Shown here: positions 1-64,000 of the stretch, one piece after another
Numbering within the stretch: position 1 is the stretch's first letter
Layout of the letters: each line of letters starts with the position of its first letter
Source of the DNA: Minisyncoccota bacterium
GTDB lineage: Bacteria; Patescibacteriota; Minisyncoccia; JAHIHE01; JAGLIN01
Direction: 5' to 3'
Assembly: GCA_041661265.1 (NCBI GenBank)
Contig: JBAZUT010000003.1
Span: 79,191 to 143,190 of the forward strand
DNA: 64,000 nucleotides
Translations under genes and position numbers: made by a program
Notes under the pieces: generated by a model
What the model was told of the DNA's origin: nothing
The model's input: only the letters and a program-made list of their open reading frames with translations
The model's database searches: none

Positions 1-49
1 GAAGCGGAGGACGTAGGGGGAACATTAGTCATTAAAGGTTTTTATAAAC

Positions 50-538
50 ATGGACAATAGAGAAGAACAATTTATACCACTGGAAAATATACCAGAAAAG
101 CCAACAAAAAACGAAATTAAGGAAATGGATCAATTTGGAAAGCGATTGGACGAAATAGAAAAGAAAAGAGAACTTATTGATGAAAAAGTAACACGGATCG
201 GAATATCGATAAACGATTCCGAAAAACGTATTGAAAAAACGACAACTTTTATGATGTTTGTTGCAGGCGCTATCTTGATATCTTTTTCACTTGCATTTGT
301 CACCTTATCATTCGAATACTATAAACGAAATGAGGATAACCTAAATAAGTTGACATCAAGGATTGAGTCATTGGAGGAAAAGAAGTTTGAGAATGTAATT
401 AATTCGTATGATATTCAAAGGTCAAATGAATTGAAGTTAATTACAGATGTTATTCAACAACATCAAACTGATAATGAGGTATTTAGAAATTGTTTAAAAA
501 ATAAAAGATATTGGCAATACGAAGAGTGTGCCGAGTAG
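50..538 (+). CDS. hypothetical coiled-coil protein with one predicted TM helix
   Basis: 162-aa ORF. Charged, coiled-coil-like N- and C-terminal parts flank a hydrophobic segment (FMMFVAGAILISFSLAFVTLSF). No recognisable family. Confidence 0.45.
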   Translation: MDNREEQFIPLENIPEKPTKNEIKEMDQFGKRLDEIEKKRELIDEKVTRIGISINDSEKRIEKTTTFMMFVAGAILISFSLAFVTLSFEYYKRNEDNLNKLTSRIESLEEKKFENVINSYDIQRSNELKLITDVIQQHQTDNEVFRNCLKNKRYWQYEECAE

Positions 539-673
539 GTGATACTAAATTATGATAATTGAATTATTTTGAAAATTATTAAATTTAGACATTCATTAAA
601 AATTAGAAATTAAGAATTAGAAATTAAATATTGTTGAATATAAATTAGCTTTTATATAAGCCAAAAACGCGTC

Positions 674-702
674 TTGACAGTATTTAGATTATGCTATATT
701 AT
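674..702 (+). promoter_or_regulatory. putative rRNA promoter P1 (TTGACA, 15-17 nt spacer, TATATT/TATTAT)
   Basis: Consensus -35 TTGACA at 674-679 and -10 TATATT/TATTAT at 695-702, about 250 nt upstream of the 16S 5' end. Confidence 0.45.
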
Positions 703-776
703 TACATTAATAATAGGTTAAAGAAATAAAACTGAATACGAAGGAAAAAAGTAGCTGGTCAAGAATGAAGTAGCAC

Positions 777-804
777 TTGACAAGTGTTTTATTTGTACTA
801 TTAT
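777..804 (+). promoter_or_regulatory. putative rRNA promoter P2 (TTGACA, 16 nt spacer, TATTAT)
   Basis: TTGACA at 777-782 and TATTAT at 799-804. Tandem to P1, as in classic dual rrn promoters. Confidence 0.45.
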
Positions 805-944
805 GAATAGGTAACCGTGCGAGAGTTCGTTAACAATTCAGATATGTTATCACTACAAACTTTGTGTAGTTGTCCTGAACTATTTCTGCATCGTTCATAA
901 GTCCATATGTAAATATGCAACTGTGAACATTTATGATGCAACAT

Positions 945-2406
<1,462 letters not shown>

Positions 2407-2686
2407 CTAGGGAGAAGTGCGATTAATTTCGCAACTTACCTTGGTCTTCTAACTCTACGAGTTATATAAGCTGTTGGGAATGTCTCAGCTTCGAACAAAA
2501 GATGTTCCATGGACAACTACATAAGGTTTGTAACTTATATCTGAATAGCAAAGTCGCATCTAATCTCTTGCATTGGATGCGATTTTTGTTACGCGGCACT
2601 TGTAATATTATTATTTCTTTGATAAGATATTATAAGTTTCGATAAATTAAAAAACTTCTAAAATCAACAAGTAATTTGTAAACTTT

Positions 2687-2760
2687 GGGCGATTAGCTCA
2701 GTTGGCTAGAGCACTTCACTGATAATGAAGAGGTCGGAAGTTCGAGTCTTCCATCGCCCA
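2687..2760 (+). tRNA. tRNA-Ile (anticodon GAT)
   Basis: GGGCGATTAGCTCAGTTGG...GGTTCGAGTC...ATCGCCCA cloverleaf. Anticodon loop CTGATAA. CCA is not encoded. Sits in the 16S-23S spacer. Confidence 0.9.
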
Positions 2761-2931
2761 CAACAAAAACTTATAACTGATGACTTATAACGCATAACAA
2801 TAAAGAAATATTAAATTCGAGAATCCTTGCATTGTTTTATATTTATTGTATAATACAAATGTAGACGAAACTTTGAGGCGACTTGCGAGCCCGTTGCGAT
2901 GTGTTATGAGTTATAAGTTGTGAGTTGTTTT

Positions 2932-3004
2932 GGGCCCGTAGCTCAGTTGGTAGAGCACTTGCTTTGCAAGCATGGGGTCGCAGGTTCGAATCCTGTCGGG
3001 TCCA
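2932..3004 (+). tRNA. tRNA-Ala (anticodon TGC)
   Basis: GGGCCCGTAGCTCAGTTGGTAGAGC...CAGGTTCGAATCCTG...CGGGTCCA. G3:U70 identity pair present. Anticodon loop TTTGCAA. CCA is not encoded. Confidence 0.9.
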
Positions 3005-3165
3005 CTTTGAGTTCACGTGAGAGGTTGAGGCAATATAAAATGACAGATTGCTGCTATCAATATATTCCGATGATTTATTGAAGATGCGAGCAATATATAT
3101 ACTTTTGAAAATCAAACACAAATATAAATATTTTAAAATATAAAAAAAGAAAGGGGGTGGAGTAA

Positions 3166-3555
3166 ATGGAATTTTTATTCGCCAGTGATTATTTTTTTAT
3201 CATTTTCAACCAAATGGTAACATTCTATCAGAATATACTATCTGGTGGGATCGATAGAGCGTTAATCGTATTGGGCGTAGGAGCTTTTATTGTTTTCGAA
3301 ATTGATAAAGTTGCCCTACGAACAAAGATAAAGGAACGCAGAGTTGTTGCGATGACCGCAAAATGGGTGTTCATGATCATTACGATATTAATCGCCCTGG
3401 AAGAAGCGCATATCGGTAATAACACCATTCAGACTTTTTCAAGCGGTTTTGCGCTTATGATTGCTCTTTCAGGCGGCTTGGCTTTCGGACTCGGTGGACA
3501 GTATCAGGCTAAAGAAATACTTGAGGAATTTAAACACAAGATCATACAGAAGTAG
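3166..3555 (+). CDS. small membrane protein encoded inside the rRNA operon spacer (2-3 predicted TM helices)
   Basis: 129-aa ORF with a strong SD (AAAGGGGGTGG) about 8 nt upstream of the ATG. Hydrophobic helices (ALIVLGVGAFIVF, WVFMIITILIALEE, FALMIALSGGLAFGLGG). Followed by a rho-independent terminator. Confidence 0.5.
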   Translation: MEFLFASDYFFIIFNQMVTFYQNILSGGIDRALIVLGVGAFIVFEIDKVALRTKIKERRVVAMTAKWVFMIITILIALEEAHIGNNTIQTFSSGFALMIALSGGLAFGLGGQYQAKEILEEFKHKIIQK

Positions 3556-3587
3556 GATCATATATTGCAACTAGCTAGTGGCAAAAA

Positions 3588-3616
3588 TAGACAGACTTTC
3601 AGTCTGTTTTTGTCAT
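3588..3616 (+). terminator. rho-independent terminator (7-bp stem ACAGACT/AGTCTGT, loop TTC, then T-run)
   Basis: Perfect hairpin at 3591-3607 followed by TTTTGTCATTTT and preceded by an A-run. Could act in both directions. Confidence 0.55.
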
Positions 3617-3650
3617 TTTATCAGGTAATTTAGAAATTACCGACAGGCTC

Positions 3651-3679
3651 TTGACAACATTATTCATACTTGCTAATAT
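3651..3679 (+). promoter_or_regulatory. putative internal promoter upstream of 23S (TTGACA, 17 nt spacer, TAATAT)
   Basis: Consensus -35/-10 with a 17-nt spacer between the spacer-gene terminator and the 23S 5' end. Confidence 0.4.
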
Positions 3680-3835
3680 TACTCTTGTCGCTGTTTAAAA
3701 GGAAATATATTGACAACAGAAATTTGACTGAAGATTTCAGCCAAAATTGTGTTGTTAATGATTGTACGTTAACAATTGATTTAATTTGTGATTCAATGAT
3801 TAGCAATTAATAATTGCTAGTTAACCGTTTATTAG

Positions 3836-7040
<3,205 letters not shown>

Positions 7041-7171
7041 ATTTAATAGAGGTTGTATTTTAAAGATGTTTTACATCTTTAGATTACAGCTTTGGTTAAC
7101 TAGTGATTATTGATTGTTGTTTATCACAAATATACATACTTGATATTTTGAAATATCGAGTACAAGAATTC

Positions 7172-7288
7172 TCTGGTGATTTTAGCGGCGAGGTAACACC
7201 TGATCCCATTTCGAACTCAGAAGTAAAGCTCGCTTGCGCCCATGGTACTTATTCCTTACGGAATCGGGAGAGTAGGTCATTGCCGGAG
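7172..7288 (+). rRNA. rrf: 5S ribosomal RNA
   Basis: CTGGTG...AGCGGCGAGGTAACACCTGATCCCATTTCGAACTCAGAAGTAAAG...GGGAGAGTAGGTCATTGCCGGAG, followed by a T-run. Confidence 0.85.
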
Positions 7289-7362
7289 ATTTTTTGTTGG
7301 AAAAAATATTTTGACCATATGAGGTAAAAAGGTTATAATCTATTATATTACTAATAATAAAT

Positions 7363-8232
7363 ATGACTGGAATACAGAGAGCGATCAAAAAATTATCTAT
7401 CATATTGTTGATCTTGTCCTTGTTTTTTATTATTTCATGGCCTGAATTACGGCCGAAAGAAGATTCGTGCTATAACGGCAAGCTGGACTTTGGCGAAGAT
7501 GAGATAGACTGCGGCGGTATTTGTTCAACGGCATGCCCGCCTCCTGAAAAACCGCCAATGGTAGAAGATGTAAAGATCGAATGGTCCCGCGCTCTCAAGG
7601 ATGGAAATGATAATTATGACCTTATTGCAAAGATATATAACACCAATAAACACTGGGGAGCTACAAACGTCAACTATAAATTTATTATATATGGAGGTAA
7701 TAACGATGTTTTAGCAATCAAAACCGGAAGTACATACATTGTACCTCTCGGATTTTCCGAGGGTGAAGGAGTGAAATATGTAATAGAAAATAATTATGTA
7801 TCTGACAAAGAAATAACAAAGGTTGACTTTGAGCTAGATAATTTCAGATGGGCCGAAGTGAAGGATATATTGGAACTTCCGGAACTGGGCGTTGATACGA
7901 TAATAGTAAAGGACAGAAGATATGGAAAAGTGGAATCCGGTAATGAATACTATTATATTTATGGTGTAACAGAAAACACTTCCAAATACAGTTTCAGATT
8001 TGTTGATATATATGCTGTGGTGTATGATGCGCAAAACAACCCCATTGCTGCCGGTAAAACGGATCAGAACACCGTTGCGGCCGGAACAGGATGGGAATTC
8101 AGAATATTCTGGAATGATAAATTCGAAGGGGAAGTTGCAAAAGTGGACTACGTCGCTGAGACAAATATATATGAACAATCGAACTTTATGCGGGCTTATG
8201 GCACGGGAAAGAAGTACAATACCACAAAATAG
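7363..8232 (+). CDS. secreted hypothetical protein with N-terminal signal/TM and a cysteine-rich CxNGxxDxGExxxDCGGxC motif
   Basis: 289-aa ORF with a hydrophobic N-terminus (LSIILLILSLFFIISW). Its Cys motif resembles the Myxococcus-type cysteine-rich repeat also seen at 33476-36322. Confidence 0.5.
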   Translation: MTGIQRAIKKLSIILLILSLFFIISWPELRPKEDSCYNGKLDFGEDEIDCGGICSTACPPPEKPPMVEDVKIEWSRALKDGNDNYDLIAKIYNTNKHWGATNVNYKFIIYGGNNDVLAIKTGSTYIVPLGFSEGEGVKYVIENNYVSDKEITKVDFELDNFRWAEVKDILELPELGVDTIIVKDRRYGKVESGNEYYYIYGVTENTSKYSFRFVDIYAVVYDAQNNPIAAGKTDQNTVAAGTGWEFRIFWNDKFEGEVAKVDYVAETNIYEQSNFMRAYGTGKKYNTTK

Positions 8233-8244
8233 GGCGTCAAAATC

Positions 8245-9360
8245 ATGAAGATAGCATTTTTAAATAAAATCGACGTAGCGCTGTTCGTTTCTCAAACTAT
8301 TCTGATTGTTATTGGAATTATTACGATTTTTAGTACATCGTACAGCAGCAGTGGCAGCGATTTTGTGAATTTTAATAAACAGGCGATATTCGCCATTGTC
8401 GGGATAGTGGTGTTTTTTGTTATCAGTCTTGTAGATTATCGAGCTATAAAAAATTATACGGGCATCATATATGTGATCGCCTGTATTATTTTGATCTTGG
8501 TGGCTATAATGGGAAAAAATATCAGAGGAACCGCGGGATGGTTCGATCTTGGCTTTGTCAGTCTTCAGCCAGCCGAGTTCGTAAAAATAGCCATGATAAT
8601 CATCATCGCAAAATATTTTACAAAGATCGATATTTACATAAACAGCTTTAAGAAGGCAATAGTTTCCGGAATATACGTCCTGATACCGGTTTCGCTCATT
8701 ATGATGCAACCTGACATGGGAAGCGCTCTTATAATTATCTTTATATGGATAGCTATGCTGATACTATCCGGCGTGAATAAAAAATATATATTATATATAA
8801 CTATATTGGCGATCGTGTTATCGGGCATAGGGTGGCAATATGCGCTGAAAGATTATCAAAAGAGCAGAATTTTGTCATTTTTTGATTCGGAATATGACCC
8901 TATGGGAGCAGGATACAACGTCAGGCAGTCCGTGATCGCTATCGGTTCCGGAAATATATGGGGAAAAGGCCTGGGACATGGATCCCAAAGCCAATTGAAT
9001 TTTTTGCCGGAGAAGCACACCGATTTCATTTTTGCGGTCATAGCAGAGGAGATGGGATTCGTCGGAATAATCCTGGTGATTGGACTATATGGCATAATAT
9101 TTTACAGACTGCTCAGGATCGCGGAGGAAGCTGAGGATAATTTCGGGAAATATCTGGTTCTGGGAACGTCGTTACTTGTATTTTTTCATGTCGTGATCAA
9201 TATAGGCATGAATATGGGCATCATGCCCGTTACCGGAATACCGCTTCCCCTTGTGAGCTATGGCGGAAGTTCATTGGTCAGTCTTATGGTTATGTTTGGG
9301 ATAGTGAATAGTGTGTATATCAAGGGAAGGGGTTATAAATTCACTAAAGAAGAAGATTAG
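8245..9360 (+). CDS. SEDS-family peptidoglycan glycosyltransferase (FtsW/RodA)
   Basis: 371 aa, polytopic. Conserved FtsW/RodA block GAGYNVRQSVIAIGSGNIWGKGLGHGSQSQLNFLPEKHTDFIFAVIAEEMGFVG and C-terminal GIPLPLVSYGGSS. Confidence 0.85.
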   Translation: MKIAFLNKIDVALFVSQTILIVIGIITIFSTSYSSSGSDFVNFNKQAIFAIVGIVVFFVISLVDYRAIKNYTGIIYVIACIILILVAIMGKNIRGTAGWFDLGFVSLQPAEFVKIAMIIIIAKYFTKIDIYINSFKKAIVSGIYVLIPVSLIMMQPDMGSALIIIFIWIAMLILSGVNKKYILYITILAIVLSGIGWQYALKDYQKSRILSFFDSEYDPMGAGYNVRQSVIAIGSGNIWGKGLGHGSQSQLNFLPEKHTDFIFAVIAEEMGFVGIILVIGLYGIIFYRLLRIAEEAEDNFGKYLVLGTSLLVFFHVVINIGMNMGIMPVTGIPLPLVSYGGSSLVSLMVMFGIVNSVYIKGRGYKFTKEED

Positions 9361-9380
9361 CAACGTCCGGAAAAGAATAA

Positions 9381-9400
9381 ATGTGGCTTTGGCTCCACAT
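9381..9400 (+). terminator. hairpin (ATGTGG...CCACAT) after FtsW/RodA; weak terminator candidate
   Basis: Inverted repeat directly after the stop codon. No strong T-run follows. Confidence 0.25.
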
Positions 9401-9459
9401 AATATATTTACATTGAATATCATATGTGTTAATATGTTTAAGTTATCATAAATAAAACT

Positions 9460-10860
9460 ATGGCTGAAAATAAGACTGAGTTTTTCAATAAAATAGTATC
9501 GCTTTGCAAAAGACGGGGATTTATTTATCCCTCAAGTGAGATATATGGGGGATTCGCGGCGATCTATGATTATGGACATTACGGAACGCTTCTGAAGAAC
9601 AATATACGCGATTCGTGGTGGAAGAGCATGGTTCAGATGCGCGATGATGTCGTGGGACTGGATAGCGCTATCTTTATGCATCCAAAAACATGGGTCGCAT
9701 CGGGACATGTCGGGGGATTTAACGATCCCCAGATTGACTGCAAGAAATGCAAAAGCAGATTTCGGGCAGACCATTTTCTTAAGAATTTCGGCATAAATGC
9801 AGACAAAATGCCCTTGGTTGAGATCAATAAGCATTTGGATGATTTAAGGAAAGAGAAAAAGCTTAAATGCCAGAATTGCGGATCGACCGAAATTACGCAA
9901 GCAAAAATATTTTCTTTGATGGTAAAATCAAATATAGGATCGCCGACTGATGAGCTGAAAGAAGAGAATGTGGTATATCTCCGGCCGGAAACCTGCGGGG
10001 GGATATATCTTGAATTCAAGAATACCATTGATTCGTTGCACAAAAAACTTCCTTTCGGGATCGCGCAAGTCGGCAAGGCTTTCAGGAATGAGATCGTTGC
10101 GAGACAGTTCATATTCAGAACGAGAGAATTCGAACAGATGGAAATGCAGTACTTTTTGCACCCCTTGATGATGAAAGATAAATATGAATCATGGAAAAAG
10201 GCGAGATGGCAATGGTATCTGGATAATGGCATCTCAGAAAAAGAGATCAAGTGGTATAAGCACGAGAAACTTGCCCATTACGCATCAGAAGCATATGACA
10301 TTACGTATAATTTCAAATCTCTAGGTGACTTCGATGAGGTTGAGGGGATACATGCGAGAGGCGACTGGGATCTTTCCCAGCATTCGAAATGTTCAGGCGT
10401 AGATCTTTCATATACAGATGAAAAAACGAAGGAAAAGTTCATACCTCACATCATGGAAACGTCAGTTGGACTGAATAGATTACTGTTTATGTTCCTGGAT
10501 AATGCGTATTGTGAGGAAAAAGTGGGAGATGAAACGAGAGTTGTACTGAAACTGCCAATGCATCTTGCCCCAGTCAAAGTTGCAGTATTCCCGCTTCTGA
10601 AGAACAAGCCGGATCTGGTGCAAAAAGCACGTGAAGTTTATGACGCGCTCAAGCCATATTTCATGTGTGAATTCGACGATAACGGAAATATAGGGAAGAG
10701 ATACAGGAGACAGGATGAGATAGGGACGCCACATTGCGTTACTGTTGACTTCGATACGATCAGTGACGAAACCGTAACTGTCAGAGACAGGGACACTATG
10801 AAACAGGAACGCATTAAGATCGCGGAATTACCTGACTTTTTGAAAGTAAAATTGGCCTAA
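9460..10860 (+). CDS. glyQS: glycine--tRNA ligase (class II, dimeric GlyRS)
   Basis: 466 aa. N-terminal FYPSSEIYGGFAAIYDYGHYGTLLKNNIRDSWW, class II motifs, and a C-terminal anticodon-binding region typical of alpha2 GlyRS. Confidence 0.88.
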   Translation: MAENKTEFFNKIVSLCKRRGFIYPSSEIYGGFAAIYDYGHYGTLLKNNIRDSWWKSMVQMRDDVVGLDSAIFMHPKTWVASGHVGGFNDPQIDCKKCKSRFRADHFLKNFGINADKMPLVEINKHLDDLRKEKKLKCQNCGSTEITQAKIFSLMVKSNIGSPTDELKEENVVYLRPETCGGIYLEFKNTIDSLHKKLPFGIAQVGKAFRNEIVARQFIFRTREFEQMEMQYFLHPLMMKDKYESWKKARWQWYLDNGISEKEIKWYKHEKLAHYASEAYDITYNFKSLGDFDEVEGIHARGDWDLSQHSKCSGVDLSYTDEKTKEKFIPHIMETSVGLNRLLFMFLDNAYCEEKVGDETRVVLKLPMHLAPVKVAVFPLLKNKPDLVQKAREVYDALKPYFMCEFDDNGNIGKRYRRQDEIGTPHCVTVDFDTISDETVTVRDRDTMKQERIKIAELPDFLKVKLA

Positions 10861-10864
10861 ACTT

Positions 10865-11977
10865 ATGCGAGAAGCAAAATTGATCATTGCAGACAGTGAA
10901 CATGATTCTAATATGTATTACGCAACCGGATGCTTAGTGCCAGATGATTTTATTTATCTGGAAATAAACAGCAAAAAGATCGTTTATATCGACGATATGG
11001 AATTTGGAAGAGTCAGAAACGAAGCCTTGGTAGATAAAGTTATAAATTATTCAAAATACAGTCCCGGAATTGACAGAGATACATTTGGACGCATATTGAT
11101 CAGGATCCTATCGGATAATGGTATTGAAAAAGTTTATGTTCCCGGCAATTTCAAGATGAAGTATGCAAAGGTTTTGCTGGATAACGGCATAAGGACAGAG
11201 GTGGTTGAGCCGTTTTTCAAAGAAAGAATATCAAAAAGCAAAGAAGAGGTTGAAAAAATATCAGAGGTTCAGAGAATAAATGAGAGTGCTTTCAAAAAAG
11301 CTATAACTGTAATTAAAAAATCAAAAATAAGAAAAGATAGGAAGTTGATCTATAACGGAAATGTTTTAACTTCGGAATTCATCAGGATCATATTACAGAA
11401 AGAATTTGTCGCAAATAATTGCTTTTGCGATTACAGTATTATAGTTTCTTGCGCAGACGATACCGTCGATCCCCATGAAGCGGGAAAAGGGGCCCTGATC
11501 GCAGGGGAATCAATTATCATGGACGTGGTGCCTAAGTCGAGTTCAAACAGATATTACAGCGATATGACAAGGACGATAGTCAAGGGGAAAGCTTCTCCGG
11601 AGATTAAAAGGATCTATAATGCGGTTGCTGAGGCGCAAATGATCGCACTGAGTGAAATTAAATCAGGGATACGCGCCGACCATATTCATAAAAGAATCCA
11701 AAAATTTTTTGACAGTGCCGGATTTAAAACGGGAATGAAAAAAGGAAAAATGCAGGGGTTTTTTCATAGCACGGGACACGGGGTGGGCCTGGATGTCCAT
11801 GAACTTCCAAGGATCAATTTGAATTATCAAAAAGAGCTCGAAACAGGAAATGTGGTTACGGTCGAACCAGGTTTATATTATCCGGGAATTGGCGGAGTGA
11901 GAATTGAGGACATGGTAGTCGTCACAGAGCATGGATGTAAAAATCTTACTCATTTTCCTAAATATTTGGAAATATAG
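10865..11977 (+). CDS. M24-family metallopeptidase (Xaa-Pro aminopeptidase/dipeptidase-like)
   Basis: 370 aa. Pita-bread fold motifs HSTGHGVGLDVHELP and GNVVTVEPGLYYPGIGGVRIED. Confidence 0.75.
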   Translation: MREAKLIIADSEHDSNMYYATGCLVPDDFIYLEINSKKIVYIDDMEFGRVRNEALVDKVINYSKYSPGIDRDTFGRILIRILSDNGIEKVYVPGNFKMKYAKVLLDNGIRTEVVEPFFKERISKSKEEVEKISEVQRINESAFKKAITVIKKSKIRKDRKLIYNGNVLTSEFIRIILQKEFVANNCFCDYSIIVSCADDTVDPHEAGKGALIAGESIIMDVVPKSSSNRYYSDMTRTIVKGKASPEIKRIYNAVAEAQMIALSEIKSGIRADHIHKRIQKFFDSAGFKTGMKKGKMQGFFHSTGHGVGLDVHELPRINLNYQKELETGNVVTVEPGLYYPGIGGVRIEDMVVVTEHGCKNLTHFPKYLEI

Positions 11978-12014
11978 GCATAAGATCTATAATAATACAT
12001 AACAGAATATTAAT

Positions 12015-12986
12015 ATGAATAAATCAAAAAAGGAACAAATGGATATCGCGAAAATATATGACATTGCGATCAAGAAAGGTATTGAGAACGACTTCAGATC
12101 TAAGGCTGACATCAATGAGCTTTTCAGAAGAGAGAAAGAAAGATACAGGAAGTTGGAAGGTGAAGACAAAAATAGCTATGACAAGGACAGGCTTATTAAT
12201 CCATTTTCCGATACCAGGGTCCTAAATATTTCCGAGAATAAAAATATTAAGAAAATACTTAGCGGCATCGATATCGGCAGCGGAGAGATCCTGTATGCGC
12301 AAATGCATAATGACATAGATCTCGTGATCTCCCATCATCCGCTTGGGAAGGCGCTTTCTAATCTCAGCGATGTCATGCATCTTCAGGCGGATGTATTGAA
12401 TATGTATGGCGTTCCGATCAATATTGCAGAAAGCTTGCTGAAGGAGCGCATTTCTGAAGTTTCAAGAGGTGTAAATCCGATAAATCATAATAAGGAAGTG
12501 GACCTTGCAAGATTGTTTAAAATCAATCTGATGTGTGTACACACGCCTGCAGATAATTTTGCGGCAAAGTTTCTTGACGAATCGATTAAGAAAGCAAAAA
12601 TAGCATATGTCGGCGACCTTCTGAAATTATTAAGAACGATTCCTGAATATAAAGAATCCATAAAGATCGGAGCAGGCCCTAAGCTTTTCGCTGGATTTGA
12701 AGATAGCCGGGTCGGAAAGATAGCCCTGACTGAAATAACCGGAGGAACAGAAGGATCGGCCGGAATGTATGAAAAAATGGCTCAGGCGGGGATCGGCACG
12801 ATCGTAGCTATGCATCTTTCGGAAGAAAGAAAAAAAGAGGCGGAAAAGGCTCATATAAATGTTGTTGTTGCGGGACATATATCGTCCGATTCTCTCGGAA
12901 TGAATCTTTTCCTGGATGAGCTTGAAAAGAAAGGCATTGAAATAGTACCGTGTTCCGGGCTTACAAGGATCAAAAGATTTAAATAG
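12015..12986 (+). CDS. Nif3-like dinuclear-metal-centre protein (GTP cyclohydrolase I type 2 homolog) with charged N-terminal extension
   Basis: DLVISHHPLG and CVHTPADNFAA resemble the Nif3 HHP and HTxxD metal-binding motifs. Confidence 0.4.
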   Translation: MNKSKKEQMDIAKIYDIAIKKGIENDFRSKADINELFRREKERYRKLEGEDKNSYDKDRLINPFSDTRVLNISENKNIKKILSGIDIGSGEILYAQMHNDIDLVISHHPLGKALSNLSDVMHLQADVLNMYGVPINIAESLLKERISEVSRGVNPINHNKEVDLARLFKINLMCVHTPADNFAAKFLDESIKKAKIAYVGDLLKLLRTIPEYKESIKIGAGPKLFAGFEDSRVGKIALTEITGGTEGSAGMYEKMAQAGIGTIVAMHLSEERKKEAEKAHINVVVAGHISSDSLGMNLFLDELEKKGIEIVPCSGLTRIKRFK

Positions 12987-13103
12987 GCTATGCGATGTTG
13001 AAATGTTATACAAAAAGCGGGCGTTTGCTCGTTTTTTTGACTGGTTGGTCCTGATATTGTATCATATATAGTAATACGGTTCTTTGAAAATGGAGGTTAA
13101 ATT

Positions 13104-14387
13104 ATGTACCAAATAGAAATAAAAACTGAAAAAATAAGAAACATCCAGCCTGGATACGTCGCCATAGACTGCGATCCCGATGAAGTGCAGAAAATGATCT
13201 CGGCGCACTTTATGACTCCCATGATGTTCGTATATAACGGGGTTGCGGGCATATATGAAAGCAAATATGGCATTGAAAGCACAAAAAGAATAATTCTTGC
13301 GATAAGAAAAGCCAAGATCCTGGATGAAAACATAAGCGCAATAGCCCTGGGCGGAGAAGGAGTCAGTGCGGCTATCAAGGTCCTCGGACCTGCGGAAGCA
13401 AAAAAGATATTCAGCCATTTATCGACAGCGGGTGGCGCGGGACTGGAATTCTGGGTCAATGACCGAAGTTTTACCGCACTGGATTCATTTCCATCAAGAG
13501 ATGCGGCATATAAGGCAGCAAATTATAGTGAATTGCTTACTGTATATGACATAAACCAGGGACTGAAAGACAAAACAGTCACTATCATTGCAGATCTGAA
13601 TCTTGAGGAACCGAATCCCGACGACATAAAGATACAAGCGCTAATTGATGATATACGATTTGCGAAGGAAAATGGTGCGAAGAAGATCATCATTATGTCG
13701 CATAGAGGCAGGCCCGAAGACCGCGAAGAAAGATATAGCATGAAAGAGTATGCGAACATTTATACGCATCTTTTGAGAAGCATAGGTCTGTTAAGACCGG
13801 ATGAAGAAGTGGTTTTTATCGATGACTACGTCGGAGAAAAGTATGCAAAAATTATCACTGACCTTCGCGACGGTACTATATGTATTACAGAAAATGCAAG
13901 ATTTCATAAGGAAGAAAAATCCAAAGACAGAGATATTGTCTCAAGATATATCGCTGATATAAAAAATACGACCGGGACCGAAGTCCTGATATTTTCAGCG
14001 GCCGGTTCTGCGCACAGAAAGGATGCTACGAAGAAATATCTCCCGGAGATAATAGAAAAGAAAGCCATCGGGATACTGATGCAAAAAGAAATTGCTGAAA
14101 TGTCAAAGCTCCGAAATAAAAAAGACGGACCGATACTGGCCATTATCCAAGGCGCCAAGAGCGACAAGCTTCAGATCGTGAAGGAGATATTTGAAAAGGA
14201 TTTGGTCGATAAGATAATGGTCCTAGGAAAGCTCGCGCTTAATTTCTACAATGGAAATGAAGTGGCCGCTCAGATCAAAAATATCGCGGGAAACAAGCTC
14301 ATCCTTCCGAAAAGGATGACAATTGCACAAATACCGGAACGGCTGGATGAAAAGCAGTTCATAAACTACCTCAAAACACAAAAATAA
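13104..14387 (+). CDS. pgk: phosphoglycerate kinase with circularly permuted domain order
   Basis: 427-aa single ORF with a good RBS (GGAGG). Residues about 20-130 match the PGK C-terminal end: MMFVYNGVAGIYES ~ WNGPxGVFE, IALGGEGVSAAI ~ AGGGDTLAAI, SHLSTAGGAGLEFW ~ SYISTGGGAFLEF. Residues about 150-300 match the PGK N-domain (ADLNLEEP, IIIMSHRGRP, ENARFHKEEK, SAAGSAHRKDA). Residues about 335-400 match the start of the C-domain (ILAIIQGAKSDKLQIV...LGKLALNF ~ VAIVGGSKVSTKL...GGGIANTF). Confidence 0.7.
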   Translation: MYQIEIKTEKIRNIQPGYVAIDCDPDEVQKMISAHFMTPMMFVYNGVAGIYESKYGIESTKRIILAIRKAKILDENISAIALGGEGVSAAIKVLGPAEAKKIFSHLSTAGGAGLEFWVNDRSFTALDSFPSRDAAYKAANYSELLTVYDINQGLKDKTVTIIADLNLEEPNPDDIKIQALIDDIRFAKENGAKKIIIMSHRGRPEDREERYSMKEYANIYTHLLRSIGLLRPDEEVVFIDDYVGEKYAKIITDLRDGTICITENARFHKEEKSKDRDIVSRYIADIKNTTGTEVLIFSAAGSAHRKDATKKYLPEIIEKKAIGILMQKEIAEMSKLRNKKDGPILAIIQGAKSDKLQIVKEIFEKDLVDKIMVLGKLALNFYNGNEVAAQIKNIAGNKLILPKRMTIAQIPERLDEKQFINYLKTQK

Positions 14388-14395
14388 TCAAACAA

Positions 14396-14423
14396 AAGCA
14401 GAATCAAGTTCTGCTTTTTTTAA
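14396..14423. terminator. bidirectional rho-independent terminator between convergent pgk and leuS
   Basis: AGCAGAA/TTCTGCT stem with loop TCAAG, flanked by A-run and T-run (AAAAGCAGAATCAAGTTCTGCTTTTTTT). Confidence 0.6.
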
Positions 14424-14440
14424 CTTTGCATTATTTTCGA

Positions 14441-17400
14441 TCAGACTACAATATTGATCAACCTACCCTTGATGAATAAAAACTTTTTTATCTCTTTCCC
14501 TTCTACCCATTTTCTGACTTTGTCGCTGGCAAGCGCAAGTTTTTTTGCTTCATCTTCAGAAATCCCTGCAGGCGCGGAAAGCTTTTCCCTGACTTTGCCG
14601 TTTATCTGGACCACGAGTTCAATTTCTGTTTCTCTTGCAGTAGATTCATCGTATTTCGGCCATTTTTCAAGATGAATACTGTCTGTACCGCCTAGGTTCA
14701 ACCACATTTCTTCCGTGATATGCGGAACAAACGGTGCGAGCATTGTTATGATAGTTGAAAATTCATTCCGGGGTATAGAGCTCAGCCTATCGTATTCATT
14801 CGAAAGGATCATGATCTGGGAAATTGCGGTATTGAACTTCATATTATCAACGTCTTCAGTAACCTTTTTTATCGCCCTATGAAGCACCGGCAACATATCA
14901 GCTTTTGATTTGTTATGCTCTGAATCCAAAAATGCAATTAATTTTGAAACGGCTTTTTTCCTATGATCGTATTTATACTTTTCAACATTCGGCATTTCAC
15001 CGAATGTTTTCGACTCTGCTTCGGGGATGAATATCGGATCATATCCGAAACCGCCATTTCCCTTTGCCATTTGCGAAACAAAACCCTTGCAAACACCGTC
15101 AAATTGCCTGAATGTGTCGTTCTTCGGATCATACATCGTAATGACAGATTTGAAATATGCTGATCGGTCATTCTTGTCGGACAATTCGCCAATTATCTGT
15201 CCTTGCGCTTGTTTATAATCACCCTTGGCAAATCTCGCCGAAAATACGCCGGGCTTTCCATCCATCGCGGCAACACTGAAGCCACTGTCATCAGCAACCG
15301 TTATATAGCCGGTTTTTTTCGCATAGTATTTTGCCTTTATCAGTGAATTATCTTCATATGTCTTGCCGTTCTCTACGGGCTCTTTGTATTTCTTTTTCAG
15401 ATCGGCAATGCATATGATATTAAAATCCTTAAAATGATCTTTTAATTCTGATAACTTGCCCTGATTGTTGGTTGCGACCAATATCGTATTTTTGACAGGT
15501 TTTGAAAACGCTATGTCTGCGTTTTGCACCTTGAATTGGAGATTCCAGATCCTTTCCAAAAACCTGTGCATTCCTATGAGACTTGTAGTTGACCAGGGAA
15601 TGGATTCGCCATACGGCCCCATGAACATCTCATATAACCTAATCGTATCGGCGCCATATTTTTCAATAACATCATCCGGATTAACGACATTTCCGCGCGA
15701 TTTGCTCATTTTTTGACCATCTTCCGCCAGGATCATCCCGTGCGATCTTCTTGTCTTATACGGCTCGCTCGTATTCACATATCCGAGATCGAACAAAAAC
15801 TTGTGCCAGAATCTGGAATACAGAAGATGAAGAGTTGTATGTTCCATTCCGCCGTTATACAGATCAACGGGCATCCAGTAATCTATTTTTTTTCTTGAGG
15901 CAAACTGCTTATCATTCCGCGGATCAAGATATCGAAGGAAATACCAGCTTGACCCTGCCCAGTTTGGCATAGTGTCGGTTTCTCTTCTGGCATCGTTCTT
16001 GCAAACGGGACACTTTATACTCACCCACTTTGTGATATTGGCAAGAGGGGATTCGCCTGTATCCGTTGGCTCATAATTCTTCACATTAGGCAATTCGAGC
16101 GGAAGGTCGGACTCATTCAGTGGAATATTCTTCGTAATATTAAGAACTTGGAATTCCCATCCAACGAGACCGTTGTTCTTTATTCTGCCAATATAATCAT
16201 TCGTAAAACCATATGACTTTTCAAGGTCATTGATGCTTTTTATTTTTGCACCCGGAAGAATCCTGGAAATGAGGTCTTTGTTCGAATATAATTCACCAAG
16301 ACCGCCAAAATTATATACCTTTTTTATCCTGACAACTTCAAAATCACCGGTATTCTTATTATTAAATTTGAGAATGTCGCCAGCCTTTATGTCTCCGAAA
16401 TATCTTTCTTTTTCATCAGGATTCAATGCTCTGGTTTCGATCGTCTTTTTTTTGCCGATGATCTGATTCCAAACATTGTTATCTCTGAAATTGAGTTCCA
16501 TTTTGACATTTATTCCCGCAAGTCCGCAATGTTTGCATTTTATGATCGGGATCGGCTCTCCCCAATAATGCTGGCGGGAGAACACCCAATCGCGAAGCTT
16601 GTAATTTACTTTTTTTTGCCCGATGCTTTTTTCTTCCAGCGATTTAATCATCTCGTTACGTGCTTGTTCCGATCTTAGGTTACTATATTTTTCCGAATTT
16701 ACTAACTGGCCATCATCACAATACGATTTTTCACCCTTCAGAAAGGCATCTCTTTCCTTTTGTATAGCTATTTCGGGAGATTCTGATCCCGACACAACAA
16801 TCGTTAAAGCCGCAGGTACAACGACTACTTTTATCGGCAACGCATATTTCTTTGCAAACACAAAATCTCTTTCATCGTGAGCTGGAACTGCCATTACGGC
16901 GCCGGTTCCATATGCCCCCAGGACATAATCGGCCACCCAGACCGGGATTTCTTCATTATTGAATGGATTTATTACTTTAAGACCTTTAATCTCTACGCCT
17001 GTTTTTTCTTTCGCCAAATCAGTCCTATCCAGATCAGGTTTATTTTTCGCCTCGTTAATATATTTCAAAACCTCATCGTAATTGTTTATTTGCGTTTTTA
17101 AAGTTTCTATAAGCGGATGCTCGGGAGCAAGAACAACGTAAGTACAACCAAAAATGGTATCGATACGGGTCGTAAACACTTCGACATTGTTTGCAACACG
17201 CCCCTCGCCCCTCTCAAGAGGGGAATATTGAATTCTAGCATTATCTTTTAACTTTTCACTTTTCACTTTAAACTTTACAGTTGCGCCTTCCGATTTTCCT
17301 ATCCAATTGATCTGCTGCGTTTTGATCTTGTCCAAATAATCCACGCTGTTCAGGTCGTCTATAAGACGCTGGGCATATTTTGTTATGCGGAGCATCCATT

Positions 17401-18067
17401 GCCTTTTCGTTCTTTTTTCAGCGACTGCGCCGCATCTTTCACAGCTTCCATCCATAACCTCTTCATTAGCCAAGCCAATCTTGCAGCTTGGGCACCAATT
17501 TATCGCCATTTCAGCTTCATAGGCCAGTCTTCTTGAATCTATGTACTCTTTTTTCCCGAGAGCATCCAGGCCGGCGGGAACATCAAGCTCCTCGATCGGA
17601 CGAGCCTTGTCTGATCTTTCATCATAAAAACTGTTGAAAAGCTTCAAAAAGATCCATTGTGTCCATTTATAATATTTCGGATCTGTCGTATTGATCTCTC
17701 TCGACCAGTCAAAGCTTGGCCCATAGCTCTTTATTTGCTTGGTAAAAGTTTTTATGTTCTTTTTCGTTACTATGGTCGGGTGAGTCTTTGTCTTAATGGC
17801 AAAATTCTCGGTCGGCAAACCAAAAGCGTCCCATCCGATCGGATAGATCACATTGTATCCGCTCATTCTTTTTTTTCGCGCGACGATATCGATCGCAATA
17901 TGGCTCCGCAGATGTCCGACATGGAGCCCTGCGCCCGACGGATAGGGGAATTCTATCAGACAATAATACTTCGGATCATTTGAGAAATCTTTGGCCTTGT
18001 ACAGTTCGCTCTTGTCCCATTTGGTCTGCCACTTTTTTTCTATCTTCCTGAAGTTATATTTTGACAT
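14441..18067 (-). CDS. leuS: leucine--tRNA ligase with an inserted RdgB/Ham1-type ITPase domain and an ASCH-like insert
   Basis: 1208 aa. HIGH (PYPSGAGLHVGHLRSH), editing motif TTRIDTIFGCTYVVLAPEHP, KMSKS (QKMSKSRGN), anticodon-binding AIKKVTEDVDNMKFNTAISQIMIL. About 192 aa inserted between core and anticodon-binding domain carry full Ham1 motifs: ILVATNNQGKLSEL, ADDSGFSVAAMDGKPGVFSARF, GGFGYDPIFIP, YDHRKKAVSKL. A further about 105-aa insert (GKKKTIETR...) is ASCH/PUA-like. Confidence 0.85.
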   Translation of the reverse strand: MSKYNFRKIEKKWQTKWDKSELYKAKDFSNDPKYYCLIEFPYPSGAGLHVGHLRSHIAIDIVARKKRMSGYNVIYPIGWDAFGLPTENFAIKTKTHPTIVTKKNIKTFTKQIKSYGPSFDWSREINTTDPKYYKWTQWIFLKLFNSFYDERSDKARPIEELDVPAGLDALGKKEYIDSRRLAYEAEMAINWCPSCKIGLANEEVMDGSCERCGAVAEKRTKRQWMLRITKYAQRLIDDLNSVDYLDKIKTQQINWIGKSEGATVKFKVKSEKLKDNARIQYSPLERGEGRVANNVEVFTTRIDTIFGCTYVVLAPEHPLIETLKTQINNYDEVLKYINEAKNKPDLDRTDLAKEKTGVEIKGLKVINPFNNEEIPVWVADYVLGAYGTGAVMAVPAHDERDFVFAKKYALPIKVVVVPAALTIVVSGSESPEIAIQKERDAFLKGEKSYCDDGQLVNSEKYSNLRSEQARNEMIKSLEEKSIGQKKVNYKLRDWVFSRQHYWGEPIPIIKCKHCGLAGINVKMELNFRDNNVWNQIIGKKKTIETRALNPDEKERYFGDIKAGDILKFNNKNTGDFEVVRIKKVYNFGGLGELYSNKDLISRILPGAKIKSINDLEKSYGFTNDYIGRIKNNGLVGWEFQVLNITKNIPLNESDLPLELPNVKNYEPTDTGESPLANITKWVSIKCPVCKNDARRETDTMPNWAGSSWYFLRYLDPRNDKQFASRKKIDYWMPVDLYNGGMEHTTLHLLYSRFWHKFLFDLGYVNTSEPYKTRRSHGMILAEDGQKMSKSRGNVVNPDDVIEKYGADTIRLYEMFMGPYGESIPWSTTSLIGMHRFLERIWNLQFKVQNADIAFSKPVKNTILVATNNQGKLSELKDHFKDFNIICIADLKKKYKEPVENGKTYEDNSLIKAKYYAKKTGYITVADDSGFSVAAMDGKPGVFSARFAKGDYKQAQGQIIGELSDKNDRSAYFKSVITMYDPKNDTFRQFDGVCKGFVSQMAKGNGGFGYDPIFIPEAESKTFGEMPNVEKYKYDHRKKAVSKLIAFLDSEHNKSKADMLPVLHRAIKKVTEDVDNMKFNTAISQIMILSNEYDRLSSIPRNEFSTIITMLAPFVPHITEEMWLNLGGTDSIHLEKWPKYDESTARETEIELVVQINGKVREKLSAPAGISEDEAKKLALASDKVRKWVEGKEIKKFLFIKGRLINIVV

Positions 18068-18090
18068 TATTATATATTAAATTGTAATTA

Positions 18091-18942
18091 TCAGTTTATT
18101 GTTATAACGGTGATTTCAGGAGGAACGAGGAATCTCAGCGGGACAGTGCTCATTCCGATCCCGCGATTCACATACATCCTGTCATTATCTATTTTGTATA
18201 GACCGCTTATGAACCCTTTTCCGGCTTCGCGCCTTGCCGGTATAAATTGTTCGGAAAGAAAAGGTATGTATATCTGGCCGCCATGAGTGTGACCGACCAA
18301 GATAAGGTCAATGCCTTTATTCTTTGCATATTTGATCACGTTTGGAGAATGTGCCAGAAGTATTTTACATGATTTTACGCTATTATCAATGCCATTAAAG
18401 GCTTTTTCCATGTCGTCAGCATTTTCCCCGCTGGTATATGGATCCTTCACGCCCAAAATATAAAAATTATTCCCGTTAAGCGCAAATCCGTCGTTTGAAT
18501 TCGTAATGACTTTAGCCCCCGCTTTTTCAAGTTTTGTTGTAAAATCCCTCATATCAAAATCCAAAGACCAATAATCCCAATTGCCAAAAACGATATATGT
18601 CGGATACTCATTCGATATCATCCTGACCAGATCAATGGCCTTTTCAATGCCGCTCTTATCCGTTATCAGGTCGCCAGTAATAAACACAGAATCGGGCTTC
18701 TGGGACTTTATACTGCTATAGATATCGCTTATTTTCCCATCAACAGTGTCCTTATTGAAATGCAAGTCGGATATTTGAACAAATCTTACGCTGGCCCCAA
18801 GGGTGTTTGAACAATCCAGGTCAAGATCCAAAGATTCAGCTACGATCATGTTGGGTTCTATGAAATATGAGTAACCGAACACCATCATAAAAGCCGATAT
18901 AACAACAGCAACGATCCATTTTTTCTTTATCTTCAATTTCAT
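18091..18942 (-). CDS. calcineurin-like metallophosphoesterase (YkuE-like), N-terminal TM anchor
   Basis: Motifs QISDLH, GDLITD, GNWDY, GHTHGGQ. Confidence 0.75.
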   Translation of the reverse strand: MKLKIKKKWIVAVVISAFMMVFGYSYFIEPNMIVAESLDLDLDCSNTLGASVRFVQISDLHFNKDTVDGKISDIYSSIKSQKPDSVFITGDLITDKSGIEKAIDLVRMISNEYPTYIVFGNWDYWSLDFDMRDFTTKLEKAGAKVITNSNDGFALNGNNFYILGVKDPYTSGENADDMEKAFNGIDNSVKSCKILLAHSPNVIKYAKNKGIDLILVGHTHGGQIYIPFLSEQFIPARREAGKGFISGLYKIDNDRMYVNRGIGMSTVPLRFLVPPEITVITIN

Positions 18943-18949
18943 CAGTGCT

Positions 18950-19732
18950 CTATAAATGAAATAAATTCACTGCATTCTTTGATGTTTCACGCTCAATGTT
19001 TTTTATATCCTCATTCCTCAGGTTCGATATTTTTTCCAGTGTAAATTTCACGTGAAGAGGCTCGTTCCTTTCTCCGCGATAGGGAACGGGGGACAGATAG
19101 GGACAATCAGTTTCAATCAGCATTCTGTCAAGCGGCATTTTTCGTATCACATCATGCATCTCCGATATGTCGCTTGTCGGGGCATTCTCTTTGTAATATG
19201 TAATAATCCCGGTAAAACCCAGACAAAAACCCATATCCAGGAATTTCTCCGCTATTTCCCATCCCGCAGAGAAACAATGGACGACCCCATGCCACTTTTC
19301 CGTACTAAAGCCATCCAAAACATCGATCATTTCGTTGTAGGCGTCTCTGCAGTGCAATATCACGGGTTTATTGTGCCTGAATGCCATATCCAGCTGAGAC
19401 TCAAAGGCCTCGATCTGCATATCCTGAGGGGACAGGTTTCTGAAGAAATCCAGTCCGATCTCGCCGATAGCCACAGCTTTATAATGAAGGCACAACTGCT
19501 CAAGTTTCGCGAGATTTTTTGAATCTAACGAATCTGCATCATGCGGATGAATTCCGACGGAGCAATATATATTTTCATGCTTCATGGCCAGATCCGAGCT
19601 TCGTTCGCTTGATCTCATGTCGCAGCCGACATTGATCAGCTTTTCTCCGCCATTATCAAAATACCGCCTGATGACATCATCGCGATCGGGATCAAATTCT
19701 TTAAAATCAACATGCGCATGCGTATCGATCAT
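18950..19732 (-). CDS. tatD: TatD-family metal-dependent hydrolase/DNase
   Basis: MIDTHAHVDF start, 260 aa, TIM-barrel TatD motifs (HCFSAG, ETDCPYL). Confidence 0.85.
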   Translation of the reverse strand: MIDTHAHVDFKEFDPDRDDVIRRYFDNGGEKLINVGCDMRSSERSSDLAMKHENIYCSVGIHPHDADSLDSKNLAKLEQLCLHYKAVAIGEIGLDFFRNLSPQDMQIEAFESQLDMAFRHNKPVILHCRDAYNEMIDVLDGFSTEKWHGVVHCFSAGWEIAEKFLDMGFCLGFTGIITYYKENAPTSDISEMHDVIRKMPLDRMLIETDCPYLSPVPYRGERNEPLHVKFTLEKISNLRNEDIKNIERETSKNAVNLFHL

Positions 19733-19749
19733 TATGGTAAAATATTTTA

Positions 19750-20127
19750 TTATTCCAATTGCTTCTCGATATTTCTGATCAGTCTGTTTAGTTCCGTCAT
19801 TAACTCGTTCAATAGCGAGTTTATAACACTGAAATCCAGCGACTTACCGAATGGCATTTTCTTGATCTCTCTGATCTTCACATCAAGCTCGAGACTTGTC
19901 TGCTGAGCTCTGATCAGCGATTCATGGAAAGATTTCGCATTACCTGTTTTTTTCCCCGAAGCAATGCTCTTTGAAATTGTGACGGAGAATCTCCTTATCT
20001 CGGAAATAGAGCTATAGTTCGCCAGATTCGGAAAATATCCCGTCAATTTTTGGATCGCGAAAACGAGCTCCAGCGATTTTTGCCATGCTGCGAGCCGTTT
20101 ATAGTCTTGATTATCATTTGTTTCCAT
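19750..20127 (-). CDS. four-helix-bundle protein (TIGR02436-type, '23S rRNA intervening-sequence protein' family)
   Basis: 125 aa. Characteristic pattern YKRLAAWQKSLELVFAIQKLTGYFP...ISEIRRFSVTISKSIASG...FHESLIRAQQTSLELDVKI. Confidence 0.65.
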   Translation of the reverse strand: METNDNQDYKRLAAWQKSLELVFAIQKLTGYFPNLANYSSISEIRRFSVTISKSIASGKKTGNAKSFHESLIRAQQTSLELDVKIREIKKMPFGKSLDFSVINSLLNELMTELNRLIRNIEKQLE

Positions 20128-20166
20128 ATATTTGATAATATATTATATATAAATGATCTGCGTACT

Positions 20167-21699
20167 TCACTTATCTAGCCGAGGAAATAGATTGTCGCCT
20201 TTTTTTATTTTCGTGCCCGGCTTAAGCCTTCCCCAAAGGCTTGCATCTTTGATATTTTTGGACAACTCTGCCGTTCTTTCTTTTTCATCTGCGAAAAGCT
20301 GGGAGAATATCTTATCTGAGGTTTCGGGCATAAAAGGCCGTATCATCCAGGCGATATGGCGCATACATTCGAGAAGGTTGAATATCGTCATGCTTCTGTC
20401 CGCACCTTCCATTTTCCAAGGCTTCTTTTTTTCGAGATACTCATCGCACATGCTCATAAATGCCCTCATTCCAAGAAGGGATTCATTCATTTTAAACAAG
20501 TCAATCGAACTAAAATATTTCAGCCATGCATCTGCTGCAGCTCGTTCAAGATCGGTATCCGGCGGAATCGAAGTTTCGGATAGTGTGTCCATTTTTGATG
20601 CGAGCGTTAATATTCTTGCGGTCAGATTGCCTATGCCGTTTGCAAGGTCTGCCTGATATAGTTCTTCGAATTTAGCATATGAAAAATCTCCATCATCCGA
20701 AGAAGATATCTCTTTGAGGAGATAGTACCTCAGCGCGTCAACGCTTCCGTATTTTTCAACAACTTCAAAAGGATCAATGACATTGCCGAGAGACTTGCTC
20801 ATCTTTTGCCCGCCGGAGGTTATGAAACCGTGAACATATATATTTTTGGGAAGCGCCAAATCTGCGCTAAGGAGCATTCCCGGCCATATTGCGCTATGAA
20901 AACGTAAAATATCTTTTCCAATCAGATGAACGTCTGCAGGCCAATATTTCTTGTATTTGTCGGAATCTTCAGCGTATCCGAGAGCTGATATGTAGTTTGT
21001 GAGAGCATCGCACCATACATACATAGTTTGGTCATCATCGCCCGGAATGGGAATACCCCAATCCAAGACTCTTTTTGAGCGCGAAAAGCTTATATCCCTC
21101 AAACCTTCCCTCAGAACGCTTAATATCTCATTTTTCCGAGACTCTGGTATGATGTTGATCTCGCCAGACTCTATCCTTTCCCGGATCCTGTCCGTATATT
21201 TGGATAATCTGAAAAAATAGTTGTCTTCCTTTACTCTTTCCGGCTCCTTTTTATGATTCGGACATTTGCCGTCGATCAAGTCTTTTTCTGTTATGAATTC
21301 TTCACACCCGACGCAATACAGCCCTTCATAGCTGTTTTTGTAAATATCTCCAGCGTCAACAAATTTTTTCCAGATCTTCTGCGCAGACGGATAATGGCGA
21401 ACTTTGTCCGATGTCCTGATAAAATCGTCAATTGAAACATTCAGCGTCCCAAGCAGCAACCTGAATTTATCCGAATTGCCGTCAACAAATCTCTGAACGT
21501 CGATATTCTTTTCTTCGGCCGTCTTTTTTATTTTGCTGCCGTTCTCATCGGTTCCTGACAGAAAATATACATCTTCACCAAGCAAACGATGAAATCTTGC
21601 AAGGGCATCGGCCTGAAGAACTTCCATCGCATAACCGATATGAGGAGAAGCGTTTGCATAAGCGATCGATGTGGTTATATAGAATTTTTTCTTTGACAT
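20167..21699 (-). CDS. metG: methionine--tRNA ligase
   Basis: 510 aa. N-terminal ITTSIAYANASPHIGYAMEVLQAD (HIGH region), zinc knuckle CxxC...CPNH, KMSKS (GQKMSKSLGNVIDP). Confidence 0.9.
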   Translation of the reverse strand: MSKKKFYITTSIAYANASPHIGYAMEVLQADALARFHRLLGEDVYFLSGTDENGSKIKKTAEEKNIDVQRFVDGNSDKFRLLLGTLNVSIDDFIRTSDKVRHYPSAQKIWKKFVDAGDIYKNSYEGLYCVGCEEFITEKDLIDGKCPNHKKEPERVKEDNYFFRLSKYTDRIRERIESGEINIIPESRKNEILSVLREGLRDISFSRSKRVLDWGIPIPGDDDQTMYVWCDALTNYISALGYAEDSDKYKKYWPADVHLIGKDILRFHSAIWPGMLLSADLALPKNIYVHGFITSGGQKMSKSLGNVIDPFEVVEKYGSVDALRYYLLKEISSSDDGDFSYAKFEELYQADLANGIGNLTARILTLASKMDTLSETSIPPDTDLERAAADAWLKYFSSIDLFKMNESLLGMRAFMSMCDEYLEKKKPWKMEGADRSMTIFNLLECMRHIAWMIRPFMPETSDKIFSQLFADEKERTAELSKNIKDASLWGRLKPGTKIKKGDNLFPRLDK

Positions 21700-21711
21700 A
21701 TGTAAACTTAT

Positions 21712-21975
21712 ATGTTATTTAAGGATTATGAAAAATGCGGAGGTAAGAAGATGAGCGAAAATATTCTTTATGCGGAAGTCCGCGACCGCGGGCATCAGGA
21801 CATCTTGATCCAAATTGGAAAAAAGATAATCGCGGCCAGGCTTGAATCATGCGACAACATGGGCATACTCGTAGTATTTAAAAAAGACAAACAGAAAGTT
21901 GTTAACAGCTACAAAAAGCGCGAAAAGAAGACATTCATTCCATGGCACCGAATAAAATGCATAGACATCCCCTGA
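21712..21975 (+). CDS. hypothetical small protein
   Basis: 87-aa ORF divergent from metG. No family recognised. Start could be the internal Met at MSENIL. Confidence 0.3.
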   Translation: MLFKDYEKCGGKKMSENILYAEVRDRGHQDILIQIGKKIIAARLESCDNMGILVVFKKDKQKVVNSYKKREKKTFIPWHRIKCIDIP

Positions 21976-22062
21976 TCATAACAGGGGATTTTTATTTTTT
22001 CAAATATGTACCTGTTTGACATAATGCTATATGCATATTAGAATTTTTCAGGAAGAAAATAA

Positions 22063-22350
22063 ATGGTACATCCTTTTAAAAACAGATCTATCGAAAGCGC
22101 GGAACAGCTGATCGTGGAAAGAGTGGCAAACGAGGAGATCCGGGATTTCAGCTTTTGTATCCTGAAACTGAGGCTGGGCGAGGTTTGTCCATATGAAACC
22201 CTTGAAGCTGTCCTGAACAATCTTATCGATAAGGGTAAGGTGATTAAGGGCAAAAGAACGTGTTATGGCGATCAAAGATACAATTTAGTGCAATATTCCG
22301 CACCGATCACAAAATCAACAAATCAAGGCAATTTAATTGGCCGGCTATGA
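22063..22350 (+). CDS. hypothetical small protein
   Basis: 95-aa ORF. No recognisable motifs. Confidence 0.3.
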   Translation: MVHPFKNRSIESAEQLIVERVANEEIRDFSFCILKLRLGEVCPYETLEAVLNNLIDKGKVIKGKRTCYGDQRYNLVQYSAPITKSTNQGNLIGRL

Positions 22351-22397
22351 GGCCAATTTTTTTACTGAGTCATCGCAAAATAATTAATTTGCATCAA

Positions 22398-23063
22398 TTA
22401 ACTTACAATCACAATAAATTCACCCTTGATCTCTCCCGGGGCGATCTTTTTTATCACCTCTTCGGGCTTGCCGCGATAGATCGTTTCATACATTTTTGTC
22501 AGTTCACGACAAATGACGATGTCCCGGTCAGGAACATTGACTAGAAGACTCTGAAGCGTTTTTTCTATTCTGTGGGGCGACTCATAGAAAATTACCGTTT
22601 TATCTTCACCTTTCAAATTTTCGAAAAAGGTTTTTCTGCCCTTCTTGTGCGGAACAAACCCTAAAAACTCAAACTTATCCGTCGCGAAGCCCGAAACGGA
22701 AAGCCCGGCCGCAAGCCCCGACGGACCCGGAATTGGGATTATATTAACATTAATATTTTCATCAAGCAAGTATCTTATCAGAAGATTTCCCGGATCGGAG
22801 ATACCGGGAGTGCCGGCGTCGCTGACCAGCGCCAATTTCTTGTTCATCTTCAACAGATCGGCAATTTCCTGCATCTTTTCAAGCTTGCTGTGGTGATGAT
22901 AGCTCATCATCGGCTGATTGATGCTATATTTTTCGAGAAGAATTTTCGTATGCCTCGTATCCTCGCATAAGATCACATCCACCTCTTTTAAAACCCTCAA
23001 CGCTCTGAGGGTTATATCTTCCAAATTGCCGATAGGCGTAGCTACTATATACAGATCTGCCAT
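22398..23063 (-). CDS. rsmI: 16S rRNA (cytidine1402-2'-O)-methyltransferase
   Basis: MADLYIVATPIGNLEDITLRALRVLKEVDVILCEDTRHTKILL is the classic RsmI/tetrapyrrole-methylase-fold N-terminus. 221 aa. Confidence 0.85.
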   Translation of the reverse strand: MADLYIVATPIGNLEDITLRALRVLKEVDVILCEDTRHTKILLEKYSINQPMMSYHHHSKLEKMQEIADLLKMNKKLALVSDAGTPGISDPGNLLIRYLLDENINVNIIPIPGPSGLAAGLSVSGFATDKFEFLGFVPHKKGRKTFFENLKGEDKTVIFYESPHRIEKTLQSLLVNVPDRDIVICRELTKMYETIYRGKPEEVIKKIAPGEIKGEFIVIVS

Positions 23064-23067
23064 ATAA

Positions 23068-24096
23068 TTAATTTACTGCATGATTATGATTAACATCATC
23101 CAATATAATTGTGATTATGGCAGTAACCGGAACAGCCAGCATTGCGCCCATCACGCCGGCCAATTTTCCGCCGATCATGATCGCCAATATGATTATGATC
23201 GGATGCAGATTTACGGATTTTTCCATAACTTTGGGCACTATCAGATAATTTTCAAATTGCTGTATGAAAAAATATAGCACAAATGTCAACAGGGCATCGT
23301 TGAGCGAAATTGTCAGCGCGATGATTATCGCCGGAATGGCGGAAAGGATCGGTCCGACATAGGGAACCAGCTCAAGCATGCCCGCGATCATAGCCAGCAC
23401 CAGCGCATATTCGGTTATTCCGAGAAGATATAAGCCGACGTATGACATTATCCCGACTATAAAACCGAGCGACACCTGTCCCACGAACCACCTTCCCAGC
23501 TTGACCTGAACTTTTTTTATTATATTCAAAGATCTGTGCTGCATTTTTTGCGGAATGACATTTTTTACGAAACGCTCGACCCCATTCTCTTCGATGATAA
23601 GATAAAAAGATATCACTATTGTAAGCAGCGCCGACATAACACCGCCAAGCAGATTGAATATCCCGGCAAAAAAACTTGATGTGATATTCTTGAAGTATCC
23701 GCTCGCCTGAACCAATAAATTTTGAAGGGGTCCCGACAATTCCGACTTGAGAAGGGCGTTGTCAATTATAAAAGAATTATCCGCCAGATATTGCGGTATT
23801 ACAAGAGACAGCTGGCTTAACTGTTTTGCAAGCGGAGGAGCGATAATGAAAAACATGGATCCAAAAACGATGAAAATAATCGCAAATATTAGCATTGCGG
23901 CTATGATCCTCGGAATCTTTTTTGATTCCAGAAAATCAACGGCCGGAACGATTATCAGAGTTATCAATATCGATATAAAAAGCAGGAAGATGATATCCCT
24001 CAGGAAATACACAAATATTACGGCGAAGATCGAGATCAATATCCTGAATATGCCTTCGTATGACACATCAAGCGAGTGATGACTATTTTCATTCAT
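23068..24096 (-). CDS. AI-2E family transporter (PerM/UPF0118)
   Basis: 342 aa, about 8 TM helices. Conserved middle block NIIKKVQVKLGRWFVGQVSLGFIVGIMSYVGLYLLGI. Confidence 0.75.
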   Translation of the reverse strand: MNENSHHSLDVSYEGIFRILISIFAVIFVYFLRDIIFLLFISILITLIIVPAVDFLESKKIPRIIAAMLIFAIIFIVFGSMFFIIAPPLAKQLSQLSLVIPQYLADNSFIIDNALLKSELSGPLQNLLVQASGYFKNITSSFFAGIFNLLGGVMSALLTIVISFYLIIEENGVERFVKNVIPQKMQHRSLNIIKKVQVKLGRWFVGQVSLGFIVGIMSYVGLYLLGITEYALVLAMIAGMLELVPYVGPILSAIPAIIIALTISLNDALLTFVLYFFIQQFENYLIVPKVMEKSVNLHPIIIILAIMIGGKLAGVMGAMLAVPVTAIITIILDDVNHNHAVN

Positions 24097-24100
24097 ATTC

Positions 24101-25369
24101 TTATTTTAAACTTAAGATGCCGTTTATCGGCGCATTATCCTCAAATGGTCCGATAAGGGCCAAGTTGAGCTTTTTATCGACGAATATATCCTCAGAAACT
24201 CTCTTGATATCCTTCGCACTGACTGAGTCTATTTTATCAAATTTCTCTTCGGGGGTCAAAATCTTTCCCGAATAGAGTTCCTGCATCGCGACAAAGCTCG
24301 CCATTGAATCAGATGATTCAAGAGCTATGGTCGTTCGGCCTTTGAGATATGTCTTTGCCTTGCTGAGTTCATCTGCATCAACACCGAAGTCTCTTATTCT
24401 TTTGTATTCATCGAGAATTATTTTGATCGCTTTTATGCTTTTTTCGTTGCTGAGTCCGGCCTGAGTGACCAAATATCCGACGTCTTTATAGCTTTCCGCG
24501 CTTGTATGGATATAATATGCAAGACCGTTCTTTTCCCTGACCGACGTAAAAAGCCGCGAACTCATGTTCCCTCCCAGTATCGCGCTCAAGATGCTCATTG
24601 CATATTTATTCTCGCTCTCGATCCCATATGCCCTTACGCCTATGCAAATGTGCGTTTGATCCGTTTTTCTGTTATTCACGAGCAAGTTTGGCTGAGATTG
24701 ATCATCATGAGCGCTGGCCTGATCCGGAGATCTGCGGTCCGATATGCCCATAAAATATTTGCCGATCTTCGACTCGACTTGTTTTTCATTTATCTTTCCG
24801 CAGACAGCGATCACGATATTGTCCGCAGAGTAATAGTCATTATAATATTTCACAAAATCTTCCCTTTTTACAGAATTGATCGTTTCGCGGTTTCCGATCT
24901 CGTCAAAACCCAAAGGCTGGTCTTTATATAAAACACTTTCATACAACGTCGGAACGTACATCATTGGATTGTCGAGATACATATTCATTTCCTCGATTAT
25001 CGTCCCTCGCTCCTTATTGATCTCCGATTGGTCAAATTTTGAATTCAGAACAATATCCGAAATGACGTCTGCGGCAAGATCGAAATTCGATGCATCAACT
25101 TTCACCCAAAATCCGGTATATTCCTTTCCCGTAAATGCGTTGTATACTCCTCCAACCCTGTCCAATTCCTTGGAGATATCGAGCGTTGTCGGCCTTTTTG
25201 CCGTTCCCTTGAAAAACATATGCTCAAGAAAATGAGATATTCCGCGGATATTCTCCGACTCGTTCTTCGATCCGGTTCTCACCAGCAGCAGGATAGTGAC
25301 CGTATTTGTATGTTCAAGCGGAACCGTAATGAGCTTCGAACCGCCGGAAAGCAAAGATTTTTTATACAT
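24101..25369 (-). CDS. M16-family zinc peptidase (pitrilysin/insulinase-like)
   Basis: Inverted zinc motif GISHFLEHMFFKGT plus ENESENIRG. 422 aa. Confidence 0.8.
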   Translation of the reverse strand: MYKKSLLSGGSKLITVPLEHTNTVTILLLVRTGSKNESENIRGISHFLEHMFFKGTAKRPTTLDISKELDRVGGVYNAFTGKEYTGFWVKVDASNFDLAADVISDIVLNSKFDQSEINKERGTIIEEMNMYLDNPMMYVPTLYESVLYKDQPLGFDEIGNRETINSVKREDFVKYYNDYYSADNIVIAVCGKINEKQVESKIGKYFMGISDRRSPDQASAHDDQSQPNLLVNNRKTDQTHICIGVRAYGIESENKYAMSILSAILGGNMSSRLFTSVREKNGLAYYIHTSAESYKDVGYLVTQAGLSNEKSIKAIKIILDEYKRIRDFGVDADELSKAKTYLKGRTTIALESSDSMASFVAMQELYSGKILTPEEKFDKIDSVSAKDIKRVSEDIFVDKKLNLALIGPFEDNAPINGILSLK

Positions 25370-25688
25370 GTTTTGGATATATAATTAAAAATAACGCAAA
25401 AGGCCGATAACTAGCAGCTTCTAAATGATACGAACTGAAATTGACTAAGCCGTAAACTTTTTAGCTTACGGAGAGGAGAGAGATTGTTTGCCAACTACAG
25501 TACGATTAGAATGCCGCTAGCTCTCGACCTTTTGCGCTCAATAAGCATTGAAATCACCATTTGTATTAGATATTATATGATTTAGCACGGTATATGTCAA
25601 TATTTAAAAAAATATATCGCTCGTGTGCCTTGCCATGTTCCGATTTATTGTGTTAAATTTATATATAGCAAATAAATAAGAAAAGATA

Positions 25689-26447
25689 ATGCATCAGGAA
25701 ATCACATTCATAGGGCATTCTACCATATTGATAGATATCGAAGGCTTCAAGATCATAACGGATCCGATTTTTTCAAAATGGGTATATGGAATACCGCGTG
25801 CCAAAAAAGTTAACATAGAAATTGACGATCTCAAGAACGACGTTGATCTTATTTTGATATCGCATGCGCACAAAGATCATCTGAACAAAAAAAGTTTGAA
25901 TCATTTTCAAAAGGATATTCCCATTGCATCGCACAGCGACAACAAGAAATATATCAGTAAATGCAAATTCACGAACATACTCCAATTCGCCTATTGGGAA
26001 TCAAAACTTTTCAATAAAGACGCGATCCGGGTCACATCGGTTCCGGCATATCATGGAAAAACTTTGCCATGGGGACCGATCGGAACCTCAGGGGGATTCG
26101 TGATCGAATCAACAGATAAAACTATATATTTTGCCGGAGACACCGCATATGATTCCGGATTATTCAAGACGATCAGGACGAAATTCGACATAGATGTTCT
26201 ATTGATGCCGATCGGAGCGTATTCGCCTCGATGGATGCTCAGAAACGAGCACACCAATCCCGATGAAGCGCTGAAAACGATGCATGTACTGAAAGCCAAA
26301 ACAATGATTCCGATCCACTGGGGCTCATATATGTTCGCGCTTGATACTCCCAAACAGCCTATCAGAATACTGAAAAAGAGGATAATGGGCACGAATCTTG
26401 AAAAAAAGGTGCGCATTCTGAAAAACGGTGAAAGTATGAGCCTGTAA
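25689..26447 (+). CDS. MBL-fold metallo-hydrolase
   Basis: LILISHAHKDHL motif, 252 aa. Confidence 0.7.
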   Translation: MHQEITFIGHSTILIDIEGFKIITDPIFSKWVYGIPRAKKVNIEIDDLKNDVDLILISHAHKDHLNKKSLNHFQKDIPIASHSDNKKYISKCKFTNILQFAYWESKLFNKDAIRVTSVPAYHGKTLPWGPIGTSGGFVIESTDKTIYFAGDTAYDSGLFKTIRTKFDIDVLLMPIGAYSPRWMLRNEHTNPDEALKTMHVLKAKTMIPIHWGSYMFALDTPKQPIRILKKRIMGTNLEKKVRILKNGESMSL

Positions 26448-26628
26448 AAGACCGCAAGTATTGACAAATCTAATATTATGTATAATAATGTATTTACGCT
26501 TTAAGACACAATAATCAGACAAAGCATGGACTCTGCACACAATATAATGATGATGATGGATATGATGATGAACCACTTCAATGAGAGTTGGCGCTTTTAG
26601 ATTTCAGATCAAGACAAAGAGCAAAAGG

Positions 26629-26653
26629 CCGATTCTCCGGAATCGGTTATTTT
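26629..26653 (+). terminator. rho-independent terminator (CCGATTC/GAATCGG stem + TTATTTT)
   Basis: 7-bp stem, 4-nt loop, T-rich tail downstream of the MBL hydrolase gene. Confidence 0.5.
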
Positions 26654-26726
26654 AGTTCATTCAATGATTTCCATTTCAATATTGAATCGCGGATTAGATG
26701 AATAAATAATCAATAATATATAATAC

Positions 26727-27524
26727 ATGCAAATTACGATCATAAACGACTGCCAGGATCAAAACGCCAAATTAAGACAAGTGACAAGGGCGGGCTCATA
26801 TTTTAAGAATGCTTCCGTGAATTGCTTCGGCGTCAGTTCAGAGCTCGAAGCGGCGGGGTTTCTTTTGGATGCCATAGACGCTTTTGAGGGAAGGGAAGGA
26901 ATAGTCCTCGCAAACGTCGCTCCAAGGAACGGAAGCGCGCATAAATGGAAGAATGGCACTCCTTTCGGATATTTTTGGTACAAAAAAACTTTGGTGGTTA
27001 CGACAATCGACGGGATGATCCTTTCTCTTGCAAAAAAATACGGCGTGATCGATAAGCTTTATGTCCTTGAGATCAAAGAAGTGCTGGAAGCCATTAAAAG
27101 AAGCGAATTGAGCGACGAAGTGAAAGGCCGGATCATTTCAAGCCAATTCAGAAGCTATGACTTTCTTCCGAGAGCCGCCTATTGGATAAAGAAAAAGATA
27201 AAACTGCCCAAAACCGAATTTGACCTAAACCTTATTCCGGAGATCCCAAAAAAGATCTGGTTCACGGACAACTTTGGAAATGCAAAAACCACCATCGACA
27301 GCGCATCTGCCGATGACAGAAAAAGAATAACCGTCAGGATCAACGGCAATGCTGTTGAATTGAATTACTACAAATGTCTTCGCGACCTCAAAGATGGAGA
27401 AACCGGACTAGTACAAGGAAGTTCGGGAGTTTTCGGACACAGATTTTTGGAGATCATGACTCAAGGAAAAAATACTTCTCATCTGTTGAACATCAAAGCA
27501 GGGGATGATGTGGAGATATTATAA
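26727..27524 (+). CDS. SAM hydrolase / SAM-dependent halogenase family (DUF62)-like protein
   Basis: 265 aa. C-terminal FTDNFGNAKTTID resembles the DrFGN motif of the DUF62 C-domain. N-terminal match is weak. Confidence 0.4.
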   Translation: MQITIINDCQDQNAKLRQVTRAGSYFKNASVNCFGVSSELEAAGFLLDAIDAFEGREGIVLANVAPRNGSAHKWKNGTPFGYFWYKKTLVVTTIDGMILSLAKKYGVIDKLYVLEIKEVLEAIKRSELSDEVKGRIISSQFRSYDFLPRAAYWIKKKIKLPKTEFDLNLIPEIPKKIWFTDNFGNAKTTIDSASADDRKRITVRINGNAVELNYYKCLRDLKDGETGLVQGSSGVFGHRFLEIMTQGKNTSHLLNIKAGDDVEIL

Positions 27525-27657
27525 CAAATTTACAATTTTAAATTTACAATTTTCAATAAATGACTGAATATCCAAATGTTCAATGGGATCGGAATAACTC
27601 GACTCATGAGTACATTTACTTGAAAAGTAACAATGCTTTATAAAATTCTTCATTTCA

Positions 27658-28533
27658 TTAATTCGCCTTTGCGCATGAGTTGAACGCATCGACCTCGGCA
27701 TTATAAGTCGTAACATAGTTTTTGGTTTCCTTTATCAGAGCATTAATATCCGACACCATCTGGTTATATCTTCTCACGTTCTTATTATAAACCGCGATAT
27801 CGCCTTCCGATCGAGGATTGGAGCTGTCAATGATGTCTTTCAAGCCATTTATTGAAGCTTCCGCCGAAGTTATCGTTGTATTATTCTGATCAATTTTCTG
27901 CTTCAATGCCGTGTCTATTTTCGGACAAGCGGATAACGGAAGCGCAAAGACTTGGATCGCCATCCATGTTTCATTTTTCTCATATTGTCCTTTTTGCACA
28001 GCTATTCCTATTTCGGCATATCTCCCGTTGAGTATATTTGCGCGATGTCCCGGGCTGTTCATCCATGCATCGACGAGAGCTTTGTCGCCGTCGAAATTCC
28101 CAAGAGCGATATTCTCTCCGATCGTGATATACTCATAGCCATATTCCTTTGCAACATCTGAAACGCCTATTCCGGAAGGAGATATGTGCTCAAAATATTG
28201 TTCCTTGAACATATCATCGAGCCGCAATTGCGCAATTGCGTCCAATTTTGCATTCTCCTTCAGAGCTGTCAGTCCGCCGTTTGCATTACGCATATCATTA
28301 GTCCATTTCAGGACTCCGGAAATTGTAAGATTTGTTCTGGTGTTATATCCGTTAGAATATTTCAGGGGAGGCGGACTGTTTATTTCTTTTTCAATTTCTG
28401 AAATTATATTTTTTGTATCTTCGATCGGAAAATTAAAATCAATTTTTTTTATACCATAATAATTCATTCCGAAATAAACCGACCCAACGACCGTCAACAA
28501 CAATACAATGCCGAAGAATGTTTTTTTAATCAT
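27658..28533 (-). CDS. CAP/SCP/PR1-like domain protein with N-terminal membrane anchor
   Basis: DAWMNSPGHRANILNGRYAEIGIAV matches the CAP-domain signature. Hydrophobic N-terminus. Confidence 0.7.
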   Translation of the reverse strand: MIKKTFFGIVLLLTVVGSVYFGMNYYGIKKIDFNFPIEDTKNIISEIEKEINSPPPLKYSNGYNTRTNLTISGVLKWTNDMRNANGGLTALKENAKLDAIAQLRLDDMFKEQYFEHISPSGIGVSDVAKEYGYEYITIGENIALGNFDGDKALVDAWMNSPGHRANILNGRYAEIGIAVQKGQYEKNETWMAIQVFALPLSACPKIDTALKQKIDQNNTTITSAEASINGLKDIIDSSNPRSEGDIAVYNKNVRRYNQMVSDINALIKETKNYVTTYNAEVDAFNSCAKAN

Positions 28534-29118
28534 AGAATATATTTACGTGCGCCATATTTATGCATTTATTATACTTGCGATATATATTAATACAAGTCTA
28601 TACAATAACTACATATTGTAGTAGTTTATCAAAAGAACATTCTCAAAATAAAATTCTTTTTCGCATTTCAAATAATGCCGTATTTTGGCTTCAATTAGTG
28701 CCAAATATCTGTGGATAAGTCAATGCTTGACACTGCTTTTTATAATGAGATAATGATAACACAACAACATCGTTGGGCAGCGAAATTCAAAAATTTATAA
28801 ACGATATTGCACGACTGGTTCATATGCTGAAATGATCGATCCGGAAAGTTAGAATAGTCTTCTAGCGAGAGGCGACCATGACAAACTGAAAGTTTAAATC
28901 TGGTTGTTTTTGTTTACTGAATTTTATCTGACGAAGTTTCGTTTTTATGCACCTGGAGCTTTAGTTTCAGATCAATCGGATCAGAGGCATAAAGATCCAT
29001 TACGGCCGGCCTCCGAATTTAAGTTATGCAAAATATTTATTATCTTTCAGATATCATATATAGTATAAAGAATCGATTCAAAGTTTTGGAAGTATCATTT
29101 ATTTTATAAAGCAAAAAA

Positions 29119-29319
29119 ATGGCATGCAATAATGATGACTTTGAACCAATGTGCGTTTCGACCGAAGAAAGAGAAGTGATACATGATCTCCGCAATTTGG
29201 AATTCGGAAGGATATCGGTTTTCATTCAGAACGGCGTGATGATTAACAAGGAGATCACAAAAACGATCAAGAACAACAAGCATTCGCATCGGGAAGGATA
29301 TATCCAGGAAAAATATTAA
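29119..29319 (+). CDS. DUF2292 (YezD-like) small protein
   Basis: 66 aa. FGRISVFIQNGVMINKEITKTIK matches the DUF2292 core (GSVxIxxHDGxVVQIxxxEK). Confidence 0.5.
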   Translation: MACNNDDFEPMCVSTEEREVIHDLRNLEFGRISVFIQNGVMINKEITKTIKNNKHSHREGYIQEKY

Positions 29320-29821
29320 AAATTTCGCCTGACAGCAAACTGAGTCCCGAGGTCTCGGGATGACAGACAACTGAGGGCTCGCATAGTCAATCTACTTTTT
29401 TTGAAGTGGTTGGCGGTTGCGGGCCCTTTTTGTAATAACGATCCGCAAGCGACAGATGACAGTATATTAATTAATAATGTTAAGCTGGTTTGAAAATCAA
29501 ACTACCGGCATTTAACATATATAAAGGTCGGAGTTGTTTATTTAAACCCTAAAGGTAATTAATTAACTTTAATTATATATGAGGGTGAAAGGTTTAAATA
29601 AGTAACTTAAAAAACTTTTATCAGTTAAATAAAAAAACTTCTGCCGAAGTTCAAAATATGGATCTTTGTAGATGTAACGCCTTTTTCGAAAGGTTTTACG
29701 AGGAAAGCGAGGCAATCCCGAATTCTCGGGACTGCCAAGCGGTGAAATCCTCGCAATTCATCACTAACATAATATTTATATTTTGTCAATATGTAGGCGG
29801 AAGCTTAAAAGGAAAATTACA

Positions 29822-30943
29822 ATGAAAACGAAAACAATGAAAAAGTTCGTTGCACTCTCGGTCATGTTTGCGATGAGCTTGAGCTTCAGTTCAACCGTAT
29901 TGGCGCAATCAACGATCGGAACCGGCCTAACTGCTGATGTCAGCGGCGGCGCTACTCCTATTGTGAAAGCGAAATGGGAAGCAAATGCGCAGGACAGATA
30001 CACAGATGCAAGCACAGCGGCAGGAGCGCAATTTTTGCCGTCAGGACAATACAATATGCATAAATCAATTGCAATATGCGCAGTTGTAACCGATCCGGAC
30101 GGACTTGCAGACATCGACAATGTGTATGCCGATGTATTCTATCCAAATGTTGCATTAGGTTCCAGCCATGTAGCGCTCCCGAATCAGTCAGGTGATGGCT
30201 GCGGAGCGTTCATGCAGGAAGATCTTTTGGTCAGACTCCCTAAAGCCGATGGCATTGCGCTATTCTGCGACAGGGTGAGGAATAACAACAATAATCTTCC
30301 GACATTCAACACGGCACCGATAGCTTATAGCTATGACGAAATTTGCGGCGCAACAGGAGAATTGGAGAAAGACACGGCTGCCGTTTATTGCGGTGAAAAA
30401 GAGATCTCATATGAGGATCCTTCGGGAGATTATGAGGTTTGGGCGATCGGACAGGATAAGAATGGTTTGCAGGGAAAACTTGTGAATCATTTCACTTATC
30501 TTCCAATGACCGCATTTGAGACTGATTTCAATCAGGTCGCATATGGAAATGTCAGACTGAACACTCACAAGATCATCGCCGGCGACTTGACTTGGGATGT
30601 CTTGAATCAGGGAAGAGCTTCAGTGAGAAACGTCGGAAACACCAGGTTGGTCATGAAGATCTGGCAGAATGATATGGGACTCGGCAAGACTAGCGGACTC
30701 TGGAATGTGAAATATGACGCCAGGGTCGGAAGTGCTTCAACATACGCGGTCTATGATCCGGAAACAACAAACGTATTGGATGATGAATTAGACTTGTCAG
30801 AATTGGACGAAATGGATTTCTCCATCGACATTTCAAAATTCCCTCCGACGCATGTTGGATCGAACTACACCGGAACAATGACATTGAGCGCAGATTCGCT
30901 TCCTCATTTAGTATGCGAGGAGACTCCAGGTCAGGTTCAGTAA
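29822..30943 (+). CDS. secreted protein, paralog A of a tandem pair (signal peptide, conserved Cys pattern)
   Basis: Signal peptide MKTKTMKKFVALSVMFAMSLSFSSTVLA (ORF opens at 29783; ATG at 29822 has an AAAGGAAAA RBS). Collinear with 31080-32354: KWEAN...TDA..AAGAQF.PSG.Y...KSIA.CA.V, DPSGDY, NVGNTRL, LSA...PHL.CE. Confidence 0.6.
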   Translation: MKTKTMKKFVALSVMFAMSLSFSSTVLAQSTIGTGLTADVSGGATPIVKAKWEANAQDRYTDASTAAGAQFLPSGQYNMHKSIAICAVVTDPDGLADIDNVYADVFYPNVALGSSHVALPNQSGDGCGAFMQEDLLVRLPKADGIALFCDRVRNNNNNLPTFNTAPIAYSYDEICGATGELEKDTAAVYCGEKEISYEDPSGDYEVWAIGQDKNGLQGKLVNHFTYLPMTAFETDFNQVAYGNVRLNTHKIIAGDLTWDVLNQGRASVRNVGNTRLVMKIWQNDMGLGKTSGLWNVKYDARVGSASTYAVYDPETTNVLDDELDLSELDEMDFSIDISKFPPTHVGSNYTGTMTLSADSLPHLVCEETPGQVQ

Positions 30944-31079
30944 TACGACTGAAACAATTGAAGTTTAATGTATTGCAGGGGGCGGCGACAAGCCGCCTCC
31001 GGAGAGGCTTGAAGCTAAATTATTTTGTTTTTGGTTTCAGACTTCTCGATAATTTATAATCAATAGAAAGCGAGGTATT

Positions 31080-32354
31080 ATGAAAATTAAACGCGCCGTA
31101 AAGCAAATATTCATAATAAGAAAACTATTGAAAACAGGTTTCAAAGTATCAGCTATTGCGGTGTTTGCATTTATTTCCTGCATTTATACATCCGTAAATG
31201 CCCAAGACCTTGAATTTTTAGGTGTGGCATCTGCTGACATCATTGTGGCAAATAGTGATATTGGCGAAAGCGCCAGCTCGACTTTTATAACCGAAGACAT
31301 CGTCGCAACCAATGATATTTCGGAAAGTGCGAGTTCGACTTTTATAATTCCGCAGGATGATAAGCATATATCAATTGGCCTGGATCCCGACTCTTCAAGT
31401 ATCCAGTCTCCGATCATCATGGCGAAATGGGAAGCGAATTCGGACAGATTTACGGATGCGGATGCGGCTGCCGGAGCTCAGTTTATGCCCTCAGGCCGTT
31501 ATGGGATCAATAAATCCATCGCATTCTGCGCAATTGTGGAAAATTCGGACGCCGCTGGCGCCGTTTATGCGGACGTTTACTATCCCGTAGGCGTGGCTCT
31601 TGGAAGCAGCTATACATCACTTCAGGGCCGATCCGGACTCGGTTGCGGAAAGATCATGCAAGAGCAGGGATTATTAAGGATTAATAAGGAATCAGGCATT
31701 GAACTTTTTTGCAATAAAATTAGGAATACAAATAATAATCTGCCTTCATTTGGAGCCGGATATGATTATGGAATTGCGTGCAACAATGAAGGAAGTTTGA
31801 TGAAAGAGACAGCTGCGGTTTATTGCGGTCTCAGGGACATTTCATATGGAGATCCTTCCGGCGATTATATTGTAAGGACTGTTGCCGATCAACCAAACGG
31901 GACAAGCAGCACTATAGAAGACATGTTCACATATTTTCCCGTTACGGCTTTTGAAACGGATTTTGATTCTATCGACTATGGCAAAGTGAAGCTGAATTCT
32001 AAAAAGGTTATCAGCGGAGATGCCATATTCGACATTACAACGATTAACAAACCGACAGTTCGAAATGTCGGCAACACGAGGCTTACTATGAGAATCGTCG
32101 AAGATGATATAGGACTTGGCAAGACATATGAAGATTGGAATGTGCGGTTTGATGCAAGAGTCGGAAATGTATCGGCATTTACGATCTTTGAACCGAATAC
32201 GCCTACTTTGCTCAATGACTCGCTCGGACTTTTGGATACGGAAAATATCGATTTCTCAGTGAATATATTCAGATTTCCGGAATCAGTCCGGGAAAGACTC
32301 GGAGGATCGATGATGCTGAGCGCAGAAGCCGCGCCACACCTTGCTTGCGAATAA
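31080..32354 (+). CDS. secreted protein, paralog B of tandem pair (contains internal 16-aa tandem repeat)
   Basis: 424 aa with N-terminal TM/signal. Repeat DIGESASSTFITEDIVATNDISESASSTFI at nt about 31262-31350. Same conserved blocks as paralog A. Confidence 0.6.
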   Translation: MKIKRAVKQIFIIRKLLKTGFKVSAIAVFAFISCIYTSVNAQDLEFLGVASADIIVANSDIGESASSTFITEDIVATNDISESASSTFIIPQDDKHISIGLDPDSSSIQSPIIMAKWEANSDRFTDADAAAGAQFMPSGRYGINKSIAFCAIVENSDAAGAVYADVYYPVGVALGSSYTSLQGRSGLGCGKIMQEQGLLRINKESGIELFCNKIRNTNNNLPSFGAGYDYGIACNNEGSLMKETAAVYCGLRDISYGDPSGDYIVRTVADQPNGTSSTIEDMFTYFPVTAFETDFDSIDYGKVKLNSKKVISGDAIFDITTINKPTVRNVGNTRLTMRIVEDDIGLGKTYEDWNVRFDARVGNVSAFTIFEPNTPTLLNDSLGLLDTENIDFSVNIFRFPESVRERLGGSMMLSAEAAPHLACE

Positions 32355-32404
32355 TACGAAATGTCAACGTTCCAGACAGAATACTCTTATAATTAATTAA
32401 ATCT

Positions 32405-33421
32405 ATGTACAAAAAAATGATGATCAGCATGACGAGAATACGATGCTTTCTTGTAGCAGTTTTTGTGGTCGCCGCATTGATACCGATCGAGACTCTTGGG
32501 ATCGGACAAACCACTGACCCTATCGCAATAAAAAATGCGCTGAGAGGAAATGAATACCAGCAGACCATGATCATAGTCAACACTGAAAAAACCGATTCGA
32601 CGATTGCGTTCGCCGCTCATGGAGACATTGATAAATGGGCTACATTCTATAAATTCAACGATTTCAGCACTCAACTGAGCGATGTCGTATTGAAAACGGG
32701 AGAGGTTCGCAATGTCAGCGTAGTATTCAAAATTCCTCAGGACACGCCCAATGGCGAATACAAAGGATTCATCAGTGCAGTCAAGAAAAATGATTCTTCA
32801 AGCTCAAGTGAAGGATCAAGCACTTCCGTTTCACAGGAAATAAACAGGGAGGTCACTATTGATGTAAATGATAATGAAGTTGTATCGTTCGAAGTCTCAG
32901 TCATTCCCAAGACATATGACCTTGTAAAAGGCGAGATGCTTGAGATCAGGCTTGTTTATGATAATAGAGGAAATACGAACATCACTCCTCAAGCCCAGAT
33001 CAAGATAAGGAAAGACGATCAGACCGTATATAATTCGATATATCCTTATCCGGAAAATGAACCGGGTGTGAAACCGGGAGCGGTATATGAAATTCCGGCT
33101 ATCCAGATCCCAACCAATAATTTCGAGAAAGGAAAGTTCCGCGCGGAAATGAATTTTCTTGTTGACGGAAAAATGATATTCGAAAAGAAATTCGGATTTT
33201 CCGTCGACATGCTGGGCGCCGACGACCAGGCCGGACTCGTTCTCGGGGCCAATGATAAAAACCTCATAAAAGGCATCACTGACATCGGCTTGCCTTTATA
33301 TGCGATCTTGGCATTATTCGTCATTGCAGGTATTTCTTTGATCTATAGAAAAAGCAAGCAAATGAAAAAGGTCCAAGTGATTCAAAAAGATATTTCCGAT
33401 GTCGCTGACGTGCAGCAATAA
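32405..33421 (+). CDS. cell-surface beta-rich protein with signal peptide and C-terminal TM anchor
   Basis: 338 aa. N-terminal hydrophobic signal, Ser-rich linker, CARDB/Ig-like stretches, C-terminal LPLYAILALFVIAGISLIYRKSKQ anchor. Confidence 0.5.
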   Translation: MYKKMMISMTRIRCFLVAVFVVAALIPIETLGIGQTTDPIAIKNALRGNEYQQTMIIVNTEKTDSTIAFAAHGDIDKWATFYKFNDFSTQLSDVVLKTGEVRNVSVVFKIPQDTPNGEYKGFISAVKKNDSSSSSEGSSTSVSQEINREVTIDVNDNEVVSFEVSVIPKTYDLVKGEMLEIRLVYDNRGNTNITPQAQIKIRKDDQTVYNSIYPYPENEPGVKPGAVYEIPAIQIPTNNFEKGKFRAEMNFLVDGKMIFEKKFGFSVDMLGADDQAGLVLGANDKNLIKGITDIGLPLYAILALFVIAGISLIYRKSKQMKKVQVIQKDISDVADVQQ

Positions 33422-33475
33422 AGCCAATGTTTTCAAATAGGATGATTAGGGGGGATTAACAATAACCGTAAACGT

Positions 33476-36322
33476 ATGAATGTGACCATGAGCGAGTGTT
33501 TGACGGAAACAAAAAGAATTGCAAAAAAGATCATAAATATAAAAAGAATAAACAGAGCGTTGTCCTTGATAAGCGTAATCGCACTCGTCGTGCAAACCAC
33601 GATTGCGGGAAATATTGCCGGCTCATTTGTTTTTAGTGCAAAACCGGCTTTTGCTGTTTCTGCTGGTAGTTCCGTGAGTAAGTGTGAATGGTGGAGCCAA
33701 GAAGAGATAACGCCTGGAAATTGGGGTTGGGCAAGTAAGATTAATTATGACGTCACCAAAGCATGGTGCGATGGGAAAAGTCTGCCTCCAAATCGTCTTT
33801 CAACGTATACTCCCGCAGCCACCGCGAAAATTTCAGGATATAAATACAAGGACATAATTAATGATGGAATTGACGAGGGGGATACAAAAATTGCGGGATG
33901 GGAAATCGTCCTCTCTGGCAGCAAGTCGGCCACGACATCAACCGATGCGAATGGATATTATGTATTCAGCGGACTTATGCCCGGCAATTACACAGTATCG
34001 GAAGGATCAAATGCCGAAAAAGGAACGTTCGTCCAAACAGTGCCTGCCGGAAGCAGCTATTCGATCGCACTATCGGAAGCAGAAAATAAAACAGGAAATG
34101 ATTTTGCGAATTATTTTCCGAGTTGCGGAAATTCACTGACAGATGTTTTTGATGTTTACAGCGAAGCCTGCGACGATGGGATCCTGAATGGCGTTTACGG
34201 CTACTGCAACAGCGATTGTTCCGGCCAAACTGCAAGCATTTGCGGTAATGGCGCAAAAGAAGGCGATGAACAGTGCGATATTAGCGATGGTGTGGGAGCA
34301 CATCAGTCATGTTCAGATCAATGTTCGATAATAGATCTTCCTTTTTGCGGGGACAGTGTCAAAAATGGAGATGAAGCCTGCGATGGAACAGACGGAGTCG
34401 GCGAGCATCAAGCATGCACGGAAAATTGCACTATCGTCGATCTGGCATTTTGCGGAGACCAGACAAAAAACGGGAATGAGCAGTGCGACGGAGGCGACGG
34501 AACAAGCGAGCATTACAGCTGTACAGCTTCATGCACACTTGAATATATCCCATATTGCGGCGACGAGATCAAGAATAATAATGAAGCTTGCGACACAAAT
34601 GACGGCATAGGAGACCATCAATCTTGCAACAATGAGTGTTCAATCGTGAATATCCCATATTGCGGCGACGAGATCAAGAATAATAATGAAGCTTGCGACA
34701 CAAATGACGGCATTGGAGACCATCAGTCTTGTTCAGAGACATGCTCGATTGTCGAGCTGCCTTACTGCGGTGATGGCGCTAAAAATCAGGAAACTGAGGC
34801 ATGTGATGACGGAAATGCGGCTAACGGCGACGGATGCTCGGCAACTTGCGAGACAGAGATGCCGCAAGGACCTGTTTGCGGCGACAATATCAAAAATGGA
34901 AATGAGCAGTGCGACGGAACGCAGGGCATAGGAGAGCACGAATCGTGCAATAGCCAGTGCGTCATCCAGAACGATCCGTATTGCGGAGATAATATTGTAA
35001 ATGGAACTGAAGGTTGTGACGGAACGGCAGGAGTGGGCGAATATCAGTCTTGTTCCAACGAATGCACCATCACGAATCTGCCATATTGCGGAGATGGAGA
35101 AAAGAACGCAGCGGACCAGTGTGATGACGGAAATGCGGCTAACGGCGACGGATGCTCGGCAACTTGCGAGATCGAGGAAGAAAATAGCAATAATAATGGA
35201 GAATCCGGCAACAACAATACGGGCGGAGGAGGTTCTGCTGCGATCATGCAGTTCAATATTTCGGGCGAATCGCTCAGGTCATCGAATATCCGCGAAGACA
35301 GCGTCACGATCACATGGCTGAGTTCGCATTTCGCATCAAGCCAGGTCATATATTCTCTGGAAGGAGAAAGCCACGATCTGGATCTCAATGATAATTCCGG
35401 CACGCCGCCGAAATACGGCTATGCGCATACCACGGCCGAATTCGACAAAGATCCGAAAGTCACGGGACATTCCGCCACGATCACCGGATTGACGCCTGGT
35501 TCCGTTTATTACTATAGAACCGTTTCGCGCGGATCGTTTGCGGTCAGTGAAGAAAAAAGCTTTACTTTGCCGGATGCTGTGGTCAACAATTCTGATGCGA
35601 ATACTGCTGAAACGGCGGTCGCCAATAATGACGAAGGAGAGGTGAAGGGAATCACGTCAACATCGGAAGGCGATTCTCGCGACTGCAATTACATATCGTC
35701 ATTCATCAGGATCGGCGGGATCAATGATCCCGGCGAAGTGGAGAAAGTTGAAAAATTCCTGAATGATTTTGAAAGTGAAAATCTTTCCGTTGATGGAAAA
35801 TTCGAGCAAGCGGATTCAGATGCGATATCAAGGTTCCAGAAGAAATACACGAGTGATATTCTCGTGCCGTGGAATGGCAACATTCCGACCGGAAACGTAT
35901 TTACCACAACGATGAGCAAGATAAATGAAATATATTGCAAGAAGGACTTGCCCCTGACCGCAATACAGCTTGACGAGATCAGTGCCACGAAGACAAGGCT
36001 TGCGCTCGCTATTGCAAACAGTTCATCTGGAGACACGGAAAGTCCGGCTGCAGACAAAACAGCTCAGGATGAAACCGCCAGTGAATCTGTTTCGAATGAT
36101 GCATCAACGAATAGTGAAAATGGAAATGTGAAAGGCGCGTCTTCGGAAAATACCGAGAACGGAAGCGACGGAAATATCAGTAATGAAACGGCAAAAAACA
36201 ACGAGATCGAAACGAAGGTGGCGGGATATCAGACATATCTGAATTATATTCTGATTTTTGCCATAATTGCATCGGCAATATATGGATATGGCTATTATCG
36301 AAAAGGTAAACGGGAAGAATAA
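33476..36322 (+). CDS. large surface protein: CnaB/carboxypeptidase-regulatory-like domain, about 10 Myxococcus-type cysteine-rich repeats, FN3-like domain, PG-binding-like domain, C-terminal TM anchor
   Basis: 948 aa. DANGYYVFSGLMPGNYTVSE. Repeats of CGDxxKNGNEQCDGxDGxGEHQSCSxxCxI and CGDGAKN..EACDDGNAANGDGCSATCE. SVTITWLSS...YYYRTVS (FN3-like). VDGKFEQADSDAISRFQKKY (PG_binding_1-like). YLNYILIFAIIASAIYGYGYY anchor. Confidence 0.65.
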   Translation: MNVTMSECLTETKRIAKKIINIKRINRALSLISVIALVVQTTIAGNIAGSFVFSAKPAFAVSAGSSVSKCEWWSQEEITPGNWGWASKINYDVTKAWCDGKSLPPNRLSTYTPAATAKISGYKYKDIINDGIDEGDTKIAGWEIVLSGSKSATTSTDANGYYVFSGLMPGNYTVSEGSNAEKGTFVQTVPAGSSYSIALSEAENKTGNDFANYFPSCGNSLTDVFDVYSEACDDGILNGVYGYCNSDCSGQTASICGNGAKEGDEQCDISDGVGAHQSCSDQCSIIDLPFCGDSVKNGDEACDGTDGVGEHQACTENCTIVDLAFCGDQTKNGNEQCDGGDGTSEHYSCTASCTLEYIPYCGDEIKNNNEACDTNDGIGDHQSCNNECSIVNIPYCGDEIKNNNEACDTNDGIGDHQSCSETCSIVELPYCGDGAKNQETEACDDGNAANGDGCSATCETEMPQGPVCGDNIKNGNEQCDGTQGIGEHESCNSQCVIQNDPYCGDNIVNGTEGCDGTAGVGEYQSCSNECTITNLPYCGDGEKNAADQCDDGNAANGDGCSATCEIEEENSNNNGESGNNNTGGGGSAAIMQFNISGESLRSSNIREDSVTITWLSSHFASSQVIYSLEGESHDLDLNDNSGTPPKYGYAHTTAEFDKDPKVTGHSATITGLTPGSVYYYRTVSRGSFAVSEEKSFTLPDAVVNNSDANTAETAVANNDEGEVKGITSTSEGDSRDCNYISSFIRIGGINDPGEVEKVEKFLNDFESENLSVDGKFEQADSDAISRFQKKYTSDILVPWNGNIPTGNVFTTTMSKINEIYCKKDLPLTAIQLDEISATKTRLALAIANSSSGDTESPAADKTAQDETASESVSNDASTNSENGNVKGASSENTENGSDGNISNETAKNNEIETKVAGYQTYLNYILIFAIIASAIYGYGYYRKGKREE
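34548..34733 (+). repeat. near-identical tandem duplication (about 80 nt units, 105-nt period) inside the Cys-rich repeat gene
   Basis: TCCCATATTGCGGCGACGAGATCAAGAATAATAATGAAGCTTGCGACACAAATGACGGCAT(A/T)GGAGACCATCA occurs at 34548 and 34653. A second 50-nt identical pair, GTGATGACGGAAATGCGGCTAACGGCGACGGATGCTCGGCAACTTGCGAG, is at 34803 and 35121. Confidence 0.8.
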
Positions 36323-36661
36323 AACTCCAGAATCTCAACGTCTTTAAGTGGAATAGATGCCTTCAGATGCTATAAATGCTCCGCAGGAGAAGCGGAGTGT
36401 TTATTGTGATGCCAGAACCTGCCTTTCGGACAAGCAGTCGGCATGGTTGAGTTTATTGTGATATTTTGCTTCCGCATAAGAGAACCGTTTAATTCACCGT
36501 GACAGGAAGCGTCTATGGAGTTCAAATTTCAAACAAATATATGATCCGTTCCAACACTCGATTGCCCGGGGAGAAATAACTGTTTTGCTAATTGCTATTT
36601 ATATTATTTGATTTATTTGATATAATTAAAAAATAGCGCAATTTATATTTTAACAACTTTT

Positions 36662-37837
36662 ATGAAACAATCAGATTACAAAAAATCATTGGCATTGCAC
36701 AAAAAACATGGCGGGAAACTTGAGATCAGAAGCAAGTTCAAACTGGACAACAAAGACGACCTTTGCCTCGCTTACACTCCTTGCGTAGCTGAAGTCTCAA
36801 GGGAGATCGCAAAAAACAAAGAACTTGCAAAAATTTATACATTGAAGAAAAATACGGTCGCTATAGTTTCCGACGGAAGCGCTGTGCTTGGGCTTGGAAA
36901 CATCGGCCCCGAGGCCGCGATCCCTGTCATGGAGGGGAAAGCCGTGCTTATCAAGAAGCTCGCGGGAATCGATGGTTTTCCGATCTGCCTGGACACTCAA
37001 GATCCGGAAGAAATAATCAAAACAGTACGAATGATCGCTCCGGTGTTCGGTGGAATAAATCTCGAGGATATTTCCGCGCCAAAATGTTTTTATATAGAGA
37101 GCCAATTGCAGGACGTAGGGATTCCCATCTTCCATGATGACCAGCATGGAACTTCAATTGTGGTCACAGCAGCTTTGATAAACTCGGCAAAGGCGCTCAA
37201 AAGAAAAATATCAGACATGAAAATAGTCATCTGCGGCGCGGGAGCTTCAGGAACAGCCATAACAAAAATGATCCATGCGACTTTGCAGCCGAAAGATATC
37301 GTCGTCTGCGACAGCCAGGGGATAATCAGCCGGAGCAGAAGCGACCTGAATCCCGTCAAAATGAAGCTGCTTGAGATCACGAACAAACAGAACATTTCGG
37401 GATCGCTGCAAGATGCTCTTCCTGATGCAGATGTTTTTATCGGAGTATCCGTCGGAGGGATACTGAAACCGGAAATGATCACTCTTATGAACGCCGATCC
37501 GATCATCTTTGCGATGGCAAATCCGGTGCCGGAGATCATGCCTGATTTGGCGATCAAAGCCGGCGCTTCGATCGTGGGGACCGGAAGAGGAGATTTTCCC
37601 AATCAGATCAACAACGTGCTTTCTTATCCCGGCGTTTTCAAAGGACTGCTGTCATCCGGACTCACAAAGCTTACCGACGACATCAAATTAACAGCTGCGA
37701 AAGCTATCGCCGATTGCGTGAATAAGCCCAATAAGAACAAGATCCTTCCGAGCGCTCTCGACAAAAGGGTGCCTAATGAAATCGCGAAATCAATATACGC
37801 ATATAAAAAAACAAAGCATAGGATCGATAGCAAGTAA
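36662..37837 (+). CDS. NAD(P)-dependent malic enzyme (short type)
   Basis: 391 aa. CLAYTPCVAEV, IVSDGSAVLGLGNIGPEAAIPVMEGKAVL, VICGAGASGTAI (Rossmann) are typical of short malic enzymes. Confidence 0.8.
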   Translation: MKQSDYKKSLALHKKHGGKLEIRSKFKLDNKDDLCLAYTPCVAEVSREIAKNKELAKIYTLKKNTVAIVSDGSAVLGLGNIGPEAAIPVMEGKAVLIKKLAGIDGFPICLDTQDPEEIIKTVRMIAPVFGGINLEDISAPKCFYIESQLQDVGIPIFHDDQHGTSIVVTAALINSAKALKRKISDMKIVICGAGASGTAITKMIHATLQPKDIVVCDSQGIISRSRSDLNPVKMKLLEITNKQNISGSLQDALPDADVFIGVSVGGILKPEMITLMNADPIIFAMANPVPEIMPDLAIKAGASIVGTGRGDFPNQINNVLSYPGVFKGLLSSGLTKLTDDIKLTAAKAIADCVNKPNKNKILPSALDKRVPNEIAKSIYAYKKTKHRIDSK

Positions 37838-38030
37838 AGGTCTGCCCCCGCCTCAAGAGACGAAGAACTGTCTTTGTGCTAAAAAGCATTTCTTATTATC
37901 AAGCCCTGGTTTTAAAATAGTTTTTATGCTTAAGATGACGACTGATTTTTTTGACGTTTCGACTTTTTAAATGTATAATAAATTCATATAGCTTGAACTG
38001 TTTAATATAACGCTGTTAATTTTAAAAACA

Positions 38031-38972
38031 ATGAATAAATTAAATCTGATAGTGTTAATCTTTTTAATAAGCTGTGTCATGGCTTATATTTTTTTTGGCA
38101 ATAATGCGAACGATATTAATAATCCGCAAAATACTCAGAATGAAAGTTTGGCGATGAAAGGATCCGATACTGAAGTTCAACTGGTTTCTAATCTCGCCGA
38201 AGCATTTACTGTGAAAAATTCCAATGCCGATATTTCTGTAACTGGCGGAGGAAGCGGAGTAGGCATAGCCGCCTTGATCAACGGCGAAATAGATTTGGCA
38301 AATTCATCGCGGGCAATGAAGCAGGATGAGATATCTCAATCTGCGAACCGTGGTCTTGATGTTCAGGAGTTTATCCTGGCAATTGACGGTCTAACTGTTA
38401 TTACTCACTCTGAAAATCCTATCAATCAACTCTCCATAGACCAACTTGGAAAAATATACAAAGGGGAGATTAAAAATTGGAAAGAAGTGGGTGGAAATGA
38501 CACTCCAATCGTTCTTTATGGGAGACAGAGCACCTCGGGAACCTATAACTTTTTTCGAGATTCGGTTGTTAACAGCGATTATTCTTCAGAGATGAAAACC
38601 ATGGAAGGCAATCAGGCTATTGTCGAAGCAGTCAAGCAGGATACAAATGGCATTGGATATGTTGGTGTTGGTTATGCTAAAAATGACAAAGGAGAACCAC
38701 GACAAGATATTAAGATTATATTACTCCATGGAGTTGGAGAGCCCCCCGTTTCTCCGCTTGATGAACTTGCTGTCAAAGATGGCCGATATCCGATCGCTCG
38801 ACCAATATTTCAATATATACCGCGTCTTCCCCTGAAAAATTCTATCCTGGAAAGATATCTCCAATTTGAGGCGTCAAATGAAGGGCAAATAATAATTGAA
38901 AATGCCGGTTTTTACTCACTCAATGACGAATATCGCAATAAAAATCAACAATTGTTCAATAAGATCAAATAA
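38031..38972 (+). CDS. pstS: phosphate ABC transporter substrate-binding protein
   Basis: Lipoprotein-like N-terminus. GSDTEVQLVSNLAEAF...TGGGSGVGIAALINGEIDLANSSRAMK. Gene order pstS-C-A-B. Confidence 0.8.
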   Translation: MNKLNLIVLIFLISCVMAYIFFGNNANDINNPQNTQNESLAMKGSDTEVQLVSNLAEAFTVKNSNADISVTGGGSGVGIAALINGEIDLANSSRAMKQDEISQSANRGLDVQEFILAIDGLTVITHSENPINQLSIDQLGKIYKGEIKNWKEVGGNDTPIVLYGRQSTSGTYNFFRDSVVNSDYSSEMKTMEGNQAIVEAVKQDTNGIGYVGVGYAKNDKGEPRQDIKIILLHGVGEPPVSPLDELAVKDGRYPIARPIFQYIPRLPLKNSILERYLQFEASNEGQIIIENAGFYSLNDEYRNKNQQLFNKIK

Positions 38973-38973
38973 A

Positions 38974-39861
38974 GTGAACTCTAATCATAGTTCGATCAAT
39001 ATTTCAGAAAATCTTCCCAAGTGGGCCTTTGGTTTTATGGCCACTCTTACAGTTGTGATTTTGTTCGGGATCTTTATATTTTTGCTCATAAGCGGTCTGG
39101 GAACATTCAGGGAGATCGGGTTAGGCGAATTTTTTTTGGGAACCGATTGGAATCCGACCGCATTCAATGCTCCGTCCTGGGGGATTCTGTCTTTAGTCGC
39201 TGGCACAGTTATGATCAGTTTGCTGGCAATTTCGATTGCCATTCCTTTTGGTTTGTCAATCGCGATATATCTTTCCGAAATAGCTTCTCCTAAAACAAGA
39301 GAGATTCTAAAGCCGCTTGTGGAAATGATCGCCAGCATCCCATCGGTAGTACTGGGTTTTCTGGGACTGCTGTTCGTGGCTCCCCTTATCGCAGGGATAT
39401 TTCATTTAACGAATGGACTGAATGCATTGACCGCTTCCATTCTGGTTGCAATCGCAGCTTTGCCGACCATTGCCAGTATCTGCGAAGATGCTCTGTCGAA
39501 TGTCAATCAGAGGTTCAGGGAAGCGAGTCTGGCCCTGGGAGCCACCAAATGGACAACAATAAAAAGAATAGTTATCCCTGCGGCGAGTTCCGGTTTGATC
39601 GCAGCTTGTATGCTTGGCCTGGGAAGGGTCATTGGTGAGACAATGATCGTACTCATGGTTGCCGGCAACAATCGGGCATTTCCACATTCTTTTTTAGATG
39701 CAGTGAATCCTATGACGGCTAATGTCGCCATTGAAATAAAAGAAGTTGTGGTAGGGAGTCTTCATTGGCAGAGCCTATTTATGATCGGATTTGTTCTTTT
39801 TATGATGACTTTTGTGATAAATTTCATAGCAGATTTATTGATTTACAAAAAATCATTATGA
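38974..39861 (+). CDS. pstC: phosphate ABC transporter permease
   Basis: EAA-like loop and TM helices. Track ORF opens at 38896 and overlaps pstS. A GTG at 38974 sits immediately after the pstS stop. Alternative ATG at 39037. Confidence 0.75.
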   Translation: MNSNHSSINISENLPKWAFGFMATLTVVILFGIFIFLLISGLGTFREIGLGEFFLGTDWNPTAFNAPSWGILSLVAGTVMISLLAISIAIPFGLSIAIYLSEIASPKTREILKPLVEMIASIPSVVLGFLGLLFVAPLIAGIFHLTNGLNALTASILVAIAALPTIASICEDALSNVNQRFREASLALGATKWTTIKRIVIPAASSGLIAACMLGLGRVIGETMIVLMVAGNNRAFPHSFLDAVNPMTANVAIEIKEVVVGSLHWQSLFMIGFVLFMMTFVINFIADLLIYKKSL

Positions 39862-40715
39862 AAATAAAAAACATTACATCGGAGTCAATATATTTTTCTA
39901 TATTTCACGCCATGACACTTATAGGAATAGGGTTGCTCATTTTGACTCTGATTCTGCTGCTTTTGTCCGGATACTCCGTGATCGATCAGGATTTTCTGAC
40001 AAGGAACTGGCAGCATAGGGACATTACCCAAGGGGGCATATTTCCTGCTATTTTGGGATCTTTATATTTGGGACTTGGCGTAATAGTGATAAGTTTTCCC
40101 CTGGGAATAAGTACTGCGATATTCCTTACCGAATATTCGAAAAATAATCTATTGAACAGAATAATTCAGCTGGCTATCAGAAACCTGTCCGGCGTGCCCT
40201 CTGTAGTATACGGCCTGTTTGGACTCGTGGTTTTTGTAAACATTTTATCCTTCGGCTCTTCTCTCCTTTCGGGGGTTTTAACGTTATCACTCATGACCAT
40301 ACCGTGGATCATTACGGCTTCAGTGGAGTCTTTCCAATCCGTACCGCAAAAATTCCGCGAAGCAAGCCTTGCGCTCGGAGCAACCCAATGGCAAACGATC
40401 AGAAAAGTAGTGCTTCCATCAGCTATTACCGGATGCATAACCGGAGGAATTATAGGCGTAGCTCGAGCGCTTGGTGAAACAGCTCCGCTTATTATGGTCG
40501 GAGCTACTTTTTATCTTTCAAAGCTTCCTTCTTCTCCCCTTGATAAATTTATGGCTCTTCCTTATCATACATTCATTTTAGCAACCCAGCATTCCAGTCC
40601 GTATGCCAATAGTTATGCGGCGGGCACGGCATTCGTATTGATAATGCTGACTTTTTTGTTGAGTTTGGGCGCGATCATTCTGCGCTTTCATTTTAGAAGT
40701 AAAAAAGATTGGTAA
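39858..40715 (+). CDS. pstA: phosphate ABC transporter permease
   Basis: ATG at 39858 overlaps the pstC stop (ATGA). Conserved permease block ASLALGATQWQTIRKVVLP. Confidence 0.75.
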   Translation: MKIKNITSESIYFSIFHAMTLIGIGLLILTLILLLLSGYSVIDQDFLTRNWQHRDITQGGIFPAILGSLYLGLGVIVISFPLGISTAIFLTEYSKNNLLNRIIQLAIRNLSGVPSVVYGLFGLVVFVNILSFGSSLLSGVLTLSLMTIPWIITASVESFQSVPQKFREASLALGATQWQTIRKVVLPSAITGCITGGIIGVARALGETAPLIMVGATFYLSKLPSSPLDKFMALPYHTFILATQHSSPYANSYAAGTAFVLIMLTFLLSLGAIILRFHFRSKKDW

Positions 40716-40724
40716 ACCAAATTT

Positions 40725-41549
40725 ATGCACAAAACAGTCATTTCAGTTCGCAGTCTTAATATCTGGTACAGTGATTTTCATGCAATCAAAAATGTCAATA
40801 TGGATCTTCCTGAAAATCAAATAACTGCTCTCATCGGAGCGTCTGGCAGTGGAAAATCAACATTCTTACGATCCCTGAACAGGATGCTCGATATCATCCC
40901 TAGCGCGAAAATAGAAGGGGATGTGATTTTTAAGGGAGAAAATATTCTTGATCAGGATTCTGATGTAGTCTCACTGCGCAGAAAAATCGGCATGGTATTC
41001 CAAAATTCAACGCCTTTTCCTAAGTCAATTTTTGAAAATATCGCGTATGGCCTTGAATTACAGGGTATCAAAAAAGAATCCCGCGGATTTTGGAAAATGT
41101 TCAGTAATCAGAAATATGACTCACTTGAACTGGAAAAAAGCAGCCATCCTCTGGACAAAGCAGTTGTTAAGAGCCTTAAGGAGGCAGCGCTTTGGAAAGA
41201 AGTCAAGGACAGACTGCATCAGTCGGCATTCCGGTTATCCGGCGGACAGCAGCAGCGTCTATGCATCGCCAGGTCCTTGGCAGTGAAACCGGAAGTGTTG
41301 TTATTGGACGAACCTTGCTCGGAGCTTGACCCTATCTCAACCAGAAAAATCGAGGAGCTTCTCACTTTATTGAAAGAGAAATATACTATTGTCATCGTTA
41401 CCCATAATCTATATCAAGCAAAACGAATTTCGGATCATGTCGGTTTTTTTCACATGGGAGAATTGATGGAGTTTGGAAGTGCTAAAGATATTTTTGAACA
41501 TCCTAATCAACCCATTACAAAGGAATATGTATGCGGAGGTTTTGGATGA
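40725..41549 (+). CDS. pstB: phosphate import ATP-binding protein
   Basis: Walker A GASGSGKST, signature LSGGQQQRLCIARSLA, Walker B LLLDEPCSELDP. 274 aa. Confidence 0.88.
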   Translation: MHKTVISVRSLNIWYSDFHAIKNVNMDLPENQITALIGASGSGKSTFLRSLNRMLDIIPSAKIEGDVIFKGENILDQDSDVVSLRRKIGMVFQNSTPFPKSIFENIAYGLELQGIKKESRGFWKMFSNQKYDSLELEKSSHPLDKAVVKSLKEAALWKEVKDRLHQSAFRLSGGQQQRLCIARSLAVKPEVLLLDEPCSELDPISTRKIEELLTLLKEKYTIVIVTHNLYQAKRISDHVGFFHMGELMEFGSAKDIFEHPNQPITKEYVCGGFG

Positions 41550-41716
41550 AAAATCGGCAATATATCATAAAGCTCAGCGACTGCAATGAGATCAGTGCGC
41601 TGAAAAGAACTTCTCATGCATACAAAGTCGGAAGCAAAGTTTCAATCACCTTCTATCCGGACAATATACTGATATTCGATAAGCCGGTAAATCTCGATTC
41701 GGAAATGTCTGTTTAG
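41546..41716 (+). CDS. small TOBE/MOP-like domain protein (tentative)
   Basis: ATG overlaps the pstB stop. 56 aa with an ...VSITFYPDNILIF... OB-like pattern. Weak. Confidence 0.25.
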   Translation: MKNRQYIIKLSDCNEISALKRTSHAYKVGSKVSITFYPDNILIFDKPVNLDSEMSV

Positions 41717-41753
41717 AAAGTCACATTCAGCACTCTCATTCGTTATTATCAGT

Positions 41754-42323
41754 ATGGAAAAAATCACAGAATACAACACGAAGCTTTTGATGAATTTGGC
41801 AAAAAATGGCGACAGTGAAGCATTTGAAGCCGTTTATTGCAGATATTTTACACCCATATACAGATACATCCTGTGCGGCGTCAGAAACAGGGAGATCGCA
41901 GAAGACATAGCTCAAACGGTATTCCTGAAAGCATTCAAGATGATAGAGAACTACAAAGACAACGGATCTGATCCTGCGCCATACTTTTACACAATTGCGA
42001 AAAATGCGGTTATCGACCACTGGAAAAAGAAAAAAGACATTCTTTACGGCGACGATCCGGAAAGAGTAAACACTATTTCCGATGTTTCGAAAAACCCCCT
42101 TGAAAAGATCGAGGACAACGAAAAGGCGCAAGAACTGATGGAATGCGTTGGAAAACTGTCCGAAGACCAAAAAGAGATCATTACCCTGAAATTCATTTGC
42201 GATCTTTCTAATCGCGAGATATCCGCTTATACGGGAAAAAACGAAGATGCCATAAGACAGCTTCAATGCAGAGCTCTGAGGTCGCTAAAAAATATATTAA
42301 AAACAACGCATGAAAATAAATAA
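41754..42323 (+). CDS. RNA polymerase sigma-70 factor, ECF subfamily
   Basis: Region 2 (YRYILCGVRNREIAEDIAQTVFLKAF) and region 4 (DLSNREISAYTGKNEDAIRQLQCRALRSLK). Confidence 0.8.
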   Translation: MEKITEYNTKLLMNLAKNGDSEAFEAVYCRYFTPIYRYILCGVRNREIAEDIAQTVFLKAFKMIENYKDNGSDPAPYFYTIAKNAVIDHWKKKKDILYGDDPERVNTISDVSKNPLEKIEDNEKAQELMECVGKLSEDQKEIITLKFICDLSNREISAYTGKNEDAIRQLQCRALRSLKNILKTTHENK

Positions 42324-43062
42324 CGAGAGCGACGTTCAAATAAACAAAGCCATCACGCTCAGGGAATCCGGAAAGAGCGATGAGGATATATTCAGGATGT
42401 TTCCCTCGCTGAAAGATGAAATATCCGAAATTTTCGAGATCATCGATATGCTGTCACAAAACGGAAAAAAAATGCTTCCCCCAAAAAATCTTTTGAAAAA
42501 GGTGCTTGTGAACGTACCCAGACAAAACAAGACTGAAAGCATTCTAAAGCAGGGGGACAGGACGTTTCCACGGCATGCAAACAACAAGCCTTTCGATGAG
42601 GAACCGTATCAGCAGAAAAGTCGAGCATACTTTAACATATTAAATCTAATTTCAAACACCATGAACAAAAAAACTGCTATGGGCATGGGAATTGTCATTC
42701 TCATGCTGGTTTTTGCAGTCGGCGCTTCAGTTGCACTGAAGGGCAAACGGGCAAAGAACTTAAACGATCAAAATATCGCCATAGAAAATGAGATCAATGC
42801 CGAAAAAGATTCTTTTGAACAGGACAGCGCGGACCTTGACGAACTGGCCAGCGACAATTCAGCTGAAGAAATAGGAACGGGACTTGCGGATATTGATAAA
42901 GAGGTCGAGACCGCATCCATAACCTCGGCTGCCGAACTGGAATTATTCGAGAAAGAACTTGCCTATGACCTCGACGCTTTTTCATCGGACCTGGACAGCA
43001 CTTCCGGGATCGAAAATGACAATTCGCTAAACACACTATCTGCCGATCTTGGCGGAGTATAA
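42310..43062 (+). CDS. putative anti-sigma factor / single-pass membrane protein
   Basis: Overlaps the sigma gene by 14 nt. Cytoplasmic N-domain, one TM (MGMGIVILMLVFAVGASVAL), acidic C-terminal region. Confidence 0.45.
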   Translation: MKINNESDVQINKAITLRESGKSDEDIFRMFPSLKDEISEIFEIIDMLSQNGKKMLPPKNLLKKVLVNVPRQNKTESILKQGDRTFPRHANNKPFDEEPYQQKSRAYFNILNLISNTMNKKTAMGMGIVILMLVFAVGASVALKGKRAKNLNDQNIAIENEINAEKDSFEQDSADLDELASDNSAEEIGTGLADIDKEVETASITSAAELELFEKELAYDLDAFSSDLDSTSGIENDNSLNTLSADLGGV

Positions 43063-43081
43063 TAAATAATTATTTAAAAAT

Positions 43082-43930
43082 ATGAACAAACAATTATCAA
43101 AATTACTTCTCGTGGCGATGTTGTCGCTTGTTATAACTCCAAGCGTACATGCCGGAACCCTGAAAGATATCGACGATAGAGCAAAAGTAAATTATGAGCA
43201 AGCCAGACAGACATATCTTAGCGAAGTCGCAGCCTACAAACAGGCACGGCTGGACCTTCAAACAGCGAAACTAAAATTGGCAAGATTTAAAACAGTTGAG
43301 AACAAGGCCGCCTACAAAAGCTCCGTGCAGAAGTTCCTTTCAAACTCTGTTTCTGCGCTCATCAAATATCTCGAAGCATTGGAAAATAAGGCGTCAAACG
43401 TCCGAGGAATATCAGAGACCGAAAGAGCGGACATAATCGCTTATATCGATGTTGATATAAATTGGCTCAAGGAGAGGCAAACTGCCCTTTCCGGAACGCT
43501 TACGGACGAGCAGCTGAAAAGCGAAGCGATTTTGATCCGCGATTATTGGAAAAATATAAAAACCACTTTCAAAAAAGGAGTTGCGGATATCTGGATCGCA
43601 CGAGTTAATTATGTCATTTCAAGAGCCGAAGAATTATCGACGAAGGTATCGGATAAGATCGAAGAGCTCAAAGCCGAAGGAACAGATACGGCCGAATTAG
43701 AGGGATGGCTGGCCGACCTGAATTCAAGCATAGCATCAGCAAAGGATAAAGTTGCGCTCGCAAAGGAAAAAAGACAGAACATCAGCGATGTTAATTTCGA
43801 TCAGATGGTGGCGGAAATACACAGATTCGTCAAAGATGCGAATCAATATATAGTAAAATCCCATGCCAGCCTCGTAGAGATCGTCCAGGAAATGAAAAAA
43901 ATATCTGGAACGGGAGAAGCCAATCAATAG
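43082..43930 (+). CDS. secreted coiled-coil protein (hypothetical)
   Basis: Signal peptide LLLVAMLSLVITPSVHA. Predicted long helical/coiled-coil stretches. Confidence 0.45.
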   Translation: MNKQLSKLLLVAMLSLVITPSVHAGTLKDIDDRAKVNYEQARQTYLSEVAAYKQARLDLQTAKLKLARFKTVENKAAYKSSVQKFLSNSVSALIKYLEALENKASNVRGISETERADIIAYIDVDINWLKERQTALSGTLTDEQLKSEAILIRDYWKNIKTTFKKGVADIWIARVNYVISRAEELSTKVSDKIEELKAEGTDTAELEGWLADLNSSIASAKDKVALAKEKRQNISDVNFDQMVAEIHRFVKDANQYIVKSHASLVEIVQEMKKISGTGEANQ

Positions 43931-44027
43931 ATGTCACGAAAAACAAAGCACTTCAAATATGCTTTGTTTTTTATTGAATTTAGGTTATAATTTAAAATAT
44001 ATGAGAGGCTGCCTGATAAGTTCATAC

Positions 44028-45590
44028 ATGAATATAAATATACTAAAAAAACTGAAACAATGGAGAGATGAGACTGCAAAGAAAGAAGGCGTTGAAAATT
44101 ACCGCGTGATCCCCAACAGCGCCATCGAGGAAATTGCAAGGTTGCTGCCAAGGTCCAAAGAAGAGCTCACCAACATAAAAGGCATCAAGGATAAAAAGTT
44201 CTATAAATACGGCCGCGACATATTCGACATAATCGGAGATTCAAAAGACGGACTCGGTAATTCAAGGGACGCTTCCGGAAATATATTCTCAAAATTCCTA
44301 TCCGATAATTCAGTTTCCGCAGATCGTTCGACAACTGATCAGGAAAAAATATATTCCGTAAGCAATTATCTTGATTTTCTGAACGAAAAACTTTTCATGT
44401 CGGGACGCATCAGGATCAGAGGAGAGATTACGAGCGTCGATATCAGAGAAAAGGTTGTCTACTTCAGCTTGAAGGACGCAAAAGACGAAAGCGTTATAAA
44501 CTGCCTAATATTCAAGTATAACTACAAGATTTCCGGAATATCACTTGAGCCCGGAGCTGAGGTTGTTATCACCTCGATCCCGGAGATATATAAACCTATG
44601 GGAAGACTGAGCCTGAAAACCAGTCTTATCGAAATAGCAGGCGAGGGGACTCTCAAAAGATCGTATGACGAATTGAAAGCAAAATTGGAAAAAGAAGGAT
44701 TTTTTGCGCCGGAACGCAAGAAACCGATCCCGAAACTTCCTGAAACGATAGGCCTTATAACCTCGAACCAGGGCGCCGCGATCGGTGATTTCATGACGAA
44801 TATCGGAAATTACGGATTTAAAATAAAATTCATAAATACCAGCGTTGAGGGCAAGCAGGCGATCTTTGATCTTCTTAATGCGATCAGAACTGCACGAAAA
44901 ATGGACAACATCGACGTTCTGGCGATCGTCAGAGGCGGAGGAAGCCTGGAGAGCCTTCAGGCATTTAACAATGAAGTTCTTGTCAGGGAATTGCTCACGT
45001 TGGATGTGCCGGTCGTGTGCGGAGTGGGCCATGAAAAAGACATTTCGCTCGTTTCTCTGGCTTCGGATGTTTCAGTTTCGACGCCGACTGCAGCGGCATT
45101 TGCAATACGCGAATCGTGGGATGATGCAATGCGGGAATTCGAATATGCAAAAGATACGATCATGAACTCCTATGGCAAAATACTGTTTGAGAATAAATAT
45201 AATTTTGAGAATAATATACGATATGGGATCCGAGGCGGACTGGATAAGATAGTTGTCACATTCATGGGAATAATATCCGCCATAAGGTCATGCGAACAAA
45301 AAATATCTTCTGCGATCTCGCTGAAGAAGGAACGCATGGATTCTCTCGGAAAAGACATCATCAACGAATATGAAAAGGTCTTGCGACGCTCGGATGAGAT
45401 GATCAGGGCAGCGGAATCTGCTGTCGCTTCAAATGACCCGAAGCGCCAGCTCCGTCTCGGCTATAGCATTTCCTATGCGGGCGGAAAGATCTTGCGCAGC
45501 GTTAAAGATGTTTCAAAAAATGACATCATAAGAACCAGACTATCCGACGGAACAATTGACTCGACAATCAAAGATATAACGGATGATTAA
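44028..45590 (+). CDS. xseA: exodeoxyribonuclease VII large subunit with N-terminal HRDC domain
   Basis: N-terminal ILKKLKQWRDETAKKEGVENYRVIPNSAIEEIARLLPRSKEELTNIKGIKDKKFYKYGRDIFDII is an HRDC fold. It is followed by the XseA OB fold and catalytic core (GLITSNQGAAIGDF, VRGGGSLESLQAFN). Track ORF opens at 43959; ATG at 44028 lies downstream of a TATAAT. Confidence 0.75.
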   Translation: MNINILKKLKQWRDETAKKEGVENYRVIPNSAIEEIARLLPRSKEELTNIKGIKDKKFYKYGRDIFDIIGDSKDGLGNSRDASGNIFSKFLSDNSVSADRSTTDQEKIYSVSNYLDFLNEKLFMSGRIRIRGEITSVDIREKVVYFSLKDAKDESVINCLIFKYNYKISGISLEPGAEVVITSIPEIYKPMGRLSLKTSLIEIAGEGTLKRSYDELKAKLEKEGFFAPERKKPIPKLPETIGLITSNQGAAIGDFMTNIGNYGFKIKFINTSVEGKQAIFDLLNAIRTARKMDNIDVLAIVRGGGSLESLQAFNNEVLVRELLTLDVPVVCGVGHEKDISLVSLASDVSVSTPTAAAFAIRESWDDAMREFEYAKDTIMNSYGKILFENKYNFENNIRYGIRGGLDKIVVTFMGIISAIRSCEQKISSAISLKKERMDSLGKDIINEYEKVLRRSDEMIRAAESAVASNDPKRQLRLGYSISYAGGKILRSVKDVSKNDIIRTRLSDGTIDSTIKDITDD

Positions 45591-45819
45591 TAATTTAAAT
45601 ATTTATATGGAAAAAAATAATTTATCGGAATCTTTGAATAAACTCAATAAGATCGTTCAGTGGTTCGAATCACAGGAAAATATCGACATTGAAAAAGGCC
45701 TTGATAAGGTGAGGGAAGGCATGGCATTGATCAGATCGAGCAAGGAAAAATTCAAAAAGATCGAGAATGAATTCGAAGAGATCAAAAAAGAATTCAGCGA
45801 GATCGAAAAAAGCGAGTAA
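45583..45819 (+). CDS. xseB: exodeoxyribonuclease VII small subunit
   Basis: 78 aa. LNKLNKIVQWFESQENIDIEKGLDKVREGMALIRSSKEKF matches XseB. Overlaps the xseA stop. Confidence 0.8.
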   Translation: MINNLNIYMEKNNLSESLNKLNKIVQWFESQENIDIEKGLDKVREGMALIRSSKEKFKKIENEFEEIKKEFSEIEKSE

Positions 45820-45841
45820 ACCGATTAGCGAGAAACCAGTT

Positions 45842-47023
45842 ATGGCTAAAATACTAAAATTTCCGGATGGATTCAAGTGGGGCGCATCCGTGGCATCGTA
45901 TCAAGTCGAAGGCGATATCAATAATTGCGATTGGTCAGTTGATTTTCCGGCGGGAAAAGCATGCCAATATTATTCGAAATATGAAGCATATTTCGACACT
46001 GCAAAAGAATTGAACCAGAATATCCACAGATTCTCATTGGAATGGTCCCGCATACAGCCCGAAGAGGGAAGATTTGACAGATCCGAGATCGAGCATTGCA
46101 GGAAAGTTCTTATGGCGCTGAGAAAGAGGGGGATCATGTCCATGCTGACCGTCTGGCATCTGACGCTGCCCATCTGGTTCTCGAAAATGGGAGGATGGGA
46201 GAACCCAAGATCAAATGCCTATTTCCAGCAATATTTGAAATTTGCCGCCGAGGAGCTCGGAGATCTTGTGGACTATTGGATCATATTGAATGAACCCGAG
46301 ATTTATATTTCGCTTGCATACTTCCTGGGAAAATTCCCTCCGCAGCGCAGGATGAGTCCGAGATCGTTTTTTGTTTACAAAAATCTTATCAATGCTCACT
46401 GCACAGGATATGATACTATCCATGAAATAATCCCAAATGCAAAGGTCAGCTCAGCGCTGAATCTGACATATGTCGACTCATTTGAAAAGCGATCCACCTT
46501 GAACAACATATCCGCAAAGATCTGGAACAAATTCCGAAATGGATTATTTATAGATAATTTAACCGGAAAGCTGGATTTCATATCCGTTAATTACTATTTT
46601 CACGACAGGATCAGATTGGACATAAGAAGATTTCCGCATATACTCAGCGTCCAAAATGAAAATAAGAACGTTTCCGATATCGGATGGGAAATTTATCCCG
46701 AGGGTATTTATCACGTTTTAATCAACCTGAAACGTTATAATTTACCGGTTTTTATTTCGGAAAACGGACTGGCGGACAAAGAGGATGCCAAGCGGACAAA
46801 ATTCATCATAGAACATCTGAAATTCATCCATAAAGCGATCGGATCGGGAGTGGACGTGAAAGGATATCTGCATTGGTCGCTGATCGATAATTTTGAATGG
46901 ACTTTCGGCTTTACTCCGAGATTCGGCCTCGTAGAAATGAACTATGACACGATGAAGACCAGGATCAGGCCTAGCGCATACGAATATGCAAAGATCTGCA
47001 AGGAAAATGCGCTGGACGTTTGA
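45842..47023 (+). CDS. glycoside hydrolase family 1 (beta-glucosidase-like)
   Basis: FKWGASVASYQVEGD N-terminus, acid/base WIILNEPE, nucleophile ISENG. Start chosen after the xseB stop. Confidence 0.8.
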   Translation: MAKILKFPDGFKWGASVASYQVEGDINNCDWSVDFPAGKACQYYSKYEAYFDTAKELNQNIHRFSLEWSRIQPEEGRFDRSEIEHCRKVLMALRKRGIMSMLTVWHLTLPIWFSKMGGWENPRSNAYFQQYLKFAAEELGDLVDYWIILNEPEIYISLAYFLGKFPPQRRMSPRSFFVYKNLINAHCTGYDTIHEIIPNAKVSSALNLTYVDSFEKRSTLNNISAKIWNKFRNGLFIDNLTGKLDFISVNYYFHDRIRLDIRRFPHILSVQNENKNVSDIGWEIYPEGIYHVLINLKRYNLPVFISENGLADKEDAKRTKFIIEHLKFIHKAIGSGVDVKGYLHWSLIDNFEWTFGFTPRFGLVEMNYDTMKTRIRPSAYEYAKICKENALDV

Positions 47024-47085
47024 AATATATAACATAGGCCTTTATGACCTTGAGCTGAAATTTTATTTTTAAATTTTGATTTATT

Positions 47086-47991
47086 ATGTCTTGGATACTG
47101 ATAACAATATTCGCTCATCTTCTTTCTTCAGTGGCGTACATCTTCGACAAGCACATAGTTACGGACACGAAGCTCAAGCCGATCAGCTATACTTTCTATT
47201 CGGGAATATTCCAGATATCATATATAGCCCTGATCCCATTCGTCGGATTCGTCCTGCCGGAAAATCCCATGATGATCCTGCTCGGAATCGGGGACGGAGC
47301 GCTTTTCATACTTGCTCTCCTTGTATTTTATAAAGGCTTGAAACTGGGAGAAGCTTCCAGGGTAATTCCGGTGGTCGGAGCATCTATCCCCATATTTACA
47401 GCATCGCTTGCATTCATTATACTTAACGAGAACCTTGATCAAAGACAATTATTAGCGTTCGCATTCCTCGTCCTTGGCGGATCATTGATCTCCGCGAAAT
47501 TCAAATCCAGAAAACTGTACGCCATAAAAGGACTTGCACTTGCGATAACTTCCGGATTTCTGTTCGCATTATATTATACGCTGATGAAACTCCTTTATTC
47601 AAATTCTCACTTTGCCAGCGGTTTCATTCTGATACAGATCGGCGGATTCCTGGGGGCACTTCTTCTTGTCTTGATCAAAAAAAACAGGCCGGAGATATTT
47701 TCAATATCGAAGGGAAGTACGAAAAGCTCAACCAGCCTGTTTATCATTGCGAAAGTCGTCGCCGCGGTTGCTGCGCTGATGCTTAATTATGCGATTTCGA
47801 TCGAAGGGAGCAAAATAACCGTGATCAACGCCCTTCAGGCGGTTCAATATATTTTCTTGCTTATTTTCGCCTTCATTCTGGCAAAAAAAATGCCGTCTTT
47901 CCTGAATGAACAATTCTCCAGATCGATCGCGGCGCAAAAGATCGTTTCAGTATTTATCATTGCAATAGGCCTTTACTTCCTAGCTTTTTAA
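47086..47991 (+). CDS. EamA/DMT-superfamily transporter
   Basis: 301 aa, about 10 TM helices in two repeated halves. Confidence 0.6.
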   Translation: MSWILITIFAHLLSSVAYIFDKHIVTDTKLKPISYTFYSGIFQISYIALIPFVGFVLPENPMMILLGIGDGALFILALLVFYKGLKLGEASRVIPVVGASIPIFTASLAFIILNENLDQRQLLAFAFLVLGGSLISAKFKSRKLYAIKGLALAITSGFLFALYYTLMKLLYSNSHFASGFILIQIGGFLGALLLVLIKKNRPEIFSISKGSTKSSTSLFIIAKVVAAVAALMLNYAISIEGSKITVINALQAVQYIFLLIFAFILAKKMPSFLNEQFSRSIAAQKIVSVFIIAIGLYFLAF

Positions 47992-47996
47992 TTTTT

Positions 47997-49010
47997 ATGA
48001 AATTGAGATCCTGGTCACTGAAATTCAAACTGTTTTATGCGGCTATTGTCATTATTCTGATCCTGATAATACTATTTGCAATGCCCCGAAACGGGGGAAA
48101 TGTGACTTACGGAATAACTTATAGCAAGGATTTTGCAATTCATCTCAGCCTTGACTGGAAGGAAACGTACATTGCACTGCTCGATGATCTGGGCGTGAGG
48201 CAATTCAGGATACCGACATACTGGACTGAAACTGAAAGCGTGAAAGATTCATATTTTTTTGACGATATCGACTGGCAAATAAGCGAAGCAAAAAAAAGAA
48301 ATGCGAAGATCATTTTGAATGTGGGCCAAAAACAGCCGCGATGGCCGGAATGCCACATTCCCGACTGGGCGATGGCTCTAGGCGCCGAGAGGCGGCAGGA
48401 AGAACTTCTTGAAATGATCAAACTGACCGTGGACAGATATAAAAACAATGACACGATCTCGAGATGGCAAGTTGAGAATGAACCATATCTTCAGTTCGGC
48501 AATTGTCCCAAATTCGATGAAGATTTCCTCGACAGGGAGATCGCGCTTGTAAAATCCATTGACAATACAAGGCCCGTCATAATATCTGACAGCGGCGAAC
48601 TTGGAACATGGTATGGCGCCGGCAAACGCGCCGATATCCTTGGAACGACGCTATATAGAATAGTTTGGGATAAGTACCTCGGCTATGTGAAATATCCGAT
48701 CTCGTCGCTTGTCTACAGGATCAAGGCGGCGGTCATCATGCTCACCACGGACGTAGACAAGATCATCATCGTAGAGCTGCAGGGGGAGCCTTGGGGCCCG
48801 AAAATGATCATAGAAACGCCCATCGAGGAACAATACAGGTCAATGGGAGTCGATCAATTTAAGAATAATATAGAATTCGTCAAAAAAGTGGAATTCTCGG
48901 AAGCATATCTCTGGGGCGGAGAATGGTGGTATTGGCTGAAAACGAAACATAACGACCCGAGAATATGGGATGAAGCCAGAAACATTTTTCAAAATAATAG
49001 TCAAAAATGA
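47997..49010 (+). CDS. clan GH-A glycoside hydrolase (GH5-like) with N-terminal TM/signal
   Basis: RWQVENEP catalytic acid/base motif. TIM-barrel-like pattern. Confidence 0.5.
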   Translation: MKLRSWSLKFKLFYAAIVIILILIILFAMPRNGGNVTYGITYSKDFAIHLSLDWKETYIALLDDLGVRQFRIPTYWTETESVKDSYFFDDIDWQISEAKKRNAKIILNVGQKQPRWPECHIPDWAMALGAERRQEELLEMIKLTVDRYKNNDTISRWQVENEPYLQFGNCPKFDEDFLDREIALVKSIDNTRPVIISDSGELGTWYGAGKRADILGTTLYRIVWDKYLGYVKYPISSLVYRIKAAVIMLTTDVDKIIIVELQGEPWGPKMIIETPIEEQYRSMGVDQFKNNIEFVKKVEFSEAYLWGGEWWYWLKTKHNDPRIWDEARNIFQNNSQK

Positions 49011-49927
49011 TCAGCATATATAAAAAAACCCTCAAGGATAACCAACTTCTCAGCATCAATGACATCGAGAAAGGATGCTGGATATCAGTGACGGATCCGA
49101 GCAAGAGCGAGCTCGCAGATCTTGAAAGAAAGATGAATCTCGATGCCACCATCATGGAAGACGGCCTCGATGACAATGAAATACCGCGGATCCATCTGGA
49201 AAACGGAACATTTTATCTCATCATCAGGTTTCCAATGGAGGCGGACGGCAATATCATAACAGTGCCTCTTTTGGTTTGCGTTACAAGCGAAAACATCATT
49301 ACAATGTGCAAAAGAGAGAGCAAGGTAATCGCAAAATTCATCGAAACCAAGCTGTCTTTCTGCACTACGCAGAAAACCCAGCTTCTTTTGAAGATCATAC
49401 TTGAAATATTCGGCTGTTATGAGAACTTTCTATCCAGGATACTCAAAGATATCAAGCATAAAAAAATAAAGATCAACAATCTCAACAACAACGACATACT
49501 GTATCTTGTCCAGGAAGAAGAGACGCTGAATGATTTTGAAATGTCGCTGGCTCACAATATAAACGTATTGGAAAAGATATTGAGCGGAAGATATATAACG
49601 CTTTACGAGAAAGACAAAGATATAACCGAGGACCTGTTCATGGACAGCAAGCAGACGCTCGAAATGTCAAAAGTGGCGCTGAAATCGATCAGAAACATCC
49701 GCGAAGCATATTCGACAATACTCTCAAACGAATTGAACAAGGTTATCAAGGTCCTGACCGGGGCGACTATAGTTATAACAATTCCCAATATAGTCGGGAG
49801 CCTGTTCGGAATGAACGTTGCGGTTCCCTTCGCAAATGACAGCCTTGGCTTCTATTATATCCTGCTCATCATTGCCGTTCTTTCGCTACTCATGTATATA
49901 GTGCTTTTCAGGAGAAAGTGGATCTAA
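49007..49927 (+). CDS. corA: CorA-family divalent cation transporter
   Basis: Two C-terminal TM helices with FGMNV (GMN motif) in the connecting loop. 306 aa. Confidence 0.75.
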   Translation: MISIYKKTLKDNQLLSINDIEKGCWISVTDPSKSELADLERKMNLDATIMEDGLDDNEIPRIHLENGTFYLIIRFPMEADGNIITVPLLVCVTSENIITMCKRESKVIAKFIETKLSFCTTQKTQLLLKIILEIFGCYENFLSRILKDIKHKKIKINNLNNNDILYLVQEEETLNDFEMSLAHNINVLEKILSGRYITLYEKDKDITEDLFMDSKQTLEMSKVALKSIRNIREAYSTILSNELNKVIKVLTGATIVITIPNIVGSLFGMNVAVPFANDSLGFYYILLIIAVLSLLMYIVLFRRKWI

Positions 49928-50059
49928 AGCGACACTTTCCGCGATCCTTCGCAATACTTGACTAACATTCGAATTGGATGTATCATACAGTTGTAGTTTG
50001 AAAATACGCATAAATAGCCCTCGGTGAGGCTGTTTTAAATTAGAGAATAATTAAATATA

Positions 50060-50260
50060 TTGCATATGAACATAATTAAAAGCCTGAAAAACTATATAGT
50101 TGACGTGAAAACGGAAACAAGAAAAGTCAGCTGGCCGACAAAAAAAAGAGCCACCAGAGATTCCGCGATCGTTGTTTTTATAAGCGTCGCGATGGCTGTT
50201 TTTTTGGGTGGTGTAGATTATCTTCTGACATATCTCATAGAGACATATATAGTTAAATAG
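50060..50260 (+). CDS. secE: preprotein translocase subunit SecE
   Basis: 66 aa. VKTETRKVSWPTKKRATRDSAIVVFISVAMAVFLGGVDYL. Position upstream of nusG-rplK. Confidence 0.85.
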   Translation: MHMNIIKSLKNYIVDVKTETRKVSWPTKKRATRDSAIVVFISVAMAVFLGGVDYLLTYLIETYIVK

Positions 50261-50291
50261 AACTGACTACTTTAAGTATTAAGAAAATAAT

Positions 50292-50837
50292 ATGCCAAAA
50301 CAAGTTGCTGATTTCGGAAAAAATTGGTATGTACTTCACACTTATTCGGGATATGAAGACAATGTGTGCAGGAATCTGAAACAGAGAATCGAATCGATGG
50401 GCATGGAAGATAAAATATTCAATGTTCTCGTTCCAAAAGAAAAGAAGATCAAGATCAAAAACGGAAAACGAAAAGTCATAGAAGAAAGGATATTTCCCGG
50501 CTATGTGCTCGTTGAAATGATCGTAACGGACGACTCGTGGTATGTGGTAAGAAACACGCCGAACGTTACAGGATTCGTCGGTTCAGGAACAACGCCGACT
50601 CCGATCTCCGATGAAGAAATGACCTCGCTGAAACGCAGAATGGGCGTCAAGGAGCCGAAATATAAGATAGATGTTTCTCAGGGAGACATCGTCAAGGTCA
50701 TCGACGGGCCGTTCAAAGATTTCGACGGAAAAGTCGATGCGATAGATGAAGAAAAAGGAAAGGTTAAAGTGCTGGTTCAGATGTTCGGCAGAGAAACACC
50801 CCTTGAACTGGATTTCCTTCAGATCAAGAGAATATAA
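50292..50837 (+). CDS. nusG: transcription termination/antitermination factor NusG
   Basis: NWYVLHTYSGYEDNV N-terminal NGN domain. C-terminal KOW (GDIVKVIDGPFKDFDGKV). Confidence 0.9.
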   Translation: MPKQVADFGKNWYVLHTYSGYEDNVCRNLKQRIESMGMEDKIFNVLVPKEKKIKIKNGKRKVIEERIFPGYVLVEMIVTDDSWYVVRNTPNVTGFVGSGTTPTPISDEEMTSLKRRMGVKEPKYKIDVSQGDIVKVIDGPFKDFDGKVDAIDEEKGKVKVLVQMFGRETPLELDFLQIKRI

Positions 50838-50871
50838 TAAGTCGTAATAAATATTAACAACAATTAAATAT

Positions 50872-51297
50872 ATGGCAAAAAAAGTTTTAAAACAGATAAA
50901 GCTGCAGATACCGGCGGGAAAAGCGAATCCGGCGCCACCTATCGGCCCGGCATTGGGACAAGCGGGAGTCAATATCCAGGAGTTCTGCTCGAGGTTCAAC
51001 AATGAATCCAAAGATAAGATGGGAGATGTCATACCGACAATCATTACAGTATATGAGGACAGATCTTATACATTTGTCATGAAAACCCCTCCTGCATCAG
51101 GTCTTCTCAAGAAAGCCGCAGGAGTCGAGAAGGGCTCAAAAGAACCCCAGAAAGATAAAGTCGGGAAGATCACAAAGAAACAGCTGGAAGAAATTGCAAA
51201 AGTAAAAATGCAAGATCTGAATGCGAACGATCTCGAGGGTGCAATGAATACGATCGCAGGAACAGCAAGGAGCATGGGGATCAAGATCGAAGAATAA
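50872..51297 (+). CDS. rplK: 50S ribosomal protein L11
   Basis: [31 protein letters not shown]. 141 aa. Confidence 0.92.
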
Positions 51298-51314
51298 CCA
51301 GATTAATCGTAAGC

Positions 51315-51710
51315 ATGGTCATGAAGCCGCTCACAAACAAAGCAAAGGTCATAATACTGCTTATTGCTATTGCGATCATTGCAGTTGCTGTCGTATTTTA
51401 TACAAAGAATACAGCTTCTAAGAATAAGAATGACGCAAAGACGCTCATATCTTATTCAACCAGCAAAAACAGCTCGACGGTTTTTGACGCTCTTACGGAG
51501 TACGGCAAAGCCAATAACATAGAGATAAAATCAAGCATCGACAATCGGTATGGAGTATTTGTTGAAAGCATCGGCGGAATTAAAAACGGAGATGAAGGAA
51601 AATATTGGCAATACTATATCAATAACACGCTTGGCGATGTCGCCGCAGACAAAAAAGCAATAGGCAAGAACGATGTCGTCGAATGGCGATTTGAAAATGT
51701 TCCATTCTAA
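51315..51710 (+). CDS. membrane-anchored DUF4430-like protein
   Basis: N-terminal TM. C-terminal YWQYYINNTLGDVAADKKAIGKNDVVEWRFE resembles DUF4430. Confidence 0.4.
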   Translation: MVMKPLTNKAKVIILLIAIAIIAVAVVFYTKNTASKNKNDAKTLISYSTSKNSSTVFDALTEYGKANNIEIKSSIDNRYGVFVESIGGIKNGDEGKYWQYYINNTLGDVAADKKAIGKNDVVEWRFENVPF

Positions 51711-51721
51711 ATAAAAATAAT

Positions 51722-52294
51722 TTGATCAAAATGCTGAATATCAATGCGAAAACAAAGTTTATCTGTGCAATGATATTGATCGGCTCGGGAGTGACGGGAA
51801 GATTTTTGCTGGTAAGCTATTCCGGGATACCGAACCTTGAAATAATATCGGCACTGTCGCTCATTGCAGGAATATACATCGGCGGTGTTTATGCGGCGAT
51901 CGTTCCTATTTCAATCGTTTTTCTGAGCGATCTTGTTATCGGAAACAACTATATTTTCGTTTTTACATGGACAGCATTTGCGATCATAGGAGTATTCGGT
52001 TCTTTGTTCAAAGATAAATTCAAAAGCATAAAACTCGGCAATTCAATTGCGCTTGCGATATTATCGGCAACATTTTTCTATGTTTATACGAATTTCGGAT
52101 GGTGGCTGATGTCGGGAATGTACGAACACAGCTTGAATGGGTTGATCAGCTGTTATGCCGCAGGTCTGCCGTTTTTCAGAAACAATATTCTAGGTAATCT
52201 GATCTTCGTACCTTCTTTCATATATATGTTCCAGATGCTTTGGAAACATAGCCAAGCCGATATAGCGCTCAAAGCAATCAAGCATTATAACTAA
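51722..52294 (+). CDS. polytopic membrane protein (ECF-S-component-like, tentative)
   Basis: 190 aa with 5-6 TM helices. No specific motif. Confidence 0.4.
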   Translation: MIKMLNINAKTKFICAMILIGSGVTGRFLLVSYSGIPNLEIISALSLIAGIYIGGVYAAIVPISIVFLSDLVIGNNYIFVFTWTAFAIIGVFGSLFKDKFKSIKLGNSIALAILSATFFYVYTNFGWWLMSGMYEHSLNGLISCYAAGLPFFRNNILGNLIFVPSFIYMFQMLWKHSQADIALKAIKHYN

Positions 52295-52694
52295 TTTATT
52301 ATGTAATACGGTCGCAAGGTTGCATTTTGAAAGAAAGACATTATGAGCCTTGAAACCATCCCGAAGCTGAGAATGTTCGGGAATGTAACAAGGAAAAGGC
52401 GCTAATATAAATGTATTAGAAAAAATACGAGGGCAGGAATGAGGAGCTGAAGACGGAAATCAACAGGATCAGAAAATTTGCCGCACTTCCTAAAAACGAG
52501 GCAAAAAAAGCGGAGTGGGAACGCAGTCCCGAGATCATACAGAGAGCATATGATCATCCGCGGGAAGAGAAATGCGATTATGAAACACGCGATATGGACG
52601 GCGATCATTGATGGAAAACAATTAAGTCTTTATTATATAATTAACATCGTGGGAGTGCCTTTAGCGGGTACGATTGAACCACTAATCAAACAAT

Positions 52695-53372
52695 ATGTAC
52701 AAATCAAAACGTTACAGAGAGATCAAAAAAAGAATAGACAGCGATAAGCGATATAGCCTGGACGAAGCGGTAAAGCTTTTGGTGAAAAACGCTACAGCGA
52801 AATTCAACGAAAGCGTGGAAGTCCATGTCAGAACCGGCATCGATCCAAAAATGGCAGATCAGCTTATCAGGGGAACCGTGGTTCTTCCGAACGGAACCGG
52901 CAAAGAAAAGAAAATAGCTGTGTTCGCCGAAGGGGAAAAGGCAATGGAAGCAAAACAGGCCGGAGCCGACCTGGTCGGAGGCCAGGATCTGATCGACAAG
53001 ATCAAACAGACCAAAGAAACCAATTTCGATATTTCAGTCGCAACGCCGGATATAATGAAAAAAATGGCTGTAATTGCAAAGGTCCTTGGACCGAAAGGGC
53101 TTATGCCTTCTCCGAAGACCGATACAGTCACATTCGACATCAAAAAGACGGTTGAACAGCTCAAAAAGGGCAAGATCAGCTTCAAGAACGACGATACGGG
53201 CAATATCCATCAGCTTGTCGGAAAAATATCATTCGGCGACGAGAAACTGAAGGAAAATATCGCATTCTATATCCAGGCTATCAGAGAAGCCAGACCGGCG
53301 GGAGTTAAGGGAGAATACATCAAAGATATTATCATAACCTCAACTATGGGCGCAGGCATTAAAGTAAGCTAA
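52695..53372 (+). CDS. rplA: 50S ribosomal protein L1
   Basis: RYSLDEAVKLLVKNATAKFNESVEVHVRTGIDPK...TVVLPNGTGK. 225 aa. Confidence 0.92.
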   Translation: MYKSKRYREIKKRIDSDKRYSLDEAVKLLVKNATAKFNESVEVHVRTGIDPKMADQLIRGTVVLPNGTGKEKKIAVFAEGEKAMEAKQAGADLVGGQDLIDKIKQTKETNFDISVATPDIMKKMAVIAKVLGPKGLMPSPKTDTVTFDIKKTVEQLKKGKISFKNDDTGNIHQLVGKISFGDEKLKENIAFYIQAIREARPAGVKGEYIKDIIITSTMGAGIKVS

Positions 53373-53490
53373 CTGAAATTGTTTTTTTATAGACATATTT
53401 CAAAAGAAACCGACAACATTAATCATTTGTCGGTTTCTATATAGACCGCAGCAGGTGATCCGATTAATCAAGGTAATATAAGTTTTCAAA

Positions 53491-54615
53491 ATGTCCAAAA
53501 CAAATATAAAAAAATCCGGAGCGATCCCTTCGCAGCTCATGAGACAGATGATATCGCGAGGCGAGATCGTGAAGGCAAAAAATGACAGCATTCAACCGGC
53601 AAGCATTGATCTATGCGTAAGCGATGAAGGATACAGAATGAAAGGGACATTCCTTCCCAAAAAGGGAGAGTCCGTGCGCGACATCATAAAAAATGAATCC
53701 CTGTATAGGATCAACCTCTCGAATCCGCTGGAAAAAAGTGGCGTCTATCTCATAAAACTGATCGAGAGCCTTGCGCTTTCTCCCGAGATCTTTGCGATAG
53801 CTTCGAGCAAGAGCTCAACCGGACGCGTTGATCTTCAGACCAGGCTGATCGTTGATGATAATTCGCGATTTGACGACGTGCCCTGCGGATACGAAGGAGA
53901 GCTATGGCTTCAGGTCATTCCGAAATCTTTTCTGATAAAATTGAACAGCGAAGATAAATTGAATCAGCTCCGGTTCTTCAATGGAGACGCAAAGCTGTCA
54001 CGCGATGAACTGCTGAAGCTTTACATATCTGAAAATCTTCTCGTCGATGATAATTTACGACCCATCGATTCAGATCAGAAACTTACTCAGAACCAAGGAT
54101 GCAATCTGACGATGTGCATCGACCTTGAAGGATCCGGGAATTCGAACATAATCGGATATAAGAATCTTCTCGTGGACCAGGTTTTGGATTTTTCAAAAAG
54201 AAACTACTATGATATGAATGATTTTTTTGAGCCCATAGCTAAACCGAGAGATGGAAAACTGATCTTGGAAAAAGGATCGTTTTATATTTTTTCAACCAAA
54301 GAGATGATCAGAGTACCGCGGAATTATTCCGCCGAAATGATCGCTTATGACATTTTTACGGGAGAATTCAGGAGCCACTATGCGGGATTTTTCGATCCCG
54401 GGTTCGGATATGGCGAAAAAGGGGAAATAAAGGGACGGCAGGCCGTGCTGGAGGTGAGATCCTTTGACAGCAATTTTATTTTTCGCGACGGACAACCGAT
54501 ATGCCAGATGAATTATGAGAACCTCGTGGAATCGCCCGATTTTGTCTATAGCGAGAAGATCGGATCTCATTATGCAAACCAGAAAGGTCCAAAACTGAGC
54601 AAACATTTCAAATAG
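53491..54615 (+). CDS. dcd: long-form 2'-deoxycytidine 5'-triphosphate deaminase family protein (PF06559-like)
   Basis: 374 aa. N-terminal IPSQLMRQMISRGEIV...PASIDLCVSDEGYRM resembles the dCTP deaminase/dUTPase fold. Sits in an operon with thyA, tmk and dut. Confidence 0.5.
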   Translation: MSKTNIKKSGAIPSQLMRQMISRGEIVKAKNDSIQPASIDLCVSDEGYRMKGTFLPKKGESVRDIIKNESLYRINLSNPLEKSGVYLIKLIESLALSPEIFAIASSKSSTGRVDLQTRLIVDDNSRFDDVPCGYEGELWLQVIPKSFLIKLNSEDKLNQLRFFNGDAKLSRDELLKLYISENLLVDDNLRPIDSDQKLTQNQGCNLTMCIDLEGSGNSNIIGYKNLLVDQVLDFSKRNYYDMNDFFEPIAKPRDGKLILEKGSFYIFSTKEMIRVPRNYSAEMIAYDIFTGEFRSHYAGFFDPGFGYGEKGEIKGRQAVLEVRSFDSNFIFRDGQPICQMNYENLVESPDFVYSEKIGSHYANQKGPKLSKHFK

Positions 54616-54668
54616 AAAGCGGGAGGATCGATTTTGTTTTTATCTGATACTATGTTAATTGATCTACT

Positions 54669-56171
54669 ATGAGCGATTTAGGCAATAGCAAGTGGCCGTT
54701 ATACAAAGACACAATGCTTATTTTTGGCAATCCCAAAAGCCAGGTTGGCATCTGCACGCTATGGACAAAAAAAGAGCTCGTTGCCGAAAAATTGGATCAA
54801 AATAAGTTTGCCGTCATGGGCAATCTTTATTCGCCGAGAAAAGGGATCAGTTTTTTATTTCGCAATCTGCTCGCAAATCCCAATATACGCCACCTGATCA
54901 TTTTGGGCCTCGACAATTCCAAAAGCGGCCAAGCGCTAGCTGATTTTTTTGATGGCGGATTTGAGAGATTCGAAGATGAGAAAACCAATACCATATATTG
55001 GAAAATAAGGAGCGGAGTCGATAACCGGATAGATTACGAAATCGACAAAGCCGCGCTGGATCTGCTGAGAGTAAATATTAATTTTATCGACTTGAGAAAA
55101 GAAAACGATCTTTCAAAAGTGCAAAGCATCATCAACAATTTAAAACAAGACCTCGAGTCTTACGCCTCAAAGCCGCTTCTTTTTCCGGATCCCGAGAAAA
55201 GCGATATAAATATGTATCCCTCCGAGCCAGCTGTCCATGTCGTTCGAGGCGCAAAAATTTCCGAAGTATGGGTTAAGATCCTTGATGAAATAATCAGATT
55301 CGGAGTAACTGACAAAACCTCATATCAAAACCGGCAGAAAGAGATCCTGGACCTTACGTCGATCATAACCGACGAGGATCCGGAAAATTTGCAAATTCCC
55401 GAATGGCTCCCGAATGACCGCGATCATCTCAGGAACTATCTGCCGACGATCCTGACCGCAAAATGCCCGGCTGGAGCTTCTTATACATATGGATCCAGAA
55501 TGCGCAGCTATTTCGGAGTTGACCAGGTCCAAAAGGCTGTGGATGAGCTCCTTCATGAAAAATACACCAGAAGGGCCGTGATCAATCTTTTGGATCCGAG
55601 AGTGGACTGCAACAGCAAAAATCCTCCTTGCCTGAACCATTGCTGGTTCCGAATTCAGAATGACAAAATATATCTTGTAGCAACGATCAGAAGCAATGAT
55701 ATGTTCGAAGCGTGGCCGGAAAATGCATTCGGCCTGCGCATGCTTCAATTTTTGGTGTACAAGTCCATTCTTGCCAAATATCCCGAAGTAAAGCTTGGGG
55801 ATCTCGTCATCCATTCCCAATCCGCTCATATATACGATGACTCTTGGGATGAAGCGAAGAATATCATCCAGAACCATTATATTGAAACAGTCAAGCATCC
55901 AAGGAATGAAATAGATCCAAGGGGGAATTTTCTCATTAAAACCGATGACGACGAGATCATTGTCGAACATTATTCGCATGACGAGCTTCTTCTTTCATCG
56001 TATAAGGGAAAAAATGCCATGTTGATCTATCTGAGGATATCCAGAGACAGAGCCATCTCCAATATCAATCATGCTATTTACCTCGGAACAGAGCTTCAGA
56101 AGGCTGAGGAATCGATAAGATTGCGGATTCAATATGAACAAGATAAAGACCTGAAGTATAAACGAAAATAA
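54669..56171 (+). CDS. thyA: thymidylate synthase (ThyA-type, divergent/archaeal-like) fused to an about 190-aa N-terminal MtrA-like domain
   Basis: C-terminal half: PPCLNHCWFRIQNDKIYLVATIRSNDMF...FGLRMLQFLVYKSI...LGDLVIHSQSAHIYDD matches the ThyA catalytic Cys / RSxD / aHiY pattern. N-terminal VGICTLWT...LANPNIRHLIILG resembles the NPNIRFLILCG block of MtrA-like proteins (from memory). Confidence 0.6.
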   Translation: MSDLGNSKWPLYKDTMLIFGNPKSQVGICTLWTKKELVAEKLDQNKFAVMGNLYSPRKGISFLFRNLLANPNIRHLIILGLDNSKSGQALADFFDGGFERFEDEKTNTIYWKIRSGVDNRIDYEIDKAALDLLRVNINFIDLRKENDLSKVQSIINNLKQDLESYASKPLLFPDPEKSDINMYPSEPAVHVVRGAKISEVWVKILDEIIRFGVTDKTSYQNRQKEILDLTSIITDEDPENLQIPEWLPNDRDHLRNYLPTILTAKCPAGASYTYGSRMRSYFGVDQVQKAVDELLHEKYTRRAVINLLDPRVDCNSKNPPCLNHCWFRIQNDKIYLVATIRSNDMFEAWPENAFGLRMLQFLVYKSILAKYPEVKLGDLVIHSQSAHIYDDSWDEAKNIIQNHYIETVKHPRNEIDPRGNFLIKTDDDEIIVEHYSHDELLLSSYKGKNAMLIYLRISRDRAISNINHAIYLGTELQKAEESIRLRIQYEQDKDLKYKRK

Positions 56172-56227
56172 ACCCATCTCCGCCGCCTGCACCGGACGCA
56201 AACAGCCACATCAATACAATGACGATT

Positions 56228-56260
56228 TGACGAAATGCCGGTGTGTGGTCTATACTGAAA
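56228..56260 (+). promoter_or_regulatory. putative promoter (TTGACG, 17 nt spacer, TATACT) upstream of tmk-dut
   Basis: Consensus-like hexamers in the 420-nt thyA-tmk intergenic region. Confidence 0.35.
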
Positions 56261-56618
56261 TCAGGAATGATTGCATGATAAAAAACGATCGAAAGCAAAT
56301 AATTCTAAATAAAAAAACCCTGGTCCGATTATAAAGAAACAAATAAAAATTAGATTTAAATCAACGATTGTGCTTTTCTATTGTGCATTATTGTTATGAA
56401 CTGAGCCTATCCATCATTTGATTTGGAAGGTTTTTATTTTATGCAAATTCAGATCTTGCCACAAGAATTATGTATGCTCGAATCAGGAATCGGTGCGATT
56501 TTAGTTCTTTTTCATTCGAGGAATATAATGCATGTTGAATTGGCGCCAACGAGGCGAGATCCTGACTTCCGAAGTTATGCGCTATCTGTTATAATTGTAC
56601 TATACAATATCAAATCAA

Positions 56619-57311
56619 ATGAAGAACTATAACCCTAAAGGCAAATTAATCGTGATTGATGGCATTGACGGAGCGGGAAAAGCCACTCAAACGAAACTTC
56701 TTCTGGAAAAACTCAAGGAGTCGGGCAAGGCCGCAGAAACCATGGACTTTCCTCGATATTATGATAATTTCTTCGGGAAACTGATCGGAAGATTCCTGAA
56801 TAATGAATTTGGAGACGCGCCGAATGTAAATCCATATCTTGCATCCGTCCTTTATGCAGCAGACAGATTCGAATCAAAGGAAAAAATATCCGCCTGGCTG
56901 AAAGACGGCAAAATAGTCATATTGGACAGATATGCTTCTTCGAATCAGATCCATCAGGGAGGAAAGATACATGATACAATTGAAAAGGAGACCTTCCTAA
57001 AATGGCTTGAAGAAATGGAATTCGAAGTGTTTAAAATACCGAAACCCGATGCGATTATCTTTCTCAATGTGCCTTACGATTATTCCAAGGACCTTTTGAA
57101 GAAAAAATCGGCACGAGATTATATAAAAAAAGCCAAAAACGACAAAGTCGAGAAAGATAAACAATATCAGACATCTTCATATATCCAATCACTGGACCTT
57201 GTAAAAAAATACAATAATTGGCTGGAAATAAATTGTGTTGAAAATAATGAATTGCTCCCGCCTGATAAAATAAGCGATCTCGTCTGGAATAAATTGAAAA
57301 ATATTATTTAA
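56619..57311 (+). CDS. tmk: thymidylate kinase
   Basis: P-loop LIVIDGIDGAGKATQ, DRYASSNQIHQ (DRY/LID region). Track ORF opens at TTG 56595; first ATG is at 56619. Confidence 0.75.
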   Translation: MKNYNPKGKLIVIDGIDGAGKATQTKLLLEKLKESGKAAETMDFPRYYDNFFGKLIGRFLNNEFGDAPNVNPYLASVLYAADRFESKEKISAWLKDGKIVILDRYASSNQIHQGGKIHDTIEKETFLKWLEEMEFEVFKIPKPDAIIFLNVPYDYSKDLLKKKSARDYIKKAKNDKVEKDKQYQTSSYIQSLDLVKKYNNWLEINCVENNELLPPDKISDLVWNKLKNII

Positions 57312-57321
57312 TACCCCGAGA

Positions 57322-57753
57322 ATGAAAACAATTGGAATTGTGAAAGTGAATGATGATGCCAGGATCCCGTCATATGCTCATGCGGAAGATGCGGGAATGG
57401 ATCTTTTTTCAAACGAAAATGACTATATGTTGAAAGCTGGAGAAAGAAAAGGCTTTTCGACCGGAATAAAAATGGAGATTCCCGATGGCTATGCAGGGCT
57501 CGTCTGGGATAAAAGCGGCCTAGCTTTCAAAAATGGCATTAAAACGATGGCTGGGGTTATTGATTCGACTTATAGGGGAGAGATAGTGATAATTATGATA
57601 AATCTCGGAGATTCCGGATATCTGGTGGAGAAAGGCTCCAAAATAGCACAAATGATAGTACAAAAAATTGAGCATTTCGAGCTTTCTGTTCAGACTTCCA
57701 TTGAAAATACATCCAGAGGAGAAAAAGGATTCGGAAGTACCGGTCTAAAATAA
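57322..57753 (+). CDS. dut: dUTP diphosphatase
   Basis: All five dUTPase motifs: AGMDL, KSGL, GVIDSTYRGE, KIAQ, RGEKGFGSTG. Confidence 0.88.
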   Translation: MKTIGIVKVNDDARIPSYAHAEDAGMDLFSNENDYMLKAGERKGFSTGIKMEIPDGYAGLVWDKSGLAFKNGIKTMAGVIDSTYRGEIVIIMINLGDSGYLVEKGSKIAQMIVQKIEHFELSVQTSIENTSRGEKGFGSTGLK

Positions 57754-57896
57754 TGTTTATTTGAATACACACAGTATTGATTTATGAACATACGTTATCC
57801 ACATGACATTGATTTTGTAGTTTTTTGATATTGTGTTATAATTATATTTAGTTTGCGACGAGCTGTCTTTCTAATGATACTAATAAAATAAAAAAC

Positions 57897-59129
57897 ATGA
57901 AGGTTCTCATGTTTGGATGGGAATTTCCTCCGTTCAACAGCGGAGGATTGGGAACCGCTTGCTATGGAATAACAAAGGCGCTGTCCGGTAAAGGCGTTCA
58001 AGTAAATTTTGTAATGCCCCGGACTGTCAATGTTAAAGAAGACTTTCTGAACCTGATTTCCACCAATCTACCAAAAATAAAAATAAAAGAAATAGATTCT
58101 CTTCTTGTTTCTTATATAACGTCTCAGAACTACAGGAGAAGGTTTTTGGAGTTGGATAAAGACGTTAGAACGTTCTATTGCAGCAATCTTATCGAAGAAG
58201 TTTACAGATATGCGGTTGCGGCGGAAGGCATCGCAAGAGATGTGCGGCATGACATAATCCATTCTCACGATTGGATGACGTTCCCGGCCGGCATAGCGGC
58301 AAAGAGAATCTCGGGAAAACCTCTTGTTGTGCATGTGCATTCCACGGAATTCGACAGGTCTGCCGGACATGGTGTAAATCCCGAAGTTTATAAGATCGAG
58401 AGAGAGGGGATCGAGAAGGCCGATCGGGTGATAGCAGTCAGCAGGTACACAAAAGACAAGATCATGCGAAATTATAATATTGACGGAAGCAAGATCGACG
58501 TTGTATATAATGCGATTTATAAAAATGAATTCTCTTCCCAATCCGATTGCAAGAGCCAGTTCAATTTTATGGGAAAAAAGATCGTGCTTTTCCTCGGAAG
58601 ACTTACATTGCACAAAGGACCCGACTATTTCCTTTCTGCCGCAAAGAAAGTATTGGACAGAAATAATAATGTAATTTTCGTGATCGCTGGATCCGGGGAC
58701 ATGGAACACCAGGTGATCGAACAAGCTTCCGAAATGGGAATTGCCGATAAGGTTCTGTTTACGGGATTTCTCAGGGATGCTCAGCTCCGGAAGATCTATA
58801 AGATGGCGAATTTATATGTGATGCCGTCCGTTTCCGAGCCATTCGGGATCACCCCGCTTGAAGCGATCGCCAGCGGAACTCCGGTGATCGTTTCGAAACA
58901 ATCCGGCGTGAGCGAGGTGCTTGATCATTGCCTGAAAGTCGATTTCTGGGACGTGAATGAAATGGCCAACAAAATCATATCCGTATTGGAAAACCAGGAG
59001 CTTGAGGATTGCCTGTGCGGCAACAGCTTCAAAGAGATCGATAAATTGAGATGGGAATTTTCAGCAGACAGAATAATTGATATCTATAACAGCTTAACAA
59101 GAGCAAACGCCATACATCATGGCCAATAA
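57897..59129 (+). CDS. GT4-family glycosyltransferase (putative alpha-glucan/glycogen synthase)
   Basis: MKVLMFGWEFPPFNSGGLGTACYG N-terminus. C-terminal EPFGITPLEAIASGTPVI. Adjacent to a GH57 gene. Confidence 0.65.
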   Translation: MKVLMFGWEFPPFNSGGLGTACYGITKALSGKGVQVNFVMPRTVNVKEDFLNLISTNLPKIKIKEIDSLLVSYITSQNYRRRFLELDKDVRTFYCSNLIEEVYRYAVAAEGIARDVRHDIIHSHDWMTFPAGIAAKRISGKPLVVHVHSTEFDRSAGHGVNPEVYKIEREGIEKADRVIAVSRYTKDKIMRNYNIDGSKIDVVYNAIYKNEFSSQSDCKSQFNFMGKKIVLFLGRLTLHKGPDYFLSAAKKVLDRNNNVIFVIAGSGDMEHQVIEQASEMGIADKVLFTGFLRDAQLRKIYKMANLYVMPSVSEPFGITPLEAIASGTPVIVSKQSGVSEVLDHCLKVDFWDVNEMANKIISVLENQELEDCLCGNSFKEIDKLRWEFSADRIIDIYNSLTRANAIHHGQ

Positions 59130-59140
59130 AAACTAAAACC

Positions 59141-60346
59141 ATGCCTTCAGTGTGTTTTTATTTTCAAGTTCATCAGCCTTTCAGAATAAAAAGATATTCC
59201 GTTTTTGACATTGGGTCCGATCATAATTATTTCGACGACACTAATTTGAATGAAAAAGGAACAAGAGCGGTCATCGATAAGGTATCAAAAAAGTGCTATC
59301 TCCCCACAAATGAGATCCTATATGATTTGATCAGAAGAAATCCGGAATTTAAAATAAGCTATTCATTTTCAGGAACAGCAATTGAGCAGATGGAAATGTT
59401 TGCGCCCGAAGTATTGGAATCATTTGTGAAACTCGCAAAAACGGGAAATGTTGAGATCCTTGATGAAACATATTATCACTCACTATCATTTTTCTATTCT
59501 GACGAAGAGTTCATCAGGCAAGTCGAACTTCACAGGAGCAAAATAAAGGAAGTATTCGGACTCGAACCGAAAGTATTCCGTAACACTGAACTTGCCTACA
59601 ACAATGAGCTGGCCGCCTTGATTGAAAGTATGGGATATAAAGGGATAATTGCCGAGGGATGGGATTATTATTTGGGGCATAGATCGCCGAACTTTCTGTA
59701 TAAACCCAAAGGCACGCGAAAGATCAAACTTCTGCTTAAAAATTATAAGCTTTCAGACGACATTGCATTTAGATTTTCAAATAAAGGCTGGGCGGAATAT
59801 CCGCTCTATGCACCGAAATTCTGCCAGTGGGTGAATTCGATAAACGGCAACGGAAATACGGTGAACCTATTCATGGATTATGAAACATTTGGAGAGCACC
59901 AGTGGGAGGACAGCGGAATATTCAATTTCCTCAGAGCGCTCCCAAGCGAGCTCCTGAAGCATCCGGATAACAACTTCAAAACGCCTTCGGAGCTGGTCGA
60001 TTCATACAGCACCATGGATGAAGTGGATGTACATGGCATATTGACATGGGCGGACACTGAGAGAGATCTTTCCGCCTGGACGGGAAATTCAATGCAGAAA
60101 TCAGCACTCAGAAAGATCTATGAAATCGAAGAAGATGTGATCAATGCCAATGACAAGAAGCTTCTCGATGACTGGAGGAAAATGCAGACCAGCGATCATT
60201 TCTATTACATGTGCACAAAATGGTTCTCGGATGGAGACGTTCACAAGTATTTCAGTCCATACGAATCGCCATATGAAGCATTTATAAGCTATATGAACGT
60301 ATTGAACGACTTCAAAATTCGATTATTGGAATTTAAAAATAATTAA
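59141..60346 (+). CDS. glycoside hydrolase family 57 (alpha-glucan-active)
   Basis: N-terminal FYFQVHQPFR signature of GH57. 401 aa. Confidence 0.65.
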   Translation: MPSVCFYFQVHQPFRIKRYSVFDIGSDHNYFDDTNLNEKGTRAVIDKVSKKCYLPTNEILYDLIRRNPEFKISYSFSGTAIEQMEMFAPEVLESFVKLAKTGNVEILDETYYHSLSFFYSDEEFIRQVELHRSKIKEVFGLEPKVFRNTELAYNNELAALIESMGYKGIIAEGWDYYLGHRSPNFLYKPKGTRKIKLLLKNYKLSDDIAFRFSNKGWAEYPLYAPKFCQWVNSINGNGNTVNLFMDYETFGEHQWEDSGIFNFLRALPSELLKHPDNNFKTPSELVDSYSTMDEVDVHGILTWADTERDLSAWTGNSMQKSALRKIYEIEEDVINANDKKLLDDWRKMQTSDHFYYMCTKWFSDGDVHKYFSPYESPYEAFISYMNVLNDFKIRLLEFKNN

Positions 60347-60366
60347 GTAATAATAAAAAAAACAAT

Positions 60367-60654
60367 ATGGCAAGAAAAACACAAAAACCGGATCTCGTTA
60401 CAGTCGATGGGGATCTGTGCTTCTGGATCAACAACGGCCCGGCCCTGAGAAACATGAAGGATCTCTCGGATGCGCTCAAGAACATCAGCGAGGAATCATA
60501 TGCCTATCATGTGAATTCCGAAAAAAATGACTTCGCGAACTGGGCATTGAATGCGCTTCAGGATGAGACGCTTTCATTAAAGCTATCTAAATCAAAAAAC
60601 GTAAAAGCAGCCATCAAGGCGGTGGATGACAGATTGAAAAAATACAACGTATAG
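60367..60654 (+). CDS. hypothetical small protein
   Basis: 95 aa with good RBS context. No recognised family. Confidence 0.35.
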   Translation: MARKTQKPDLVTVDGDLCFWINNGPALRNMKDLSDALKNISEESYAYHVNSEKNDFANWALNALQDETLSLKLSKSKNVKAAIKAVDDRLKKYNV

Positions 60655-60713
60655 TCAATTCATCATTGCCTGTACGAGAATATTGTATAACTTTCTATCA
60701 TTAACATAGAACT

Positions 60714-61094
60714 ATGTCAAAAAAGATAGCTATTATTGAAGATGACATCGAGATAAGTGATATGTACAAGATCAAACTGGAGCTCGGCGGGTATGTGATT
60801 GTCAGTGCAGAAAATGGCACCGATGGATTGAAGTTGATAAAGTCAGAAAAGCCTGACCTGGTTTTGCTTGATCTTCTGCTTCCAGAGAAGGATGGCTATG
60901 AGGTGATGGAAGAACTGAAAAAATCCAATGATCCATACATAAAATCACTGCCTATTGTGGTCATTTCAAACCTATCGAACGAAGACGACATCCTTGAAGC
61001 CAAAAATCTGGGCGCTACGGATTTTCTCGTAAAAGCAAAGATCAATCCGGCAAGTGTTTTGGAAAAAGTGAATCTGGTGCTTCAAGCTAAATAA
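60714..61094 (+). CDS. stand-alone response-regulator receiver (CheY-like REC) domain
   Basis: IAIIEDD...DLVLLDLLLPEKDGYEV...TDFLVKA. 126 aa, no output domain. Confidence 0.8.
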   Translation: MSKKIAIIEDDIEISDMYKIKLELGGYVIVSAENGTDGLKLIKSEKPDLVLLDLLLPEKDGYEVMEELKKSNDPYIKSLPIVVISNLSNEDDILEAKNLGATDFLVKAKINPASVLEKVNLVLQAK

Positions 61095-61240
61095 TTTTGT
61101 TAGAAAAAAAGGATCGAAGAAGTAAGCTTCTACGGCAATGTGTATATAACACAATAAAATGAAGCTTCTTGTTTTATATAAAAAAATAACACTGAATAAT
61201 AAGGATGAAGCAAGAGCAAGAGCTTGTCATCACCAAACAG

Positions 61241-61272
61241 AAACAGAACATTGTTCTGATGTTTTTTGTTGT
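61241..61272 (+). terminator. rho-independent terminator (CAGAAC/GTTCTG stem + T-run)
   Basis: CAGAACATTGTTCTGATGTTTTTTGTTGTTTTG in the 470-nt intergenic region after the REC gene. Confidence 0.45.
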
Positions 61273-61572
61273 TTTGCATCTATGTATTCATAAAGGCATA
61301 GGGACATCGACCAGGTTACTTTGCCTTATTTTCTGAGACTCCTCAGGAAACCTCCTCGCCTTCTCTAAATTCAGAAAAGGTTTGTTTATGATCTGTAATA
61401 ATTCCTATTACCGATACAAGAAAAAATTGAGATATGGATTTAAACCAGATAATATATTTTTAGGAATATTAAAGAAGAAACATATCGATTGCTTTTGTTA
61501 AATTACATAATTATGCTATAATAAATTAGATTATCGAAACAAACTAGATAATGTCGTTTTGTAATGTAAACA

Positions 61573-62907
61573 ATGCCACACATAAAAATCGAAAATGCAT
61601 GCGTCATATATAATGAAGGATCCGATAATCAGGTCAATGCTTTGATGGATGTAAATTTTGAGATCAAGCCTCAGGAATATGTCATAATATTCGGACCTTC
61701 AGGTTGTGGAAAATCCACATTATTGAACCTGATCGCGGGACTTGAAAAACCAACAAGAGGCAAGGTTATTATCAACGAACAGGACATAAGTCAGATGGAT
61801 GCCAATGAATTCGCAAGATTCCACTGTACTTCGATCGGAATGGTATTCCAGGCGTATAACCTTCTATCAAGCTTGAGCGTGATCGACAATATACTTCTTC
61901 CGCAAATATTCCTAGGTAACGCCAACAGAAAAGAAAGAAGAGAGAAAGCGGTCAAGCTTTTGGAAAAATTCGGCATAACGTCGCAAGCCAACAGGATACC
62001 AACCGAACTATCCGGAGGCCAGCAACAGAGGATTGGAATAGCAAGAGCCCTTATCAATGATCAGCCGATATTGCTTGCCGATGAACCAATCGGAAACCTT
62101 GACTCCAAGTCTGCGCAAAACGTTCTGAAGATCTTTGACGACCTGAACAAGATCGACAAAAAGACTTTTATAATGGTCACCCACAATCCCGAAAATCTGG
62201 AATATGCCGACAGAGTTTTTTATATGAAAGACGGACGCATCGAGCATGAGGTTGTGAACAAGAAAAAAAATAAAAAGAATACAGAGAAAGGCGGCGCGAA
62301 GGAAAGGGAATTCGAACTTTTGATGAGATCGTTTCCCGGACTTTCGGAAGCTCAGCTTCATATGCTTATGATCCCGTTCAAAGCGAAAATACTTTCCGAA
62401 TATCTGCTGACAAAAACCAACGTAGATCAGAATCAGAGGCTCGAAGAATTTATCAGAAACAGAATAATTGGAAAATTCAAAAGAGAAGAATTGAGATTAA
62501 TGCTCGACAGATCGATCGAAGACGGAGGCGTGGGGCTTGACGAAAGAACGGCTACGGATTTTTCACACGGAGTTGAAAAAGTGCTGGACAACGCAGAGAT
62601 CATTCAAAGCGATCTCAGCGGCATTTCATCCAAGCTCGGATATAAAGACTCCAGACTTAAAGCAAAACTTTTTGTCCGATATTTCAAAAGAGCATTTCTC
62701 GACAACACCACGCGGGAACAGATCAATCGGCTCGAAGATCTTTTGGAAAAACGATTGCTGAATGAAATAGGACATGAATTATTCGCCGAAAAGCTTGACT
62801 TGCCGTTCAAGGAGGGCGGAGTGGGACTGGACAAGAGAGTAGTCAGGAAGCTCATCAAGGAGTTTGAGATAACATTGCTTGTGAAATTCGGCATAAAAAA
62901 AGAATAA
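61573..62907 (+). CDS. ABC transporter ATP-binding protein (MacB/LolD/FtsE-like) with about 220-aa C-terminal repeat-containing extension
   Basis: Walker A GPSGCGKST, signature LSGGQQQRIGIARAL, Walker B ILLADEPIGNLD. C-terminal half carries two related segments ending IEDGGVGLDERT and KEGGVGLDKRV. Confidence 0.8.
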   Translation: MPHIKIENACVIYNEGSDNQVNALMDVNFEIKPQEYVIIFGPSGCGKSTLLNLIAGLEKPTRGKVIINEQDISQMDANEFARFHCTSIGMVFQAYNLLSSLSVIDNILLPQIFLGNANRKERREKAVKLLEKFGITSQANRIPTELSGGQQQRIGIARALINDQPILLADEPIGNLDSKSAQNVLKIFDDLNKIDKKTFIMVTHNPENLEYADRVFYMKDGRIEHEVVNKKKNKKNTEKGGAKEREFELLMRSFPGLSEAQLHMLMIPFKAKILSEYLLTKTNVDQNQRLEEFIRNRIIGKFKREELRLMLDRSIEDGGVGLDERTATDFSHGVEKVLDNAEIIQSDLSGISSKLGYKDSRLKAKLFVRYFKRAFLDNTTREQINRLEDLLEKRLLNEIGHELFAEKLDLPFKEGGVGLDKRVVRKLIKEFEITLLVKFGIKKE

Positions 62908-62926
62908 CCTTTAATGTGATATAAAA

Positions 62927-64000
62927 GTGCTAACAAGAGATATCCTACAACTTGCAACGAGGGTATTCAAGACGAACAAGCTTAGAACTCTTCTTACGAT
63001 CTTGGGTATCGGCGTGGGAATCGGAACAATATTGTTCTTGGTGTCTCTCGGATTCGGCTTGCAAAAACTGATATTGGAGCAGATTACAACATCCGATGCG
63101 CTTTCGACGCTGGACATATTCTCCGAAAACGCCGAACTCGTCGACCTCAACCAGGAAACTTTTCAAAAAATAGAGGCGACTGCGGATGTGGTCGAAGTCA
63201 GCCCGATGCTGAACATCCCTGCGCAGATCGAGATCAACAGCTTGAGTAGCGGAATAACAGTTAATGCGATCAAGGCGTCATATTTGAAGCTTTCCGGAAT
63301 AGAAATGAAGGCTGGAAGATCATTCACCGATGGAGAAACGAACAAGATCATAATATCGTCCGCGATCCTGAAGTCTTTCAACATCGAAAACGACAGCGAT
63401 GCAATTTCTTCAATTGCAGCGCTGAAATTATATCTTCCAAGGAAAACCGACGAATTATCGCCAGCCGCATCCGAAGATGTCGAGGAGGTAAATCTTCCAA
63501 ATGATTTTGAGGTTGTCGGAATCGTAGATGATGATTTCTCGGCGTTCGCATATGTACAGCTATCAGACATCGACTATCTGAATCTTCCAAGTTTTTCCAG
63601 GGCAAAAGTTAAAATTTCCAATCAAAATAAAGTTGAGGGGGTGCGCGAAAAATTGATAAATATGGGATTCAGCGTTTCATCGCTCTCTGATACGATCGAT
63701 GAGGCCAATAAGATATTCCAGGCAGTCCAAATCGTTCTGTCCCTGTTCGGAGCCGTCGCACTTATAGTATCTGCAATCGGAATGTTCAACACTATGACCA
63801 TTGCGCTTCTGGAAAGAACGCAGGAAATCGGCGTTATGAAATCGCTTGGAGCCTCCAGGAGCGATATTTGGAAGCTGTTCCTCGTCGAGTCCGTGCTTAT
63901 CGGATTCCTCGGAGGCGTCAGCGGCATAATGCTGGGGGTGGGAGCGGCAGCGGTCTCCAATTTCGCAATCAACAGGCTTGCATCGTCTTTGGGCGGAGAG
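62927..64000 (+). CDS. MacB/FtsX-like ABC transporter permease (partial, continues past window end)
   Basis: GTG start right after the ATPase stop. N-terminal TM (LRTLLTILGIGVGIGTILFLV), a large periplasmic domain, then FtsX-type helices (ALIVSAIGMFNTMTIALLERTQEIGVMKSLGA). No stop before 64000, so it is absent from the ORF track. Confidence 0.7.
   Translation, partial: MLTRDILQLATRVFKTNKLRTLLTILGIGVGIGTILFLVSLGFGLQKLILEQITTSDALSTLDIFSENAELVDLNQETFQKIEATADVVEVSPMLNIPAQIEINSLSSGITVNAIKASYLKLSGIEMKAGRSFTDGETNKIIISSAILKSFNIENDSDAISSIAALKLYLPRKTDELSPAASEDVEEVNLPNDFEVVGIVDDDFSAFAYVQLSDIDYLNLPSFSRAKVKISNQNKVEGVREKLINMGFSVSSLSDTIDEANKIFQAVQIVLSLFGAVALIVSAIGMFNTMTIALLERTQEIGVMKSLGASRSDIWKLFLVESVLIGFLGGVSGIMLGVGAAAVSNFAINRLASSLGGE

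Follow-up and report, generated by a model that had tools for sequence, protein, structure and literature searches.

Is an rRNA gene cluster that keeps the order of a classical operon also transcribed as one? This question is raised by a locus of an uncultured Paceibacterota (CPR) bacterium, found in the 64,000-nt stretch of DNA analysed here as a whole and called the window (Minisyncoccota bacterium, assembly GCA_041661265.1, contig JBAZUT010000003.1, positions 79,191-143,190 of the forward strand). The genes follow the canonical order 16S - tRNA(Ile, Ala) - 23S - 5S on a single strand, the + strand, on which all features given below also lie. They were located with Rfam, and the tRNAs with ARAGORN as well: 16S rRNA (945-2406), in which the anti-SD tail GATCACCTCCTTT is kept, tRNA-Ile (GAT; 2687-2761), tRNA-Ala (UGC; 2932-3005; CCA not encoded), 23S rRNA (3834-7046) and 5S rRNA (7172-7288). 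A canonical spacer contains no protein gene, terminator or promoter, whereas the one between 16S and 23S here contains a coding sequence under selection, a conserved terminator and a conserved consensus promoter. The coding sequence, ORF129 (3166-3555), specifies a predicted membrane protein of 129 aa that is deposited at NCBI as MFA6096600.1, 'hypothetical protein WC788_03165'.

A protein gene in the 16S-23S spacer

The initial annotation of this DNA had read the 129-aa ORF in the spacer as a gene, a reading that would have been weakened by its absence from related rrn loci. Comparison with such loci found it present and conserved. The relatives L001-L006 are independent assemblies of different samples (JGI, NCBI, ENA); tRNA-Ala, the ORF and/or 23S stand in the same order in L001, L002, L005 and L006, and the block of ORF, terminator and promoter also occurs on the short contigs L003 and L004. 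Such agreement among seven assemblies of separate projects led us to reject an assembly chimera. Protein identity among the seven is 66-95%, and all seven loci have an intact start codon and a length of exactly 129 codons. Third-codon-position changes are 2-3 times as frequent as those at first and second positions combined, and dN/dS is 0.04-0.13 with dS ranging from 0.3 to saturation. Such low dN/dS despite saturated synonymous sites identifies ORF129 as a real gene under strong purifying selection, within a narrow clade whose 16S genes are at least 98.8% identical. No copy was found among 185,579 GTDB species representatives, and the clade therefore lies outside the GTDB set or is represented in it by MAGs without the rRNA locus. 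A scan of viral contigs with the alignment of the protein family gave no match.

Two other accounts of ORF129 have to be set against this conservation. ORF129 is about half the size of the usual 215-235-aa members of its family, it resembles one of them (P0010) minus residues ~50-113 and its distribution is narrow, as might be expected of a newly acquired passenger or a decaying remnant, a functionless fragment of a two-unit PF05552 protein kept in the spacer through its linkage to the rRNA genes. The purifying selection over saturated synonymous divergence already contradicts this account, which we regard as very improbable; the intact length and start codon in all seven loci, the conserved Shine-Dalgarno (SD) sequence and terminator and the occurrence of further single-unit members (112-131 aa) elsewhere in the family also speak against it. 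That ORF129 arrived as a mobile element or insertion of the homing-endonuclease type is scarcely credible, even though CPR rRNA genes commonly harbour insertions, as is well established (Brown et al. 2015), the 23S of L021 carries a group I intron, and the L001 spacer has acquired an extra block comprising a tRNA-Ile and a 148-aa ORF. ORF129 lies in the spacer and outside any rRNA gene, its position has been stable over saturated synonymous divergence, and no flanking repeats were noticed in the sequence or in inverted-repeat scans. Pfam and NCBIfam searches found no endonuclease (LAGLIDADG, GIY-YIG or HNH), transposase or integrase domain in it. This, together with its relationship to the MscS transmembrane domain, agrees with the earlier suggestion of a small membrane protein in place of a homing endonuclease.

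The predicted membrane protein and its Shine-Dalgarno sequence

The product of ORF129 would be a membrane protein of three to four helices, constituting one unit of a CPR protein family. The transmembrane helices that had been predicted at the outset are supported by three hydropathy peaks, at about residues 24-51, 58-80 and 88-111, and by an all-helical AlphaFold2 model with five helices (pLDDT 80.7 in a run with 41 sequences; an earlier run with 8 sequences was poor, with pLDDT 58). A profile search of the family recovered 1156 relatives at E <= 0.001, among them P0009 at E = 4e-30, and BLASTP aligned ORF129 with P0010 at E = 3e-17, P0010 matching both ends of ORF129. The family profile also matches residues 24-115 of E. 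coli MscS (E = 3e-8), a segment covering TM1, TM2 and the Gly/Ala-rich pore helix TM3a, and the relatives P0006, P0009, P0010 and P0047 exceed the threshold of PF05552 (MS_channel_1st_1). In a direct Pfam scan ORF129 itself did not reach the PF05552 gathering score, and its only NCBIfam match was a weak one to 'msc' NF033912 (E = 0.008); a sub-threshold Pfam match to 'Lamprin' was discarded as spurious. A profile built from five sequences of the ORF129 clade matched no PDB sequence, and the link to MscS is therefore transitive, through the wider family. A Foldseek search of the model against the PDB returned nothing significant, with MscS chains among the top matches at E > 1.

On the evidence of this homology, ORF129 consists of a single unit related to the PF05552 / MscS TM1-TM3 module and lacks the cytoplasmic domain. 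The alignment of its family with TM1-TM3a and the relatives that pass the PF05552 threshold are what it shares with these proteins. Unlike MscS, it stops ~17 residues past the TM3-like helix and lacks the cytoplasmic beta and alpha-beta vestibule that defines MscS channels, PF00924 not being found in it by Pfam. Unlike its PF05552 relatives, it scores below the Pfam threshold and has one unit where most have two.

The near-perfect SD that the initial annotation had pointed to before the ORF proves to be the strongest in the window. This extended SD, GAAAGGGGGTGG (3149-3160), is separated from the ATG by 5 nt and is complementary to the 16S 3' tail over 12 nt, including two G-U pairs. The predicted duplex (-20.1 kcal/mol) is more stable than those of all 2000 17-mers drawn at random across the window (minimum -17.6, median -3.1) and than that of any of 57 long ORFs in it, and GAAAGGRGGTGR with at most one mismatch was found nowhere else in the 64 kb besides the 16S tail. 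The seven loci hardly differ in the SD (GAAAGGGGGTG[GA]A[GA]TAAATG), while the preceding 140 nt diverge freely. What makes it exceptional is that SD sequences are barely used elsewhere in the genome. Equally extreme SDs, near-perfect over 11-12 nt and of the GAAAGGAGGTGA type, mark the family genes among SD-less neighbours in seven of nine sampled lineages, and family genes occur in translation-machinery loci, namely the rRNA spacer, tRNA clusters or beside rplS.

Predicted transcription signals across the rRNA gene cluster

Just 3' of the ORF129 stop codon is a palindrome, ACTAGCTAGT (3570-3579), which in L002, L005 and L006 reads ACTGGCCAGT through a symmetric double change. The candidate intrinsic terminator (3577-3619) consists of an A-tract, the stem GACAGAC/GTCTGTT and a U-tract; a terminator scan placed the hairpin core at 3589-3609 and the extended A-tract/U-tract stem at 3577-3617, followed by TTTTTGTCATTTT. 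With a predicted -18.9 kcal/mol (z = -3.4) it is more stable than every one of 200 shuffles, and stability is -16 to -20 kcal/mol in each of the loci (z = -2.6 to -5.1). The loop varies in L003, L004 and L005, and in L001, the most diverged relative, the stem differs (AACGGAUU/GGUCCGUU) with the design of A-tract, hairpin and T-run retained. It thus combines a stable hairpin with a U-run, as intrinsic terminators do, and keeps this structure despite sequence change among the few sequences compared. A and U predominate in the stem, the core of which has just 3 G-C pairs, and the TTTTTGT tail of the terminator is shared with a hairpin after 16S and with 5S, where the end of the 23S-5S unit is marked by TTTTTTGTT directly after the 5S gene (to 7298).

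Upstream of 23S lies a conserved block (3647-3702) with the features of a sigma-70-type promoter: -35 TTGACA (3651-3656), a spacing of 17 nt and -10 TAATAT (3674-3679), extended by a TG at 3671-3672 (TGcTAATAT, 3671-3679), the block being closed by GCTGTTTAAAAGG at 3690-3702. TTGACA-N17-TAWWAT occurs three times in 64 kb against 0.07 expected, and two of the three sites are in the rRNA locus (674 and 3651). The stretch between terminator and promoter is unalignable across loci, whereas the 56-nt promoter block is nearly invariant, with few differing positions in six loci, and is conserved above the neutral rate despite saturated synonymous sites. Both the clean hairpin with its T-run and the consensus TTGACA-17-TAATAT before 23S, as first described, are borne out by these comparisons. 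Downstream of the promoter block lie a boxA-like CGTTAACAATT in the 23S leader (3767-3777) and the 5' arm of the 23S processing stem (3804-3826; partner 7094-7116, 3' of 23S), a 23-nt inverted repeat with 87% complementarity found by an inverted-repeat scan and situated wholly downstream of the promoter. Two other complementarities, 1998-2022/3135-3159 and 3662-3677/3799-3814, were taken as chance.

The same kind of promoter precedes 23S in distant relatives. In L029 (Paceibacteria), L025 (Moranbacteria) and L023, 23S-5S is kept upstream of FtsW, no 16S was found within 3.6-5.3 kb upstream of 23S, and a TTGACA/TATAAT-type promoter, in L029 47 nt after tRNA-Ala, stands before 23S and is followed by a motif similar to the one in the window (CGCTTTAAAAAG, CCGCTTTAGAAAC and CGTCTAAAAAA, respectively). 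As this promoter type is shared by distant Paceibacteria and Moranbacteria in which 23S has no 16S upstream, a separate 23S promoter would be a trait of the lineage.

Candidate signals also surround the 16S and tRNA genes. Two putative 16S promoters stand in tandem, P1 (TTGACA-17-TATTAT, 674-702) and P2 (TTGACA-16-TATTAT, 777-804), the P2 block being invariant in the window, L006 and L001. The 16S leader that follows has the other copy of the boxA-like 11-mer CGTTAACAATT (828-838), which we take to resemble E. coli boxA; the 11-mer occurs twice in 64 kb against 0.02 expected, both times in an rRNA leader. Just after the 16S processing stem is a terminator-like hairpin with a 12-bp stem, a 7-nt loop and TTTTTGT (2553-2589; -24 kcal/mol, z = -5.2). 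Every locus keeps this hairpin, a G-U pair having become A-U in L005 and L006, and in L001 it is likewise terminator-like. A promoter-like TTGTAA-17-TAAGAT before tRNA-Ile (2600-2628) falls in a conserved aligned block and has the -10 TAATAT in L002, L005 and L006; as a weak match to the consensus, it may or may not act as a promoter. Before tRNA-Ala, TTGCAT-16-TATAAT (2827-2854) matches the consensus modestly in the window, and the aligned site reads TTGGCA-17-TATAAT (11/12) in L005 and TTGCGT-17-TATACT in L001. No conserved promoter-like site was found between tRNA-Ala and the SD of ORF129, one being conserved before tRNA-Ala, and 2827-2854 is the probable promoter of a tRNA-Ala/ORF129 unit.

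We consider it likely that the locus is a physically contiguous but transcriptionally modular rRNA gene cluster. A conserved gene with its own terminator and a conserved promoter of 23S-5S imply that the rRNA 'operon' probably comprises several transcription units, the boundaries of which we infer from the signals described above. ORF129 most likely shares a transcript with tRNA-Ala, which would begin at the candidate promoter between the tRNA genes, come from upstream by read-through, or arise in both ways; 3' processing of the tRNA would free its mRNA, which would be translated by means of the unusually long SD and would end at the conserved intrinsic terminator. The 23S-5S unit would start at its own strong sigma-70-type promoter with extended -10, ~150 nt before 23S, and its transcript would proceed through the boxA-like element into the 23S processing stem. 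Separate transcription of 23S-5S, as put forward in the initial annotation, gains support from comparison, in that relatives without a nearby 16S have the same kind of promoter. The probable co-transcription of ORF129 with tRNA-Ala, the terminator-like hairpin of 16S, the promoter-like sites of the tRNAs and the contrast of the strong SD with an SD-poor genome go beyond the initial annotation.

A single co-transcript despite these signals is in our judgement unlikely, although several features would suit it. All genes share one strand and follow the canonical order, the ITS, with 1427 nt, is below the 1500-bp limit and thus 'linked', the terminator core has few G-C pairs, and the 16S and 23S leaders each carry the boxA-like 11-mer, as those of the co-transcribed rrn operons of E. 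coli carry boxA. A polymerase modified by Nus factors at the boxA-like site of the 16S leader might read through ORF129 and the hairpin into 23S, which would then be made from both promoters; the hairpin would act mainly as a 3' stabiliser or processing site of the mRNA, and the promoter block as a leader or antitermination element or an auxiliary promoter. The conserved positions, however, are exactly the -35, the 17-nt spacing, the TG and the -10 hexamer of a promoter, and the same arrangement before 23S is kept by relatives with no 16S upstream. L001 preserves the hairpin and T-run by means of a different stem, and rrn antitermination acts mainly on Rho-dependent terminators and less on intrinsic ones, such as that after ORF129 is predicted to be.

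Known arrangements and the meaning of the locus

Where 16S and 23S are far apart in a cluster, the intervening DNA includes protein-coding sequence. In Borrelia burgdorferi, 16S-tRNA-Ala, tRNA-Ile and 23S-5S are transcribed as three separate units (PMC3037291). Unlinked rRNA genes, defined by a 16S-23S distance above 1500 bp, occur in Patescibacteria and are common in small-genome lineages including CPR (Brewer et al., 10.1101/705046). By this definition the window would not count as unlinked, whereas L001, with its extra block and an ITS of 2112 nt, would. The predicted separate promoters of 16S and 23S-5S and the predicted small units of the tRNAs are as in split clusters; unlike in split or unlinked clusters, the genes here are adjacent, in canonical order and with one small gene between them, their separate transcription being predicted and not measured. 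The layout is already known in other bacteria with split rRNA genes, and the present locus is a well-supported further case, which seems to stand midway from a classical operon to the complete unlinking of L023, L025 and L029.

Parts of the proposed arrangement have parallels in E. coli. The thrU-tyrU-glyT-thrT-tufB operon yields a tRNA-mRNA co-transcript, in which, as proposed here, an mRNA lies downstream of tRNA and is freed by tRNA processing; the cargo here would be a small membrane protein instead of a translation factor. E. coli rrn operons also contain internal promoters (riRNA promoter, PMC5179076), which similarly decouple parts of a composite rRNA-tRNA operon, although the internal promoter proposed here would drive 23S-5S and not a spacer tRNA. 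As a clean, sequence-resolved intermediate, with adjacent genes, predicted promoters and terminators of their own and a protein gene lodged at one joint, the locus suggests a route of operon break-up in which internal promoters arise before physical separation. Both 16S-ITS-23S amplicon work and a linked/unlinked classification that relies solely on distance would give a wrong picture of such loci.

The SD of ORF129 may have a wider meaning. In Bacteroidia, where ribosomes otherwise ignore SD sequences, rpsU (bS21) is the one gene with a strong SD (PMC7797042, PMC13000453). A genome nearly without SDs, a retained anti-SD, one strong conserved SD and a tie to the translation apparatus are common to both cases; the gene here encodes a predicted membrane protein and not a ribosomal protein, with no autoregulatory logic evident, and the parallel is offered as an analogy only. 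As a tentative and rather doubtful proposal, in Paceibacteria that have an anti-SD but have nearly abandoned SD initiation, the family resembling the MscS transmembrane domain might supply one of very few mRNAs dependent on the anti-SD, marking a translational control that couples a membrane protein to ribosome state or supply. If this were true, SD-dependent control of the family might help to explain why the anti-SD is retained. About half of Parcubacteria are reported to lack the anti-SD motif (PMC9297842), and under the same proposal the extreme SD would disappear along with it, possibly as in the lineages of P0009 and P0047. A family with extreme SDs in SD-poor genomes offers a handle on how and why CPR bacteria still use SD/anti-SD pairing, and as such it may matter more than the split rRNA locus itself.

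A conserved membrane-protein gene within the rRNA cluster

At the start of the window lies a + strand cluster of rRNA genes, in which 16S rRNA (945-2406), tRNA-Ile(GAT) (2687-2761), tRNA-Ala(UGC) (2932-3005, with no encoded CCA), 23S rRNA (3834-7046) and 5S rRNA (7172-7288) are joined by ORF129 (129 codons, 3166-3555, +), located between tRNA-Ala and 23S. NCBI lists the identical protein under MFA6096600.1, 'hypothetical protein WC788_03165 [Candidatus Paceibacterota bacterium]', which places the source among uncultured CPR/Patescibacteria. A search of 5.8 billion clusters returned five close homologues, each of exactly 129 aa, and we compared their contigs together with two from a metagenome scan; a scan of GTDB species representatives found no relative. 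The ORF occupies the same position in these contigs: gene order is 16S, tRNA-Ile, an extra block, tRNA-Ala, ORF, 23S, 5S in L001, and 16S, Ile, Ala, ORF, (23S) in L002, L005 and L006, and the short contigs L003 and L004 carry the same ORF and flanks. Identity of 16S to the window is 98.8% (L001) and 99.5% (L006), so these organisms form one genus-level clade. Synonymous sites of protein-coding DNA in the clade are saturated despite this close 16S. Pairwise dN/dS of ORF129 is 0.04-0.13, and differences at third codon positions far outnumber those at first and second positions together. These two features exclude a chance ORF or decaying fragment, and ORF129 is, on comparative evidence, a real gene.

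The extra spacer block of L001 (8770-9605) contains a second tRNA-Ile(GAT), divergent but intact (8888-8962), and a 148-aa ORF (9022-9468) with no Pfam match. The resident tRNA-Ile (9532-9605), whose 5' acceptor strand is lost (GGGGTTT vs 3' ATCGCCC), resembles a pseudo-tRNA. The 16S-23S spacer seems prone to picking up small genes.

Hydropathy gives ORF129 three clear hydrophobic segments and a moderately hydrophobic N-terminus, consistent with the small membrane protein originally suggested, and an AF2 model from 41 sequences has five helices (pLDDT 80.7). An exhaustive profile search extended the family to 1156 relatives, most of 215-235 aa. ORF129 matches the C-terminal half of these and, in many, the N-terminal half too, so that the family represents an internal duplication. 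In the closest full-length relative, P0010 (230 aa), the N-terminus matches ORF129 residues 1-49 and the C-terminal unit residues 14-126, and from this split pattern ORF129 looks like a one-unit derivative of a two-unit family; further one-unit members have 112-131 aa. Relatives pass the Pfam threshold for PF05552 ('Mechanosensitive ion channel, conserved TM helix'), and the family profile matches E. coli MscS residues 24-115 (TM1, TM2 and pore helix TM3a; E = 3e-8), but ORF129 has no counterpart of the MscS cytoplasmic domains. ORF129 alone falls below the Pfam threshold and has no PDB match, and Foldseek gave only a weak structural match. As a putative function, ORF129 would resemble in its working the MscS-type membrane module from which it descends, while lying outside the MscS channel family proper.

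Predicted transcription signals of the cluster

The initial annotation had described a near-perfect Shine-Dalgarno (SD), a terminator and a 23S promoter, and all three were located as described and are more than chance would give. The SD GAAAGGGGGTGG (3149-3160) lies 5 nt upstream of the ATG and has no further copy in the window other than the 16S tail. The terminator hairpin spans 3589-3609, with an extended stem over 3577-3617 and TTTTTGTCATTTT behind it; the folding energy of the hairpin is -18.9 kcal/mol (z = -3.4). The 23S promoter TTGACA-17-TAATAT (3651-3679) has an extended -10 TG. Against an expectation of 0.07, TTGACA-N17-TAWWAT has three matches in 64 kb, two of them in the rRNA locus, at 674 (the first 16S promoter) and 3651. 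Alignment shows free divergence of the 140-nt spacer from tRNA-Ala to the SD, while SD and start (GAAAGGGGGTG[GA]A[GA]TAAATG) show essentially no variation. Behind the stop, a GACAAAAATAGACAGAC-loop-GTCTGTTTTTGTC hairpin is kept with varying loops; L001 has a different stem (AAACGAAAACGGAUU...GGUCCGUUUUUGUUUUUUUU), all versions having folding energies of -16 to -20 kcal/mol. As the L001 stem differs yet folds comparably, it is structure and T-run, rather than sequence, that are preserved. DNA from terminator to promoter is unalignable (40 nt in the window vs ~95 nt in L001), and the 56-nt promoter block GCTCTTGACAACATTATT[CG]ATACTTGCTAATATTACTCTTGTCGCTGTTT[AG]AAAG is near-identical in all six loci reaching it, a constraint signature that both 16S promoters share. 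Within the reach of sequence comparison, the reading of the locus in the initial annotation is supported.

Directly after the ORF129 stop, the palindrome ACTAGCTAGT (3570-3579) is ACTGGCCAGT in L002, L005 and L006, a symmetric double change under which self-complementarity persists; the element may form a small hairpin or bind a protein.

The 23S processing stem (arms 3804-3826 and 7094-7116) lies entirely 3' of the 23S promoter. The 11-mer CGTTAACAATT, which we take to resemble boxA, has two copies in 64 kb, one in each rRNA leader (16S and 23S). The 16S processing stem (arms 854-875 and 2511-2532) is closely followed by a terminator-like 12-bp hairpin with TTTTTGT (2553-2589; -24 kcal/mol, z = -5.2), which is kept in all loci. 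Promoter-like sites precede tRNA-Ile (2600-2628) and tRNA-Ala (2827-2854), the latter aligning with TTGGCA-17-TATAAT (11/12) in L005 and TTGCGT-17-TATACT in L001. Given this hairpin and these sites, the cluster may comprise four transcription units: 16S; tRNA-Ile; tRNA-Ala with the ORF; and 23S-5S. Since the aligned loci have no conserved promoter-like site between tRNA-Ala and ORF129, the latter would most likely form the distal part of the tRNA-Ala transcript, and because CCA is not encoded, endonucleolytic 3' processing of tRNA-Ala would free the ORF129 mRNA. Co-transcripts of tRNA and mRNA, as in the tufB operon, are one precedent for the locus. The closest are split rRNA clusters such as that of Borrelia burgdorferi, where RT-PCR identified three transcripts, 16S-tRNA-Ala, tRNA-Ile and 23S-5S (PMC3037291), and a further one is provided by the internal promoters of E. 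coli rrn operons (PMC5179076).

As no copy of ORF129 turned up among GTDB species representatives, more distant loci were gathered through the downstream neighbour FtsW, whose best matches (Moranbacteria, Paceibacteria, Saccharibacteria) are only ~50% identical. Nine of these loci still carry 23S and/or 5S on the upstream side of FtsW. Three of them (L029, Paceibacteria; L025, Moranbacteria; L023) extend far enough upstream to show that 16S is absent over 3.6-5.3 kb, its place being taken by protein genes, e.g. murD in L029. Each has a consensus-type promoter before 23S and then a similar short motif: TTGACA-17-TATAAT and CGCTTTAAAAAG in L029, 47 nt after a tRNA-Ala; TTGACA...TATAAG and CCGCTTTAGAAAC in L025; TTGACA-17-TATTAT and CGTCTAAAAAA in L023. 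A predicted separate promoter for 23S-5S is therefore a trait of the window's class, which fits the reported commonness of unlinked rRNA genes in Patescibacteria (10.1101/705046). The window's genus looks like an intermediate, with 16S and tRNAs still adjacent to 23S-5S. By the rule of 1500 bp between 16S and 23S (10.1101/705046), the window (1427 nt) is 'linked' and L001 (2112 nt) 'unlinked'.

The gene order 23S-5S-X-FtsW is kept across distant CPR relatives. In the window, a near-consensus promoter (TTGACC-17-TATAAT, 11/12; 7311-7339) directly 3' of the 5S T-run comes before FtsW and a 289-aa gene (7363-8232) of unknown function. At 3213 nt vs 2925 in the model, the window 23S includes an AT-rich expansion (4166-4300; 14% GC; imperfect inverted repeat 4189-4291) in which no ORF was noticed, and smaller ones near 4068 and 4532; all are missing from L029. 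Large insertions give 23S genes of 3.6-3.9 kb in L025 (5288-8867) and L023, the latter with a 1.15-kb gap from 23S to 5S (7541-8694), and L021 has a group I intron in 23S (874-1134).

An extreme Shine-Dalgarno in an SD-poor genome

The predicted duplex of the ORF129 SD with the 16S 3' tail (-20.1 kcal/mol) is stronger than that of all 2000 random 17-mers and of any long ORF in the window at its best candidate start. Across ~55 long ORFs, regions upstream of the first ATG show no better pairing to the 16S tail than random sequence (median -1.5 vs -3.1 kcal/mol), the best of all candidate starts is at chance level (-6.7 observed vs -7.1 expected), and upstream regions are merely A/T-rich. The window genome is almost SD-less (e.g. 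starts 7363, 8245, 9460, 12015, 18067), with the anti-SD kept in 16S. Among Parcubacteria, just 48% are reported to have a detectable anti-SD motif, and bS21 is often absent (PMC9297842).

Nine independent family lineages were sampled, and a GAAAGGAGGTGA-type SD is present in seven (-17.5 to -22 kcal/mol): the window clade (window -20.1, L001 -19.6), P0006 (L007, -21.5), P0010 (L011, -21.5), P0012 (L095, -20.4), P0014 (L096, -17.5), P0015 (L100, -21.3) and P0016 (L098, -22.1). The other two, P0009 (L092, -1.4) and P0047 (L009, -0.9), have none. Nearly all of ~30 neighbour genes on the same contigs are above -6. In the sampled loci, family genes tend to adjoin translation-apparatus genes, namely rplS-UPF0102 in L007 and L092, rplS in L095, and tRNA genes in the window, L098, L100 and L096. 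The P0015 and P0016 genes (L100 3571-4881; L098 3698-4001) sit inside clusters of tRNA-Arg(CCT), tRNA-Ala(CGC), a duplicated 3' part of tRNA-Ala(CGC), the gene and tRNA-Ala(GGC), which echo the tRNA-Ala/ORF129 order; another strong SD (-16.8 kcal/mol) precedes a 51-aa ORF at L100 5003. In SD-blind Bacteroidia, the sole strong-SD gene is rpsU, which is autoregulated in an anti-SD-dependent manner (PMC7797042, PMC13000453), and by analogy comparable control might act on the ORF129 family, a reading of low probability.

The observation first made on this rRNA locus is confirmed, with its transcript units and protein product still predictions. The mechanisms proposed are all known already; the novelty lies in this instance, with its compact form as an intermediate, the kind of gene it carries as cargo and its pattern of SDs.

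Follow-up and report, generated by a model that had tools for sequence, protein, structure and literature searches.

A Ham1/RdgB-type pyrophosphatase module nested within a Patescibacterial leucyl-tRNA synthetase

The window analysed here is a 64-kb stretch of DNA; all positions follow its numbering, and the gene described below lies, with all of its features, on the minus strand. A single open reading frame at 14441..18067 (-), read under translation table 11, encodes 1208 amino acids with no stop or frameshift, in agreement with a sequence-only reading of the same DNA that had described one uninterrupted protein. The product is a bacterial-type leucyl-tRNA synthetase (LeuRS, gene leuS) that carries two nested modules. 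It scores 933.7 bits against the TIGR00396 (leuS_bact) equivalog (cutoff 548.4), with the match split over four stretches of the protein, and it contains the HIGH motif (HVGH, aa 49-52, 17912..17923), the KMSKS motif (aa 786-790, 15698..15712), a CP1 editing domain (aa 254-477, 16637..17308; PF13603, E=1e-56) with intact TTRIDT (aa 299-304) and GTGAVMAVPAHDERD (aa 387-401) motifs, and an anticodon-binding domain (Anticodon_1, aa 1058-1169, 14561..14896; LHRAIKKVTEDV at aa 1062-1073) followed by a C-terminal domain. The score, the two signature motifs and the editing, anticodon-binding and C-terminal domains (PF13603, PF08264) identify the protein as a LeuRS. An identical protein (P0001) is present in NCBI/JGI/ENA and also on ENA contig ERZ27249449; two contigs are recorded for it, the longest of 208 kb. 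The MetRS and a class II synthetase encoded in the same window are undecorated.

The first module under study is a Ham1/RdgB (ITPase) domain at aa 861-1052 (14912..15487), supported by PF01725, TIGR00042, phmmer and AlphaFold. The sequence-only reading had placed such a module at 14915-15490, which corresponds exactly to aa 860-1051, and a Pfam search bore this out over the full length of the profile: Ham1p_like (PF01725) matches aa 862-1045 over profile positions 1-185 of 186 (E=2.1e-51; 174.9 bits against a cutoff of 22.5). TIGR00042 (RdgB/HAM1) scores 162.6 bits (cutoff 145.35), and phmmer with the module finds PDB 4bnq at E=3e-35. The motifs TILVATNNQGK (aa 861-871), ADDSG (aa 925-929), GFGYDP (aa 1006-1011) and YDHRKKA (aa 1033-1039) are in place; all Ham1 and LeuRS motifs quoted earlier were found where that reading had put them. 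The AlphaFold model of the module has a pLDDT of 92-98 and superposes on solved structures with TM scores of 0.92 (1vp2), 0.91 (4bnq) and 0.85 (2q16, E. coli RdgB with ITP) at an rmsd of 1.7-2.3 A. The full-length profile, the motifs and the predicted fold thus assign the module to the Ham1/RdgB family. No second Ham1 copy was found within the 64-kb window.

The insertion point is a variable loop between the host helix RFLERIWNL (aa 835-843, 15539..15565), which directly precedes the loop, and the helix that opens the anticodon-binding domain, as determined by alignment to Ham1-less orthologues with TatD-leuS synteny. Pfam matches flank the module on either side, with tRNA-synt_1 extending to aa 824 and Anticodon_1 starting at aa 1058, so that both the alignment of the flanks to Ham1-less relatives and the domain matches uphold the earlier placement of the insertion after the catalytic core and ahead of the anticodon-binding domain. 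TatD-leuS synteny is common to the window gene and its undecorated orthologues, and it is this conserved synteny that supports orthology with them. An upstream linker, ADIAFSKPVK (aa 851-860, 15488..15517), leads from the host helix to Ham1 strand 1; in the alignment it is a variable loop at which the gap in Ham1-less relatives starts, and it is probably flexible, with residues 852-858 modelled at pLDDT <50. The downstream linker (aa 1053-1057, 14897..14911), placed by alignment and model, joins the C-terminal helix of Ham1 to the first Anticodon_1 helix, and in the AlphaFold model a helix at 1035-1054 is followed by one at 1058-1074 with about three non-helical residues between them.

Residues of the module align with those of solved RdgB/Ham1 enzymes, and all catalytic and substrate-binding motifs are kept, the sole change being SHR to DHR. 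Across 34 embedded copies the blocks nN.gKl.E, eP.E.g.tf..NSL.KA, ADDsGl, PGv.ssR, gFGydpiF and dHR..A are invariant or nearly so. Judged by its substitution ratios, the module is under purifying selection, with a dN/dS of 0.057 and a pN/pS of 0.17; the corresponding values of the editing domain are 0.145 and 0.32.

A second nested module, which the sequence-only reading had missed, is located at aa 527-650 (start about 520; 16118..16489) and was recognized from an AF2 model and Foldseek. It is flanked by two CxxC pairs, CKHC (aa 511-514) and CPVC (aa 686-689). A Pfam search with this insert alone, the ASCH HMM included, returned no significant match. Foldseek, however, retrieved 2z0t (E=1e-8) as well as 1s04, 1xne, 3s9x (ASCH domain), 3iuw and 1t62, and the model (pLDDT 88) shows a PUA-like beta-barrel with a GxKxxExR-like motif. 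This motif, KTIETR, is conserved, with its K and R invariant, and the dN/dS of the module is 0.08. The second module is, as placed by its predicted structure, a divergent member of the ASCH superfamily.

The occurrence of nested modules was followed in the 120 closest LeuRS clusters (90% identity), which come from Paceibacterota/Patescibacteria MAGs. Ham1 occupies the same site in 35 of these, namely the window's own cluster and 34 further ones from different assemblies; the architecture thus recurs in related CPR genomes, where the sequence-only reading had proposed to look for it. At least one nested module is present in 81 of the 120 clusters, while 39 have none. The repertoire comprises NUDIX, alpha/beta serine hydrolase, ASCH, nucleotidyltransferase, PDDEXK_3 and degenerate Ham1 modules, which occupy five discrete sites in mosaic combinations, and their presence or absence is precise at fixed sites between close relatives. 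Serine hydrolases occur at sites A, B, B' and C, nucleotidyltransferases at A and B, and Ham1-type modules at D (canonical) and A (degenerate); in P0053, P0065 and P0088 the Ham1-like module at site A no longer has the ADDSG, FGYDP or HR motif. NUDIX and Ham1 are found together in 16 of the 120 clusters, and Ham1-NUDIX end-to-end fusions exist elsewhere; these fusions and the other enzymes nested in LeuRS show that house-cleaning enzymes tolerate fusion and recur in it. The nested Ham1 is confined to one LeuRS clade, and the trees of Ham1 and of the LeuRS core agree in broad outline. A word-index search with Ham1 alone listed no embedded LeuRS proteins and was left out of these counts.

The nested Ham1 is closest, at 52-61% identity, to free rdgB genes of Patescibacteria, which reside in a conserved LemA-M48-Ham1 operon and nest inside the embedded Ham1 clade with 98% neighbor-joining bootstrap. 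DHR in place of the canonical SHR characterizes the site-D clade and is also found in free Patescibacterial rdgB, and since these relatives carry it too, the change is probably benign. Comparison of nested Ham1 with free rdgB across protein accessions, assemblies with Ham1-less LeuRS, and LemA-M48 in the window and loci gave no informative overlap. Of the free rdgB genes of P0133 (L005, L007) and of P0131 and P0121 (L135, L136), the hairpin scan covered the flanks of the first, and no hairpins were found there. A Y1 (RAYT/IS200-like) transposase is located close to the free rdgB of L135.

In two relatives, P0024 and P0028, identical copies of GTAGAGACGCGATTTATCGCGTCT in direct orientation lie on either side of the Ham1 module; P0044, which lacks Ham1, has a single copy at its empty site. 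This 20-mer was found more than 120 times in different phyla, some copies lying within other ORFs of Patescibacteria in both orientations, and other small palindromes are found in LeuRS loops. Repeats of this type are absent from the window gene and from its closest relatives; the hairpin of the relatives is missing from the window even when three mismatches are allowed, and at the boundaries of the window module the direct and inverted repeats are short matches at chance level, which do not delimit a repeat-bounded cassette. Flanking repeats were consequently rejected as an insertion signature of the window gene. Hairpins were likewise not found at the flanks of NUDIX (L003, L128), ASCH (window) or PDDEXK_3 (L129), so they were rejected as a general cassette signature and kept only as a trait of the Ham1 site in particular lineages. 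The sequence-only reading had raised the possibility of a mobile domain: precise gain and loss and the palindrome-bracketed Ham1 of some relatives lend it partial, indirect support, whereas the window gene, lacking the repeats, does not. A link between the 24-nt palindrome and domain nesting is hypothetical.

Apart from its unusual length, nothing about the gene points to a mis-assembly, to two genes run together by an unrecognised frameshift or to protein splicing, and we consider this family of explanations extremely improbable. LeuRS is in-frame on both sides of the module, the identical protein occurs on two contigs, and 34 further clusters share the same junctions, on which grounds an assembly artefact or frameshift was rejected. 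An intein was also rejected: the Pfam search matched neither a Hint domain nor any intein family, the insert is taken up entirely by the Ham1 profile of 186 positions, and the linkers, of at most ten residues, leave no room for one. The junctions, ...KPVKN|TILV... and ...LDSEH|NKSK..., have neither Cys/Ser at the N-end nor His-Asn with Cys/Ser/Thr at the C-end; the splice motifs are thus absent, as had been noted earlier, and the intein-like insertion offered at the same time does not hold. It is also improbable that the Ham1 fold persists, devoid of ITPase activity, as an appendage for structure, dimerisation or RNA binding. Such decay has a precedent within the same scaffold in the site-A modules, and the site-D clade has exchanged SHR for DHR, yet the other catalytic motifs are kept in 34 site-D copies and DHR also occurs in free Patescibacterial rdgB.

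The sequence-only reading had suggested that nesting couples the house-cleaning of dITP/XTP to translation. In a broader form, the nested modules would make LeuRS a quality-control hub for the substrates it handles, whether nucleotides at the adenylation site, by-products such as ApnA, or tRNA-Leu; alternatively, Ham1 would sense ITP/XTP and modulate leucylation. Consistent with this, several LeuRS sites draw on the same limited set of enzymes directed at nucleotides or RNA, Ham1-type modules entered at both D and A, and NUDIX and Ham1 co-occur as well as fuse end-to-end. ASCH proteins, moreover, were recently reported to erase ac4C from tRNA, for which they require a partner domain that binds tRNA (bioRxiv 10.64898/2026.02.27.708502). 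We nevertheless regard functional coupling as unlikely. The combinations are mosaic and close relatives have no module at all, so none of them is essential to LeuRS function; disorder is predicted for the linker upstream of Ham1; and the other two synthetases of the window are undecorated. In addition, no Ham1 enzyme is known to act on tRNA or aminoacyl-adenylates. The nesting of unrelated enzymes in mosaic combinations argues instead for a permissive carrier over a specific ITPase-LeuRS mechanism. A neutral or selfish ratchet seems rather unlikely as well. Here a DNA-level process, either associated with palindromic repeats or acting through allelic leuS recombination, would have put modules in permissive loops, where they would be kept because imprecise deletion is lethal, the nesting itself bringing no advantage. 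The precise presence and absence of modules at fixed sites, the bracketing copies and empty-site copy of the dispersed 20-mer, and the further small palindromes in LeuRS loops fit such a process. Against it, neither the window gene nor its closest relatives have the repeats, NUDIX, ASCH and PDDEXK_3 modules are not repeat-flanked, and strong purifying selection on the Ham1 catalytic residues shows that the module is used and not merely tolerated. A combined scenario is doubtful too: in Paceibacteria, LeuRS would be a platform on which Ham1, NUDIX, ASCH, serine hydrolase, nucleotidyltransferase and PDDEXK_3 cassettes are swapped among five loops and between nested and free states, dispersed palindromes aiding their precise loss and perhaps gain, with the product being a nucleotide/tRNA quality-control hub tied to leucylation.

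The explanation that we favor, and think probable, is a single bifunctional and probably trifunctional polypeptide in which a full LeuRS serves as carrier for an inserted Ham1 that derives from a single ancestral insertion. A complete Ham1/RdgB would have entered a variable surface loop at the entrance of the anticodon-binding helical bundle, where it would fold independently, tethered by a flexible linker on its N-side and a short helix junction on its C-side. The module keeps all classes of residue with which RdgB/ITPA enzymes bind Mg2+ and purine NTP. It most likely hydrolyses (d)ITP/XTP to monophosphate and PPi and would be the house-cleaning ITPase of the cell. The window protein is most likely a bifunctional LeuRS/ITPase with a putative ITPase activity. 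The two activities would be independent, and the insertion-tolerant, constitutively expressed carrier may offer co-expression and genome economy. Mere co-expression, however, fails to explain nesting at five sites of one protein, because internal nesting is far less probable than end-to-end fusion. The insertion may have occurred once, in the ancestor of a Paceibacteria clade and from a local Patescibacterial rdgB lineage, and the nested Ham1 would since have passed down mainly by vertical descent, with purifying selection acting on it and several precise losses.

A LeuRS lineage carrying several nested enzymes is undescribed, and a literature search found no paper describing Ham1, NUDIX or ASCH nested in LeuRS. 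It is a natural case of complete, apparently active enzymes nested in an essential aminoacyl-tRNA synthetase. The five permissive sites map the insertion tolerance of class I synthetases, which is relevant to protein engineering, and the architecture points to an unusual way in which the ultra-small genomes of CPR bacteria economize or keep genes linked. The nested and free Ham1 genes, along with the repeat-bracketed copies, form a tractable system for domain gain, loss and fission. There are also consequences for annotation: as the NCBI name of the 1208-aa protein is RdgB/HAM1 family non-canonical purine NTP pyrophosphatase and covers Ham1 only, leuS may be reported missing by automated reconstructions, and the rdgB, NUDIX or hydrolase content of relatives may be mis-scored.

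Typical bacterial LeuRS proteins have about 800-880 aa, whereas the window protein has 1208 and its relatives up to 1524, the surplus being made up of unrelated enzyme domains inserted at as many as five positions. With bacterial LeuRS (TIGR00396; E. coli 4AQ7/4ARI, T. thermophilus 2BTE) it shares HIGH, KMSKS, CP1, the Zn-binding CxxC pairs, and the anticodon-binding and C-terminal domains. RdgB/ITPA enzymes are homodimers, known as free proteins of about 200 aa or in end-to-end fusions (Ham1-NUDIX, Ham1-kinase and others). The window Ham1 has the same full domain, motifs and predicted fold as RdgB/ITPA/Ham1 proteins (PF01725, TIGR00042; E. coli RdgB 2Q16, S. aureus Ham1 4BNQ, T. maritima TM0159 1VP2), but it has no start codon of its own, is nested in another enzyme and has DHR for SHR. 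An ITPase encoded within a much larger unrelated polypeptide is also seen in the viral polyproteins of cassava brown streak virus (PMC6640186) and cassava Congo cheravirus (PMC12846526); the viral polyprotein is processed into separate products, whereas in LeuRS-Ham1 processing sites are neither known nor expected. Like Rickettsia palindromic elements and REP-REPIN sequences, the palindromes of LeuRS relatives are short, in-frame within genes, located in permissive loops and dispersed in genomes, but the 24-nt palindrome is identical across several phyla. Finally, other essential synthetases have gained domains, such as an isoleucine--tRNA ligase with an N-acetyltransferase domain (NCBIfam NF040702) and eukaryotic synthetases with GST, WHEP or EMAPII domains. 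Those additions are mostly terminal appendages or are related to translation (editing, tRNA binding), whereas the lineage of the window carries complete metabolic house-cleaning enzymes that are internal and mosaic.

The leucyl-tRNA synthetase (LeuRS) gene of the window (14441-18067, minus strand) is a single open reading frame of 1208 codons, and its product, P0001, carries in-frame a Ham1/RdgB non-canonical purine NTP pyrophosphatase (ITPase) domain, confirming what a sequence-only reading had proposed. In Pfam searches, the LeuRS editing domain (aa 254-477) and the class I catalytic core (to aa 824) are followed by a full-length Ham1p_like match (aa 862-1045, profile positions 1-185/186, E = 2.1e-51) and, C-terminal to it, by Anticodon_1 (aa 1058-1169). 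Among NCBIfam profiles, leuS_bact (TIGR00396) scores 933.7 bits against a cutoff of 548, matching in four stretches, and RdgB/HAM1 (TIGR00042) scores 162.6 bits against a cutoff of 145.35. The interval originally assigned to the module, 14915-15490, corresponds exactly to aa 860-1051, and every motif quoted for it was found in its place. Of the host's own motifs, HIGH (aa 49-52), KMSKS (aa 786-790) and, at the editing site, TTRIDT and GTGAVMAVPAHDERD are all retained. The 64-kb window encodes no further Ham1, and its MetRS and one class II synthetase are undecorated.

When the same architecture was sought in relatives, Ham1 was present at the identical LeuRS position in 35 of the 120 closest LeuRS clusters (90% identity). 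Alignment of the flanks from KMSKS to the C-terminus revealed a clean indel: Ham1-less orthologues pass from a helix (...RFLERIWNLQxK) through a variable loop of ~15-25 residues to the helix LLHKTIKKVTEDI, and Ham1-bearing orthologues have ~190 extra residues within that loop. A TatD-(x)-leuS neighbourhood is common to leuS genes with and without inserts, which are therefore orthologous housekeeping genes. An assembly artefact or frameshift was excluded by this recurrence, the clean indel and the synteny, together with the identical P0001 sequence recorded in NCBI, JGI and ENA (located on one ENA contig); an intein was likewise rejected as an explanation of the insert.

Over its full length, the Ham1 module can be aligned with solved RdgB/Ham1 structures (4bnq, E = 3e-35; 1vp2; 3tqu; 6wwd), as well as with E. 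coli RdgB (1k7k/2pyu). Across 34 embedded copies, the active-site motifs nN.gKl.E, eP.E.g.tf..NSL.KA, ADDsGl, PGv.ssR, gFGydpiF and dHR..A are invariant or nearly so, the sole departure being SHR to DHR, which is common to free Patescibacterial rdgB genes. Compared with its 78% identical orthologue at the L002 locus, a comparison in which synonymous sites are saturated, the module has a dN/dS of 0.057 and a pN/pS of 0.17, as against 0.145 and 0.32 for the host editing domain; both measures are equal to or below those of the editing and anticodon-binding domains. In an AlphaFold2 model of aa 651-1208 (109-sequence alignment, mean pLDDT 86, pTM 0.72), the Ham1 part reaches a pLDDT of 92-98, the upstream linker (aa 852-858) falls below 50, and only about three residues separate the Ham1 C-terminal helix from the first Anticodon_1 helix. 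Foldseek overlaid the module on 1vp2 (TM 0.92), 4bnq (0.91) and E. coli RdgB-ITP (2q16, 0.85), and matched the rest of the model to LeuRS structures (4ari, 4aq7, 2bte). The best-supported reading of these comparisons and models is that P0001 is a bifunctional LeuRS/ITPase, with a predicted ITPase activity.

Ham1 is one of several module families nested in these enzymes. When the 120 LeuRS were aligned with MAFFT, insertions of at least 60 aa proved to be confined to five discrete sites (numbered on the window protein): A (~aa 271) at the CP1 entry, B (~aa 418) and B' (~aa 457), both within the editing domain, C (~aa 515), which separates the CxxC pairs, and D (~aa 850), the Ham1 loop. By Pfam, the modules comprise NUDIX, Ser_hydrolase/alpha-beta hydrolase, PDDEXK_3, ASCH, Ham1 and nucleotidyltransferases (NTP_transf_5/Aminoglyc_resit); at least one is nested in 81/120 clusters, and the 1524-aa P0065 carries four. 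Serine hydrolases occupy sites A, B, B' and C, and nucleotidyltransferases A and B. Ham1 resides at D; a degenerate form is found at A, where Ham1-like segments precede the editing domain (P0053 aa 243-398, P0065 aa 250-432, P0088 aa 246-420; Pfam E~1e-8). These segments are without ADDSG, FGYDP and HR; judged by sequence, they are probably inactive, and probably represent an independent, older nesting.

P0001 itself contains a second nested module of ~124-130 aa (aa 527-650; window 16118-16489, minus strand), recognized from AlphaFold2 and Foldseek and situated between the zinc-knuckle halves CKHC (aa 511-514) and CPVC (aa 686-689). A Pfam search of aa 527-650 returned no match. The module is kept in ~40 relatives with the K and R of its KTIETR motif invariant, has a dN/dS of 0.08 and is modelled with a pLDDT of 88. 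Its Foldseek matches are ASCH/PUA-like proteins (2z0t, E = 1e-8; 1s04; 1xne; 3s9x, 'ASCH domain'; 3iuw; 1t62), followed by YTH domains, and the relative P0037 is labelled 'leucyl-tRNA synthetase/ASC-1-like (ASCH) protein' in JGI. ASCH proteins have been described as tRNA N4-acetylcytidine erasers, the archaeal members requiring an appended tRNA-binding domain (2026 preprint, 10.64898/2026.02.27.708502), making a tRNA-directed role for the LeuRS module conceivable by analogy.

The history of the insertion was traced with neighbour-joining (NJ) trees, all from modest alignments. Over 790 LeuRS core columns, site-D Ham1 enzymes group in a single large clade that divides into the subclades SerHyd+ASCH+Ham1, ASCH+Ham1 (that of the window protein) and NUDIX(+ASCH)+Ham1; twelve Ham1-less LeuRS sit within the clade. 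The Ham1-module tree recovers the same three subclades, which favours one ancient insertion followed by vertical descent and several precise losses. Free Patescibacterial Ham1 proteins (P0121-P0133, 191-198 aa, 52-61% identical) unexpectedly branch within the embedded radiation; in 100 bootstrap replicates, embedded plus free sequences received 94, embedded sequences alone 0 and the NUDIX subclade plus free sequences 98. These free genes (L005 7797-8378, L135 1830-2408, L136 3277-3852) lie in a conserved LemA-peptidase M48-Ham1 operon. If the branching is not an NJ artefact, either fission took place, a nested Ham1 being copied out as a free gene, or nested and free copies exchanged sequence.

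Direct copies of GTAGAGACGCGATTTATCGCGTCT, a perfect palindrome encoding VETRFIAS, bracket Ham1 in P0024 (L003 8512-8541 and 9112-9141) and P0028 (two copies; L128, gene at 1097-4693), and a single identical copy marks the empty site of the Ham1-less P0044 (L004 8183-8202). If two such copies recombined, Ham1 would be removed exactly and one copy would stay behind, which is the state of the P0044/45/39/43 clade; this is a plausible mechanism of loss in that subclade. In P0045 and P0039 the copies have decayed through both synonymous and non-synonymous changes, and have the look of relics, not of structures under selection. The palindrome 20-mer occurs at >120 places, with about one expected by chance by our own estimate; among the matches listed, its hosts include cyanobacteria, Bacteroidota, Omnitrophota, Methylobacter, Planctomycetes and several Patescibacteria, and GTAG nearly always precedes it. 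In other Patescibacteria it also lies within open reading frames, where it is read as ETRFIAS in one orientation and as DAINRVS in the other. Neither the window gene nor the flanks of NUDIX, ASCH and PDDEXK_3 modules contain the element, which is thus ruled out as a general cassette signature.

Other palindromes were observed in these genes. A GC-rich one, CCCCTCTCAAGAGGGG, lies at window 17208-17223 (LeuRS aa ~281-287, SPLERGEG), where a variable loop of the editing domain carries a lineage-specific insertion of ~20 residues. P0005 has the similar peptide SPLERGQG, and the palindrome resembles the remnant of a small element of this kind inserted in-frame. In P0044, the editing-domain loop contains, in-frame, a perfect palindrome of 62 nt (30-bp stem; L004 6802-6863). 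Additionally, a Y1 transposase gene (PF01797, IS200/RAYT-like; L135 4036-4758, minus strand) is found ~1.6 kb away from P0131's free rdgB, and its product is a candidate for the enzyme that moves palindromic repeats in these genomes.

Most likely, Ham1 acts as an autonomous, active ITPase for which LeuRS, essential, constitutively expressed and tolerant of insertions, would be the carrier. The sequence-only reading had instead suggested physical coupling of nucleotide house-cleaning to translation, for which we found no direct support. A broader version, in which LeuRS is a quality-control hub to whose function the nested modules are coupled, would account for why enzymes directed at nucleotides or RNA recur in LeuRS, is in keeping with two independent Ham1 nestings and has a precedent in the ASCH erasers, but all modules are mosaic and dispensable, which weakens any coupling, and we regard it as unlikely. 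A neutral or selfish ratchet, aided by palindromic repeats, seems rather improbable: it explains persistence and the precise presence/absence polymorphism but not the strong selection on the Ham1 catalytic residues. That Ham1 serves as a pseudo-enzyme fits site A but not site D, and for the window protein we give this very little credence.

The sequences are already public but misnamed. NCBI lists the 1208-aa P0001 (MFA6096607.1) as 'RdgB/HAM1 family non-canonical purine NTP pyrophosphatase', P0004, P0015, P0018 and P0022 (LeuRS of 1200-1350 aa) are misnamed in the same way, and some relatives are annotated as short 'class I tRNA ligase family protein' fragments; leuS would therefore seem missing from annotation-based reconstructions. 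Elsewhere in the window, an unusual 500-aa protein (54669-56171, plus strand) joins an MtrA-like N-terminus, a thymidylate-synthase segment and a pterin-binding DUF4346, and a 543-aa exonuclease VII large subunit (43959-45590, plus strand) has an N-terminal HRDC before its OB fold.

In a 1.84-billion-sequence representative library, 7658 Ham1 clusters were found at E<=1e-10. Among the best 150 of these, the only long host is a LeuRS representative, P0010, and the others are free or end-to-end fusions (Ham1-NUDIX, Rce1-Ham1, Ham1-choline kinase, Ham1-aldose epimerase and tandem Ham1); on this sample, the nested architecture is rare and lineage-restricted. Full-text literature searches turned up no paper in which a Ham1, NUDIX, ASCH or hydrolase domain is described as nested in LeuRS. 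Synthetases are already known to accrete domains, and domain insertion is a familiar phenomenon in general; the arrangement described here is of real interest to those who study synthetases or the CPR.

Follow-up and report, generated by a model that had tools for sequence, protein, structure and literature searches.

A widely conserved cell-surface gene set of Patescibacteria built around a secreted protein of unusual conservation and no described family

We have characterized a locus of four genes, here named A to D, in a 64,000-nucleotide stretch of DNA (the window) from a Ca. Paceibacterota MAG. The source belongs to the ultra-small Patescibacteria (CPR), in agreement with a first-pass annotation that had attributed the DNA to a reduced-genome organism. 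The four ORFs are all encoded on the plus strand (Table 1) and an N-terminal hydrophobic, signal-like segment is found in 4/4 products, bearing out the earlier reading of co-directional genes for exported proteins. The 373-aa form of A has a 100% identical counterpart among database proteins, named 'MAG: hypothetical protein WC788_03280 [Candidatus Paceibacterota bacterium]'.

Table 1. Genes and RNA features of the locus, with positions counted from the first nucleotide of the window
Feature	Position	Strand	Description
Upstream small ORF	29119-29319	+	66 aa; DUF2292, E 0.0067, below cut-off
Terminator-like structured region	29335-29440	+	-50.3 kcal/mol, z -7.2
Gene A	29822-30943	+	ORF, 373 aa, ATG at 29822
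Two-hairpin RNA element, 3' region of A	30978-31047	+	fold -39.4 kcal/mol, z -6.6
H1	30978-31000	+	GC-rich hairpin
H2	31002-31047	+	hairpin; sequence GGAGAGGCUUGAAGCUAAA...UUUGGUUUCAGACUUCUC
Gene B	31080-32354	+	ORF, 424 aa, long paralogue of A
Gene C	32405-33421	+	ORF, 338 aa, membrane-anchored tandem Ig-like protein
Gene D	33476-36322	+	ORF, 948 aa, modular surface protein
Terminator-like hairpin after D	36379-36408	+	CUCCGC-7 nt-GCGGAG, extended stem, then GUGUUUAUUGUG; fold -16.9 kcal/mol, z -4.6

The product of A comprises a Sec-type signal peptide, two beta-sandwich domains, two short helices and six invariant cysteines. It has no membrane anchor, ends in ...HLxCE and is acidic, with a pI of 4.6; the mature protein is of ~37 kDa. 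B encodes a signal peptide and a variable N-terminal extension of ~60 aa, which carries a duplicated ..(G/S)ESASSTFI.. motif, followed by the A domain at its C-terminus. The paralogy of A and B claimed at first reading is confirmed by 169/336 identical residues (50% identity, E 5e-121), and the motifs then quoted (KWEAN, AAGAQF.PSG, DPSGDY, NVGNTRL and PHL.CE) are invariant or nearly so across 39 family members, as are the conserved cysteines, of which there are six. The family alignment also shows invariance at many polar positions (D, E, N, H, Y and K) and a conserved stretch, TGLTxDTSGGAxPIVKAKWE, directly past the signal peptide. Searches of Pfam, NCBIfam, PHROG and PDB sequences returned no match for A, and no Pfam match was found for A or B at E<=1. 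The AF2 model of A (pLDDT 84.2, pTM 0.75) shows two beta-sandwiches whose structural neighbours are generic Ig-like folds only (TM ~0.2), and no catalytic family or fold was detected. The searches place the paralog pair in no described family, and the claim that the locus is of undescribed composition holds among the databases searched. A is secreted, is conserved to an unusual degree and belongs to no described family.

The A domain spans ~335 aa and recurs in longer proteins. Usually an N-terminal extension of 100-250 aa precedes it there and it forms the C-terminus; a few members (P0147, the 729-aa protein of L045, and P0295) have it at the N-terminus or internally instead. DUF4215, TSP3, NosD, VWA-like and DUF4114 modules occur as passengers in other family proteins. 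Judged by this layout, the A domain would act as a passenger carrier in the long members.

The product of C has a signal peptide, beta-sandwich domains at residues ~40-128 and 145-267 and, past a linker, a C-terminal transmembrane helix with a basic tail. The C-terminal anchor proposed by the first-pass annotation corresponds to a second hydrophobic segment (residues 287-316), modelled by AF2 as a long helix (pLDDT 78.7). Foldseek comparison with the PDB gave matches to RbmA (E 2e-10) and WxLIP (9i25_C; E 5e-10, TM 0.26-0.34), with WxLIP structures ranking second and fourth. Since 674 fold matches fall below an E of 1e-3, the resemblance is of a generic tandem-Ig kind; the fold matches of both A and C are generic (TM 0.2-0.36). 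Pfam matches of C are all sub-threshold. PF06030 (DUF916/WxLIP_PGBD) scored 16.1 bits on C against a cut-off of 27.3, and this weak match recurs in 7/25 C proteins, among which Pfam found no DUF3324. WxLIP was likewise absent from a profile search of PDB sequences with C. The N-terminal domain has recurrent weak matches to PapD/ASH-like Ig families, and a profile-profile comparison of A with C detected nothing.

D encodes, in order, a signal peptide, a CnaB-like SdrD_B domain (PF17210; 35.4 bits, cut-off 29.7), ten Cys-rich repeats, an FN3-like domain (Pur_ac_phosph_N, PF16656; 38 bits, cut-off 30), an unassigned region that PG_binding_1 matches below threshold, then a low-complexity stalk and, C-terminally, a probable anchor with a basic tail. 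A pattern count placed the ten 35-aa repeats at residues 217-575, and they score as TIGR02232 myxo_disulf_rpt (84.5 bits, cut-off 20.8) and DUF4215 (PF13948; 41.4 bits, cut-off 27). The earlier assignment of a CnaB-like domain, about 10 Myxococcus-type Cys-rich repeats and an FN3-like domain therefore stands above cut-offs, but its peptidoglycan-binding module does not (15.5 bits vs 23, E 0.02). The C-terminal anchor in the same assignment is plausible from the hydrophobic stretch YLNYILIFAIIASAIYGYGYY, followed by RKGKREE, although it misses a simple hydropathy threshold.

A two-hairpin RNA element lies just past A. No U-tract follows H1-H2, so the element is not callable as a terminator. A covariance-model search of 34 sources (33 Patescibacteria loci and the window) located it in no fewer than 27 of them, once per locus and always just past the short A gene, and nowhere else in the 522 kb searched. 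Pairing holds in 88.5% of cells vs 72.8% in shuffles, with 0/500 shuffles as high, and 20/23 base pairs show changes on both sides. The element stays with A where inserted genes separate A from the next family gene (L003 and L010). A search of the window against Rfam at gathering scores gave no match to it, and positions 30900-31120 gave chance-level matches only (E >= 0.8). This is a previously undescribed RNA element, and it probably sets A apart from B-C-D at the RNA level. An internal promoter past the element was without statistical support (12/27 loci vs 31% in shuffles). The transcription unit probably ends at the terminator-like hairpin after D. Upstream of A, the first-pass annotation had noted 1.2 kb of gene-poor, structured DNA. 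The strong structure is there, but the region is not empty, as it holds the 66-aa ORF; it also contains two copies of a 16-bp palindrome. The GC-rich structure is probably the terminator of this small ORF and probably lies outside the system. The ORF has no counterpart upstream of A elsewhere, and other loci often encode a Zn-ribbon protein there.

The same order recurs in ~36 Patescibacteria loci: A, optional long B-type paralogues, C, and a D-like adhesin that usually carries VWA. With strand and gene order kept throughout, A is present in 36 loci, C in 30 and a D-like gene in 25; about a third of loci are without a recognisable D directly past C. In named MAGs, A and C carry neighbouring locus tags. 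The first-pass annotation had named unlinked genes in relatives as grounds for abandoning its reading; these grounds fall away, since C follows A in 30/36 Patescibacteria loci and a D-like modular protein comes next in 25. In most relatives D starts with an extra VWA domain, which D of the window and of L015 lack. Median identity between loci is 65% for A vs 36% for C, and A is the more conserved in 100% of 197 locus pairs. B-type paralogues occur in ~40% of loci, and their A domains, with a median identity of 40%, are less conserved than A. The 36 loci were found among 185,579 GTDB species, a figure limited by the search pattern, and the distribution of the A family looks patchy rather than universal. 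As a cell-surface gene set of Patescibacteria, the four genes are genuine and broadly conserved.

Distant A-C pairs were also found in Chloroflexota and Archaea (loci L042-L046), the archaeal ones being identified by arch_KAE1, Bud32 and PGF-pre-PGF. The A-C core is therefore not peculiar to reduced genomes. Every lineage with the pair is monoderm or archaeal, and A and C stay adjacent and in order from one bacterial phylum to another and in Archaea, amid flanking genes that are all different. In two archaeal loci the neighbours of the A-C pair include a large S26 signal peptidase as well as several small proteins that are secreted and have N-termini of the form '..AHW(S/T)D..'. At L042, the tail of the PGF-pre-PGF neighbour weakly resembles a MEMAR-family S-layer glycoprotein (E 0.009, 14 bits), a kind known from Methanoculleus.

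The gene set probably forms a membrane-tethered structure, for which we infer a role in attachment. We tentatively favor, with rather less than even confidence, a surface assembly in which C tethers A at the membrane, with A as the abundant structural subunit and B and D presenting variable binding modules. By hypothesis, C would keep the A domain on the outer face of the cytoplasmic membrane, the probable contacts being beta-strand or Ig-Ig ones. A would be made in excess because its 3' hairpins would end or stabilise the A transcript, and would self-associate into a platform or short polymer. B, as an A domain with an N-terminal passenger, and D, with its VWA/CnaB/Cys-repeat/FN3 modules, would then plug variable binding modules into this conserved base. 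The outcome would be an attachment organelle with a constant base and varying tips.

A different architecture, which we regard as unlikely though deserving of attention, is an extracellular fibre or matrix akin to TasA/TapA or archaeal bundling pili, in which A polymerises, C nucleates and anchors, and D or B serves as the tip or side adhesin. Strong constraint on A, including the stretch past the signal peptide, would suit a polymer subunit, as would the recurrent PapD/ASH-like matches of C and the small secreted proteins and S26 peptidase beside two archaeal pairs. The spread of A-C pairs over Patescibacteria, Chloroflexota and Archaea also resembles the phyletic pattern reported for TasA homologues (PMC9245690). 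Against a fibre, the 50 best PDB fold matches of A include neither TasA nor AbpA, and its top PDB hits, by sequence or by fold, contain no TasA, AbpA, thread, type V or chaperone-usher pilin. AF2 gives a complete, confident monomer of A in which no open groove is evident, an argument weakened by the fact that AF2 self-complements. A dedicated signal peptidase gene is not recurrent in the Patescibacteria loci, and a crude motif test for sortases (TLxTC, as TL[IVSTA]TC) gave no plausible candidate in any locus, its one match being an 82-aa antisense ORF in L017. If A instead formed a lattice covering the cell and C its membrane stalk, as in SlaA/SlaB of Sulfolobales, the locus would encode a two-component S-layer, and the one that cryo-EM has shown on ultra-small groundwater bacteria would be identified. 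We consider this improbable. Mature A is small and has six conserved cysteines, a combination atypical of bacterial S-layer proteins, and the spread of the family looks patchy (522 clusters at 90% identity and 763 representatives at 50%, with 36 loci, the count being search-pattern-limited). The L042 neighbour hints, moreover, at a different S-layer protein in such archaea. A lattice would nevertheless accord with a secreted, unanchored, acidic and highly constrained A, with a strong RNA hairpin past A that is consistent with high output, with a stalk-like, membrane-anchored partner in C, and with lineages that are all monoderm or archaeal. S-layers have been reported to be prevalent in Patescibacteria (preprint 10.1101/2024.05.28.596244).

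That the proteins merely share a neighborhood and work independently, with A being for example a binding or inhibitory protein or an enzyme whose target is the host or a substrate, seems to us no more probable than an S-layer. The many invariant polar residues of A could be read in this way, and A may be transcribed separately. The order of A and C is, however, kept across phyla and Archaea amid differing flanks, which is hard to explain without functional coupling, and a catalytic A has no detected family or fold behind it. True remote homology to WxL systems, with A a diverged wall-binding WxL domain and C a diverged WxLIP, is very improbable. The cluster logic is the same, one domain being carried by a small and by a large protein beside a two-Ig transmembrane protein, and both the recurring WxLIP_PGBD match and the ranks of WxLIP structures among the fold matches of C point that way. 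However, the Pfam WxL domain is absent from 39/39 A-family members even at E 0.1, the A domain is far longer than the 160-190 aa of WxL, and, for C, PF06030 scores below cut-off, DUF3324 gives no match and the profile search of PDB sequences misses WxLIP. A-C pairs also occur in Archaea, which are without peptidoglycan, and this argues against cell-wall binding as the anchoring principle.

The membrane-tethered assembly that we favor shares features with several known systems. D-like proteins resemble sortase-pilus adhesins of the RrgA/SpaC type in combining VWA and CnaB-type (SdrD_B) domains with a hydrophobic end and basic tail; in contrast, D of the window has no VWA, A and C have no pilin signatures, and no LPXTG-like motif precedes the C-terminal hydrophobic segments of C or D. 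As in SlaA/SlaB, an unanchored outer protein (A) is encoded beside a beta-sandwich protein with a C-terminal membrane anchor (C), although homology is lacking, A is a small, Cys-rich protein, and its family looks patchy within its lineages. TapA-SipW-TasA and AbpA/AbpB likewise pair a secreted beta-rich protein, here A as candidate major subunit, with a beta-sandwich candidate anchor or nucleator, here C, and are patchily spread among monoderm bacteria and archaea; an S26 signal peptidase stands beside two archaeal A-C loci. A differs in being a two-domain protein of ~340 aa without a TasA/Peptidase_M73 signature or jelly-roll match, and no SipW/S26 peptidase recurs in the Patescibacteria loci. 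There is also a parallel in layout with the WxL or Csc clusters of Lactobacillales and Bacillales, composed of small WxL, large WxL and WxLIP (DUF916-DUF3324-TM) proteins. Such clusters encode at least two secreted proteins with a WxL domain of 160-190 aa in which the Trp-x-Leu motif is dual, plus a WxLIP of 337-365 aa with two Ig-like domains and a transmembrane helix, predicted to insert a strand into WxL (PMC10599100). A is twice the size of WxL and, in 39 members at E<=0.1, without detectable homology to it; C reaches DUF916 only sub-threshold and DUF3324 not at all, there is no small LPXTG protein, and the taxa are Patescibacteria, Chloroflexota and Archaea. By an analogy of layout that is no evidence for homology, A corresponds to the domain-only protein, and B and the long members to proteins with the same domain, usually C-terminal, behind variable modules. 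C, at 338 aa with a signal peptide, two Ig-like domains and a C-terminal transmembrane helix, is built as WxLIP is, and both systems consist of monoderm surface proteins. With protein families probably unrelated to the WxL ones, the logic proposed for this locus copies that of the Firmicutes WxL clusters.

ORF calling recovered all four co-directional genes that the first-pass annotation had described (A to D), with intergenic gaps of 136, 50 and 54 nt between A and B, B and C, and C and D, respectively, and a terminator-like hairpin 3' of D. The A protein is 100% identical to 'MAG: hypothetical protein WC788_03280 [Candidatus Paceibacterota bacterium]', and the window, which contains a bacterial rRNA operon, is part of a Patescibacteria (CPR) genome. 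The 23S rRNA match (3834-7046) spans 3213 nt for a model of 2925 positions, with about 830 nt from tRNA-Ala to the 23S start, which suggests an insertion in this region; insertions in Patescibacteria rRNA genes are not unusual.

Positions of the surface-protein genes and associated elements in the window and in other loci carrying A-family genes (L numbers)
Feature	Position	Strand	Remarks
A	29822-30943	+	ORF, 373 aa
B	31080-32354	+	ORF, 424 aa
C	32405-33421	+	ORF, 338 aa
D	33476-36322	+	ORF, 948 aa
Two-hairpin RNA element	30978-31047	+	-39.4 kcal/mol, z -6.6
66-aa ORF and terminator-like structure	29119-29440	+	DUF2292 match E 0.0067, below cut-off
16-bp palindrome TCCCGAnnnnTCGGGA	29345-29360 and 29716-29731		two copies, 0.14 expected by chance
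Zn-ribbon genes	L003:9493-9744, L007:5864-6112, L008:1950-2183, L011:2554-2787, L013:7422-7655, L018:507-743, L021:1249-1491, L031:294-527, L034:7401-7628, L039:7179-7436		
Distant A-C pairs	L042:3372-5725, L043:8001-10446, L044:8001-10330, L045:6531-8867, L046:8001-11584		
Small secreted proteins and Peptidase_S26 protein	L043:12752-17026, L045:11370-15333		

Each of the four products begins with a hydrophobic, signal-peptide-like segment, in agreement with the earlier proposal that all are exported. A and B are indeed paralogues, sharing 50% identity across 336 residues (E 5e-121), and the C-terminal membrane anchor assigned to C corresponds to a further hydrophobic stretch (residues 287-316) with a basic tail behind it. 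The modular description of D was borne out in part. SdrD_B (CnaB-like), DUF4215/TIGR02232 and Pur_ac_phosph_N (FN3-like) exceeded the curated cut-offs and the Cys-rich repeats number ten, of 35 aa each, but the proposed peptidoglycan-binding module was represented by a PG_binding_1 match below cut-off. A 105-nt tandem repeat inside D (34495-34725; 2.2 copies, 81% matches) encodes near-identical neighbouring Cys-rich units at residues about 361-430, which suggests that repeats were duplicated recently. The N-terminal extension of B holds a duplicated peptide motif, IGESASSTFITEDIVATNDISESASSTFII (31215-31300, residues about 46-75); such extensions of the long, B-type paralogues are wholly different from locus to locus.

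The paralogue pair had been reported to lack a recognisable family, and A was unmatched in Pfam, NCBIfam, PHROGs and PDB sequences, as was B. No family was matched when 39 aligned members of the A family were scanned singly, and no A homologue was found in plasmid and phage collections. An AlphaFold2 model of A, built with 39 homologues (pLDDT 84, pTM 0.75), consists of two beta-sandwich domains, the first of which holds two inserted short helices. Foldseek searches of PDB and BFVD with this model retrieved nothing but generic proteins of the tandem-Ig type (TM about 0.2), with AgI/II C-domains, RbmA, SdrD and WxLIP among the fold neighbours. Six cysteines are near-invariant in the Patescibacteria subfamily of A, all six being present in 192 of 237 sequences, and their co-loss gives hints of C149-C175 and possibly C127-C365, although informative sequences are too few.

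In the model of C (pLDDT 79), a signal peptide precedes two Ig-like sandwiches, which a disordered linker connects to a long C-terminal helix. Among PDB folds, RbmA and the WxLIP structures 9i25 and 9i1y match C best; because 674 PDB chains fall below 1e-3 for C, this likeness denotes a fold class rather than a family assignment. Sequence profiles gave only sub-threshold Ig-like matches for C (Cep192_D4, GH123_N_2, WxLIP_PGBD), a C profile retrieved no WxLIP from PDB sequences, and comparison of the A and C profiles revealed no relation between the two. In many Patescibacteria C proteins an (I/L)GGGN motif stands directly ahead of the transmembrane helix and basic tail at the C-terminus (in the last 40 aa of C from L006, L012, L015, L016, L023, L025, L035 and others), an arrangement that looks like a tripartite sorting signal; the C protein of the window is without this motif. 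The LPXTG motif was not found at the locus. The sole sortase candidate in the loci, a TLxTC match, was rejected as an 82-aa antisense ORF in L017.

A search of a 5.8-billion-protein set identified 522 relatives of A, the best 120 of which are 62-86% identical to it and include named Buchanan-, Staskawicz-, Kuenen-, Pace- and other Patescibacteria MAGs. An A profile run against 1.84 billion cluster representatives returned 763 at E<=0.001 and placed the domain mostly at the C-terminus of long members, after extensions of 100-250 aa. Passenger modules on these long members include DUF4215, TSP3, NosD, VWA-like and DUF4114. Scanning a single genome for each GTDB species yielded 36 loci whose titles or context indicate Patescibacteria, and these were annotated with HMMs built from our own alignments. 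Eight TPA MAG records with this typical Patescibacteria locus (L007, L008, L009, L018, L027, L028, L038, L039) bear the title 'uncultured Gammaproteobacteria', and the title of L031 is Margulisiibacteriota; such titles are probably placeholder or mis-binned labels.

Wherever the sequence suffices, gene order is constant: a short A of about 360 aa, zero to two B-type paralogues, and C (300-350 aa), which bears a transmembrane helix at its C-terminus. When the neighbouring ORFs of the 36 loci were clustered all against all, four recurrent families emerged, namely A (36 loci), C (30), D-like modular adhesin-type proteins following C (25) and a 77-aa Zn-ribbon protein (10), and no fifth. D-like proteins usually run from signal peptide through VWA, SdrD_B, Cys repeats and FN3 to a C-terminal anchor, and the VWA domain is absent from D of the window and of L015. 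For the same locus pairs A is always more conserved than C, with median identities of 65% and 36%, whereas the A domain of long paralogues reaches only 40%.

The 1.2-kb region upstream of A had been called gene-poor with structured elements. The structure stands, as a terminator-like element at 29335-29440 with GGGCCCUUUUU at its end (-50.3 kcal/mol, z -7.2), but the region holds a 66-aa ORF. The second copy of a 16-bp palindrome lies about 90 nt before the A start codon; the palindrome is absent from the rest of the window and from all other loci, and was therefore rejected as a conserved operator. Since ORF, structure and palindromes are not conserved beside A elsewhere, they are probably local and outside the system. 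In 10 of 36 loci, a gene for the Zn-ribbon protein (75-85 aa; YIWRCAKCSxHF...EKKCPKCKSLN) precedes A by about 600 nt on the same strand; the protein might regulate either the locus or the RNA element described below. The window retains only a degenerate trace at about 29658-29813, without the second CxxC.

The strongest hairpin of each locus sits directly 3' of short A, the best 45-nt fold having a median of -23 kcal/mol behind A, compared with -15.6 behind B and -12 behind C. Two hairpins adjoin one another in these intergenic sequences: H1, which is GC-rich and variable in sequence, and H2, which is longer and has the recognisable consensus GGAGAGGCUUGAAGCUAA...UUGGCUUUAGACUUCUC. RNAalifold applied to a MAFFT-based alignment found compensatory changes in 14 of 16 H2 pairs. 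A covariance model of both hairpins, built on 22 seed loci, located a single copy per locus, always directly 3' of short A, in the seed loci and in L016, L022, L023, L036 and L037 (carriers: window, L001, L003, L006-L013, L015, L016, L018-L020, L022-L026, L029, L030, L033, L036, L037, L039), and nothing comparable elsewhere in the 522 kb scanned, of which the remainder of the window makes up 63 kb. In the model-fitted alignment, which is biased towards the covariance model but concordant with the MAFFT-based H2 result, 88.5% of cells are paired compared with 72.8% in shuffles (0 of 500 as high), both-side changes occur in 20 of 23 pairs, and pairing falls to 37-66% in slid controls. Rfam has no family matching the element, and the model found no match in archaeal and Chloroflexota A-C loci.

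Because no U-tract follows the element, it is not callable as an intrinsic terminator. It stays with A despite unrelated genes inserted downstream in L003 and L010, and thus belongs to the A 3' end rather than to the leader of the next gene. Plausibly, it ends or stabilizes the A transcript and so raises the A:C:D ratio. Promoters were predicted after the hairpins in 12 of 27 loci, which is not above shuffles (31%), and a consensus promoter and terminator scan of the locus performed no better than shuffles.

A divergent A subfamily of similar length is without the cysteines. One member, P0292, lies on an archaeal contig (arch_KAE1 503 bits, plus Bud32 and a PGF-pre-PGF protein) and is followed by a C-like gene whose tail resembles a PGF-CTERM signal (APGFEVIYT...KRRK). 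With P0292 as query, 213 relatives were retrieved, including MAGs named Hadarchaeales, Bathyarchaeia, Dehalococcoidia and Chloroflexota. An A-like gene followed by a C-like gene in four further loci makes the A-C pair a conserved core across two domains of life, and all its carriers are organisms without an outer membrane. As Archaea are devoid of peptidoglycan, cell-wall binding is unlikely as a general anchoring principle. Two archaeal pairs adjoin genes for a large S26 signal peptidase protein and for several small secreted proteins whose N-termini read '..AHW(S/T)D..'; the latter matched no Pfam family.

Our searches of the literature and databases brought up no paper or family describing A, the pairing of A with C, or the RNA element. 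For Paceibacteria, Kuroda 2024 lists secreted Ig-like proteins with high expression. The system type, in which a surface complex tethered to the membrane pairs a conserved carrier domain with variable adhesive passengers, is known, and the components are new. To our knowledge, envelope building and host attachment in the ultra-small, host-dependent Patescibacteria are largely unexplained, almost no surface components beside type IV pili have been assigned, and very few RNA elements have been described in the phylum. With A about 65% identical across distant Patescibacteria lineages, the locus is a testable candidate for the surface of ultra-small bacteria, offering a secreted A, a potential tethering partner and variable adhesin modules on the same scaffold. 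Through its occurrence in Chloroflexota and Archaea, the core pair would define a new surface-protein family that crosses domains of life in organisms without an outer membrane, and the double hairpin may represent a new cis-acting RNA motif.

The observations underlying our model are the export signals, an anchor on C and none on A, conserved order, the asymmetry in conservation, the varying modules of B and D, and the RNA element; we infer the functions and interactions of the products entirely. C would tether A at the membrane, A, made in excess, would self-associate into a platform or polymer, and B and D would add variable binding modules. More broadly, A-C may be an ancient peptidoglycan-independent surface-assembly module common to Patescibacteria, Chloroflexota and Archaea, in which the Patescibacteria A is the subunit of the regular surface array or fibres observed on ultra-small cells, C the anchor, and B and D host-specific adhesins, with output set by a dedicated structured RNA and possibly the upstream Zn-ribbon protein; in this full form we regard it as rather unlikely. 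The archaeal A-C loci with S26 signal peptidase and small secreted proteins are reminiscent of TasA/SipW filament loci (PMC9245690), and a fibre or matrix polymer is a possible, if doubtful, alternative to the tethered complex. A two-component S-layer is improbable, and with conserved order among the observations, functionally independent secreted proteins seem no more probable than that.

Among worked-out systems, the WxL cluster found in Lactobacillales and Bacillales comes nearest to the tethered complex and has the same layout as the A-D locus. Its WxLIP component has 337-365 aa, two Ig-like domains and a transmembrane helix, and the prediction is that a strand of WxLIP inserts into WxL (PMC10599100). 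However, A is without the WxL signature and twice the size of the WxL domain, the DUF916 signal in the locus is sub-threshold only, and the taxa differ, with the A-C pair also occurring in peptidoglycan-free archaea. True homology to WxL is thus highly improbable. By analogy, the locus appears to resemble the WxL cluster in its working, while falling outside it on the tests of membership.

What the first reader, a model, noticed from the sequence alone, without database searches (positions are those of the whole stretch)
53491..57753. Compact dCTP-to-dTDP operon with unusual enzyme architectures (long-form Dcd, and ThyA with extra N-terminal domain)
Four consecutive genes encode dCTP deaminase-family (374 aa long form), thymidylate synthase, thymidylate kinase and dUTPase. 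This is every step from dCTP through dUTP, dUMP and dTMP to dTDP. ThyA is a 500-aa protein. Its C-terminal about 310 aa carry the ThyA catalytic pattern (PPCLNHCWF...RSND...SAHIYDD). The N-terminal about 190 aa form a separate domain (VGICTLWT...NLLANPNIRHLIILG) that, from memory, resembles MtrA-like proteins. That could hint at a non-folate C1 donor or cofactor handling. Alternatively, as with phage dNMP hydroxymethylases, the ThyA homolog may make a modified pyrimidine rather than dTMP.
Basis: partly seen in the sequence, partly recalled or inferred. Interest (0 to 1): 0.6.

Follow-up and report, generated by a model that had tools for sequence, protein, structure and literature searches.

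The report
Three-domain thymidylate synthase gene cluster
A tiny-genome (Paceibacterota/CPR) bacterium keeps its four genes for turning dCTP into dTDP side by side, and its thymidylate synthase is a three-domain form, on which I found no paper, that also occurs in DPANN archaea, cyanobacteria and phages and carries two strongly conserved extra domains with no known job.

Summary
Four + strand genes encode a long-form dCTP deaminase, a 500-aa ThyA, dTMP kinase and dUTPase.

The protein is MtrA-like (residues 7-171), then a minimal methanogen-type ThyA core (186-405), then DUF4346 (416-492).

This architecture is not a one-off:
- At least 1750 proteins share it in Patescibacteria and DPANN archaea.
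- It occurs in about 35 cyanobacterial species.
- It is on at least 95 viral contigs.

It sits beside dCTP or dCMP deaminase, dUTPase, dTMP kinase or ribonucleotide reductase, and is sometimes fused to dCMP deaminase. All dUMP-side catalytic residues are invariant, including Asn352, which specifies uracil. It is therefore almost certainly a working dTMP synthase, not a modified-base enzyme.

Three points remain unusual:
- MtrA's cobalt ligands His84 and Glu54 are absent, while its nucleotide-tail pocket is conserved.
- Canonical folate-contact residues are lost.
- DUF4346 has no solved structural relative.

The role of the two flanking domains is unknown, and I found no paper on them. The long Dcd is an ordinary known family (PDB 2R9Q). 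A 447-bp spacer splits the "operon".

The parts
53491..54615 (+). dcd, long-form (tandem-domain) dCTP deaminase, 374 aa
   Evidence: Pfam DCD_N (157 bits) and DCD_C (186 bits). NCBIfam NF005734 scores 356.7 against a cut-off of 283. PDB 2R9Q matches at E = 1e-76. The KSSxGR motif (107-112) and VLE (319-321) are invariant in the clade.
54669..56171 (+). thyA, three-domain thymidylate synthase, 500 aa
   Evidence: The AlphaFold model has mean pLDDT 90.5 and pTM 0.84.
54687..55181 (+). MtrA-like Rossmann-type domain (residues 7-171)
   Evidence: Pfam PF04208 scores 33.2 against a gathering score of 25. NCBIfam NF002126 gives E = 2.8e-15. PDB 5L8X/5LAA/8Q3V match at E = 2e-5 to 8e-4. Invariant across 74 homologues: G20, G51, S55, G59, R65, N66, N70, G97. 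MtrA His84 and Glu54 are not conserved.
55224..55883 (+). Minimal ThyA catalytic core (residues ~186-405), nearest to the methanogen type
   Evidence: TIGR03283 scores 144.6 bits over residues 191-395 (cut-off 174.55). PF00303 scores 60.1 against 24.3. hhalign to E. coli ThyA gives probability 96%. C321, R341, S342, D344, N352, H387, Y389 and Y274 are invariant. Foldseek returns ThyA-fold structures.
55914..56144 (+). DUF4346 ('PterinBD-DUF4346') domain (residues 416-492)
   Evidence: PF14251 scores 73.2 against 29.6. It also matches the C-terminus of the DHPS-like family TIGR00284. The model is three strands then two helices, pLDDT 88.5. No PDB relative was found by sequence or by fold. Invariant: D416, G419, H468, E475, A479, Y489, Q491.
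56172..56618 (.). 447-bp spacer between thyA and tmk
   Evidence: No ORF above noise. No Rfam match. Folding z-score is +0.99. No similarity to relatives, where the gap is 4-75 bp. One promoter-like site lies at 56227-56256, but such sites are not enriched in the region.
56619..57311 (+). tmk, dTMP kinase, 230 aa from ATG 56619
   Evidence: PF02223 scores 84.5 against 27. TIGR00041 scores 81.5, just under its cut-off of 83.25. The gene call in identical contigs is 230 aa.
57322..57753 (+). dut, dUTPase, 143 aa
   Evidence: PF00692 scores 106.8. TIGR00576 scores 148.5 against 102.55. NF001862 scores 141.8 against 103.
51315..52294 (+). Possibly associated: a DUF4430 secreted or anchored protein plus a DUF6580 putative ECF-type S-component (vitamin uptake pair?)
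   Evidence: PF14478 scores 57 bits and PF20221 scores 115 bits. NCBI names the second 'DUF6580 family putative transport protein', and some relatives also hit the ECF S-component family PF12822. The pair is conserved next to the cluster in 5 related Patescibacteria loci. In L009 it sits directly before dcd rather than between rplK and rplA. The link to the cluster is inferred, not shown.

Best explanation
This is the cell's dTMP/dTDP supply cluster.

Proposed pathway:
1. Dcd deaminates dCTP to dUTP.
2. Dut hydrolyses dUTP to dUMP.
3. The ThyA core makes dTMP by the classical route. Cys321 adds to C6 of dUMP. C5 takes a methylene from a reduced pterin donor, most likely 5,10-methylene-tetrahydrofolate in this bacterium. 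Hydride transfer then releases dTMP and a dihydropterin.
4. Tmk makes dTDP.

The ThyA belongs to a widespread but, as far as I could find, unstudied three-domain family: MtrA-like domain, minimal methanogen-type core, DUF4346. It occurs in Patescibacteria, DPANN archaea, cyanobacteria and phages.

My best guess for the two flanking domains is that they build or close the cofactor side of the active site. They would replace the folate-binding loop and C-terminal tail that the minimal core has lost.

Shown: gene identities, domain architecture, conservation, distribution and genomic context. Inferred: the thymidylate synthase chemistry. Speculative: the role of the flanking domains.
For: Catalytic residues:
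- Alignment to E. coli ThyA gives Y274=Y94, C321=C146, R341=R166, S342=S167, D344=D169, N352=N177, H387=H207 and Y389=Y209.
- These are invariant in 74 cellular and 79 viral homologues.

Genomic context:
- Patescibacteria: dcd-thyA-tmk(-dut).
- Saccharibacteria: dCMP deaminase fused to the enzyme.
- Cyanobacteria: thyA followed by dCMP deaminase, dut or a DCD-like gene in more than 25 loci.
- DPANN: thyA followed by dcd, and in L021 NrdJ-CobA-thyA-dcd.
- Phages: next to NrdA/NrdB, with a terminase or virion protein nearby.

The COG census gives cyanobacteria 23 ThyX plus 8 ThyA in 31 genomes, which fits one thymidylate synthase per genome (PMC5954106).

Both extra domains carry invariant residues across clades only ~37% identical to each other. 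The whole protein models as one confident unit (pTM 0.84).

DUF4346 also ends a pterin-binding DHPS-like family (TIGR00284).

Canonical folate contacts are changed: L172 to E347 and F176 to E351 (or Ser/Ala in other members). The W80/W83 segment is shortened to 41 residues from 59.
Against: - No biochemical data exist for any member.
- Single-domain methanogen-type ThyA apparently works without these domains, so they are not needed for core chemistry.
- ~395-aa paralogues keep both flanking domains but have lost the catalytic Cys. The flanking module therefore has some function independent of thymidylate synthase catalysis.
- I could not inspect model coordinates, so domain packing over the active site is untested.
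- The protein falls below NCBIfam equivalog cut-offs for every ThyA model.
Confidence: 0.6

Rival explanations
1. The flanking domains are regulatory or assembly modules. They might give allosteric control by nucleotides, or dock the enzyme to other dNTP-synthesis enzymes. They would take no part in cofactor binding or chemistry.
For: - Paralogues keep both domains while losing the catalytic Cys.
- The conserved MtrA pocket residues (S55, G59, L63, N66) are those that hold a nucleotide tail in MtrA. The pocket could therefore bind a nucleotide effector.
- Single-domain methanogen enzymes exist.
Against: - The core has lost canonical folate-contact elements, and something must replace them.
- DUF4346 recurs with another pterin enzyme.
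- Invariant D/H/E/Y/Q residues in DUF4346 look more like a ligand or catalytic site than an interface.
Confidence: 0.15
2. The flanking domains are a built-in dihydropterin reductase. They would recycle the dihydrofolate made by the core, as a functional analogue of protozoan DHFR-TS. This would allow life without FolA.
For: - DUF4346 is attached to two enzymes whose products are 7,8-dihydropterins: ThyA here and the DHPS-like TIGR00284 family.
- There is precedent for a DHPS fused to a reductase in H. pylori, and for unidentified DHFRs in cyanobacteria (PMC1971073).
- No FolA homologue lies within ±5-6 kb in ~160 loci.
Against: - No NAD(P)H or flavin motif and no DHFR-family hit.
- The MtrA fold is known for corrinoid binding, not hydride transfer.
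- Absence of folA nearby is weak evidence, and whole genomes could not be checked.
Confidence: 0.1
3. The MtrA-like domain binds a corrinoid without a histidine ligand. The enzyme would then methylate dUMP through a methyl-cobamide relay, re-methylated from methyl-pterin held by DUF4346. No dihydrofolate would be produced.
For: - Homology to the cobalamin-binding MtrA, with the nucleotide-tail pocket residues conserved (T53/G57/V61/N64 map to S55/G59/L63/N66).
- Cobalamin-related neighbours: DUF4430 (the transcobalamin C-terminal domain type, PMC4350170) plus an ECF-like S-component in Patescibacteria, and CobA/BtuR-like genes in 19 cyanobacterial and 4 DPANN loci.
Against: - The cobalt ligand His84 and its partner Glu54 are absent in all members.
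- The pterin-binding Asp (D344) and the Tyr/His of the classical mechanism are invariant.
- The CobA neighbours are explained at least as well by the adjacent adenosylcobalamin-dependent NrdJ.
Confidence: 0.1
4. The ThyA homologue is a pyrimidine hydroxymethylase or other base-modifying enzyme, and the organism's DNA carries a modified base.
For: - ThyA-fold enzymes include dCMP/dUMP hydroxymethylases and a flavin-dependent dCMP hydroxylase. The latter (9IQU) is the best match when the TM-score is normalised by target length (0.79).
- The family occurs in phages.
Against: - Asn352 (uracil-specific) is invariant, and no Asp variant occurs.
- It appears to be the only thymidylate synthase neighbour of dcd, dut and tmk in cellular genomes of three phyla, including cultured cyanobacteria.
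- No hydroxymethyl-dNMP kinase or DNA-base glycosyltransferase was identified next to it; the downstream GT4/starch-synthase-like gene sits with a GH57 glycoside hydrolase.
Confidence: 0.03

Closest known systems
Canonical thymidylate synthase ThyA (EC 2.1.1.45, PF00303; e.g. E. coli, human)
   Same: Same fold. The same catalytic Cys and dUMP-binding residues. The same place in the pathway, next to dUMP-producing enzymes and tmk.
   Different: The core is ~215 aa rather than ~264-313. Its N-terminal half cannot be aligned to canonical ThyA by profile comparison. Folate contacts L172 and F176 are replaced, and the W80/W83 loop and C-terminal tail are absent. Two extra domains flank the core.
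Methanogen-type thymidylate synthase (NCBIfam TIGR03283; MJ0757/MTH774 type)
   Same: It is the best-scoring ThyA model (144.6 bits over residues 191-395). It shares the minimal core and the extra N-terminal strand.
   Different: The score is below the family cut-off of 174.55. From my own knowledge, the methanogen enzymes are single-domain and are thought to use methylene-tetrahydromethanopterin. This protein has three domains and occurs in bacteria, including folate-using cyanobacteria.
MtrA, the cobalamin-binding subunit of methyl-H4MPT:CoM methyltransferase, and its cytoplasmic homologues (PDB 5L8X, 5LAA)
   Same: Detectable sequence homology over ~100-160 residues. The motif N-x-(L/I)-(A/S)-N-P-N-I-R-x-L and the nucleotide-tail pocket residues are conserved.
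   Different: The cobalt ligand His84 and Glu54 are absent. There is no membrane anchor and no mtr operon. The domain is fused to ThyA. Corrinoid binding is untested.
Bifunctional DHFR-TS of protozoa and plants
   Same: A thymidylate synthase fused to another domain on a ~500-aa chain. Foldseek aligns the T. cruzi DHFR-TS over the full length, but only the TS part fits (rmsd ~20 Å).
   Different: There is no DHFR domain. The extra domains are MtrA-like and DUF4346 and lie on both sides of the core.
Archaeal dihydropteroate-synthase-like proteins with a C-terminal DUF4346 (NCBIfam TIGR00284)
   Same: They share the DUF4346 domain at the C-terminus of a pterin-using enzyme (residues 392-495 match profile positions 400-497 of 497).
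   Different: The catalytic domain differs (DHPS-like versus ThyA). No MtrA-like match to this model was seen.
Long-form dCTP deaminase (NF005734/PRK07559; PDB 2R9Q, Agrobacterium)
   Same: The window's Dcd is a member. It scores above the cut-off and matches full-length at E = 1e-76.
   Different: Nothing notable. One difference is Gln141 where 2R9Q has Glu in the N-terminal half. The C-terminal-half VLE321 is conserved.

Membership tests
Thymidylate synthase ThyA (PF00303) | Pfam gathering score | tested here: met
   60.1 bits against 24.3, residues 273-439.
Thymidylate synthase ThyA (PF00303) | Catalytic cysteine (E. coli C146) | tested here: met
   C321. Conserved in 74/74 cellular and 79/79 viral homologues.
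Thymidylate synthase ThyA (PF00303) | dUMP-binding and specificity residues R166, S167, D169, N177, H207, Y209, Y94 | tested here: met
   R341, S342, D344, N352, H387, Y389 and Y274 are all invariant. The R126 equivalent (R301) is present here but lost in some cyanobacteria.
Thymidylate synthase ThyA (PF00303) | Canonical folate-contact elements (W80/W83 loop, L172, F176, C-terminal tail) | tested here: not met
   L172 becomes E347 and F176 becomes E351 (Ser/Ala in others). The loop region is 41 residues against 59 and cannot be aligned. The C-terminal tail is replaced by DUF4346.
Thymidylate synthase ThyA (PF00303) | NCBIfam equivalog cut-offs for canonical ThyA models | tested here: not met
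   23-45 bits against cut-offs of 108-427.
Thymidylate synthase ThyA (PF00303) | Converts dUMP to dTMP | not testable with these tools
   Needs complementation or an enzyme assay.
Methanogen-type ThyA (TIGR03283) | Score at or above the curated cut-off | tested here: not met
   144.6 bits against 174.55.
Methanogen-type ThyA (TIGR03283) | Single-domain ~200-aa protein of methanogens | tested here: not met
   500 aa with three domains. Hosts are Paceibacterota, DPANN, cyanobacteria and phages.
MtrA (PF04208 / TIGR01111) | Pfam gathering score | tested here: met
   33.2 bits against 25, residues 7-171.
MtrA (PF04208 / TIGR01111) | NCBIfam equivalog cut-off | tested here: not met
   28.7 bits against 249.15.
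MtrA (PF04208 / TIGR01111) | Cobalt axial ligand His84 and its hydrogen-bond partner Glu54 | tested here: not met
   They align to S84 or Q88, and to P56. No His occurs at these columns in 74 homologues.
MtrA (PF04208 / TIGR01111) | Nucleotide-tail pocket residues (Thr53, Gly57, Val61, Asn64) | tested here: met
   S55, G59, L63 and N66, conserved in 69-73 of 74.
MtrA (PF04208 / TIGR01111) | Membrane anchor and mtrB-H operon context | tested here: not met
   The domain is followed by ThyA. The annotated ±10 kb around it holds no mtr genes.
MtrA (PF04208 / TIGR01111) | Binds a corrinoid | not testable with these tools
   Needs purified protein (UV-vis, cobalt analysis).
Pyrimidine (dCMP/dUMP) hydroxymethylases of the ThyA fold | Asp in place of Asn177 in cytosine-specific enzymes | tested here: not met
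   N352 is invariant. The Asn/Asp rule is from established knowledge of T4 gp42 and E. coli N177D.
Pyrimidine (dCMP/dUMP) hydroxymethylases of the ThyA fold | Product is a hydroxymethylated nucleotide | not testable with these tools
   dUMP hydroxymethylases cannot be told from thymidylate synthases by these residues. Context argues for a thymidylate synthase.
Long-form dCTP deaminase (NF005734) | Curated cut-off and full-length match to the solved member | tested here: met
   356.7 bits against 283. 2R9Q matches at E = 1e-76 over residues 30-374.
Bifunctional DHFR-TS | A DHFR (PF00186) domain | tested here: not met
   No DHFR hit in the protein. No FolA homologue in ~160 loci.

The most novel reading that the evidence does not exclude
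The MtrA-like and DUF4346 domains give this thymidylate synthase a non-canonical cofactor cycle. Either they reduce the dihydropterin product in place, acting as a DHFR analogue, or they relay a methyl group through a histidine-free corrinoid. In either case, carriers in the Patescibacteria, DPANN archaea, cyanobacteria and phages could make dTMP without FolA.
Probability: 0.18. Interest if true: 0.85.

Novelty: new variant of a known kind. Interest (0 to 1): 0.55.

Why it matters
Thymidylate synthase is one of the best-studied enzymes and a classic drug target. This is a form with two extra, strongly conserved domains borrowed from methanogen C1 metabolism.

It is the apparent housekeeping enzyme of three large lineages and of many phages, yet I found no paper on it. 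Databases label it only 'thymidylate synthase' or 'DUF4346 protein'.

If the extra domains handle the cofactor, this could explain how organisms with no recognisable dihydrofolate reductase recycle or avoid dihydrofolate, a gap noted since 2003-2007. It would also assign a function to DUF4346 and to non-methanogen MtrA homologues.

If the domains are only structural, the finding still corrects annotation. It also defines a clean, testable family, because cultured cyanobacteria carry it.

Tried and rejected
- **Literature.** Searches for DUF4346, PF14251, TIGR03283, MJ0757, 'MtrA + thymidylate synthase' and DUF6580 found nothing relevant.
- **DUF4346.** No PDB relative by profile or by fold (best E = 0.12).
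- **Alignment to canonical ThyA.** hhalign against E. coli alone, or E. coli plus human, aligns only the C-terminal half of the core. Equivalents of E58, W80 and W83 remain undetermined.
- **DUF4430 and DUF6580 versus PDB.** Single sequences and profiles gave nothing.
- **Isolated phages (INPHARED).** None carries the three-domain form. Only core-only hits were found, such as Methanobacterium virus PhiF1. PHROGs has no family for either flanking domain.
- **Corrinoid neighbours.** The CobA/BtuR neighbours first looked like support for corrinoid use. I then found them beside adenosylcobalamin-dependent NrdJ, so I treat them as ambiguous.
- **Window content.** Pfam annotation of most of the window's long ORFs (about half the window) found no folA, glyA, folD or B12 enzyme. 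Folate status cannot be judged from this window.
- **2007 folate census.** The cyanobacteria it lists all use ThyX, so it does not say whether ThyA-type cyanobacteria have FolA.
- **Spacer 56172-56618.** No ORF, no RNA family, no structure signal and no homology.
- **P0001 look-up** failed.

Full report
**Observation.**
- ORF 53491-54615 (374 aa) carries Pfam DCD_N and DCD_C. It passes the NCBIfam equivalog for the long 2'-deoxycytidine 5'-triphosphate deaminase (356.7 bits, cut-off 283).
- ORF 57322-57753 is a dUTPase (TIGR00576, 148.5 bits against 102.55).
- The third gene is a dTMP kinase (PF02223, 84.5 bits). Its likely start is ATG 56619, giving the 230 aa called in identical contigs from other samples.
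- ORF 54669-56171 (500 aa) is the thymidylate synthase.
- Upstream lie secE (per the gene calls of an identical contig), nusG, rplK and rplA. The window also holds a bacterial rRNA operon.
- NCBI labels an identical neighbouring protein 'Candidatus Paceibacterota bacterium'. The host is therefore a Patescibacteria (CPR) bacterium.

**Anatomy of the ThyA.** The protein has three domains, not two.
- Residues 7-171 match Pfam MtrA (33.2 bits, gathering score 25) and NCBIfam cytoplasmic MtrA-homologue models (E = 2.8e-15).
- Residues 191-395 match the methanogen-type thymidylate synthase model TIGR03283 (144.6 bits, below its 174.55 cut-off). This is far better than any canonical ThyA model (45 bits or less).
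- Residues 416-492 match PterinBD-DUF4346 (73 bits).
- An AlphaFold model built on 34 homologues is confident throughout (pLDDT 90.5, pTM 0.84).
- Foldseek against the PDB returns ThyA-fold proteins only. The best target-normalised TM-score (0.79) goes to a short ThyA-fold enzyme, 9IQU.
- The 54669 start is supported by conserved residues W9, P10, Y12 and K13. The JGI gene call starting at Met16 cuts these off.

**Distribution.** The architecture is common.
- A protein search gave at least 1750 hits. The best 120 were all full-length, with the same Pfam domains. Identity was 58-80% in Patescibacteria. It was 41-47% in the more distant hits, which where named are Woese-, Aenigmat- and Nanoarchaeota plus one Saccharibacteria fusion.
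- A scan of one genome per species found 187 loci. The best 80 include about 35 cyanobacteria, among them cultured Moorena, Anabaena azotica, Aliterella and Scytonema. These match over residues ~10-496 at 37-41% identity.
- At least 95 IMG/VR viral contigs encode it full-length. These include real phages. One 84-kb contig has NrdA, NrdB and a virion protein beside it. Another has a terminase 3 kb away.
- No isolated phage in GenBank has the three-domain form.
- A search with the N-domain alone against 1.8 billion representatives found only 554 clusters. Most of the top 150 are ~460-540-aa proteins with the domain at the N-terminus. This MtrA-like subfamily therefore lives essentially in this fusion.

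**Context.**
- In seven related Patescibacteria loci the order dcd-thyA-tmk is kept; dut follows in three of them.
- In a Saccharibacteria genome, a dCMP deaminase domain is fused to the three-domain protein and tmk follows it; another unplaced representative carries the same fusion.
- In cyanobacteria the gene is followed by dCMP deaminase in more than 20 loci, or by dut. DCD-like and nucleoside-deoxyribosyltransferase-like genes often follow.
- In DPANN archaea a short dCTP deaminase (TIGR02274, 207 bits) follows within a few bases. One Nanoarchaeota locus reads NrdJ-CobA-thyA-dcd.
- Such repeated association with enzymes that make dUMP or use dTMP, in lineages only ~37% identical to one another, is strong evidence for dTMP synthesis.
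- A 2018 review counts 23 ThyX and 8 ThyA in 31 cyanobacterial genomes, which fits one thymidylate synthase per genome. It does not mention extra domains (PMC5954106).

**Catalytic residues.**
- Profile alignment to E. coli ThyA (probability 96%) equates the following pairs:

| Window protein | E. coli ThyA |
|---|---|
| Y274 | Y94 |
| R301 | R126 |
| C321 | C146 |
| R341 | R166 |
| S342 | S167 |
| D344 | D169 |
| N352 | N177 |
| H387 | H207 |
| Y389 | Y209 |

- Over 74 cellular and 79 viral homologues these residues are invariant, except R301.
- From established knowledge of T4 dCMP hydroxymethylase and the E. coli N177D mutant, Asn at this position selects uracil and Asp selects cytosine. 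Here it is always Asn.
- The cofactor side is different. L172 and F176, which contact folate in E. coli, are E347 and E351 here, and Ser or Ala in other members. The segment that should hold E58, W80 and W83 is 41 residues instead of 59. It cannot be aligned even with a two-sequence canonical profile. The canonical C-terminal tail is replaced by DUF4346.

**The MtrA-like domain.**
- The structure paper on MtrA (PMC4915002) shows cobalamin bound base-off/His-on.
- His84 ligates cobalt and is held by Glu54. The nucleotide tail is bound by Thr53, Gly57, Val61 and Asn64, among others.
- In the alignments to 5L8X and 5LAA, His84 falls on S84 or Q88 and Glu54 on P56. No homologue has His there.
- The tail-pocket positions are kept as S55, G59, L63 and N66, conserved in 69-73 of 74 sequences. 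The shared motif N-x-L-A-N-P-N-I-R-x-L is striking.
- The domain is therefore a true homologue that has lost MtrA's cobalt ligation but kept a pocket suited to a phosphate or nucleotide-bearing ligand. What it binds is unknown.

**DUF4346.**
- The domain models confidently on its own as three strands then two helices (pLDDT 88.5).
- It has no solved relative by profile or by fold (best E = 0.12).
- D416, G419, H468, E475, A479, Y489 and Q491 are invariant across all clades.
- The same domain ends the archaeal dihydropteroate-synthase-like family TIGR00284.
- It also ends ~395-aa proteins made of an MtrA-like domain, a degenerate ThyA core without the catalytic Cys, and DUF4346.
- One such paralogue lies in the same Woesearchaeota assembly as a full enzyme.

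**Mechanism and rivals.**
- I take the cluster as the dTMP/dTDP supply line. I take the core as a classical reductive methylase of dUMP (confidence about 0.85 for that part).
- For the flanking domains, my leading idea is that they form the cofactor side of the site that the minimal core lacks (about 0.35).
- Alternatives are a regulatory or assembly role (0.15), a built-in dihydropterin reductase (0.10), and a histidine-free corrinoid methyl relay (0.10).
- Cobalamin-flavoured neighbours exist. They are DUF4430 (a transcobalamin-type domain, PMC4350170) plus an ECF-like DUF6580 protein in Patescibacteria, and CobA/BtuR-like genes in 19 cyanobacterial and 4 DPANN loci.
- The CobA genes sit next to adenosylcobalamin-dependent NrdJ in the DPANN locus checked. 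They do not discriminate between the ideas.
- No FolA homologue lies within ±5-6 kb of the gene in ~160 loci. This is weak evidence, and whole genomes could not be examined.
- The modified-base idea is very unlikely (0.03).

**The other genes.**
- The long Dcd is ordinary. It matches the Agrobacterium structure 2R9Q at E = 1e-76. It keeps KSSxGR (107-112) and VLE (319-321), which are invariant in its clade.
- Its only oddity is Gln141 where 2R9Q has Glu in the N-terminal half.
- thyA and tmk are 447 bp apart, against 4-75 bp in most relatives (2.3 kb with other genes in L005). The spacer has no ORF, no RNA family, no folding signal and no homology.
- The four genes may therefore be two transcription units.

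**Novelty.**
- The domain hits are already precomputed in public databases. The proteins are named 'thymidylate synthase' or 'DUF4346 domain-containing protein'.
- I found no paper that describes the architecture or tests it.
- I class it as a new variant of a known kind. It is interesting mainly because a housekeeping enzyme of three large lineages and many phages carries two constrained domains of unknown function tied to pterin and corrinoid enzyme families.

Noticed in passing
window 51315-52294: A DUF4430 protein (131 aa, N-terminal hydrophobic segment) and a DUF6580 multi-pass membrane protein (190 aa; 'putative transport protein', relatives also hit ECF S-component PF12822) are inserted between rplK and rplA. 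The pair recurs beside the dcd-thyA cluster in 5 related loci. In L009 it lies directly before dcd. It may be a vitamin (cobamide or folate) uptake pair.
   Followed up: partly
window 56172-56618: An unusually long (447 bp, 36.5% GC) non-coding spacer lies between thyA and tmk in an otherwise compact region. It has no ORF, no Rfam hit, no structure signal, and no similarity to relatives or to the rest of the window.
   Followed up: yes
window 945-7288: An rRNA operon with two tRNAs between 16S and 23S. The 23S spans 3213 nt against a 2925-position model, which implies an insertion of roughly 290 nt. The 16S is only 1462 nt.
   Followed up: no
window 14441-18067 (- strand): A 1208-aa class I tRNA synthetase (LeuRS-like by its domains) has a precomputed Pfam hit to Ham1p_like, a non-canonical NTP pyrophosphatase, listed between its tRNA-synt_1g and Anticodon_1 hits.
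   Followed up: no
L087 8001-9188 (P0124); also P0216, P0224, P0265, P0219: ~380-410-aa paralogues have an MtrA-like domain, a degenerate ThyA core lacking the catalytic Cys and the RSxD motif, and usually DUF4346. P0124 is in the same Woesearchaeota assembly (GCA_018302085.1) as a full three-domain enzyme (L034).
   Followed up: partly
L010 5395-7338; P0054, P0233: A dCMP deaminase domain is fused to the three-domain ThyA, giving four domains in 648-733 aa. L010 is a Saccharibacteria genome, where the fused gene is followed by tmk and preceded by nusG-rplK; the origin of P0233 is not known.
   Followed up: partly
L021 1555-8235: A Nanoarchaeota operon reads NrdJ (adenosylcobalamin-dependent RNR, intein-containing) - CobA - three-domain ThyA - Dcd. 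It is a compact dNTP supply unit.
   Followed up: partly
L055 8433-8969 and 18 other cyanobacterial loci: A CobA-like P-loop NTPase (NCBIfam NF005648, 323 bits) is a conserved near neighbour of the three-domain thyA in cyanobacteria. Adenylate kinase and RNase PH are also conserved nearby.
   Followed up: partly
window 54669-54713: The JGI gene call for this ThyA (P0001, 485 aa) starts at Met16. It drops the conserved residues W9-P-x-Y12-K13.
   Followed up: yes
window 57897-60654: Directly downstream lies a glycogen-type cluster: a GT4/starch-synthase-like glycosyltransferase, a GH57 glycoside hydrolase and a DUF5752 protein.
   Followed up: no
window 29783-36322: Three consecutive ORFs (386, 424 and 338 aa) have no Pfam match. 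They are followed by a 948-aa protein with surface-type repeats (DUF4215, SdrD_B, purple acid phosphatase N-terminal domain).
   Followed up: no
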